NCBI GenBank assembly: GCA_964016885.1 | Contig: OZ024740.1 | Span: 42,470,001-42,534,000 of the forward strand | Reading direction: 5' to 3' | DNA: 64,000 bases | DNA from: Eledone cirrhosa | Lineage: Eukaryota | Shown: piece by piece, positions 1-64,000 of the stretch | How the letters are laid out: each line of letters begins with the position of its first letter | Numbering within the stretch: position 1 is the first letter of the stretch | The notes under the pieces: model-generated | The model's input: the letters and a program-made list of their open reading frames with translations, nothing else | Told to the model about the DNA's origin: nothing | The model's database searches: none | Made by a program: the position numbers and the translations under genes

Positions 1-836
1 CAACAATGATTATGATGATAATGATGAAGTTTATGATGACAATAGTGATGATCATGATGATGATAACGATGATTATGGTGGGAATGATGGACCACATGAT
101 CCACACTGGTCTGTCCACTGTATAATATACGCCTTTCTCACATGACTCCACTACTACTTACTATTGAATATGTACAGCGAGTAAGCTAGTGCTTTCACTT
201 AATTTTCACTTGATATTGTTAAGAGGTGTCTATCGTATCATTAAGTTTATATAAATCTTATCATTCATTCAACTTTTATGTCCTGCCCATTTTACTTTAT
301 AGTGTTCATGACTATATTCATGAGAAATATTCTACTTTTGTTATTTTTCCGTATATTTATCTGCCAGTTACTATACATAAAATATTAATTATTATGGGTT
401 ATTTAGGTTATTTAGGTATTCATTACTATTTGTGCTTTTCTTGATGAGATTCAGCAACCATACATAAATGGTAAAAGGAGAAAAAGAAATAAAAGAAAAG
501 CATAAAGAAATTAACCAACGAAAGAAAGGTAAAGGGCGCTAGAGCGACTGATTTTACGCCTCAGTAAGGGCGGATTGTTTCAGTTGCACAGCGCGAACAA
601 AATGGCAAAAGCATTGCCGTGAAGAATGGGCAACAATACTCACTGAAACAGCCACACGAGGCATAAGTTAGATAGATAGATCATGTGCGTAACGGAATAC
701 ATAATGGTGTACGTCTTATTACCCGTTGTCTTAAGTACCACTTGTACGGTACAAAGAAGTGCAGAAGGTAAAATTGGAGAATCGCCCCCACCGCCCAGCC
801 CCTCTCTCTCTAGCTGTCGAAACGGGTCCTTAATCT

Positions 837-918
<82 letters not shown>

Positions 919-1489
919 TAATAAAAGGAATCCAAACTTTGTTTGATTCACTCGTTTTAATTACAATCCTTTAAAATTATAATGATATTATAATGAAATA
1001 GTATGGTAGAATATTAAATGTTTAGTGTTAATTGAACAAATACTTTCATGCTTTCGGAATCTTCAGGTTCATATTCAGTGGTGACATCAAGTTTGCAATT
1101 TTCAACTGTAATGAGATGGGTAAAATCTGTGCCTTATGTACAGTAAAAAGGGGCTACAGAATGCTAAGTTTTGCAAACTGTATTTCGACCAATCGGTATG
1201 TAGTTTCACTAGATTACTAAAGCTGATTGGTTTAGGCGTCACGGTTGGTTGAGCATGTCTAACGACTTCTATTTGACCCTATCCAAAGCGTCAATTGTTT
1301 TGCTATTTTTAGAAATGATGAAAATAGCATTTTCTAGGGTTTTTATTAAAGTTTTTCAGTAATCATCAACATCAACATCACTTTTATTATTATTGTTGTT
1401 GTTGTTAGTGGTGGTAGTCGACATGGTCGTAGGAGTAGTCATAGTAGAAGTAATACCTCTCCTCTAAGCATTATTACTGTTCATTTAGG

Positions 1490-1683
1490 TGAAGGTGGAT
1501 TGGTACTATTGGTAGAGAGTCGGACGCCATGGTTTCCAGCATAGTTACGTCCCTTTACGGTCTGAGTTCAAATCCCGCCGACGTTAACTTTACCATTCAT
1601 CCTTACAGGGTCGATAAAATAAAGTACCAGTAATGTACTGGGTATTTGCTGGCCTTGTGCCAAAAGTAGAAACAATTATTATT
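1490..1683 (+). mobile_element. tRNA-derived SINE (dominant family in the window)
   Basis: A-box-like tggtactattgg, B box gagttcaaatcc, conserved body cattcatccttacagggtcgataaaataaagtaccag and (ATT)n tail. More than 10 copies occur in the window. Confidence 0.9.
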
Positions 1684-1927
1684 GTTCATTTAGCTTGGGT
1701 TGGAATTTATCAATAAAATTCTTTTCTTTAATTTTTCCCTTGATTTCACTTGGGCTGTGTAGTTTGTAGAATGGAAATATTATAAATATTTTCTTTCCAC
1801 ATGTTGCTAGATGGTTACTCAGGGGAATCTGATGAACATTCTGTAGCCCTTTTTACTGTATATAAGGCACAGATTTACCCATCTCATTACAGTTGAAAAT
1901 TGCAAACTTGACTGTCACCACTGAATA

Positions 1928-1966
1928 TGAACCTGAAGATTGCGAAAGCATGAACGTACTTGTTCA
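1928..1966 (+). ncRNA. Type I hammerhead-like motif with almost no stem II (mirror copy at ~1033-1072, minus strand)
   Basis: tgaac CTGAAGA ttgc GAAA gcatgaacgtac TT gttca; stem I is tgaac/gttca. Confidence 0.6.
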
Positions 1967-3408
1967 ATTAACACTTAACATTTACCATACTATCGATTCT
2001 GCAAACCAACCACCCTTGTATTGAATTGAATGATAAAACACATAAGTAGTTTACACAACTACTAAATTCAATTTGCCAATAGCATGATTGTGTTCAAAGT
2101 TTCTGGAAATACCTTCTGAAAATGTAATATGAAGACCAGTGTTAGCTAAATATTTTAAAATCTGGTTTGATATATGAGCAGTTTGCAGGCCAGAACAAAA
2201 GCAAATAGGCTTGCTGAATCTCTCAGTATATTCAACGAAACGTATGATACGGAAAATATATCCGCATCTCTACAATACTAAAGTGCTGTGGTTTCGAGAA
2301 TAATGCTAGCTTGTTGTTGACATTAATATGAAAGAGGCTATAACTAAGAAGGCCATTTATTGTTGTTTAGCCACAAGAAGTAATTAAGTATCATTCGGCC
2401 TACAACTACTATCATTCTAATCCCATTATTCAACGCGTCCTTTCTTTTCCCAAGACATTAAGTAGGATGAAATTCGTGAAAGATTTAACGGCTATTTTAG
2501 TGAAAACATACAGGCTCCTTCATTGGATTTTAATAGTGGACAATTTTACCACATATTTACACTTACAGAAAAATGAAAGTCGTATAAAAGCACGCTTTCA
2601 CATAGGTTTCATCAATGTATATCATCAGAAAGGAACATAGAGACACAGTCACAGAGAGTAATGTGTTCATAGAAAGTGTCATCGGTGTATTCACCATGCT
2701 GGTGCTGGAGCCGATAAAATTAGCAGCCAAATCCCCATCATTTCACATCCTGTTAGCTTGAAAAAAGAAAACACAGATTTATTAATGTAGGTTTTAAACA
2801 TATTCTGTCGGGATTAATTTGACTGGAAGACGTTTGATTTGCTTGATCCCTATTGATAGGAATGATTGGAAGCATATAATCATATTTGATTGCTTAAAAA
2901 TTTGTTTCGATAAATAAAAAGATATTAAGTTTGTTTTCATTCGGTTAAAATTGGAATTAGATGGAAATGGAACCGTGCGAAAGTTGAATACATGTTTAAA
3001 CTAGGATAAAGATTGTTTTATATTAATTTCGCTCTATTATTCTATTGTATAAACAAATGTCAACTAATATTTTCCCACGTGATACTGAAGTAAACGTAGA
3101 AAATTATTCACTTCCTACGGAAACGAGGGAGCAATACTGCAAAAGTAAACAAAATGATAATGCGGTCATTAGAATCCAGAATCTCGCAATATGACACGTG
3201 ACCATTGTTAATATAATCTACATATACACAGCAAGGGTAATGAAACCGTCCATAGCGCACTCCACATTTGTTTTGAATTTTATTGTTACTAATTTTGTTC
3301 TTATTTTAGATATTGCACTTTTCCATAAACCCACACCGTATTGTATTTGTACTGTCCCCTGTGTTATTGTTGTTGTAAACCCTTTGTGCTTGATAAAAAA
3401 ACAACAAT

Positions 3409-3730
3409 AATAATTGTTTCTACTTTTTGGGCACAAGGCCAGCAATTACCAAGTACATTACTGGTACTTTATTTTATCGACCCCGTAAGAATGAAAGGCA
3501 AAACTAATAATGATTTCTAGTATAGGCACAATGCCAGCAATTTTGGGAGAAGGGAAAGTCGATTAAGTCGACCCCAGTGCATTACTGGTGCTTTATTTTA
3601 TCGACGCCATACGGATGAAAAGCAAAGGTAACCTCGGTGGAATTTGAACTCAGATAATAAAGGGGCGTAACTCTATTCTGCAAGGCATGGTCTCTGACGC
3701 TCTAGCTATACTGCCAACCCACCACCCCGC
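3409..3730 (-). mobile_element. Two adjacent SINE copies (3' fragment plus a variant subfamily)
   Basis: Reverse complement of the same SINE body; gaatttgaactc is the B box on the minus strand. Confidence 0.85.
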
Positions 3731-4789
3731 TAATAATAATAATAATGGTTTCTGATGCCAAATACGTTACAGATGAAGCAATATTTGATTAAACGGTTTG
3801 TATTGTATTAAATAATTCTTTCTGATATTAATTTTTTCTATATTTGTCTATTGGACTCTCTCCCTTACCCTCTCTAGTATTTGTGTCTGTTGCTTTTATT
3901 TTTACTTTACCAACATAATTTCCTTAAGCAGCACCTCTCTTGTCCAAACCCAGTACTGCCACCACACGTCTCTGGTAGACCAACGAAATACCATGGATGA
4001 TAGTAGCAGTCTCTTACTATGACCAACAAAATAATATGGTAGCCCAGAATCAGAGAAGAGGCTGAAACATCTTACTATGCCTGGGATGCTGCTGAAATCA
4101 GAGGGTAGCAACAACAGCAATAGTAATGGTGATAATAGGATTAATAATGATGGGGATGGTGGTGGTGATGGTGATAACAATTTCTTTGCTGACTATATCG
4201 TGTTTACACGAAAAAAATATTACGGACAGCTCTAATAATAAAACCCCTGGCACCCGGCGAGGTGTATCTGTGTCTCATGTGCAGAACAAGCTCACTAATC
4301 TTTGTTGATAATTTCCCTGGAGGTGGCATCTTTAACAAAATTACCCCTTCGCAGTGAAGGATAAACGCATAAAGAAGCAACAGAAAAGCCACACAATGAA
4401 CTACTTAAAAAAAGAGCAGGCGTTTTCGTAACTTGGTGGTCACAAATAATTTCTGAACATAGGCGGCCTTAAAGAAAACAAAAAGATATGAAAGCTGTGG
4501 TATACGAAGGACAGTGCCTTCTTGTTCGAGCAACACATACAGAAACAGACAAGAGTGAAAGTAAATGTCACTGTAGTTAAAAGAATGGTGGGGAAATTTT
4601 ACAAATAACAGTTTCAGGATGCCCTATACTTAATTTCCTCCCCCCCCCCACCCCCAGCCGTCACAAAATATGAAGCAGTGACTGTCTGGCTTTCAGCAAT
4701 GAGGAGAAGGAGGGATAAAAGTCTGGGATGGTGTACCATATAATCTACCCATAAGCTTATACTACTATACACGTGTCTGTAAATTGTGA

Positions 4790-5040
4790 CGGCCGGTGGT
4801 ATTGGTTGTGACGTGGGTCATCGTCGGGACAATAGTAAATGAATACAAACAGCTTACAGGAGCACGCATCATCTGAGACTATTCAAGAATCTTGTAAATC
4901 GGCACTTGGAGGAACAGATCCATGTCGGCAACAGGAAATTTCCGTCGCTGGACCCAGAACCCAGTTAAGGAGCTTTGGTTCTGATTGGAACCGGAGTTCC
5001 AGGTGCATAAAGACTGGCAGGATGTTACGATCAGGGTAAC
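4790..5040 (+). pseudogene. Old Tx1/L1-like RT fragment
   Basis: Translates to EYKQLTGARII*...IGTWRNRSM...RWTQNPVK, which matches AYEAVRGAIINQEKSVGLQLGTWRGRSI...HWTDGPVK in the Tx1 element at 13.5 kb. Confidence 0.65.
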
Positions 5041-6277
5041 CCAATCAAAATTAAAGAATGGATTGAAATAAAGCGTTATTACTACCAGATGATGTTAAAA
5101 CACGCATGTTCCTTCGATTTCTATAGAAGTGTCAGGTTTGCTTAGTCCTGAAATCTATTTCTTTGGTAATTTCAGGATATTGTTGCTGATGATTTGAGAC
5201 TGCAGCACCTGACCACCTCGACGAAAACGACTGAAGCGAAAGCTGACTGCTGTGGGCGTCATTCGAGTGACACATCTTTTCGTAGCTCATCTCCTTGTCT
5301 TAAGTGCAGTCGTAGTTCAAGCGGAGACCAAGGTTGAATACTGATAAAAATATGGTTCCTCACTTTTAGACGTCTTAATAATAAATCTGTTTTGTTTGCA
5401 ATCGACCTAAACCTGAGAAGCAATATCGCCGAGGAGTTCAAGTAATTACAGCAGCTGAAACATCAAACAGACAAAAACGAAAACGAAAATTTCATGAAAA
5501 GAAACCAATAATAATAATTTTTTACAGATAGCATTCATACTGGTTAGGAAATGTTCAACGATAATGCAGAGAAACAACAGCAACAACAACACACACACGT
5601 TTTACTGAACGAAAACGTAAGTGGAAATGGAAGCAATTTGCCACCATTACCTGCCGAAAGAAATTTGGAGATACGGATAAAATCCAATTGGAGAAAATAA
5701 TAAGAATCGGTGTGTAACAAAAAGTATGTGTCTCCTTATCCGGAAAATTCCTTAAAGGACAGGCAAGAAGAAAAGTATCAATACCTCTGCTTTGGGAGAA
5801 GTGCCATGAAAAGAGTAACTGAAGCAAACCTTATTAAATGAGAGGGGGATTTTGGTTATCATACACCGAGGACGTATATAAAGCGTATTCAACCTGGTTT
5901 TCACGACCGAGAACGAAGGGATGCTACAAACAGAGGCAGTGCGACACAAATATGCCTCATATCACAATACCTGGGTTAGCGCTATACAAATGTGGTTATC
6001 AGGTGCTGTAGAACGACAGGTTAGGAATACAAAGGTGAGAAAGAATGATATGATCTGGAGGAACTAGTATTAACACAAAGGACAAAGGTCATACCTACAT
6101 CTATAATCGATAGGGTCATTCAAAAGCTGGAAGAGAAATAAGATCCTGAAACTAATTATACAGCGCAGAAAGTCCTATTGTTATGCATGCGGAAATACAA
6201 GTCACATGCATGTCTTTCTGCTCTGAGAAATTAGAAATTAGAACTAGAAGAAGAGCAGAGAAAGGATGAAAATTCTA

Positions 6278-6320
<43 letters not shown>

Positions 6321-7050
6321 CAATGAGTTATTTAATTTGATTTAATTTGTTCATATATAGAAATATAGACATTATTTATATATTAATTAAATAACATATA
6401 TACTCACCAAAACTATCTATATATATATATATGTATAACTAACCTGTTGTAATATAATAAAATATACTTATAACTGCAATCTTCATAAAGTATACTTATA
6501 ACTACAATCTTTATAATATTAAAACACACCAATAGAATAGACCCAATCGTATATATGAATACAATATATCCCTCACATCTTAAATTAATATTCTCTCCCT
6601 ATAACACATTTATTTATAATTCACACATTATATTATAAATACTTCCAAAATATATAATTAAATAATAAAATAAATAAAAATAAATATAATTATTTCATTC
6701 TCTCTACACCCTCACAAATATACTCCGTACAATTATATATATATATTCCTATAAATAGTCTTTTAATAACTTTAATTCTGATAATAACTTTAATATATTT
6801 TTTCTTAAAATATTTCCTTAAATTTTCTTCCACCCTAATAATAACCTCTATTTCCTTTTCTTATAAAAAAAATAATCCTAATAATTATTTAAATTTACCT
6901 AGCGTCTATACATAACGATCTTTTTCAATTTTAACGTTATCCTCATTTGCATATTCATCTTGTGATTTGAAGTACTTCTTCACTATTCAAATAGAACTCA
7001 CAACATTAAGTTCTAGTCTGAATATGTCACTATCTGTAAATCAACTTTTG

Positions 7051-7111
7051 TATTTTATCTGATTAGGGCGTACCAACATTTTGGTATCCTTGAAATATAT
7101 ATAATAAAATA
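7051..7111 (+). ncRNA. Type I minimal hammerhead, family A (core decayed to CTGATTA), at the 3' end of an AT-rich PLE-like UTR
   Basis: tattttat CTGATTA gggcgtaccaa catt ttggtatcctt GAAA tatata TA ataaaata; perfect 8-bp stem I and palindromic loop III. Confidence 0.75.
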
Positions 7112-7169
7112 AATATAGTTTTATAAAGATAGTTTCCATTTAGTAATATTATTGATATATATATATATC

Positions 7170-7357
7170 AATAATTGTTTCTACTTTTGGCACAAGGCCA
7201 GCAATTACCCAGTACATTACTGGTACTTTATTTTATCGACCTCTGTATGGATGAAAGGCAAAGTTAACCTCGGCGAGATTTGAACTCAGATCGTAAAGGG
7301 ACGTAACTATGCTGGAAAGCATATCCGACCCTCTACCGATACTGCCAATTCACCACC
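7170..7357 (-). mobile_element. tRNA-derived SINE
   Basis: Full-length match to the family consensus seen across the window. Confidence 0.9.
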
Positions 7358-7584
7358 CTCTTATATATATATATATATCAATAATATTAATATATATATT
7401 TATATGTATATATATACATGTGTATATATATATACATGTATATATATATATCTATCTATCTAAGGCGGGTAAAATTCCCGAGATCCATGGACCAGTTCTC
7501 TCCAGCGGTCTCTGTCCCTAATTATCGCTGCCATGTCCTGCGTCTCCAACAGACCAGTGTATGTCCTTAGGGCATCAACATACA

Positions 7585-8395
7585 TTATTAAAATAACAGA
7601 TTAAAGTTTAAGCAAAGAATCGCTGCTTTCACCCTTAACAGGATCTTCTGAAACTAACAAAGTCAATCTGTGAACGCAGAAGTGAATATTTCAAAAACAC
7701 GTTGCAACCGGAGGAAGACAAGAAGACGATACTTTGGTTCGTGGAAACGTTCCCTGGCAAAGAACGGGAAAAAACGAATATAATACGTCATTATTTGGAT
7801 CGGTGAAAAACAATTACACGCAAAGACAAAACCACGTTTATGGTATAAAAGAAGTCGTAGACTAATATTCTATTAGGTGGTTCATAGAAACGTTCTCTGG
7901 CAATGAACGGAAAAAAGAAGATAATACGTCATATGTGGAGCAGGGAGAACAATTGCACGCAAAGACAAAACCACGTAAATGGTATAACTGAAGTCGTAGA
8001 CAAGAATTCTAACTAGGAAACCGAATGATTCTCGGCTTCAGAGTTAAGAATAAGACCCTGAAATAAAATACAGAGGTAATTGAAATTAAATGAATACATA
8101 CAAGCATACGCGAAAACACTCGCTATAGGTATACAAATACACGCACGTACACAAAAAAACTCCGAAAAAAACCCGCACTCACTTACAGAAACCACGCAAC
8201 GCCTGTACTCGCACGCATACGAATATATATATATATATACATACACATTTAAATATATATATACACATGTATATATATATATATTTATTAAAATAACAGA
8301 TTAAAGTTTAAGCAAAGAATCGCTGCTTTCACCCTTAACGGGATCTGAATCGAGCCCTCTTTGGATTTTTTAGTCTTCAAATTTATTATTATTAC
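7585..8395 (-). mobile_element. PLE-like terminal region (family K) with an internal ~130-bp tandem duplication and a second short copy at ~8287-8395
   Basis: attaaaataacagattaaagtttaagcaaagaatcgctgctttcaccc occurs at ~7587 and ~8287. Related pieces lie at 41340-41385 and 55131-55387. TA-rich flanks. Confidence 0.6.
7605..7655 (-). ncRNA. Hammerhead-like motif with CAGAAGA core (family K)
   Basis: Reverse complement reads agttt CAGAAGA tcctgttaagggt GAAA gcag cgattct ttgc TT aaact. Confidence 0.6.
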
Positions 8396-8427
8396 TATAT
8401 ATATATCTATATATATATATATATATA

Positions 8428-8845
8428 TAGTATTAGTTATACTATTTATGGTTATGTAAACACAAAACCTTAAGCAGTTGTAAGTATTTTACACACACCC
8501 TAAATAGTGGTAGGCAGTAATGTATTACTACCTTATTACCAGTAAGTTAAGTAGCTCAATGTAAAAACATCAGATGATTTACAGAGCAGTTATATGAAAT
8601 ATAAGAATCAAAGAACTGTTCAAAACATTATTGTGCTTACAGCTGTTTCCTCCAAACCGAGGTTTGGATTCTTCGGAGCAAATTATTAATGCATGGACAG
8701 TTATATGACCTCCTTTTCAGCCGAGAGACATACCGATACATATTCAAACATTGATACATATTCAAACATTGTGGGTCAACATTCATTACAGAATTTAGAG
8801 TGGCAGTACACACTTCGAGATTACATTTATATTAAGAGGTACAAT
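8428..8845 (-). mobile_element. Solo PLE pseudo-LTR fragment (family C) between (TA)n tracts, with an HHR-like motif at 8634-8680
   Basis: Close match to 27701-28100. Reverse complement reads tgct CCGAAGA atccaaac ctcg gtttggag GAAA c agct g TA agca. Confidence 0.8.
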
Positions 8846-9036
8846 CTATATATATATATACATACATATGATGGCTGCCTCCTCGTTATAGAGTATGGCC
8901 ATTGCACGAGAAAAAAACAAGAAAAACATAATAATAACCATAATAATAATAATAACAACAATAATAATAACGACAACAACAACAATAATAATATACATAT
9001 ATATATACACACACGCACACACATAAACATATCTAT

Positions 9037-11975
9037 ACACACACACACGATAGCAATTAACAGCGATGCGATCGAATGTGTATTTTTAGCCCAGCCAAAT
9101 ATCTAAAATGAGTCGGCAACAGAGTCGGCAACCAAAACATTCACTAGGAATAGCCAGCTCTTGTTGGAGTTCATGTACTTTTGCATGTGGTTTGAGCCCT
9201 CCTGCTGATTTACATTCTCTACCACATGCTTCGCAAACATGATGAGTAGCATCTCCAACAGCAGCCTGGTAGTCAACCACTGGTCTTACTTTATGACTGC
9301 GAAGATGACTTTCGAGTCCAGCTTTGTTTAGGCAGAGTCTCGCACAGACGCTGCATGTCAGCACGATAGGATGAACTTCGCCGTCTGGAAGTGCAACAGC
9401 AATGCCCTTCCTCACATCCCGCTTTACTTTCTCGTATGCGATTCGAGATGACTCAAAGGCAACTTTCCCCTCATATACAGTCTTTCTCCATTTATTACGA
9501 TCAGAAGCAATATTTTCCCATGTATCAGCAGAGATGTTAGCGTCTTTCAAAGAGGCTTTCAAGGAATCCTTATACCTCTTTTTTGGTTTATGTGGCGGTC
9601 GTTTTCCTTTAACTAACTCTCCACAAAAGAGTTGTTTTGGTATTCTAGAATCCTTCATCCTGGCAAGGTGATAACTCCAACGGAGTCGTTGTTTAAGCAC
9701 AAGAGCTTCTATACTGTCACACATAGAGCTTTCCAAAATCTCGACATCTCTGTTGTGGTCCCTCCAGTGAACGCCATGGATCCGTCTGAGACACATCTGA
9801 TGGAAACGCTCCAATTGCGTAAGGTTGTGTCGATATGTGACCCAGGTCTCGCAGGCATAAAGAAGAGAAGAGAGCACACATGCCTTGTACACCTTTACCC
9901 TTGCCTTTTGCATATGTCTCGTCGACCCCAGAGTCGCCTTTCTAGCTTTCCGAAAGCATCATTTGCTTTCCTAATCCTGAGTGGGATTACACTATCAAGG
10001 TTGCTGTATCGATTGACAGTGCTTCCCAGGTAGACAAACTGATCAACCACTCCTAGTCGTTTACCATACACATAGATATTTGGTTCACTGTACTGCTTAC
10101 CAGGGGCAGGTTGGCACATGACGACGGTTTTCTTGAGACTGACAGTCAATCCTAGGGCAGTGCAAGCATCAGAAAATGCATTCAAAATGTGCTGCATATC
10201 ACTCTCTGTGTGCGCTACAAGATCGCAATCATCTGCATACAAGAGGTCTCTTATCATTGATGTAAATTCTTTTGTTTTTGCAGCAAAGCGCCTGATTCTA
10301 AATATGCTACCTGATGTTCGATATCGGATGAAAACACCATGCTCGCAATTCCTGAATGCAATACAGAAAACCATTGCAAAGTATATGGCAAACAGGGTAG
10401 GTGCTGGAATATCTCCCTGTTTCACTCCATTTTTTATTGAGATAGGCTCCGACATGTTACCTCCGACATTAACCCAAGCCTTCAGGTCGTCATGGAAAGA
10501 CCTAACTAAAGCAAGGAACTTATCAGGGCAACCAAGTTCCTGGAGAACTTTCAATAATGCATTTCTGTTAACAGTATCGAAAGCCTTTGTCAGATCGACA
10601 AAAACCTGATACAGATCCAAACCTTGTTTCATGCACTTCTCCTGGAGCTGTCTAGCTGAGAAGATCATATGAGTAGTGCCGCGTCCAGCATGAAAACCAG
10701 ATTGACTTTCAGGAAGAACACAATCTGCAATGTGTGTCAGCAGACTGTTCAGAAGCACCCTAGATACAACTTTCCCTACGACAGAAAGCAATGATATACC
10801 TCTGTAGTTCCCACTAACATTCCTGTTACCCTTTCCCATGTACAAGAGCACCATTACTGCATCTCTCTAGTCCTCAGGTACGGACAAATTAGCCCATATC
10901 CTGCCAATCATATCATTCTCATTAAACCAGTCTTGATGTTTTCTCTGCACCAACCTCAGAAAACGCCTGCCTACACCATTAACCGACTTTTTAAGGGTCG
11001 GCCAATCCTCACCAAGATCTGCAACCTGCATCTCTTCTTGCAATGTCCTCTTCACATTTTTATCCTTAAGACGAGCAGCATTCAATCTGCTGGGAAGGGC
11101 AACACCAGGAGCCCGGATTTTACGTTTAGTTATTAGTTTCACTTTTGCGCGTACCAGGCGGTGGTACTCAGCTCCACGAAGAACACGAACACACTGCACA
11201 TCCTGTCTGTCACGCATCCTGGCTAGGACGTAGTCCAAAAGATGCCACTCCTTAGATGCAGGATGCATCCATGTGGTCTTAAATTTGTTCTTTTGTTGGA
11301 ACATGGTGTTGGTAACACACCGATATAGCTCCTCACACATCTGCAGCAGGAGCATACCATTGTTGTTACACTTTCCCACGCCATGCCTTCCGATTACATT
11401 CATGTGTTAAAATCCCTACCCACTCTAGCATTAAAGTCACCAAGCACGATGACTTTGTCTGCCTGAGAGATATTTCTTAAAACACCTTTCAAAGCATGCA
11501 TGGTAAAAGTACACTTTTTCTTCATCGACAGAATTCATAGTTGGAGCATACACACTCACCAGGGTCGCATATCTTCCTTTGTCCAGCGGAATTCTCATGG
11601 ACATAAGACGCTCACTAATCCTCACTGGAAATTCTTCTAATTTATTCACAAGAACAGTCTTAACAGCAAATGCAAATCCTAGCCTCTCTTCTGGTTCCTT
11701 CATCTCTTCCTTTCCAGAAGAATGTATATTCTCCACAAAATTCTGTAAGATGACCATCTCCAGCTAACCTCGTCTCAGATAAAGTTACGATGTCAAGATC
11801 GTAACCTCGAAGCTCCTTTGCAACAAGAGCGGTCCTTCGTTCAGGACGCTCCAAGGAATCCCTATCAAGCAGCGTCCGTACGTTCCAGCAGCCAAGACTA
11901 CATGCCTAGTTTGGCTCTATTACAGTGGCATGATGACGAGTGGGCCCAGGCTGAGATAACCTGGGGCCCCTGCCC
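9037..11975 (-). mobile_element. RTE-clade LINE, decayed (AP endonuclease, RT, C-terminal C2H2 zinc fingers)
   Basis: ORF fragments RTALVAKELRGYDLDIVTLSETR, SVYAPT, NYRGISLLS, FVDLTKAFDTV, GVKQG, LYADD, CSVC..HLRSH. Several frameshifts. (GT)n at the 3' end. Confidence 0.93.
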
Positions 11976-12115
11976 TTATTTCCAAGTATCTCTTTTGTTC
12001 CAGAACGTTTATTGACAATTATCTCTTTTATATTGTTTTGGAGCATCATTGAATTGGGAAAAGAAAAGAAAAAAAATGTAATAATAATAGTAACAATAAT
12101 AATAATAATAATAAT

Positions 12116-15100
12116 GTTTTCTTTATTAACCACAAGGGTTTACATAAAGTAGACATTAAGGACAGTACAGGACAATACAGGACGGTACAAATGGGCATTT
12201 CTGCGTGTAAAAAAACAGAGGATGTAATAAAATAACAAAGAAAAATTCCCCAATAGGGGGGAGACTTCCGAGGGACATATGTGGAGAAAGCCCATTAAAG
12301 GACCACAGTGAGCCTGACCACCAGGGCAAGTGCCCTCTCCCAGTTTTCCACCTTTAATTTACAGACACATACTCAGAGAAGGCCCATTCATTCGGGCCAT
12401 ACTTGCTTCTCTCACCCATCTTTCAACAAAATGCTGGGAAGAGAGCACTTCCCTCTCTACCCTGATTTTCCTTTTCAAATGAAATTTGAAAAAGTTAATC
12501 AGGGCATCACCGAAGAGGTAAGTGCTCGTCTTCAGCCCTTTCAAACGTGTCCACCATACTATCTCTTTCGCCATGGCCACCAGACAGATAAAAACTGCCT
12601 GCCCTTCCCGGCTAAAGGAAGAGGGTGGGGCAATCCTCACGATGGACTCAGCTGATAGCTGGATGCGTCCTACACGTGACAGCAGGTGTTCGACATAAAC
12701 CCACAAGTCAGCAATGCTCGGACACTGGACGAGTGCGTGCAGGACGGTTTCGTCGCCCTGTGCGCATCTCGGACATGCCCGGCTGACGGCACATCCATGC
12801 CTGTAGAGTTTATCCCGAACTGGCAAAGCTCCCCGGTAGCACTGCCAGGCCAGGGATTTCTGGAAGTTGTCCATAGGCCCCGGCCCGAAAGTCCTTCCGA
12901 AGAGATTGGCTAGTTGATTTTCGTCGACGCCTAGAGTTTCTCCAAGTACGTCGTCACTCTTCCCCTCAACTAATCCTCTATAGAACGCCAAAATGGAGTT
13001 TCCACCGATCATATTGCTCGATTGGTCGAGGGCTGTGAGCGCCTGAAGACATTCCAGTCTCCAAGCGCTCCCTCTCGGTCTTCGCTTAACCCAGGACTGC
13101 AGCTCCGTCAAGGAGACGAGCTGGGAAAGACGTGTCTAGCAAACGGCGACCACACCTGATCACCGTCGAGGAAGAGGTGGAGATGTCGTAGCCTGAGCGC
13201 TTATCTGCGCATATCAGCCACGGCATGCTCAGCCCTCCACGTAGCGGGTGTTGACAGCAGATGGACCGCCTGACAATCGGAGCGCGTCCCTTCCACAAGA
13301 AGGGAAAGAGTAAACGCTCCAGCGCAGTCAGGCGGGGCTTAGGACAAGGTACGACGGTCAGGCGGTAGTAGATGACGGACGCGATGTACGCGTTAGCCAC
13401 CTCCGCTCGACCTTTCAGGGATAGCTTCCTCTCCGTCCATTTCTGGGTGAGAGAAGCCACCCTGCCCGTCACCTCGTCCCAGCTTTTGTCCGTCTGGAGG
13501 TCCGGACCGAACCAGACCCTAGCAATTTAACCGGTCCGTCCGTCCAGTGCCCGGCGACGCTGTTGGGCGGTATGGACCTGCCTCTCCAGGTGCCGAGCTG
13601 CAGGCCCACTGACTTTTCCTGGTTGATTATTGCTCCTCTCACCGCTTCGTATGCTCTTAGTGTAGTGCCGATCGCCTCGATGTGTTTGGCGTTCGACACC
13701 ACTACGGTGACATCGTCCGCATATGCTGACACGGATCTTCCGCATCCTGGTTCGCGCGGGATTCCCATCAACGTCTCCAGTTTGTGCAGTAATGGCTCGA
13801 GAGTCAATACGTACAAGAGGGACGAGAGGGGACATCCTTGGCGGACTGAGCGCATGATGTTGAACGGTTCCGAAAGGTGACCGTTCACTCTCACCAGAGA
13901 GCAGATGTCGCTGTGCATGGCAGCGATCCAGCCTCTGAAGACGGGGCCAAAGCCAGCCGCCCTCAGGACTGCCGCTAGGTAACGAAGGTCAACCCTATTG
14001 AAAGCTTTCGACTGATATAAATTGATCAAGGACCCACCCGTGCCAGGTTCCCTAGCTACCTTCTCTACGATGTATCGCATGATGTGGAGGTTGTCATTGA
14101 TGGATCTATCAATGTTATCCCCCTTGTTTGGATCCTTTCTCAGCAGCGCCACTGCTCCTCGTCTCACAGAGTTGGGAATTCTGCTGTTCTGTTGCCAGTT
14201 GCAGTAGACGTCCGCCAAGAGGCCTCCGAATAAGACTGGCATCTGTACGTAAAGTTCATAGGGCAGACAATCCAAACCAGGTGATTTACCCCTTGTGCAG
14301 CCAGTCATTGCCTACCGTACTTCAGCGGCTGTTATCGGCTTTTCGCAAACCTCCGCCTCAGTGGCCGAGAGACGCGGCAGTCCGTTGAGGTAGACACTAA
14401 AGTCCATCCCTCGATCCGGCCCGCCGCTGCCCCCGAACAGCTGTGCGAAGTGTCGCTGAAAAGCTTCGCACATTTTCCCGGGATCGAGTAGCATGCTCCC
14501 GTCGTGGTCCACCAAAGACCGGATCGTGGCTTTGTTGCCACGACGCGCCTCCGCCACTCGGGCCCATTGAACGGCTTTCGTTCCCTCGTGTCTGAGAGCC
14601 TGCACCCTAGCTCTGACAACGCAGCCTTCGTGCTTTTCATTGAAGAATTGGTCAAAGGCCAATTCCGCGCAAGTACGTCGGTCGCGATGTCTTTGCTAAT
14701 CGCCTCGTCTAATTTTCTAACTAGTTCTTTCTGCTCTATTTTTCACTATTGCTAAAGCCTTACTAAACCTAATGGACTCTATTCTAATCGCTCTTTTCAG
14801 AGCAAACCACTACTTGTTGTTCACGATGACCCTCGTCAACGCCTGCTTAATTAGTTCGCTAATCCGGTCTCTGTAGGCCTTGCGCGCCGGTAAGGACGCG
14901 TGTAGCTTTCAGTAGCCGGGTGCTCGTCTATGAAGCCTATCTAAGTCAAGCACACAGATCACGAATTTGTGGTCCGTGTAGCTGACTATCTTAAACAGCC
15001 TATGCTAGACCTATGTATTTCCATACAAAATACTCTATCTAGATATGATCTGGATGACCCTATGCGATTTGTCCAAGTCCACAATGGCACATTCGGGAAA

Positions 15101-17609
15101 TCCAATCGGGAAATCCAATCGGTACAGTTCAAAACGCCTGAGTAGGTTGGTGAGGCTCTTGCACCCTCCTCCCCTATCCGCTAACCCGACACAGTCCCAG
15201 TGTGCATCTAAGATCCCGTTCCAGTCGCCCACTAACACTAAAGAGCGGGACGTTCGAAGAAAAGTCTCCAGACGCCGGAAGAAATCACGCCGCCCACCTC
15301 CTGTCGAAAGAGCACAGCAACCCCTCCCCCGATCCCGGACAGCTGGGAGATGCGTACACATCGTAGCCACCGAAGATTGGTGCGAAGGCCCGTGCTTCGG
15401 AGATTCTGGTCTCGCTGATGACCACTACATCTATGTTTAGTGACCTGAGCTTGTTGAGCAGGTGGCCCTGCTTCCATGACGACCCCAATCCACGCGCATT
15501 TATGCTGCCTATTCTGAGTGAGGTCATGTTGAAATGGAGTGGAAAAGATGGGAGAGACAACTTACCATACTTCTCGTAGAGGAAGGTTTCTCCATCCTTC
15601 TCACTGCTTGTAGCCTCCTCCGGAAGGATGTCCTTAGAAATCCTCCTGGAGAGTGCTTGTCGGAAGTCTCCGACGTCTTTGGGGAATTTTTGTTTTAGTG
15701 TCGTGTACGTTTTCGGTGTGATGCGAGTGATTTGTATGTGTGGAGGTGGTGTGAACTTTTGGGTTGTTGTGTAGTCTTTTTCTGTGATGCCGGTGTTGTG
15801 TTGGATGTAGTTTAATAATTGGTTGTTGTTCAAATTTAATCCTGTGTAGTGTGTATCGTTTTGGTTGTTTTGTTTTGTTTGCGTTTGTTGTGGGTTTGTT
15901 TCTATTTCGCTTTTTGGTGACTTTTGTGGTGTTGGTGATGGTGATGTTGGGGTTAATGATGTTGATGGCGTTGGTGTTTGTGGTGATGGGGTTGGTGATG
16001 CTGTTGTGGATGGTGGCATATATGTCCTAACTTTTTTGTTTGATAATTTATTTGTTTCCCTCTGTATTTTGTTTTTGGAGGGGGAGTGAAGAGAATTCTT
16101 TCTTTTTTGGTTTCTTTTTTCCTTTTTTCCTGATACCGTTTCCCACTCCTCGTCGTCACAATCTGTCTCCAGTTGTGATAGGCCGAGGAGTGGAAAATCC
16201 TCCACAGGCGTTGGTTTTGGTTGTGGCGTGGTGGATGGTGTAGGCGCTGGTGCTAGTTCCGACGCGTTGGGTGGTGGTGGTGTTGGCTTTGCTACTGTTG
16301 CTGGGGTTGTTGCTGTTGTTGCTGCTACAGTTGTTGCTGCCATCTCTGCTGCTGGTGGTGCTGATGGTTGAATCACTGGGGTGGGTAAGAGAGGTGGCCT
16401 CAACCTTTTAGCCTGAGGGCGGAAAGCCCTTAGGTGGGTTCCTTCCACACAAACGACACACCTAGGCCTTCTGCCCTCGACGATTACGGTGAGGTGGTTG
16501 CCGTCAGTGAGGTCTATTACCTCTGGGATCTCCTCAATGCTTTTTTGGTCCGCTTGGATCAGGAGCTCCATCCCAAATCCGGACCAGTTCTCCTGCTTTC
16601 CTTTCTCTATTTCGATTATCTAGGCGTTGGCTTGGGTGCCGGCGAGGACGGCAGCTATTAGCCAGGGAATTTCGATGGCTGGTGGAATTTGGGTCACCCT
16701 GATCTTCACGAGTCTCTGGCCACAATAGCTTGGGACGAGTGTGAAGTCGTCACTTCTTAATGGGGCCATGGAGTGTTCTCTGGCCTCCTGTGGTGTTTCA
16801 AAGAACACGTCCACGGTTCCATATTTCTGCCCACGTCTAATGTTGTTTTTTTTTGCCCACACATATCCCAAAGCTTTTTGGATTTGGGACTCGGATGCCC
16901 GTTGCACTCGGCGCGATTTTATGTTAATCGTTCGATAAGACACGGTGCATAGGCGCCGATCGTCCATTTTATTAGGTGTGTGTGTGGGGGGGGGGACCCT
17001 GTACCTATCTTTCTTTACCATGTTTTCGGCTTCTTCTAATTCCTCCTGAGTTACCTGGAATGCTTCGCACTGTTTTGCTACTCTGACAAAACTCAGGGCG
17101 GTTTTCTTAATTTCCTTGTTGCTGTTGTTGTTATCGTTATTTTTGTTATTGTTAATTTTTGTTTCAGTTGTGGTGGTGGTGGCGCCAGTGGTGTTCGGTG
17201 TGGAAGAGTTCATTTTGGTTGAATTCATTTCGATATCACGAGTTAATTTATTTTTTTCTTTTGTTTCTGCTGTCGCTGTGGTGGTGGTGCGGGTGGCGTC
17301 TTTAACACCTGCAGTCATTGGTAATGGCAGGAAATGAATGTCTGCCTGAGGCAAATTTAAATTATTGCTACTGCTTATATTTTTAATGTTGGCAAACGTA
17401 GTAATATTTACAATGGTGGTGTCGGTGTGAGTTGTTAGTTTGTGAGGAAGGTATGACACTGAGTCGTCCGTGATTTTTCAAAGAAAAATCTTTGTTTGAT
17501 AATTATAAAAGTTTAAATTTTGGGCTCAAGGCCACAATCTTTCTGAGTGTCCTTTTCAGAAAACAATGTATCTGCATTTATATACAGTAAACAATAAATG
17601 TAGGTCGCC
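12116..17609 (-). mobile_element. Tx1/L1-clade LINE, probably full length, decayed (ORF1 plus APE-RT-zinc finger ORF2)
   Basis: ORF1 pieces with a VEGRRPRCVVC..H knuckle; APE SINARGL/ISET/VGDWN; RT KSPGLDCLP, VRQGCPLS, AYADD; CPRC..ETVLHALVQC. AATAAA (minus strand) at 12122-12127, followed by (ATT)n. Confidence 0.92.
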
Positions 17610-20888
<3,279 letters not shown>

Positions 20889-20897
20889 AATAACAAC

Positions 20898-20940
<43 letters not shown>

Positions 20941-21292
20941 TAAAGAAGACGCACGAGGTGGTAGAACGTCACGAAATTGCTCCCGTAAGTTTTTTGATTT
21001 TTAACATATTTAAATCAATTGTGAAAGAACAATTCTTAGCACAAATGTTGCATAAAGGCACCGAATGAGGTCCCATAAAGTTTCGGATCCATATTATATT
21101 GTTGTATCGCTCAAATATTCAATTTTGTATTATATATTTTGTATTCAAAAAAAGAAAATGGTTATAAATGGAACAAAACACCCTCTGTCTACACTATATA
21201 GAACAGCGGCAATTTCAATTTCACCAACACCAGAAACTTGATACACTACCTATCCCATCACACTAAATATAACGGCAACTTCACCGGCATCA

Positions 21293-21487
21293 TAATAATT
21301 GTTTCTACTTTTGGCACAAGGCCAGCAATTATCCCAGTGCATTACTGGTACTTTATTTTATCGACCCCGTAAGGATGAAAGGCAAAGTTAACCTCGGCGG
21401 GATTTGAACTAGGATCATAAAGGGAAGTAACTATATGATTCAAAGCATGGCGCCCAACCCTCTACCGATACTGCCAATCCACCGCCA
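21293..21487 (-). mobile_element. tRNA-derived SINE
   Basis: Family match. Confidence 0.9.
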
Positions 21488-22081
21488 TCATAATAATAAT
21501 TACTATTACTATTGTCTCAAATTTAAAAAAATGTTTAATTCAAATTTTACGGGAATATGTCAACACAAAATATAATGAAAATATATATTAAACATACGAA
21601 CACAAACTCATAGATACTATATCAGTAACCACAACACCACCGCTGCCACTACCCCACCACATCCATCATCGCCGCCACCACTCATTCAAATGCTACTGAC
21701 ACTATTCCCCTGTTAACTTGAGAGAGAAAAGGGAAGGTGGTGGTAGCACTAGACAAGAGAGAGGCTAGCAAAAGATATAAATAGATTGACTTGGTGACCT
21801 TGCCACGGACAAACGTCTACATCAACAATTATGGGACTGCTGGCTCACCCCTTCCTCACCAACAATATAAAAAGCCCCGGCACCACCACCGACATAGCCA
21901 GCAGCAATAACAGCCAACTACAACAAAAAGTATATTATATTATTGTAATGCACTGGGTGATTGCTGGCCTTGTGCCTGGAGTGGAGACAATTATTAATAA
22001 TTTCATTCTTAAGCCACGCAATGCTCACATTAAGGAACCACTCATGATAATAACAATTTAAAAAAAACAACAAAAAGAAAA

Positions 22082-25000
22082 CCCCGTGACCAAGAAATAC
22101 CGGGATGGCGGCCGGCGGGGAATAGCCGTGTCTCTAGGGGAGAACGACCCCTCTAGTCTTGGTTGACACTCGTTCTAGAAGTGGTAACACGAAAAGATTA
22201 CCCCTTGGCGGATAAGGATAAAACGCGACAAAATAAAGTAGATGTCTAATGATGAAATCTCATACCGGATCGGCCGTCACCCGGGTAAAAAAGGACCGCG
22301 TCCCTCAGAGAGGAACCAGACTGGGGTCGAAAAATCAGCTAATGGTTCAAACCTTCCCATCACTTCGGAGCTGGAGACCTCCCATAACCGGAATACTCCT
22401 ACTGTTGGCCCTCCATGCTCACCACCAACAAATCCAAAGAAAAAGAGAGAAAAATGGTCAAGGGAAGATAATAAAGAAGTCCTTGAGGCTTTCTACACTG
22501 CCATGTACTACCCATCAAATACATCGAATACAGAGCAAACATATATCAACTGGAAAAAGAAACATCCCGAAAACAGAGGCTATATTGACAGTAACAAACT
22601 AGCCAATATACGAAGAAATATTGTAAGAAAAAAGTTACTAACTGATATAGAAATTGATCAGATCAAACTAGTAGCACAAAGTCAGCGAAGGGAAAATGAA
22701 GTATGTGTCAGTGAAAATGAGGTAAACTGTAACACTTCGAATCCTAGAGTTGGGGCGGAATCACTGGCAACAGAACAAATTAAAGAAAGGAGCGAAAAAG
22801 TTGAGGGAGTGCATGCTCAGGATGAAACTCCAAATGAAAATAATGAGATCGGAAATGATAAAGAAATGAATGAGAATGAACTTGCCAACTTGAAGGATGA
22901 AATTATGATCGAATGGATGAAAATGAAAAAATCTGACATGGGGGAACGAGACACCCTCCCTAAGATCTAGAACTCCAAACAGAACCAAAAGATAATACAC
23001 ACGACTAACATAATTCTCAAAAACATTATCATCACAAACAAACTAAAGATTACTGACTTAAATCATCTCTATTATGCATCGGCTAAAGTCACCACTCACT
23101 TATGTGGAGTGAAGATGAAAAAACAAAGGAATTCCCACAAGAAATCTACTTGGCAAGATAACATCAATCGCCAAATAAACCTTCTCCGATCTGGAAATCC
23201 CCAGGAAAAGACAAAATACAAAATGTTTGGATAAATGCCTTCACAGAGTCTCATGAGCTGTTAGCCCAACTTTACAATGAAATAGTTAAGGAGCCAGAAA
23301 AGATACCAGCATGGCTAGTTAACGGCATTACATTCCTGCTTCCGAAGAATGATGAGACAAACAATCCCAAAAATTACACACCGATAACTTGCTTGACCAC
23401 AATGTATAAAATGTTAACATCAGTCCTAACTGAATATACATATGACCACCTGATAACAAATGACCTATTTCCCATTGAGCAGAAAGGGTGTAAACGAGGC
23501 TCATATGGCTGTAAGGATCAGCTCTTGGTTAACAAAATGATACTGGAAGATTGTCATAATAGACACAAAAATCTATCGATTGCTTGGATAGATTATAAAA
23601 AAGCATTTGATGGTTTGCCACACAGTTGGATTGAAAAATGTTTAGAGATTTTCAAAATATCCCCCGTTGTCAGGAGGTTTTTGTCATTCAGTATGAGGAC
23701 ATGGAGAACGACACTCCTTTTGAATAGTGAAACAAAATCACTGGAAGCTGGAGAAGTTAACATTAATTGTGGAATTTTTCAGGGTGACTATTTATCACCG
23801 CTTTTATTCTGCATCGCCCTTATACCATTAAGTAAAATGCTCAATGAAACAAAACATGGATATAAAGTCTATGACAAAACCATTAATCACTTGTTCTACA
23901 TGGATGACCTGAAACTATTTGCAAAAAATGATGAACAATTGCAAGGGCTATTATCCACTGTGAAGCAGTTCAGTGATGACATTAAAATGGAGTTTGGACT
24001 AGATAAATGCGCCAAAGCAACGTTCACCAGAGGAAAGTTGCTGAAGAGTTCAGACATTAATCTTGATCGGAGGAACGTGATAAGAGAACTTGATCGAGAA
24101 AAAACTTACAAATATCTAGGTGTTTGTGAAGGAGACGGAATCGAGCACTCGACAATGAGGGAAAGGATAAGGAAGGAATGTTACCGCAGAGTAAGAGCAA
24201 TCTTAAGAACGGAATTGAATGCAAGGAATAGGATCGATGCCATAAACACGCTTGCCATACCAGTAGTAACCTACAGTTACAATGTCATCAACTGGTCAAG
24301 CACAGAGATCCGTAGGCTGGATACAAAAATCCGAAAATTCTTAACCATGCACAGAATGCATCACCCTAAGGCAGACATAGATAGAATATATCTCCCTAGG
24401 AAAGAAGGAGGACGTGGGTTAATCCAGTTAGACATTGCGTTGAAAACTGCAACAATTGGATTATCCACATATCTAAGGGAATCACATGATTGGATGATCA
24501 AACTCGTTTTGAAACACGAAAGCACCAAAAGATCATATTCCATTACAAAAGATGCACAAAGATACAGTAATGGACTACAAATTTCAGAAGTCCCATTTAC
24601 TGCTGAAATGGAAAACACAGAAAAAGCAAAGCAGGTAAAAGTAACTGCAAAGAAAGAACTGCTACAGAAACTGGCTAAGAAATGGCAAGAAAAGCCTCTG
24701 TATGGAAAATACCCAGAGCGAGCTAACAATCCTGATGTTGACAAAACTTTAACCCATCAGTGGTTGGCATCTTCTGAACTGAAATCGGAGACTGAAGGAC
24801 TGATTATATCAGCACAAGATCAGTGTCTGCCAACAAAGAATTACCAAGCCAACATAATAAAAAATGGATGCAGCCCATTATGCCGTGTATGCAAAAAACA
24901 ACCAGAGACCATTGACCATATAATTTTAATGTGCAGTCCTATAGCTCCAACCGAATACCTAAACAGGCATGACAGAGCTGCACAATACATACATTGGATA

Positions 25001-25588
25001 ATGTGTAAGCATTTTGACCTGCCCCATCAAAAGAATTGATGGGAGCATCAACCACCTCCCATACTTGAAAAAGATCACATTTCAATCTTGTGGAACTTTA
25101 GCATCCAAACAGACCGAAAAATAGATGCAAATAGACCTGATATAATATTGAAGGACTTTAAAAAGAGGGTATGCCTGCTAAGTGATATGTCCGTTCCAAT
25201 AGACAAGAATGTATCTATAAAAACATTTGAAAAATTGAGCAAGTATAAGGACCTGGAGATAGAAATTGGAAAAATGTGGAAATTGAGAAATAAAACAATA
25301 CCAGTGGTTGTAGGCGCTCTGGGAATGATACCTAAGGGGTCTAATGATTACTTATCGCAAATCCCAGGAGAACTGCGTATAGGAGAAATACAAAAGATAC
25401 TACTAATGGGAACTGCCCATATACTAAGGAAGATTCTGTCAATATAAGTACATCACAAGTCTAAACACTAAAGATGCCTGTGTGAGTATGTATGTTCTTT
25501 CTTGAACATGGCGGACCTTGTTGTCTCTGAAGGTAACTGGTTGTGACTTGGTGATAACTCGTTGAACATAAAGCAAGATAAATGCAAC
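22082..25588 (+). mobile_element. Second R4/Dong family, 5' end retained, internal deletion near 23190
   Basis: N-terminal KKREKWSREDNKEV ORF; RT GIFQGDYLSP/YMDD; CRVC..ETIDHI..C; NRPD; (TAA)n at the 3' end. Sequence jumps to WKSPGKD near 23190. Confidence 0.93.
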
Positions 25589-25606
25589 TATAATAATAAT
25601 AATAAT

Positions 25607-26724
25607 AAACTGGTCAAGCACAGAGATCCGTAGGCTCGATACAAAAATTCGAAAATTCTTAATCATGCTCAGAATGCATCACCCTAAGGCAGATACAGAT
25701 AGAATATATCTCCCTAGGAAAGAAGGAGGACGTGGGTTATTCCAGTTAGACATTGCGTTGAAAACTGCAACAATTGGATTATCCACATATCTAAGGGAAT
25801 CACATGATTGGATGATCAAACTCGATTTGAAACACGAAAGCACCAAAAGGACATACCCCATTACAAAAGATGCACAAAGATACAGTAATGGACTACAAAT
25901 TTCAGAAGTCCCATTTACTGCTGAAATGGAAAGCACAGAAAAAGCAAAGCAGGTAAAAGTAACTGCAAAGAAAGAACTGCTACAGAAACTGGCTAAGAAA
26001 TGGCAAGAAAAGCCTCTGTATGGAAAATACCCAGAACGAGCTAACAATCCTGATGTTGACAAAACTTTAACCCATCAGTGGTTGGCATCCTCTGGACTGA
26101 AATCGGAGATTGAAGGACTGATTATATCAGCACAAGATCAGTGTCTGCCAACAAAAAATTACCAAGCCAACATAATAAAAAATGGATGCAACCCATTATG
26201 CCGTGTATGTAAAAAACAACCAGAGACCATTGACCATATAATATCAATGTGCAGTCCTATAGTTCCAACCGAATACCTAAACAGGCACGACAGAGCTGCA
26301 CAATACATACATTGGATAATGTGTAAGTATTTTGACCTGCCCCATCAAAAGAATTGGTGGCAGCATCAACCACCTCCCATACTTGAAAAAGATCACATCT
26401 CAATCTTGTGGAACTTTAGCATCCAAACAGACCGAAAAATAGATGCAAATAGACCTGATATAATACTAAAGGACTTTAAAAAGAGGGTATGCCTGCTAAT
26501 TGATATGTCCGTTCCAATAGACAAGAATGTATCTATAAAAACATTTGAAAAATTGAGCAAGTATAGGGACCTGGAGATAGGAATTGGAAAATGTGGAAAT
26601 TGAGAACTAAAACAATACCAGTGGTTGTAGGCGCTCTAGGAATGATACCTAAGGGGTCTAATGATTACTTATCGCAAATCCCAGAAAACCCGCGTATAGG
26701 AGAAATACAAAAGATAGTACTAAT
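25607..26724 (+). mobile_element. 5'-truncated tandem copy of the second Dong family, also cut at its 3' end
   Basis: Near-identical to ~24290-25407 and starts directly after the first copy's (TAA)n. Confidence 0.93.
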
Positions 26725-26901
26725 CCCACTCTTTGAGCGACAGTAACTATAACACGAAAAGAAGAAAAGTTCAACATCATCGATAACTACTGAGCCACAG
26801 GTTTTATGTCGGAGTTAACCCAGTTTCCTGAGATGCCTTCTCCTAGAAGAATTCCCTGACAATGGCTAGTTTTTCTATACACACACACACGCACACACAC
26901 A

Positions 26902-26959
<58 letters not shown>

Positions 26960-27018
26960 TATATATATATATATATATATGAGTATTGAAGTTTGCTTGA
27001 AGCATTGTGGAATAATAA

Positions 27019-27311
27019 GATATATTTTCTTTAGGTCGTTTTGGAAGCCTCAACAATGCAGATGGGTAAATCTCCGGGTAACAAAATCCGGTTGTGAAGA
27101 GAGAGATGTAAGTGAACGTAGAATGAAGGTAACTCTATCTCGTGTTATTATTTTCATTTTATTATTTTTTACGCTCTTTCCTACGTTCTTCTACACACTA
27201 TACATCTCATTCTACATTCACTTACATCTCTCTCTTCACCACCGGATCTTGTTACTCGGAGAATTACCCATCTGCATTGTTGAGGCTTCCAAAACGACCT
27301 AAAGAAAATAT

Positions 27312-27314
<3 letters not shown>
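27019..27314. repeat. Fold-back insert between (TA)n tracts (arms 27019-27126 and 27207-27314)
   Basis: About 108-bp reverse-complement arms with few mismatches and an 80-bp spacer. Confidence 0.92.
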
Positions 27315-27380
<66 letters not shown>

Positions 27381-27381
<1 letters not shown>

Positions 27382-27637
27382 TTGTTTTGCTTTGGGAGCG
27401 TCATGTTGCCAATAAGAAACACACCAGTTAAATCACTTCAATTTATTATAAATAAAATTTATAAATTTAAGAATTTATAAATTTCCGGTTGGTTGGTTGG
27501 TTCCACAACCAGAAGATTGTTCATATATTGTCAAAGTTCTTTCGTCACACATTCTGTGACCTCTTCAGTGACTGGGGATTCTTTTCTTTGTTTTTGTGCC
27601 TCTCCTGTGTTCTGTCCTACGCCATCTAGTGTTTGCT
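27381..27637 (-). mobile_element. PLE-like terminal fragment (family B) with an HHR-like motif at 27530-27573
   Basis: Homologous to 45405-45692. Reverse complement reads agtca CTGAAGA ggtcacagaatgtgtgac GAAA gaac TT tgac. Confidence 0.75.
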
Positions 27638-27638
27638 A

Positions 27639-27683
<45 letters not shown>

Positions 27684-27700
27684 ATATATATATATATATA

Positions 27701-30590
27701 TAGTATTAAGTATACTATTTATGGTTATGCAAATACAGAAACCTTTTGTAGTTATATATATTTTTACAAACCCGAAATACTGGTAGGCAGTAATATATTA
27801 CTACCTTATTACCAGTAAGTTAAATAGCTCAATGTAAAAACATCAGATGATTTACAGAGCAGTTATATGAATTATAAGAATCAAAGAACTGTTCAAAACA
27901 TTTTTATGCTTACAACTGTTTCCTCCAAACCGAGGTTTGGATTCTTCGGAGCAATTTATTATTGAATGAACACTTATATGACCTCCTTTTCACCCAAGAG
28001 ACATACAGATACATATGCAAATATTGTGGGTCAACATTCATTACAGCATTTAGTGTGGCAGTACACATTTAGAGATTACATTCATATTAAAAGATACAGT
28101 CAAAAATACAGTTTAAAATACATGAAATTAAGCGGTTATAGAGTGCAATAGTTATACGTGTGGTAAGCACGTGCATCTTGTTTATATAGTGTGGCAGAGA
28201 GTTACGTGTAATAGAAGCACTTAAGCAGGTAATCAAGAGTGTTAAGGGGGTTGATCTGGTAATTAATTCTTTATATGATTGTTATAGCCTGTGCGTGGAG
28301 AAATAACATAAGCATTAAAACTAATGTAAGCATTAAAAATATTGGAAATGCGTAGCGAAGCGATGATATGGATTTCATGCACTGCGACATTTTCATAGTC
28401 CGGGGAGCGTATTCTTCAGATTATATGCCCCTCACATAATCCACGACGATTCGATATTGGGCATTTGACAATCCTGTTAGAGAATCGTATTCTGATGGTC
28501 TTTAGCTCAATACAGCAGGCTGTTACGTTGCGAGAATCGACATCGAAATATTACCCGGAAGTGTGTGTGTGGCTAAGGGGAGTTAATGCATGAGGGGAGG
28601 TAACTCGGTGGTTTCTATTACTAACTATTAAATTGTGTCTCAAAATAGTCCCTAACTTATATGGTTATGCGCAGTTTCTAAAAATTTAAAGTGTCTTAAC
28701 TATAATGTAGTATATTAAGCTGTGCTGAAGGTGTTCCTATTATGGTGATTATCCTCCATCGTAGAGTACCACAAATGAATATTATACACGACGAGCGAGA
28801 TTTTTAAATTAATGATCATTGTGATTGTAGTCTACTCATAGAACCAGGCAGGGTGATTTCAGAATCACTCCAACACACAATGATCCCTGGTAGGTTCCGG
28901 GTCAGTGCATGCTATATTGGATGTCGAAAGATATTCATCACTAGGGCAGACCAGAGGTCAATCCACAGTCCTCATGTCACTAATCTAACCATCAAATCAT
29001 ACATATATGTACAACCCATACGCCACTTGCAATACATTCACAGCACTCAGCATACCGGTCGTACAGCTCATCAACGTTATTAGATTAATTAGTCTTCCAT
29101 TTATCCAACGATGGCACTTCCTCCGCATAGCACCAACAATACAATAAATTCAATGCTTAAATTCTACATTAACTATAAAGTGGTGTAGTGCAGTTCAAGC
29201 AACTGGATGTAGTCACACCTAAAGTAGAAGTACAAAGGGGTATTCCTGCTGTGAAGGGTTCTAGAGGGATGTCCCGATTAGTGTTATATTAGATCAATGA
29301 GTGTGGGGATGTGGTATAAGGTGTGCCTTTGGTGTTTGATGCTAGAGGTGGTGCCTGGTTCAAGTCCGACATTGCTATATATTGGGCTTAAAGTTTTGGA
29401 AGGAATATCTGAAGCGGTGCTGGCAAGTGGCAAACACTTCAGATTTTTTGTTAAGTAGGTTACGGTTAGAGAAGATAATAGTGTGGGTCTCTAGTATACA
29501 GAGGTTACAAAAGTTATTAGGTGGTTTGTACGAAGTCGCGCTACCTCTCACTTACCATTTGAGTGTGTATGGTTTATTTTTAGTTTTTAGATAGTGTATG
29601 TAGCTAGATAGTGAGGTGGAGCTGGCTAGACTGTGCTTATTGAACGAGTGGATGTGCGAATTATACCTGGTTTTGAAGCAGTTAGAAGTGGAGCCTACAT
29701 AGGTTTCTGAAGAGTTGCTAGTTGTGACGGTGCATGAGTATATGATATCCTTGGTTAGGCATTTTTTATCTAAAGGGCAGGTTCAATTTGCTCTACCGTT
29801 ACAATTATTCTGGGTGTTAGTCTGCTGGTTATAATGCTGTGCAGAAGTCCGGGTGATAGCTATAGGATTTCGGACATTCGGGTTGTCGACCCCGGTGTTA
29901 TTGCTTATACTAGTGTTATTTCTATTATTACTGCCGTTATTAGGGTTGCTTGCTACAGAGGTATTTTGAAGGTTTACCTCCTGTTGCGATTTCGTTTGTT
30001 AGGCGTAAGAATTAATTTTACTTTTATTGCTGCTAGCTATGTGGTATGCTATGTTAGGCGTCGTAGAGTATGAGATTTTAATAGTGTTTTCGTTTAAAAG
30101 TTTATGGTACTTGTGTCCTAGAGGGAGGATTTTATCTAGTAGTGAGAAAAAAGCCCTAGGTGTGTTGGTGGAGACGTTTAGGTTGAAAGGAAGGTTGAAA
30201 CATGTATTATTTCTTCTTCTATTTTTGTTTTTAGTGTCTGGTGTGTTGTTTCCTCCTAAGGTACTACGGTAGTTTCTGTGGTAATGGTTACTTTTGATGG
30301 CACCCTCTGCTTTAGTGTGCGTGTGGTTGCTATTCATATTACTAGGTTTCCCCATGGACATATTGTGCGAGATGATGTTGTAGCTATGTGTTTTCTTAGG
30401 TAGGAACTCAATCTCTATATTATGGCCGGATCTAGCTAATGCTTGATTATAATATTGTTGGGTGAAAAGTAGGTCATATAAGTGTTCATTCAATAATAAA
30501 TTGCCCCGAAGAAACCAAACCTCGGTTTGGAGGAAACAGTTGTAAGCATAAAAATGTTTTGAACAGTTCTTTGATTCTTATAATTCATAT
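27701..30590 (-). mobile_element. 5'-truncated Penelope-like element (RT thumb/linker, GIY-YIG, long 3' UTR) with an inverted pLTR piece at its 5' end
   Basis: YYNQALARSG...RRRNNTCFNLPFNLNVSTN...TIKISYSTTPN; CPLDKKCLTKDIIYSCTV...TYVGSTSNCFKTRYNSH...CNLCILE at ~29400-29780. 30458-30590 is the reverse complement of ~27865-27996. (TA)n on both sides. Confidence 0.92.
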
Positions 30591-30612
30591 ATATATATAT
30601 ATATATATATAA

Positions 30613-30675
<63 letters not shown>

Positions 30676-31246
30676 ATACATATTATATATATATATGTAT
30701 GCGCGCGTGCGTATGTGTGTGTATATAGATAGATACATAGATCAGGCTTATGCCAGTTGAAACTAGTTAGACAATAATTCAGCAGAGTACACGATATTTT
30801 TTAATAGCAGAATATTAATATAGTACTGAGTCAAGGCCCGACGACTGAGCCTTTGCCGTTTAAACAGCAAATTCCAGATTACATGTGTGTGGGCAGAATC
30901 AGGATAGAGATTCGATAAACAAAGTGTTAGCAGTTAATATTTGCGGTTCTATTGGATGTCAAAACATTCAATGCTACCACCACCCACCAACATTATAATG
31001 GGTGGTTTTAGGTATATTGGATTCCAATACAAGGAGAGACATGGAGCCAAAGGTTAACTGGGCCCAGGCATGACCTAGCAGGAAGATTCTTATCCATGTG
31101 TGGATAGATTATCTTACTTTTCTCGTATATGTTAAGATATATATTTTAAAGATTTTTTTATGGTTCTACATAATCATCTAGTCATTCTGTGCATTTACTT
31201 CATGTCAAACTTTTAACATGTTCATAAATATATTGTATCACGACTA

Positions 31247-31505
31247 ACCCAGGTTCTGCTGCATTTCAAGCTGAGCAGGAGGGCAAACTCTTCAAGTATC
31301 GGTCGCTCTCCGGCAGGTTTGCAGTGGTGCCCCTAGCAGTGGAGACGTCTGGTATCCTTGGCCCTAGGGCTACCTCCCTACTTACCACCATAGGCGCTGA
31401 GCTGGCTAGCCGCAGGTGTGAGCCTTGCGAGATGGAATGGCTCTTCCAGTGCATCTCTGTTACCATCCTCTGGGGAAACGCCTTCTCCATTCTGACCACC
31501 GGACC
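31247..31505 (+). pseudogene. CRE-clade retrotransposon C-terminal restriction-like endonuclease fragment
   Basis: PGSAAFQAEQ..KLFKYRSL..VPLAVETSGILG...EWLFQCISVTILWGNAFSIL. Confidence 0.8.
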
Positions 31506-31650
31506 GTGGGGCGGCCAGCATATGGGACTCCATTTGCTCATAATATAGAGAGATGGGGAGGGCGAGAGATTGAGGCGATGACTGTAGGAGTTCGGCTCTT
31601 CCGTGTTCGGACCTGGTGTGCAGCGTCAGTTGTCCGTAGGGAGGTAGTGA

Positions 31651-31651
<1 letters not shown>

Positions 31652-31718
<67 letters not shown>

Positions 31719-31897
31719 TTTACGTCCGCTTTTCTCTGCTTCCAAGGGTGGGACGGGTCCTATTCAGCACAGCATCTCTCCACGTGTTACGGTCCTTCGT
31801 CATCTCCACCGTGAGCTTCAGCAATCTGAGATCTGCTCTCACCACTTCCGCCCATGTTTTTTGTGGTCTTCCTCTACTGCGTCTTTCTTCAACTGGC
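31652..31897 (-). mobile_element. RTE-type LINE 3' end with (ATG)n tail (shorter copy at ~60101-60205)
   Basis: Reverse complement translates RRSRGRPQKTWAEVVRADL...DRNTWR...; adjacent to a (CAT)n tract. Confidence 0.8.
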
Positions 31898-32122
31898 ATT
31901 CATATATATATATATATAAGTATTATATTATTGAAATATAGTAACCGAACCCTCTGATGCTACCACAATGCCAAGATCTAGTTGTATCACATGTTTACCC
32001 TTTCAATTTTCATATATGTCCTGACAATACTCACATATTGCGTTATCTCTCTATATAAAGATTTTATTGTATGTAAGGAAGGACTTTGGCGGCAGATAAA
32101 TGAGAAAAGAATATTAATATCC

Positions 32123-32194
32123 TCCTCTCCTCATCTCCTCCTCCTCTCCTCCTCCTCCTCCTCTTCCTCCTCCTCCTCCTCCTCCTCCTCCTCC

Positions 32195-32243
<49 letters not shown>

Positions 32244-33135
32244 TACCCTCCTCCTAAGCCTTCTCCTCCTCATCATCCTCACCTTCTCCTCGTCACACCC
32301 CCCTTCATTCTTATCATCATCACCATCATCATCATCACCAGCACCACCACCACCACCACCACCGCCATCACCACCACCATCATCATCATCATCATCATCA
32401 GCATCACCATCATCATCATCACCACCACCACACCACCACCACCTCCACCATCACCATCATCATCATCATCATTACCACCACCACCATCATCATCTTCATC
32501 ATCATCATCATCATCATCATCACCAACACCACGACCACCACCACCATCACCATCATCACCACCACCATCACCACCACCATCATCATCACCACCACCATCA
32601 CCATCATCACCATCATCATCATCACCAACATCATCATTCTCATCACCACCACCATCACCACCACCATTCTCATCACCAACATCATCATCATCACCACCAC
32701 CACCGCCACCACCTCCACCACCATCATCACCATCATCATCACCATTACCATCATCATCACGACGACGACGACAACGACCACCACCACCACCACCACCACC
32801 ACCATCATCACCACCACCACCACCACCACCATCATCACCACCACCACCACCACCATCATCATCACCACCACCACCATCATCACCACCACCACCACCACCA
32901 CCACCACCGCCACCACCACCACCATCATCACCACCATCATCACCATCATCATCACCATTACCATCATCATCACGACGACGACGACAACGACCACCACCAC
33001 CACCACCACCATCATCACCACCACCACCACCACCATCATCATCACCACCACCACCATCATCACCACCACCACCACCACCACCACCGCCACCACCACCACC
33101 ATCATCACCACCACCACCACCACCATCATCATCAT
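32123..33135. repeat. Compound (CCT)n/(CAT)n/(CAC)n microsatellite with an internal higher-order duplication
   Basis: Trinucleotide mosaic; the marker cacgacgacgacgacaacgacca recurs at ~32758 and ~32971. Confidence 0.95.
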
Positions 33136-34198
33136 CGTTAGTATTCATTTTCCATTTTTATTTAACGGAGCTGCAATGTTTATAATTAGAGTAAAGTTTG
33201 AAGAAGGATTATATCCAACAAACTGATTATATTCCCCATGCCTGCTACATATTCTACAATGTCGGTTTGATGCAAGATTATAGTATTATCTATTTAAACA
33301 TTGTCCCGGGAACTGAACAAATGTGTGTGTGTGTTTGCCGTCATATATAAAATGGTGAGATGTTGAACATTCCACGAAGTATTAATCGTTGTTACACAGA
33401 GCAAGTATTTCACAAAATCTTTATTTGATATTTTGTCACAATGAAACGAAAGTTAATGATGTAATTTCCTTTTATTTATTTTATACATCCTTATATACGC
33501 TGACAACATTAACAAACTGGATTATGTACATACCTACTAATGTATGTATGTACGTACGTACTAATGTATGTATGTATGTATATATGTATGTATGTATGTA
33601 TGAGTATCTATGTGTATATATATATATATGTGTGTGTGTGTATATATATATGCATGAATGTGTGTATGAATGCATTTGTGTATGCTTGTATGTGTATATG
33701 TATATAAACATATATACATACATATTTATACATACACACAAATGCACAGGCAAACAAACGCACACACACTCAAACGCACACACACACACATACACACACA
33801 CATACACACCCACACACATATATATTATATAGTGTAGAGTTTTATCATATTTTTTTCTAATCTGATAACATTGCTAAATCTTTCAGTAAAATTCCAGTGT
33901 TCGGAAGTCAGAAGACTAAATGACATTCTATTAAATAAACAAACAAGGAAGATTGTATGCAAAATTACATTAGCTTTTACCTTCCATACATAAAGTCAAT
34001 TGAAGATTACTGCATAGAGAAGGTTGTGTACACATTAATTCTTGTATTACTTACAACAAAAAAGGATGCAATGTTGTGAGTGCATATACATTTTGTGTGA
34101 ATTAATGAATGCTAATTTAAATGATAAACACCTTGTGAATGCATAATTCTCTTGTATCTAAGAAACATGCAAACAACATCGTAACTTAGAGTGAAGTT

Positions 34199-34380
34199 AT
34201 GAGGGCCGGTTAAAATATTTATAGGCTGACTAAGATACTCTCATGGAATATGATCAAATGAGGTTTAGTTTTCAACATAGTTCCCCTGGCGGTCCACACA
34301 CTTCTCCCACCATTGTTACAGTGCATGGATTCCATATGTGAAAAAGCTTTCATCCTGTTGGTAAAACACAATTCATCAAT
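34199..34380 (-). mobile_element. Mariner-like transposon 3' end (TIR plus transposase C-terminus)
   Basis: TA-tgagggccggttaaaa terminus; reverse complement encodes GIHAL..WWEKCVDRQGNYVEN*. Confidence 0.7.
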
Positions 34381-35127
34381 AGCATATATAATGTCATCAT
34401 CACTGCAATAGTGGTTTGTCATGCTGGAGATGATAGTTGTATAGCAAGACAAGTTGCTAGTTTGAAATAGTGTGTAGAGCTCACAGACCTGGGCGAATGC
34501 GTCAATAAAAATAACCATTTAGACAAAACATGGATTCGGAGGAATTTTTAAATTCTTCATGGAGTTAAAACTGTCAGCCTGTTTTATAATATGCGGTCAC
34601 GTGGCCGAAACATTGTAGAAAGTTCCATGGGTGAGAAAGGAGCTGATCTAAAAATTTGATATGAGAGTTGACAGGTGATTGTATCCATCAGAGAACGTAA
34701 ATATGAGATACAAATATGTCGTTTAGAGAGAAAGAGGAAGAGAGAGTGAGAGAGAGAGGGTAAAGAAACCGAGGGAGAGAGTGGAGGAGAGAGAGGGGGA
34801 GAAGGGGAGATATAGAGAGAAATGATAGATGGATATAGAGTGAGACACAGAAAAAGAGACAGGGAGAGAGATCATGTTCAATGGACAGGACAGATGTTAT
34901 TAGAAATCAAATGTACACGTGACAAGGTGAATCGAACTTCTACTGAGTCCAATTACAGGGTGAGTCTACTTTCCAGCAACTCTTACTAGAAAAATCGTAG
35001 ATTTTTCGCGTAACGAGGAATACATTCTATTTCTGTGTGTTCTATTTTTGAAGAGATCTGGCTATGATTAAAACGTGCTTAAAAGTAAGGCAAGCCTGTA
35101 CGTCATTCCAAATTTCAATATAACTTA

Positions 35128-35317
35128 ATAACTGTTTCTACTTTAGGCACAAGGCCAGCAATTACCCAGTGCATTACTGGTACTTTATTTTATCGACCCC
35201 GTAAGGATGAAAGGCAAAGTCAACCTCGGCGGGATTTGAACTCAGATCGTAAAGGGACGTAACTATGCTGAAAAGCATGGTGTCCGACCCTCCACCGATA
35301 CTGCCAATCCACCGCCA
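35128..35317 (-). mobile_element. tRNA-derived SINE
   Basis: Family match. Confidence 0.9.
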
Positions 35318-35873
35318 TTATAATATAACTTAATAACAATAGATTATACGCGTTATAGTTTGCATATTCCTGCATTAAATGGTATAAGAACACACCATTG
35401 CCTGTACGAATACCGTTTGTGATTTAATAACTGCAAGCTTCAGCTATTACCGTCCAATACCTGCGATGAAATCAAAATTAATTACTGTATGATATAATAA
35501 GCGTAGAAATATTTTACTTTCCTGTATGATAAGGTACAGCATGAGGGATAGAAACTAGGCAAGTCGTGCTGTTTGTAATAGGATGTGTGTGTGCATATGT
35601 ATATAAGCGCGCATATATTACCAATATAATTATTACAAAACCTTGAAAACAAAATTGTCAAAATAAATGTGAAATATATAGTAAGCATAATATGCACAAA
35701 TAAGCATATTATACAAGTTATGTAACATAACACGACGAGGAATCAATGACAAACATGTAAAGCAAAGCGAAGCAACATTATAACAGAGAATATACATTTC
35801 ACTTAGAGTAATGAGACTCTCAGATATCAAGTAGAACACTTGCGAGATATCTGAATATGTAATTGAATGTAAT

Positions 35874-36232
35874 ATAATTGTTTCTACCTTTGGCACAGGG
35901 CTAGCAATTATTCCAATGCATTACTGGTACTTTATGTTATCGACCCTTACAGATGAAAGGCAAAGTTAACCTCGGTGAGATTTGACCTCAGACCGTAAAG
36001 GTACATAACTCTATGCTGGAAAGCATGGCATGCATCTCTGTACCAATACTGAATATAATTGTTTCTATTTTTTTACACAAGGCCAGCAATTATCCCAGTG
36101 CATTATGTATCGACCCCGGAAGGATGAGAGGCAAAGTTAACCTCGGTGGGATTTGAACTCAGACCGTAAAGGGGCGTAATTCTATGCTGCAAATCATGGC
36201 CTCCGACCTTCTACCTATACTGCCAATCCACC
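35874..36232 (-). mobile_element. Two tandem SINE copies
   Basis: Family matches starting at ~35874 and ~36055. Confidence 0.88.
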
Positions 36233-36518
36233 AATATAAACATATCCGTAGTTTCCCGTTTTCAATATTCGAACTGCAATATTCTAGGATGACTAGAATT
36301 TTTCTTAGTATACATAGGTATCACGATAAGTGTGAACCAAACCAAGTAATTAAATTAGGGTTCTCTCTGTTAGTCAAGAGAAATAGTTTTATTGGTATAA
36401 ATTCTAAAATCATACTAAGTATAATCAAATGTCAGAAGAGTAAACAAATCAATTCATGGTCCATTGATCTGCGCAGTATAATAAATACTCAGGTCACCTC
36501 TTGAATCTACATTAAAAA

Positions 36519-36773
36519 ACTGGTGTTCCAGTTGGTTCGATCAACACAACAACCTGCTCGCGAAATTAACGTGCAAGTGGCTGAGCACTGCACAGTACCC
36601 TTAACGTAGTTCTCGGGGAGATTCAGTGTGACAGACACAACTCATTTTTGCCAGCTGCATGGAGTGGAGCAACGTGAAACAAAGTGTCTTGCTCAAGGAT
36701 TCAATGTGCCGCTGGGAATCGAACTCACGAACGTACAATCGTGAGCCTTATATCTTAACCACAATGCTACCCG
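36519..36773 (-). mobile_element. Second tRNA-SINE family, partially deleted
   Basis: gggaatcgaactc (B box, reverse complement) and cttaaccac (A-box region); body gagcaacgtgaaacaaagtgtcttgctcaagga. Confidence 0.75.
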
Positions 36774-37696
36774 CTATCGATATGTAAGGTGTAATGGCAT
36801 TTAAAAATAGAGTGGGAATCGGTTTTATTTAGTAGAAATGGTACATAATGAAAGTGGCCCATCATGAAAGTGGATAAATCTATGACAAATAGAGGTGTTG
36901 GAGAGGAGTAGGAAGAGAAAAAAGAAAGGAAAGGAAGGAATACGAGAGAATGTAGTACGGGAAGTGAGAGATGGATGGAAATTAAGAATTAAAAGGAGGT
37001 AATGAAAGATATAGAGGAGTATGAGTGGAGGAGAAGATAAACTCTGAATGTATAGTTATAGAGAATCCCGACAATATTCCGGTGGGGTTCAGGTATTTAG
37101 TTGGTTGAAACTGAAATGTACCCGGAAGAAGAATATGTTTAAAAGTTTTCAACTTGAATACACTTGTATATAAAGGAGAGAATGTTTTCTTCTGTTTAGA
37201 AAATTACAGGCGAGAGCCAATATCTAAACTACTCAGTGAGACAGGTTACACTTAATTCCACCCCAACAATATAGAAACCTTTTTGCGGTATACTCCTCAG
37301 TTGATTAGAGGGACTTTGATTCTTCTATCTTTCAGCAGCGAGATATACTTTGAAAATGAGTTGGAATTACGGTCTCTAAATGGAGCTTTAAATATGTTCT
37401 TTGTAAGACAGATATAAGTATTTTACATATGATATAGACTGAAAACATTTGCTTTATATACAATTTCACTCTGGAGTACCTTAGTATTGAATGGATGACT
37501 GATGCTATTGATACAACTACATTCCCTACGGTACAGACAACGGGAGTTGAACCATGCACCTGCTGTGTACCGATTAAGTGATTGCTCCTGTAGTCATATA
37601 TATTTTATGGGGTTATATGTAGTAATAAGTTGTTGTATATAAGTTTGTAGCTATATGTAGTTTGTGGTTTTGATTGTGTAGTATATAGTTATTATA

Positions 37697-37752
<56 letters not shown>

Positions 37753-39094
37753 ATAATGCGTACACATATACATGCATTAATATATTCGAAATGCGTGAGA
37801 GAATAAGGTTTTTCAGTGCCAGTAATTTGGTGTTAATTCCAATTCTGTATATATGATTTATTGATTATACGCCGGGCACTGTACTAAGATCTTTGGATCA
37901 ATTCTATGTGTGATGAAAATATATAGGTAATTATTCACAATAGAGCGAGATAAAGTATAGTATATATATATATATATATATTATCTATCTATGCTGATAT
38001 GTTCTCAATGGCTAGATTTATCTCTTATCCGATTAATGCCATGGAACGCGGAGAAATGCATTCGCCTGTAGAAACCCCAGTTAGCTTGTTTGTTTATTTC
38101 GCCTATCCTGTTACTAAATCTGAAGTTTGGTTGACAGTTAAAAAGGAAAAGTAAAGTTATATATAGTTTGAATTTCAGCAATCGCTTTCGATATGTCAAT
38201 ATATATAGCTGAAAGCATTAACAGATTCCAGTGTTTATCTTTCTGCAGTGTTGCTAAGAAATGCTTACTTATATCTAATCTAATCATTAGTTCGTTAGTT
38301 GTCAAGGGATCTAAGAGAGTAGCTGTTGTTAAACGTCAAGATTCCTCTAACAGAGAAAAGCTATCGTGAAAAACCCTCTAATAATTACTATCCCATCCTT
38401 TTCTTTTCCCACAGCGTCCATTTTGAACCACATTCTCAAATCAATCCTTCCTTTTTTTATGAGACGATTGAGTGTTATATGAGGGAGATTTGGCTGCTAT
38501 TCCTCGTAATTCGAACGTATGTGCCCCTTGTCGGAAATATATTTTATGCATCGCACCAATGAAATTTCCTGCTGAAGGATAAGAGGGCGGTAAAGAATGA
38601 ATGTAGAAAGCATCTTCATATAATCAATATTTGTAAAAGAACTGATAGGGTTGAACCAGTTAAGAAGTGGGTTAAACGGTAGAAACAAACATTATTCAAC
38701 AAATGTCAGTTGGATTATATAATGTTTGCAATAAAAAAAAAAGAAAATGAGAAAAATATTTGATAATGAAAGTAAGAAAAAGGTGAAGGTGCAAGCAGCT
38801 GACTCTACACCCAATTCTAGGCCATATATCTCAGCTGTGCCCTGTGGGTGAAATGGCAAATGTATTGCTGCGGTGAACAACCGACGAAACCCGTTTCATC
38901 AGAGGCTCCACCCTTACAATTTTGCGAATTAAAAATATTGCTGACCCATTTCAACCACTCTAGATTTTAAATCCACGTACAAGTATCTGCCTTCCCCCAT
39001 ACTGGAGTTAATATTACATTACAGTGGAGTTATTGAAAGGCTATAACACTACACAAATAAATAATTGTAAAATGTAATGATGATGATGATTGTA

Positions 39095-39518
39095 ATAATA
39101 ATTGTTTCTACTTTTGGCATAAGGCCAGCAATTATCCCAGTGCATTACTGATACTTTAATTTATCGACCCCATAAGGACGAAAGGCAAAGTTAACCTCGG
39201 CGGGATTTGAACTCAGACCATAAAGGGCCGTAATTCTTTGCTGCAAAGCATGGCGTCCGACCCTCTACCGATACTGCCAATCCACCGCACTTTTATAATA
39301 ATAATAACAATGGTTTCTGATATACGTACAAGGCCAACAATTTTGGCGGGAGGGGAAAGTCGAGTAAATCGACCCCAGTACGTTACTGGTGCTTTATTTC
39401 ATCGACCCTGTAAGGAAGAAAGGCAAAGGTAACTTCAGTGGGATTTGAACTCAGAACGTATAGTGCTGTAACTATATGCCGCAAAACATGTTGTCTGCTG
39501 CTGCCAATACACCGCCCT
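39095..39518 (-). mobile_element. Two tandem SINEs (main and variant subfamily)
   Basis: Family match; same pairing of subfamilies as at 3409-3730. Confidence 0.88.
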
Positions 39519-40352
39519 ACTAATACTAAATAGTATTCTCTATATTTTGCTTTTTAGTCCTCTTTTCCATAATAACACGTCTTTTAATTAGTAAACTCGA
39601 TCTGTTACAAAGGCCAGTATGTCTGCCAAAAAAGGAGGTATCGCTGCCGAAAAGCGGGTAAAGCTGGTATAGCTGCCGAAAAAGTCCTTATGACTGCTGA
39701 AAAATTACTGCACGAGACATTATATTATGTAAGTTGTCTGTACCAATCAGTAAAAAAGAAATTTAAGGAAAATTCTAAAATACTGAAATTTTGAAAACTT
39801 TTTATTGCTTATATTTTTAATAGTTTGTATTCTAAAATACATATTTATATATTATATGTTATTATACAAAGACAGACACAATCACACAAAAAACCCACAC
39901 GCAACCATACACACACAAAAACACCCGCACACCCACACCCACTCCCACACACCCGCACGCTAACATACATATATAATTATTTGGAACGCTATACATGAAG
40001 CTTAAACATAACACCAATAATTGATATAAATTGACTCAGATACGAAGCTAACTTATAATCTAAACGTAATTACAAAAAAACCGAGGCATTCTGTCTCCAA
40101 ATTGTTGAATTGTTGAAGTAAAATTAGAGATTCAAATAAAAATAGCATGAATATAGTTTAATTTTCTGGGTATTAATGATAGAGAATGTACTAGTCATGT
40201 GTTGCTAGTGACTAGAAATAACAAAAGATAGGTTTGATAAGTATTGCAGACTTCAACATCCTATTTATAGACACACCGCTTTCAAATTTCAAATCTTTGG
40301 AGCAACTTATACAGCTATCTACGAATATATTCTTGAAATACCTACATACCTA

Positions 40353-41201
40353 TCTACATATATAAAACTGAGGATGTCTGTCTGTGTGTGTGTGAGTTTG
40401 AATCCCTAAAACTCGAGAACCACCCAACCGACTGTTTTCAAACTTTACACATGTAATACTTATGTTTCAGGGAGTGTTCTGAGCAAAAAACAATTTCAAA
40501 TGTTCAATGCCCTAGGACGACATTAGGTGATTTAGCAAGCTCTCTCTATATTTCTTAGTCTTTCTCTTTTTAGATAGATACATACATATAGCGTCGCGCC
40601 CTTATAATATATGTCTGTATTACGTCACTTCCCTGAGGATGTCTGTCTCTGTGAGTTTGAATCCCTAAAACTTGAGAAGTACCCAACCGATTTTTTTCAA
40701 ACTTTACATGTGTATTACTTATGTTTCATGGAGTGTTGTGCACATAAAAAATTCGACTTTTTGACTCCTAGGGCCCGAATTAGGTGAAAAACTGCGTTTT
40801 TTAAAGCTTTTTAGGGCTTTTTTGAAATTGTAACTATGTATTAGTCAGTCTCTTCTTCATACCGTGAGCAAAGAAAATCCAACTTTTTTATGGCCTAGGT
40901 GAAAAACTTCATTTTTTCAGCTTTTTAGGGCTTTTTGGAGGCGTTACGTCTAGCCGATTTTTCCGAAATTTCAAGGCACATAAAAAAATTCATTTTCTTG
41001 ATTCCCTAGGGCCCGCATTAGGTGAAAACCTGACTTTTTCCTGCATCATTGAGGAAAATCTTAAAGATTATCCACCCATCAGAGTATTCGGTTTATTTTC
41101 TTTACATATTGTCCAGGCATCCAGTTTTTCCACGATTAGGTCTGTTGGCGGCCCGCCTTCCAAAATACCTTATCCCGTGCAACGCCGGGTACCACCGCTA
41201 G
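40353..41201 (+). mobile_element. Non-autonomous Helitron
   Basis: A|TCtacatatataaaa start; subterminal hairpin cccg-tgcaacgc-cggg; CTAG|T end; no TSD; internal duplication at ~40368 and ~40633. Confidence 0.85.
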
Positions 41202-41417
41202 TATTCTATATATTACATTATGTATACTGTATCATTGCATCTCTCTCACACATAAATACACATATACATTCACACACAGTATGACTGTCACTCATATATG
41301 CATCATGTACTTATACAGCATATATATATATATAGTAATAATAATAAATTTGAAGACTAAAATCCAAAGAGGGCTCGATAAGGATAAATATATATCAAAT
41401 ATATAAGAACCGTAGAG

Positions 41418-41457
<40 letters not shown>

Positions 41458-41460
<3 letters not shown>

Positions 41461-41941
41461 GATATTGAATAAATAGAAACTATATTTATAAAACCATATT
41501 TATTTTATTATATATATTTCAAGGGTACCAAGACAACATTAGTACGCTTTCATCAGATAAAATACAAAGTTTATATAAATAGAGACATACCCATGAAAAT
41601 CATACCTTATCGGTTGGAAATTCACTGGATAGTGGAAATATATTAGGCAGTTTTCAAACTTATGTGTGGGTATACAAATGAATATGTAAATAATTGAAAA
41701 AGAACCGTTTATTTAAACGACTATGGAGAGATAGGGAAGAGATAAGAGGAGAAGGATAAAAAAATAGTACGAGAGAGAGAGAGAGAAGAAACAAACAAGA
41801 GAAGATGAATAAAACTCGTATTACGTTAATTTTGGGGAAATATATTCTAAGTATATATCTTAATAGTACGTGTATTTACGATTATTAGTTGTTTAAAATT
41901 TGTTTTAATATAATATTTTCTGTTATAAGTAGATAAATACA

Positions 41942-41976
<35 letters not shown>

Positions 41977-43860
41977 ATAGATGGGTATATCATCTTATAG
42001 AGAATTGTTCTAATGAGTTATGAGGGATATTGGTTTTGTATTTAATGTAAATAAATATGAAGTTAAATTAAATTAAAGTAACTGAGTTAATAAGAATATT
42101 TATATTTATATGTTTTAAAATGGGAAGATACGGAAAAACTCGGGTTTAATTTATTTATTCGTTAGTGTGAGACTATTTAGTAAAATAAGTATAGATGTTG
42201 AAAGATACATTTAGCCAGAATCAGTTAGTGGTTATAAATCTATTGAAAATATTGAAAAAATATTGAGAAAATATTGAAAAATATGAGAACATTTTTTTTA
42301 AAATAATTTATAAGAGATAAGTAATTTTTAAAGAAATAAACATTAAAGAAATAAAATAAAGAATAAAAAATTATTAAAATTAAAATTACAATTAAAATTT
42401 AAAAAAAATTAGAATTATATACGTATATATTTTATGAAACTTTAAGAAGTGAAATTATAGCAAATGTTATAGATATTATGATTTAGAGATATCAATATAT
42501 TAAAAGCAAGTGGATAAGATTGTTATGCAAATAAGTAAAAATATTATAAGTATAATTATAATTTATATATAGTTCTTAAAGGCCTCAAGAATAATATAGA
42601 CAATCTTGAAAAAACTGAGAAAATCCTCATAAAATCTGACAAAACTAACAATCTATACGCAATGCAAAAGGACGAATACAATAACCTTATATTGAAAGAA
42701 CTAAGAAAAAACTACAAAATAACAACTAATGAAGATCTTGAAATGGCAAATAGAGAAGCTTCTGAAATAATTCATAAATTAGGCATCGAAAATAGGACCG
42801 TACGCTATACCTAGAAGACCGAAAATTAACCTGAAATACCTAAAAGAAACTTTGAAATAGAACTACCAGTTAGATTTATAGCACCATCTAAATCAGAATT
42901 AGGCACAGTTAGTAAACATATATTAGATAGCATCATACCGCAACTTAGAGAAATATCTTACCTAAAACTATGGAACGGTAATAACGAGATTATAGATTGG
43001 TTCAATAACATAAAATTTAAACATAACGAAAAATTCATTCAATTGGATATTGCAAACTACTACTCCTATATTACTCCTAGTTTATTTAATAAAGCTCTTA
43101 TCTATGCATCTAAACATACAGACTTATCTAGCGAAGAAATGCATATCATTTTAACTGCACGGAAAACTTTAATTGAATTCAACAATCAACTCTGGACTAG
43201 AGCTGATAGAAAATCTAATTTTGATATCACCATGGGATCATCTGACTCAGCACAAATAACGGATCTTGTGGGGCTATTTATTAATAATACACTGCATAGA
43301 AAACTACCAGAGATGACCGGTGGTTTATATCGTGATGATGTGCTGCTTTTAATTGAAAATCATAGTAATTGTGAAATTAATAGGAAAAAAAACTCCATAA
43401 TACAATTCTTCAATAGCTACAACCGTAAGTCGGAAATAGAGAATAACTATAAAATTGTTAACTTTTTAGACGTAACATTAAACCTTAACACAGGGCTCCA
43501 TTCCATAAAATTAATGAGAATCTAAACTATGTAAGTTTTAACTCTAATCATCCTAGATCTATCAAGAGCACTATTGTCAATTCTGTCCAACAACGTATTT
43601 CACGCATCTCCGCTAATAAAAACATTTTTAACGATAAGGCAGAATATTATAAGGAAGCTTTAAATAGAGCAGGGTATATAAATAAGATTAAATACATCGA
43701 TAACAGTAATAAGGCAAATAACCCTACTAGTAATTATAATTATAATAAAAAAATTAACTTAAACTCTAAACTAACAGAAGAAATAGAACTAGAAATATTA
43801 TTTGGTACTCACCCCCATTCTCATTAAGCGTAACAACACCTTTAGCAAAGCTATTCTTTA
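41458..43860 (+). mobile_element. Penelope-like element: inverted 3' UTR/pLTR (~41458-42570) joined to a decayed RT (~42575-43860)
   Basis: KSDKTNNLY, APSKSELG, DIANYYSYI, FDITMGSSDSAQITDLVG, GLYRDD, VNFLDVTL, RNIIWYSPPF. Confidence 0.85.
41501..41564 (-). ncRNA. Type I minimal hammerhead ribozyme, family A, intact core
   Basis: Reverse complement reads tattttat CTGATGA aagcgtacta atgttgtct tggtaccctt GAAA tatata TA ataaaata. Confidence 0.85.
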
Positions 43861-44766
43861 AAGCACAAATACAAAACCAATATCCCCCATAACTCATATA
43901 TATACATTTATACATACATAGATTCATAAATACAGACCTACAATAAACAATAACTATACGTTTGATATCTATAGTACCAAAGCGCATATACGATTTTCTA
44001 CAACAAAGGCAAACCTATTGGAACTATAGTGTAATCTAGTATTACATTTCTAATTATACATAACAACACATATATTTATGTAATAGTTGATTGCTATGTT
44101 AACACTATCATTCCTTTTATCTGTTGAACATAACTTACTGTATCTATTTGGCGAGAAATGAGTTATTTAGCCTCAGATATTACTGGTACCGGAAATAATA
44201 TTTATCAAATCTGAAATAAACAAAGACACGGGTTGCGGAAAGATTTGAGCACAAGATAAGGAATCCTGAAACTGAATATTATAATAACTCATTTCCGGTT
44301 CTTTTGTTATTACAACTATCTACGCATATCTTTTAATCCCCTTTAAACAAAAGTGTTATCTCATTTGTTCACATACAAAATTGTCTTTCAAGATACGTTT
44401 CCAAGTACTGCTGATTCTGAATACATTTCATAGTAGTTATCAATTTTTCATCTCGTTTGATGTACCTTTTAGTATTCTGTTTAGGAAAGGAAAAGGAAAG
44501 ATCAAATGGTGTCTTCACAAAGCTTGTACATATATCAGAAAACTAAATAAAATGATAAGTACACAAATTAATTCATAGCTGTCTTTAAATACAGAAACTT
44601 ATCTAGAAGGATGTTTGCTTTCCTATTTCTATGGCCGCTTCCGGAGAGGTAGATATAACTATATGTTACGTTAAAATTCGATCCATGTATATACATACGA
44701 TACTGCCAACATACAATATGTTCTTTATTTGAAATATTTCCTCTCTGTCACCAACCCACGCACTCT

Positions 44767-46834
<2,068 letters not shown>

Positions 46835-47112
46835 CATATATATATATTCTCCATTTATTAATATTGTTTTAGGAATCTTATAATGAAACGAGACGTCCGT
46901 CTGGGAAGAGATATATTTGATATATCTCACATGAAATAATACAGCCAATTCTCCACACAATACAATTAGGAATATACTCACTTATTTCCTAATGTTTGTT
47001 GAGTGAGTTGGGATTTGGCCGGAGTATCGCTATTAGCTTCCTCCGATAATGTAATTATATATATATAAAAACAATATTAATAAATGGAGAATATCATTTA
47101 TAATACCATATT

Positions 47113-47172
47113 TATTTTGTTATACGTATTTCAAGGACACAAAGTTTTTGCGTGCTTTCATCAGATAAAATA
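47113..47172 (-). ncRNA. Type I minimal hammerhead, family A relative, bordered by a SINE (47175-47350)
   Basis: Reverse complement reads tattttat CTGATGA aagcacgcaaa aac tttgtgtcctt GAAA t acgt a TA acaaaata. Confidence 0.82.
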
Positions 47173-47425
47173 TTATTGTTTCTACTTCTGGCACAACGCC
47201 AGCAATTATCCCAGTGTACTGGTACTTTATTTTATCGAGCCCGTAAGGATGAAAGGCAAAGTTAACCTCAGCGGGATTTGAACTCAGACCATAAAGGGCC
47301 GTAACTCTTTGCTGCAAAGCATGGCGTCCGACCCTCTACCGATACCGATCCATAAAATATAATATTTGGTGTTAAGATATTGACATACCTTAGCATAGTC
47401 TTAATAGTATAAGCTCGCTAACGGC

Positions 47426-49639
<2,214 letters not shown>

Positions 49640-49641
<2 letters not shown>

Positions 49642-50007
49642 TAGGGTTAACAAGTTATCGTTATAGGTAATGCAGTTAGAGGTTGTGGCTACTCTGTCTT
49701 GTGGATAGTTTTACCATAGGGCTTTGTTTGACTTAACAAGATCTTTCCATAGTTAGGTAGCGAGTTCGCGGAAATTCCTATGCAGGTTATACTTGGAGTA
49801 TTAATAGTGAAAGATTGAAGAATAACATGGTCGGCTGTACTACAAGGGGCTTTATTTCAAGTATTAACAATTGTTTCATTGATCAGGTGAGTCTAGAGGA
49901 AACTTCGAGTGATTAGCGGCCTCTAGACTCACCTGATCAATGAACAATTGTTAATACTTGAAATAAAGCCCCTTGTTGTACAGCCAATCATGTTATTCTT
50001 CAATCTT

Positions 50008-50014
<7 letters not shown>
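49640..50014 (-). mobile_element. Family F fold-back insert (arms 49804-49899 and 49920-50014)
   Basis: Reverse-complement arms; GAAA c aatt g TT half-HHR just outside the axis; (TA)n flanks. Confidence 0.9.
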
Positions 50015-50079
<65 letters not shown>

Positions 50080-50084
<5 letters not shown>

Positions 50085-50515
50085 CAAAATAATAACGAAT
50101 GAAGATATTCACATAACCAAAATATATGCTTTATTATATATATTTCGAAGGTACTGTGTTGTTTTTTCAGTGCGTCCTCGTCAGATAAAATATATGATTT
50201 GATATATGACATACCTCTACGGCCTTGATAGTTCAACTCCTGTATTGCCAATACAGGAATTGAACTATCAAGGCCGTAGAGGTATGTCATATATCAAATC
50301 ATATATTTTATCTGACGAGGACGTACTGAGAAAACAACACAGTACCTTCGAAATATATATAATAAACCATATATTTTGATTATGTGAATATCTTCATTTG
50401 TTAATATTTTGAATAATATAAAAAAACTCCAGTAAAATATTTAACTGTTGAGTGCTTTTAATTTATTGTAAAATTTGAATTCATTGAGTAATCAATGAAC
50501 CATATTAATCTTTGG

Positions 50516-50520
<5 letters not shown>
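50080..50520 (+). mobile_element. Fold-back insert with axis at 50248 and a complete hammerhead in each arm (50130-50189 minus, 50307-50366 plus)
   Basis: About 168-bp arms. tttat CTGACGA ggacgtactg agaaaacaaca cagtaccttc GAAA tatata TA ataaa. Confidence 0.9.
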
Positions 50521-50550
<30 letters not shown>

Positions 50551-50664
50551 CAAAGGGATATTTAATTTGTTGGTAATTCAGCAAATATCTTTATAGCATA
50601 TTCGAAACACTCGATAGGTTTTCTGGAGTATAATATCAATGATATTATAAATGTAAACTAATAA

Positions 50665-50725
50665 TATTCTATTATATATATTTCAAGGGTACCAAAACTT
50701 TGGTACGCACTCATCAGATAAAATA
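50665..50725 (-). ncRNA. Type I minimal hammerhead, family A, intact core
   Basis: Reverse complement reads tattttat CTGATGA gtgcgtaccaaa gt tttggtaccctt GAAA tatata TA atagaata. Confidence 0.82.
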
Positions 50726-51129
50726 CTAAGTTTGTTATATAAATAGTGACATACCCAGGAATGAGACCTGAACGGTTCAAGTTCAGTCTGGATAGTGAAA
50801 AGAAATCGGGAAACAGGGAAAAGGGGAAGAAAGGAAAAAACAAATATTTCAAATTATTTCGATGAATATGCAAATGGAGTTGAAGCCGTCGGGGTCCTGA
50901 CTCTTTTCCTATATATATATGTATAATATAAGGAACTGTTTCTTTGTTGTTATTCATTATTTTTATTAATTTATCTTGACTCTGTTTTCCTGTGTTTTTC
51001 ATCGAAAAAATTTTGAATACATCTTCTCTTTTCATGATATTTGGATTACATTGAGTTCTTCATACGTATTGGACACTACCGTATATTTTGATAGATTTAT
51101 CTACATATATATATATATATATTTATATA

Positions 51130-55418
<4,289 letters not shown>

Positions 55419-55433
55419 GACTCACACACACAT

Positions 55434-55504
<71 letters not shown>

Positions 55505-55506
<2 letters not shown>

Positions 55507-56402
55507 TAGAATACTGGAAGGTAATATCCGTATGGTAGAGCACTCAGTCCATGGGACGAGTTTGGTAGAAGTAGTAACACAAAGGTTAGTTCACCATACC
55601 GAATACAATTGTTTCACTTTACCGGATCTTCAGCTTGTACTGGTCATGGTTATACGGAACAGGAAGAACAACCGTATGAACGCGCATGCGCAGAAACGAT
55701 ACAAAGCGATACAAAGTCACAAGCGAAAGGTGCAAGGGCGATAACTACGAAAGTCCGGAAAGGTATTCGAGTTGATTAAAAAATTAGAATGTTGCTGTTA
55801 TTCAATCCGGAGCTTTGTAGTTTTTCAAGAGGTGTTTCCAGACATGTGGGAAACGCGAGAAGATTTCATAACTTGAATTCATGCAATCACTATTGCGTAA
55901 TCGCGTTAGAATATTTATCCTTTCTTCAATACACAGTCCACAAGACGGATTGCGTCTTGCGTATGGCTAGGACTTAGTGATGGCTTTCAATTCAACGGAG
56001 TAGTCTATACCTGAGTCCTTGCGGGACCATACATGGCTCGCGGATTACGTTGATGATCGTTTGTCCGGGTACCTAAAGGCCGACTGATGGTTCAGGAAGC
56101 GTTCCTTAAATAGGCTTTCTGCCATACCCACATAGGATTTGACCTCCTGTGGTTGATTTGGTCGGATGGAAGTGACTACAGCTTAATAAACTACAGCAGG
56201 TGTGTTGCATTACTGTTGAAGGAGACAGGCTTCAGACTTTCAGCAAGAGCATCCTGGTGGGGTTTCAACCAACACACCTGCTGTAGTTTATGAAGCTGTG
56301 GGCACTTCCAGCAGACGAAATCACCCACAGGAGGTCAAATCCTATGTTGGTATGGCAGAGGGCCGATTTAAGGAACGCTTCCTGAACTATCAGTCGACCT
56401 TT
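55505..56402 (-). mobile_element. Truncated PLE (GIY-YIG remnant plus 3' UTR) with a fold-back of coding sequence (arms ~56075-56207 and 56270-56402); decayed HHR at ~55597-55640
   Basis: PAVVY..EVKSYVGMAE..FKERFLNHQSAF..CGLCIEE. Reverse complement of the UTR reads CTGAAGA tccggtaaagt GAAA c aatt g TA. Confidence 0.82.
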
Positions 56403-56544
56403 GCAAGAGTCGAAAATATGCGAGTCGTGACTAAAGTACTATTCTATAGTACTATCAGAGCTTGCTTTCTTACAAGATATCAAATTTTCTAATATAATAA
56501 TTTAATGCCATCCTTCAACAGCTTTGTCTATATAGTTATGTAAG

Positions 56545-56860
56545 CGTTCAAATCCGGCCAAGGTTAACTTTGCCTTTCATCCTTAAGGGGTCGATAAAAT
56601 AAAGTATCAGTAATACACTGGGATAATTGCTGGCCTTATGCCAAGAGTAGAAACAATTATTTTTAGGTCATTGGATTGGCAGTATCGGTAGAGCGTCAGA
56701 CACCATGCTTTGCAGCATAGAGCTATAGCCCTTTACGTTCTGAGTTCAAATCCCATCAATGTTAACTTTGCCTTTCATCCTTAGGGGGTCGATAAAATAA
56801 AGTACCAGTAATGCACTGGGGTGATTGCTGGCCTTGTGCCCAAAGTAGAAACAATTATTT
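56545..56860 (+). mobile_element. Two tandem SINE copies
   Basis: Family match; tggcagtatcgg A box and gagttcaaatcc B box. Confidence 0.88.
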
Positions 56861-58129
56861 TTAGGTAGAAAAAAAATGAATACAAAGGTAATAAAAAGAA
56901 GAAACAATTATTTTTATGGACGATTTTTAGTTAAAGCCTTTTCTCCGATCACAACAGTTAATATAGAATAAGTCACATTATCTAAGAGATAACAAATACC
57001 TTGGGATTCATCAGTATTAGTATAGAAACTGATATTGACCTTCAATATGTTGATAGACTTTATATATACTATATGAAATATGTTTGTTTCCCGACTCTGG
57101 TATATTCAAATTTTTTCTTTTTCATAGATTTCAAAAATTTACTCCTTTAATTTTTTTTAAACATTCACAAATCTGGTTTTTTTTTCAAATAATCCCACAA
57201 CAAAGCCTAAACAGATGAACAAAAAAGTAACTCGGCTGTTTCTGACTTGCTTTAATATGCATAATCGACCGTTATTTCGTTAAACCGAAAATGGGGTGAA
57301 AGAATTAAATTAGAGATTGTTATCTAATTATAGAAATTTGATATCATGATTGCTTCCTCTAATATGTGTGCTTTTCATTCTTCCGAGATCTCACAGGTTC
57401 TGTGTCTGTAATCTGATCAGTGACTGAAATTAAATCTCATGCTGAAACGTAATTTTATGACCATCATGTGATCCATTCTAGCTTTCTCTCTACTGCTGTA
57501 ATATAACAATTCTATACAGGTTTTTCACTGTTAGGATTTAAAACTTAGACTCCAATACATATTAATAAACCTGTACCTTATCTAAATCTATTTGTAAAAA
57601 AAAACATGTGCGTTGTCAAATAACCAACAAAGACATTAATCATTAGATTAACAAACGGATGAATTACATGTTTCTAATGTATTGTTTTAAATCTGCATCC
57701 AATTTTGTTGTTCTTACTCGGAGAAGTCGAATATATTCTCACAAATGGCTTCAGGGAAACACAGGTTAAACACGAGCCTCGACTGCTTCAGTCGCTGTCC
57801 TCATGATGCAAATTTATAGAAAATGCTCGAGACCGGAATAACTGAATTTATCTTCTTCGACTTTACAACTTAAAACCCCTTGCTCTCTGTGAAACACAAG
57901 TTGCCTACCATGAGTTTTCTATAGTTACTTCCCCCTTTCACTTATATTATTTAAGGTATTTGATTATTTGTAGATAAGCACTCCTATACCTTCAAAACTC
58001 TCCACGGTGGGAAGCAATTTTTAATATTATGACAGACTTAATGAGTTGCAGTAAACAACCCAACGAAACGTATGTACCTGCACATGCCATTGTTGGAACT
58101 AATTATATATATATAAACATATATATATG

Positions 58130-58323
58130 AGTTCCGGGTTCAATCGAGGGTAAGCACAGTAAGTATTCAATACATCAGTAGAGTGTAATCATCATGTTTA
58201 ATATAGAAATGACCTCTACAGGACTAGAACTGTTTCATTCAAAAGAATTCACCAGGAAAGCCCCGACGCTTTCTTTTGAATGAAACAGTTCTAGTCCTGT
58301 AGAAGCCATTTCTATATTAAACA

Positions 58324-58327
<4 letters not shown>
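58130..58327 (-). mobile_element. Family H fold-back insert (arms 58191-58247 and 58271-58327)
   Basis: Reverse-complement arms; GAAA cagttctag TC just outside the axis; TA flanks. Confidence 0.85.
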
Positions 58328-58399
<72 letters not shown>

Positions 58400-58401
<2 letters not shown>

Positions 58402-58590
58402 CGAAGGAAATGTGGTAAGGAACCAGGTGGACCATAACGCACCGAAGTACTCAGTACTTAGGGTAGTAGAGTGGGTAATAGGAACAAGTAAGACCCCGAC
58501 GGCTGAGCTCAAGCCGTTTCGACGGCTAATTCTGTACTGAATTAGCCGTCGAAACGGCTTGAGCTCAGCCGTCGGGGTCTTACTTGTTCC
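58400..58590 (-). mobile_element. Family E fold-back insert
   Basis: Hairpin at 58481-58590; (TA)n on both sides. Confidence 0.92.
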
Positions 58591-58655
<65 letters not shown>

Positions 58656-58795
58656 TCCTTACAATTTGAATACATGTATGTTTATATTTGTGTTTACCGC
58701 TCTTGTATATTCAATTATATTACACGGCACAGAAAACCTTTCTTTGAGCTATTTAATTGTAAGAGACTATTTTGAGTTTCTAACTCAATATATAC

Positions 58796-58881
<86 letters not shown>

Positions 58882-59815
58882 TAGATATGCCTTCTTCATT
58901 TTAATATAGAAAGAATATAGTTATTCCCTACTAACTTATTGAGTACCATATTTAACTGTGGCATTTCCCAACCATACTTAATTACACACACACACTCACA
59001 GACACACACACACAGAGGGACACACACAGACACACACACAGATACACACACACTGACACGCACATACACACTGCCACGTACACATACACTCACATATATC
59101 TATTTATATATATATATTCCCAAAACGCACCCATTGTTAATGTAATTATAACAATCACCATTGGTTAAATAATGCCAGTTTGCTTTTCACAAGATGACCC
59201 TTTGTAGAGAGTCAACACAATGTGTTAATTAAATGAAATACACCCCAAAGTAACGTTTGAATTGTAATCGATGTGATTTATTACTTTTAAAGTAAGGGCA
59301 AGCTTTCATTCAAAAGGTTACATGTAAACCTGTAGTAATTCACATGTCTTACAAAAGTGTAGTTTATCCTCGCGAGCATTTGAAAGTATCCTTTACACAG
59401 GAAATTAAAATCATAATTTGCTATCTACCATCTGTCTATTATAAACACATTCGTGCACATACAGGTGATTGATAAATATTCGCTGTCTACTTTCTCCATA
59501 TATATATATATATATATATATAAATATTTACATATACGGCGGGTGGCCGCGAAGAGGCTGCTATTATTTATTTATTTACAGTTTCTTCATAGGTGCCTTT
59601 TAATCTTATAGCCTGGTCTAATTGATTTTTTTTTGTGTGGTTAATTATGCTAATTGGGAGAGGAAATGATGTATATATATTATCAAATGATTCTATGGAC
59701 ATACTTTACTTTATATATATATATATGTGTGTGTGTTTGTGTGTGTGTGTTAGGTAATTCAAAAGGAAAGGCAAAGGAAAAAAGAGTGCTCTATGCATAG
59801 CACAGAGCTATTTAC

Positions 59816-59961
59816 TTAGAAAGTGAACAACACATAATATAACTACTCCATTACTATCTATAACATCTCTATCTGACGAACGATACAGACGTATATTCTC
59901 ATCTGTGATCCAGAAACCTTTGATAATGGAGTAGTTATATTTTGTGCTGTTCACTTTCTAA
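59816..59961. repeat. Fold-back (arms 59816-59853 and 59924-59961) with an HHR-like core in the spacer
   Basis: CTGACGA at 59873, gatacaga/tctgtgatc stem, GAAA at 59913. Confidence 0.7.
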
Positions 59962-60098
59962 TTTTATATATATATATGAAAAAAGTCAGGACCTTTTTCT
60001 TTTCCTATTACCCACTCATCAATCCATAGTATCGAGTACTCTGGTGCGTTATGGTCCACCTGGTTCCTTACCACACTTCCTTCGTTATATATTTATAT

Positions 60099-60137
<39 letters not shown>

Positions 60138-60409
60138 TTCATCACCATCATCATTTTACGTCCGCTTGTTCCTTCTTGTAAGGGTTGGACGGGTCCTATT
60201 CATCACAGCTGAAGTATGTGTATATATATATATATTATTTAATACAATAACAGAGAAAGCTTTAAGCTAAACTCTGACTGGCAACCATCTCACTCAACAA
60301 ACATTAGCATATACGTTAGTATAATCCCAATTTTGTGTTTGGGGTGCTAACTATATGTATTTTGTGGAAAGCCAGTTGTATTATTTTATATACGTATATA
60401 TATATATAC

Positions 60410-60560
<151 letters not shown>

Positions 60561-60603
60561 TATAAATATATACGTATATATATATATATATATATATATA
60601 CGT

Positions 60604-60643
<40 letters not shown>

Positions 60644-60645
<2 letters not shown>

Positions 60646-60840
60646 CGAAGGAAATGTGGTAAGGAACCAGGTGGACCATAACGCACCAAAGTACTCAATA
60701 CTTAGGGTAGTAGAGTGGGTAATAGGAACGAGTAGGACCCCGACGGCTGAGCTCAAGCCGTTTCGACGGCTAATTCTGGAAGCGTCCAGAATTAGCCGTC
60801 GAAACGGCTTGAGCTCAGCCGTCGGGGTCCTACTCGTTCC
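60644..60840 (-). mobile_element. Family E fold-back insert
   Basis: Perfect hairpin at 60725-60840 with a 4-nt agcg loop. Confidence 0.93.
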
Positions 60841-60876
<36 letters not shown>

Positions 60877-60948
60877 ACGAAGGAAGTCTGGTATGGCAAG
60901 GGACCAGGTGGACCATATATATATATATACATATATATAAATATATAC

Positions 60949-61085
<137 letters not shown>

Positions 61086-62227
61086 TATACGTATATATAT
61101 ATATATACGTATATATATACATATATACATATATATATATAAATACATATATATATATATACAAATATATATATATATATATAAAGAAAAACCTTTAAAT
61201 ATTATAAACCTAATTAATATACACTTTAGAAATTAATATATAAACTATTTCTAATTTAGTTAACCTATAATTAATATTCTACTACTGATGAACTACATAA
61301 TTTTCCTTTCCTTCTTACAACTATCATTTCCTAAAACTGATACCATTAAGTAAACATATATAATGCTTTAACTTCAGGTTATGACTCTATGTTCCTTGAA
61401 AACTATATATATTTATTATTTCTCACTAAAAAATGTAATCCCCCCCCCCCCAATAATTATATGTATATGTAAGTGTGTATGTGTGTGTATGTATATATGC
61501 ATGTATATATATATATATATGTATATATATATGTGTATATATATATGTGTGTATGTATGTGTGTGTATGTGTATATATATGTATATATATATATTATTTT
61601 ATATTCTTTTAATTTCCCCTCATCTTTAACAGCACTTTTCAACTACATCTAACTCTTATTTATCATATCTATATGTATTAGTATAATTTTATTAATATAA
61701 ATATACCCATCAATTAAATTAATTTATATTCTTTTCATAGATGTATTTTTTCACTAAAATTCTTATCGTAAAACTTTAGTCACCTTAGATATTTGTATTG
61801 GCATTACTATTTTATAACAGCAACTGCTTGTATACCTTTTACTGACCACCTGACCTATTTTCACCCCTAAAATAAGCTTCAAATACTACTATTTTACCAT
61901 TTGACCAATTACTAACTTTCTATTGGTTAATTCTAAACCTCTTACCAAACAGACAGAATATATTAGATCTTTGTTGGTTTTATTCATTGAACAAATAACA
62001 TTATTTCTGAGGTCAGCATAAGACCTATTTCTTCCCTGAAATAATCCTTCATTCATAATATTCTTTTCCATCCAAAACTGAAATCTACCTTCCTCTACCC
62101 ATAATTTAAGGTTCTTCTACTACTATATTACTATCTTGACCCTCACTATCTCTCTATTGGTCAATTCAAAACCTGTTGCCAAACAGACCTATTGTATTGA
62201 ATCTTTGTTTTTTTCAATAAACAAATA

Positions 62228-62368
62228 TCATTATTTCTGAAGACAGCATATATATGTGTAGGTATGTATATTCCCTCTGAGGTTTGTATAAATATTGTAC
62301 ATAGATCTATAGAATATGCATACCAACTCTAACACATATATATCTTAGTAACGATCGTAAAATGATGA
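62228..62368 (+). ncRNA. Hammerhead-like motif with ~100-nt stem II region, GAAA decayed to GTAA
   Basis: tcattattt CTGAAGA cagc atatatatgtg..gtatgtatattc...gaatatgcatac..cacatatatat ctta GTAA c gatc g TA aaatgatga. Confidence 0.6.
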
Positions 62369-62417
62369 ATTTTTTTAATATAAGGAACTGTTTCTTTGTT
62401 TATTCATTATTTTATTA

Positions 62418-62486
<69 letters not shown>

Positions 62487-62488
<2 letters not shown>

Positions 62489-62678
62489 AACCAGTAAGAC
62501 CCCGACAGCTGAGCTCAAGCCGTTTCGACGGCTAATTCTGGAGTCCAGAATTAGCCGTCGAAACGGCTTTAGCTCAGCTGTCGGGGTCTTACTGGTTCCT
62601 ATTACCCACTCTACTACCTCAAGTATTGAGTACTTTGGTGCGTTATGGTCCACCTGGTTCCTTACCACATTTCCTTCG

Positions 62679-62680
<2 letters not shown>
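62487..62680 (+). mobile_element. Family E fold-back insert
   Basis: Hairpin at 62487-62599 plus tail. Confidence 0.92.
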
Positions 62681-62732
<52 letters not shown>

Positions 62733-62737
<5 letters not shown>

Positions 62738-62824
62738 TCACACTCGTTCAGCGCGTCGGTAGGAGTTCTCCTACATGGATATAAAGTAGTGGCCGTACTC
62801 GAAAACGAGTTGGCAGCCATCATA

Positions 62825-62902
<78 letters not shown>

Positions 62903-62995
62903 TATGATGGCTGCCAACTCGTTTTCGAGTACGGCCACTACTTTATATCCATGTAGGAGAACTCCTACCGACGCGCTGAACGAGTGTGACTTTTT
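62733..62995. repeat. Inverted repeat (arms 62733-62830 and 62897-62995) whose spacer is pure (TA)n
   Basis: aaaagtcacactcg...cagccatcatatattta, then (TA)n, then taaatatatgatggctg...cgagtgtgactttt. Confidence 0.93.
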
Positions 62996-63313
62996 AGTCC
63001 AGCCAGCGACTTGAATACTCTGGTACAAACACTACACTTGTGACAATTATTGACACATAGTGCTGGGCCCATGGTACCATGTGACGACAAGTGCAGAGAG
63101 ATCTCCAGATATAAAGCAATGCCCGTGCCGTGAAGCTTTTATAGTGACCAAAGGCACTGCACAAAGCCAGTCCCACTCTCTTAACCAAGATGATATTTAC
63201 CAAAAAGAAAAACATGTCAACATCATTGGATACCATCAGAGTTGCAGGTGTTATATCAGAGTTTTCCTTCTCCTAGAATTCTGCCTTGACAAAGGTTAAG
63301 GGGTCATCTCTCC

Positions 63314-63357
<44 letters not shown>

Positions 63358-63361
<4 letters not shown>

Positions 63362-63765
63362 CGACGCCCTGTTTACCGTTAGGAACCATAGCCCCCGTAG
63401 GGTAGAGAACCTTAAAAAACATATACACAGGTTCTTCAAGTCATACGGCCTATCCGTAACTATGGACCTCAATCACAAGGTTGTCAACTTCCTGGACGTG
63501 ACTCTGGAGTTGAGTACTGGCTTATACAAGCCGTACCATAAGCCTGGAGAGTGCCTCTCTTATATTAATTATGCCTCTCACCACTCTAAGCAGACTCTCA
63601 ACTCCATAGTCTATAGTATCTCACATAGAATCTCGAGACTATCCGCCAATGAGGCTATCTTCAACCAAGCGGCAGATTACTACAATAGGGCCTTGATAAG
63701 CGCCGGCTTTAACCGAGAAAATTCCTACATCCCTAACGATAGCTCTAGTAAGCCATACCTATAAC
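63358..63765 (+). pseudogene. Penelope-like RT C-terminal fragment starting directly after (TA)n
   Basis: VVNFLDVTLELSTGLYKPYHKP..YINYASHH..RISRLSANEAIFNQAADYYNRAL; paralogous to ~43450-43700. Confidence 0.85.
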
Positions 63766-64000
63766 CGATCACGCTGCAACCTCGTTGAAGTCGGGTATAA
63801 TAGAATAGATAACCGCACTAAATATCACGACCCCGGCGACGATGACTACTGTAGATTACTCGAACTATTCCCCTATTACAAAACCAACAAAGGCGACGGC
63901 CTACTACCAACGCCTTCCAACCAACATCTTCCTGTACATAAACATGGAAGAGGTAGGAAGAGTGCACCCGAGCATAAAGTGAAAGTGGTACCGAACGCGA

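Follow-up and report, generated by a model that had tools for sequence, protein, structure and literature searches.

Structure of the fold-back F

The stretch of Eledone cirrhosa DNA analysed here (64 kb, hereafter the window) is AT-rich and contains 127 TA arrays and many retroelement remnants. One of its fold-backs, F, is bordered by (TA)n on either side and is made up of the following parts.

49591–49637, no strand: left (TA)n array flanking F, the presumed target
49638–49803, minus strand: one-sided 166-nt extension ('tail') of the long arm, reaching the left (TA)n array
49804–49899, minus strand: long (tailed) arm, 96 nt; the minus strand is the element sense
49866–49877, minus strand: hammerhead-like 3′ half GAAAC-AATT-GT/T; the same 11-mer lies behind a core at 55615
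49900–49919, no strand: unpaired 20-nt spacer containing the head-to-head junction
49909–49941, plus strand: weak candidate for the native stem II in the short-arm reading, with CGA before it
49920–50014, plus strand: short (tailless) arm, 95 nt, with GAAAC changed to GAAC and its CACTAT end flush with (TA)n
50012–50080, no strand: right (TA)n array, common to F and the neighbouring fold-back K (50080–50517)

The arms, put at about 95 bp in a preliminary description of this DNA, measured 96 and 95 nt. They are 96% alike, differing by three substitutions and one 1-nt deletion, and the folding of F (z = −20.8) was equalled in none of 100 shuffles. The preliminary description had correctly read the end of the short arm as CACTAT/ATAT, where the arm abuts (TA)n, but had overlooked that the long arm runs on for another 166 nt, as far as a further (TA)n array. 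The flanks show no mirror symmetry. Long perfect palindromes beside simple repeats are prone to error, and F might be an artefact of sequencing or assembly caused by hairpin reads. However, there are four differences between the arms, the flanks lack mirror symmetry, and the same layout was found in unrelated families of the window, ORF-bearing ones included, and such an artefact is therefore extremely unlikely.

F occurs as a single copy in the 64-kb window, and its 166-nt tail has neither a notable reading frame nor a further copy there. Within F itself we found no notable frame and no profile match to RT-endonuclease, and the missing ORF is what is expected of a stub. An exact 28-mer of F had 0 matches in bacterial and archaeal genomes, and no relative of F was matched in phages and plasmids. 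Searching the same bacterial and archaeal genomes with the Penelope-like element (PLE) protein of the window gave 49 pattern matches, of which 0 were confirmed. The GAAACAATTGT motif had 0 matches in the supplement of PMC8557442, a text in which line breaks may conceal a match. With this one copy in the window, and without a relative in any of the collections covered, F reveals neither its core nor its parent element.

On the two strands, local alignment of F with family E, another fold-back family of the window, gave p-values of 0.46 and 0.78, a result that bears out the earlier view that the two share no sequence similarity. In 14 tests against seven other families, the best uncorrected p-values were 0.043 (family L) and 0.047 (family K). 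Renewed comparison of F with L under four scoring schemes gave p = 0.012–0.16 for the tail and 0.03–0.05 for the arm, and 0.20 with the common motif taken out; we do not regard this as homology.

A hammerhead-like half-motif in F

In the left arm, read outward from the axis on its minus strand, 22 paired nt from the inner end are followed by GAAAC-AATT-GT-T at 49877–49866, which agrees with the 22-bp stem and GAAA-c-aatt-g-TT reported previously. The GAAA box, a palindromic loop III and an NUH site are all present in this arm. What had been missed is the loss of one A from the right arm (GAAC), which leaves the motif in the left arm only. CTGANGA is absent from both strands of F, as had been noted for the CUGANGA half, and there being no core, no 5′ strand of stem I is in place.

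The strict half-motif (GAAAC) started within 30 nt of the inner end in 44 of 20,000 dinucleotide shuffles of the arm, and the relaxed half-motif in 275 of 20,000; in the real window, the backgrounds were 0.3% and 2.0%, respectively. Since the relaxed pattern is frequent across the window (40 perfect matches), its position near the junction is what matters. Moreover, the window has a second occurrence of the 11-mer of F, at 55615 (minus strand), with 0.08 copies expected per shuffled window. Among published Hydra-clade ribozymes, GAAAC..GT-H is found in 26 of 26 rows and cleavage follows GTT in 10 of 26, as it would in F (PMC8557442); GAAAC and GT are separated by 4 nt in F and by 5–6 nt in the 26 rows. 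Despite this shorter spacing, the sequence features make it probable that the motif represents a 3′ hammerhead half from a PLE, in line with its earlier identification as part of a hammerhead. Cleavage in an intact ribozyme of this kind would come after 49866. Self-cleavage of the present product is not expected, because it is without CUGANGA and stem I.

Rfam scans of the whole window (E up to 1; 81 hits) and of 49380–50900 (E up to 10; 41 hits) reported no hammerhead family, even over the complete motifs of families J and K that lie in the latter stretch, which counts against the hammerhead reading. The Rfam matches over F are of the generic microRNA-hairpin type, with scores under the gathering thresholds.

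Three further candidates were rejected. CTGATCA in an arm of F, taken as a mutated core, would leave stem II with 2 nt and no stem I; TTGATCA does not match the pattern of the U3-A8 core variant for which it was considered; and a second GAAAC, on the plus strand at the start of the spacer, lacks a core and would have a G where cleavage should occur.

Fold-backs with one-sided extensions

A systematic scan of the window returned 14 fold-backs, corresponding to 12 loci in nine families after three overlapping rows at 46171–46791 were merged. Family letters other than E and F are labels made in this analysis. In nine of the 12 loci, one arm ends no more than 3 nt from (TA)n and its partner reaches (TA)n through an extension of 38–166 nt (M27, 38; G, 61; E, 78–80 in four copies; H, 89 with a CA run included; K, 101; F, 166 nt). 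The remaining three do not obey this rule. A looser form of it is matched by 0.85% of random unmasked 200-nt stretches.

F could instead be a fold-back or MITE DNA transposon with a TA duplication (TA/GTGAAAG...CTTTCAC/TA) that lies beside an unrelated 166-nt segment and contains GAAAC by chance. Ends at 49807–50011 formally allow such a duplication, which is indistinguishable from the TA array, and with one copy of F the link between arm and tail is unreplicated. In addition, Tc1-mariner elements and MITEs are described as active in Octopus vulgaris (PMC13282606; its supplement mentions neither hammerheads nor palindromes). This origin is nevertheless quite unlikely. The half-motif has a chance of just 0.2–2%, the one-sided tail is also found in five other families and is fixed in four of four E copies, and a 166-nt segment between two TA arrays would need a separate origin.

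Family E comprises four palindromes (49386–49555, 58401–58592, 60645–60840 and 62487–62679), in which stem III is stable and the tail is fixed at ~80 nt, and three one-ended fragments (50880–50911, 59975–60086 and 60877–60918). The short arm terminates at one identical base in all four palindromes and in the solo fragment at 50911. The four junctions and centres are all different, with spacers of 1–13 nt, and variants at three sites are common to both arms of a copy, the arms being more alike within than between copies. Fixed ends, differing centres and arm-shared variants suggest that each palindrome was apparently newly made from one template; gene conversion could also yield the concordance of arms. 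(TA)n arrays are fragile, and the palindrome might have formed only after an ordinary truncated PLE stub had inserted, when a (TA)n cruciform underwent break repair or template switching during replication. The likeness of the arms in F and within E copies would suit this course of events, but it does not predict the short-arm end at the same base in four copies and the solo fragment, and we regard it as very unlikely.

Both 3′ ends were also seen in the J/K family. Family K (50080–50517), a 337-nt palindrome with a complete hammerhead in each arm, is homologous to J repeats at 50717, 47164, 41556 and ~7092. In families G (58129–58326) and H (59727–59964), the spacer is in sense on the tailless arm, which rules out snap-back of the tailed cDNA alone as their source. 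Assigning the spacer to the tailless arm in every case was tried as a rule and rejected, as it fails at 920–1992 and 55504–56402, where the tailed arm carries coding sequence.

Remnants of Penelope-like elements in the window

The ORF-bearing 3′ end of a PLE, with a head-to-head inverted truncated copy, lies at 55504–56402 (region to 56440). Its endonuclease frame is broken (tblastn E = 1e-22), and by its sequence it appears Hydra-like. The 3′ UTR of this element contains a CTGAAGA core and, 18 nt on, the exact 11-mer of F with the same loop III. This hammerhead is situated ~170 nt past the endonuclease stop codon and 111 nt before a TA array, and its stem II is decayed. Beyond the 11-mer, F and this element do not align significantly (p = 0.20).

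A PLE endonuclease end with GIY-YIG at 1852–1682 and a head-to-head inverted terminal repeat was found at 920–1992 (to 2030). Its tail extends 87 nt into (TA)n, and a short repeat was inserted later. The PLE protein at 52611–53726 carries a GIY-YIG domain and a CX4CxxC linker, a linker that marks Neptune and Nematis (PMC8557442), and its closest named relatives are from Argonauta and Octopus. Frameshifted remnants of Neptune-like PLE RT and GIY-YIG occupy 51389–53729 and 47463–48107. No copy matching the J-family ribozyme repeats was present after the ORF at 51389–53729 or immediately before it, and the repeats could therefore not be linked to this ORF. A second class of PLE remnants (42539–43889, 63300–63761, 30577–29378 and 56317–55805) matches proteins of ~700 aa, and its motifs, compared by eye, seem to resemble the Hydra-clade alignment.

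Position of junctions relative to stem II

The preliminary description considered F, like E, to be centred on stem II of a hammerhead, a claim that is not supported in that form. With a 22-bp stem and a 20-nt loop, native stem II of F would span 64 nt, against a core-to-GAAA distance of 11–33 nt in six complete motifs folded from this window and a stem II of 3–7 bp in 26 of 26 published Hydra-clade rows (PMC8557442 supplement). The 22-bp stem of F is probably a duplication product and not native stem II. The candidate for the latter at 49909–49941 (−2.3 kcal/mol) folds no better than shuffles (z = +0.26), and its stem was equalled in 114 of 1,500 shuffles under the GA condition and in 511 of 1,500 without it. 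All that F retains of CUGANGA is a terminal CGA where this candidate begins.

Family G is the most informative case, and the one in which a junction most clearly falls at the stem II base. Here a full stem II, closing exactly on GAAAC and with GA before it, is contained in the spacer and short arm (−10.4 kcal/mol; 1 of 1,500 shuffles as good). Since it is complete within these two parts, the axis of G is not the stem II loop, and its placement means that one arm stopped where stem II begins at its base, while its partner ended 11 nt above GAAAC. In H, the spacer contains a whole decayed hammerhead; the tailed arm ends within 2 nt of the predicted cleavage site, and the other arm spans the whole core. 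The arm end at this site in H, a single case, hints at a self-cleaved template. The axis of K is ~65 nt upstream of its hammerhead core, and the junction at 56075–56402 falls in endonuclease coding DNA. Centring on stem II is thus no general rule; junctions near stem II occur in E, F and G but lie elsewhere in other families.

Three of the nine families (E, F and G) join within 30 nt of GAAAC..GTH, with a background of 2.2%. The binomial p for this clustering is 0.0008, or 0.006 when both arms are allowed, values that are optimistic because the pattern was picked after the cases had been seen. The first half-motif pattern, which demanded a palindromic loop, had a near-junction match in F only among the 14 fold-backs and missed E and G; the broader pattern, which catches both, was adopted after that outcome.

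These junctions could originate from a single cDNA that self-primes by folding back onto a long native stem II, so that the axis is the stem II loop; F would still be derived from a PLE or retrozyme. Self-priming has been suggested for palindromes at PLE junctions (PMC3846280), and both the clustering near GAAAC and the E spacers of merely 1–13 nt are in its favour. However, it requires the 64-nt stem II of F discussed above, it is at odds with the axis of G and with the four differing centres of E, and in G and H the tail on the spacer-less arm demands a second priming anyway. We consider self-priming on stem II unlikely.

Origin of F

According to the reading that we prefer, with a probability of about 0.7, F is a non-coding, extremely 5′-truncated insertion of an endonuclease-bearing PLE into a (TA)n microsatellite. 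The head-to-head fold-back layout with a one-sided tail is the already published structure of PLE insertions, which show an inverted 5′-truncated copy, a tail of 30–40 nt on one side and (TA)n targeting (PMC8557442). Palindromes have also been described at PLE head-to-head junctions (PMC3846280). The suggestion in the preliminary description that the geometry of E and F reflects a common mechanism and not descent fits well with this structure. Both arms of F are truncated to <100 nt, and the entire insertion is therefore near-palindromic. Among the observations that count against the PLE reading is the 166-nt tail, which far exceeds the published 30–40 nt and is joined to the arm in a single known copy.

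How a PLE would produce such an insertion can be outlined, and we give the detailed route that follows about an even chance. The protein that nicks both strands of the TA array would be an RT-GIY-YIG enzyme of a PLE (Hydra-like or Neptune-like), working in cis or in trans. Each nick would then prime one cDNA at a separate start site on the RNA, an internal site for the short arm and the tail end for the long arm. Both cDNAs would pass the uncleaved cleavage site and stem III and halt within or at the ribozyme fold, 22–42 nt upstream of GAAAC. Finally, microhomology annealing, or a tailless cDNA snapping back, would join the two cDNA 3′ ends, and fill-in would follow. In families such as G and H, snap-back of this kind might be combined with a second priming event for the tail. 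It has been reported that a PLE protein cleaves and extends both target strands, that reverse transcription has two internal start sites bounding the tail, that the protein is a predicted dimer and that the main template is uncleaved RNA (PMC11167929). All these properties fit two cDNAs joined head-to-head. F would then be an integration fossil and, if transcribed, would give a long double-stranded RNA hairpin.

More tentatively, the hammerhead fold itself may be a preferred stop and joining point of PLE reverse transcription, with a protein dimer priming two cDNAs from the two TA strands at the two start sites of the element, and with both cDNAs tending to halt, and to be joined, at stem II or the core; we think this rather doubtful at present. 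If it were true, ribozyme-dead palindromes of 130–400 nt would be mass-produced across unrelated PLE families, and the ribozyme would shape insertions even without cleavage. Concomitantly, the genome would carry a large readable record of twin priming and a source of hairpin RNA.

Comparison with known systems

F resembles the published insertions of Hydra, Neptune and Naiad PLEs in its head-to-head copy, one-ended tail-like extension, (TA)n and 3′ hammerhead-type motif (PMC8557442, PMC3846280), but differs from them in being without ORF and core and in its tail of 166 instead of 30–40 nt. In another cephalopod, Octopus bimaculoides, Hydra-1_Obim is listed with a (TA)n target and cleavage after GTT (PMC8557442). 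With minimal type I hammerheads, as characterized in PMC4209133, F shares GAAA, a palindromic segment of 15.2-16.2 and loop 3, and an NUH site. Unlike these, F is a half motif without CUGANGA and the 5′ strand of stem I. Opposite-strand pairs of hammerhead motifs 100–700 bp apart have been reported (PMC4209133); F has two half-motifs ~65 nt apart across the junction, one of them minus an A. Like the non-LTR retrozymes presented in bioRxiv 10.64898/2026.07.22.740005, F is short, non-coding, presumably related to PLE terminal repeats and equipped with a hammerhead-type motif. Those retrozymes, however, are non-autonomous PLE derivatives with head-to-tail tandem units and complete ribozymes, while F is head-to-head and has none complete.

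The 5′ inversions of L1 arise by twin priming, in which two target nicks prime two cDNAs that are joined head-to-head and represent different parts of one RNA. Both arms of F, in contrast, copy the same stretch, which would require two RNA copies or one reused. The origin of the inverted 5′ copies and one-sided tails of PLEs, as well as the role of the hammerhead, is stated to be open in PMC8557442. We found no report of PLE inversion junctions clustering at the ribozyme or of PLE twin priming in a search that was thin on subscription literature and on early Penelope work.

On its own, F is most likely one more dead PLE stub, and its value lies in the set. In tiny two-armed insertions, a few hundred bases preserve the two start sites together with the two stop sites. 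Searches for ribozymes would overlook such stubs, which might be catalogued wrongly as MITEs or microRNA hairpins. Several stubs of the window break at the ribozyme, which may be a hint on how PLEs insert.

Other repeats in the window

A few further elements were observed. The fold-back M27 (26981–27314) has 98-nt arms, a 100-nt spacer and the canonical 38-nt tail, with no hammerhead boxes near its junction. At 62734–62993, perfect inverted arms of 95 nt surround a central TA array; this is a different geometry, possibly that of a MITE. The region 45811–46791 consists of a ~290-nt tandem and inverted repeat with a tRNA-like segment (Rfam tRNA, 38 bits, 46002–46066). Judging from translations only, several remnants of non-LTR retrotransposon RT are present (9086–11763, 12359–16619, 18318–20834 and 22242–26724), and a 1.1-kb direct duplication lies among them at 24290–26724. 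Moreover, a dispersed, possibly SINE-like repeat of ~190 nt recurs in copies that are 80–92% identical (1484–1683, 7170–7360, 21292–21506, 35126–35340, 39093–39311, 47168–47345, 56546–56866 and others).
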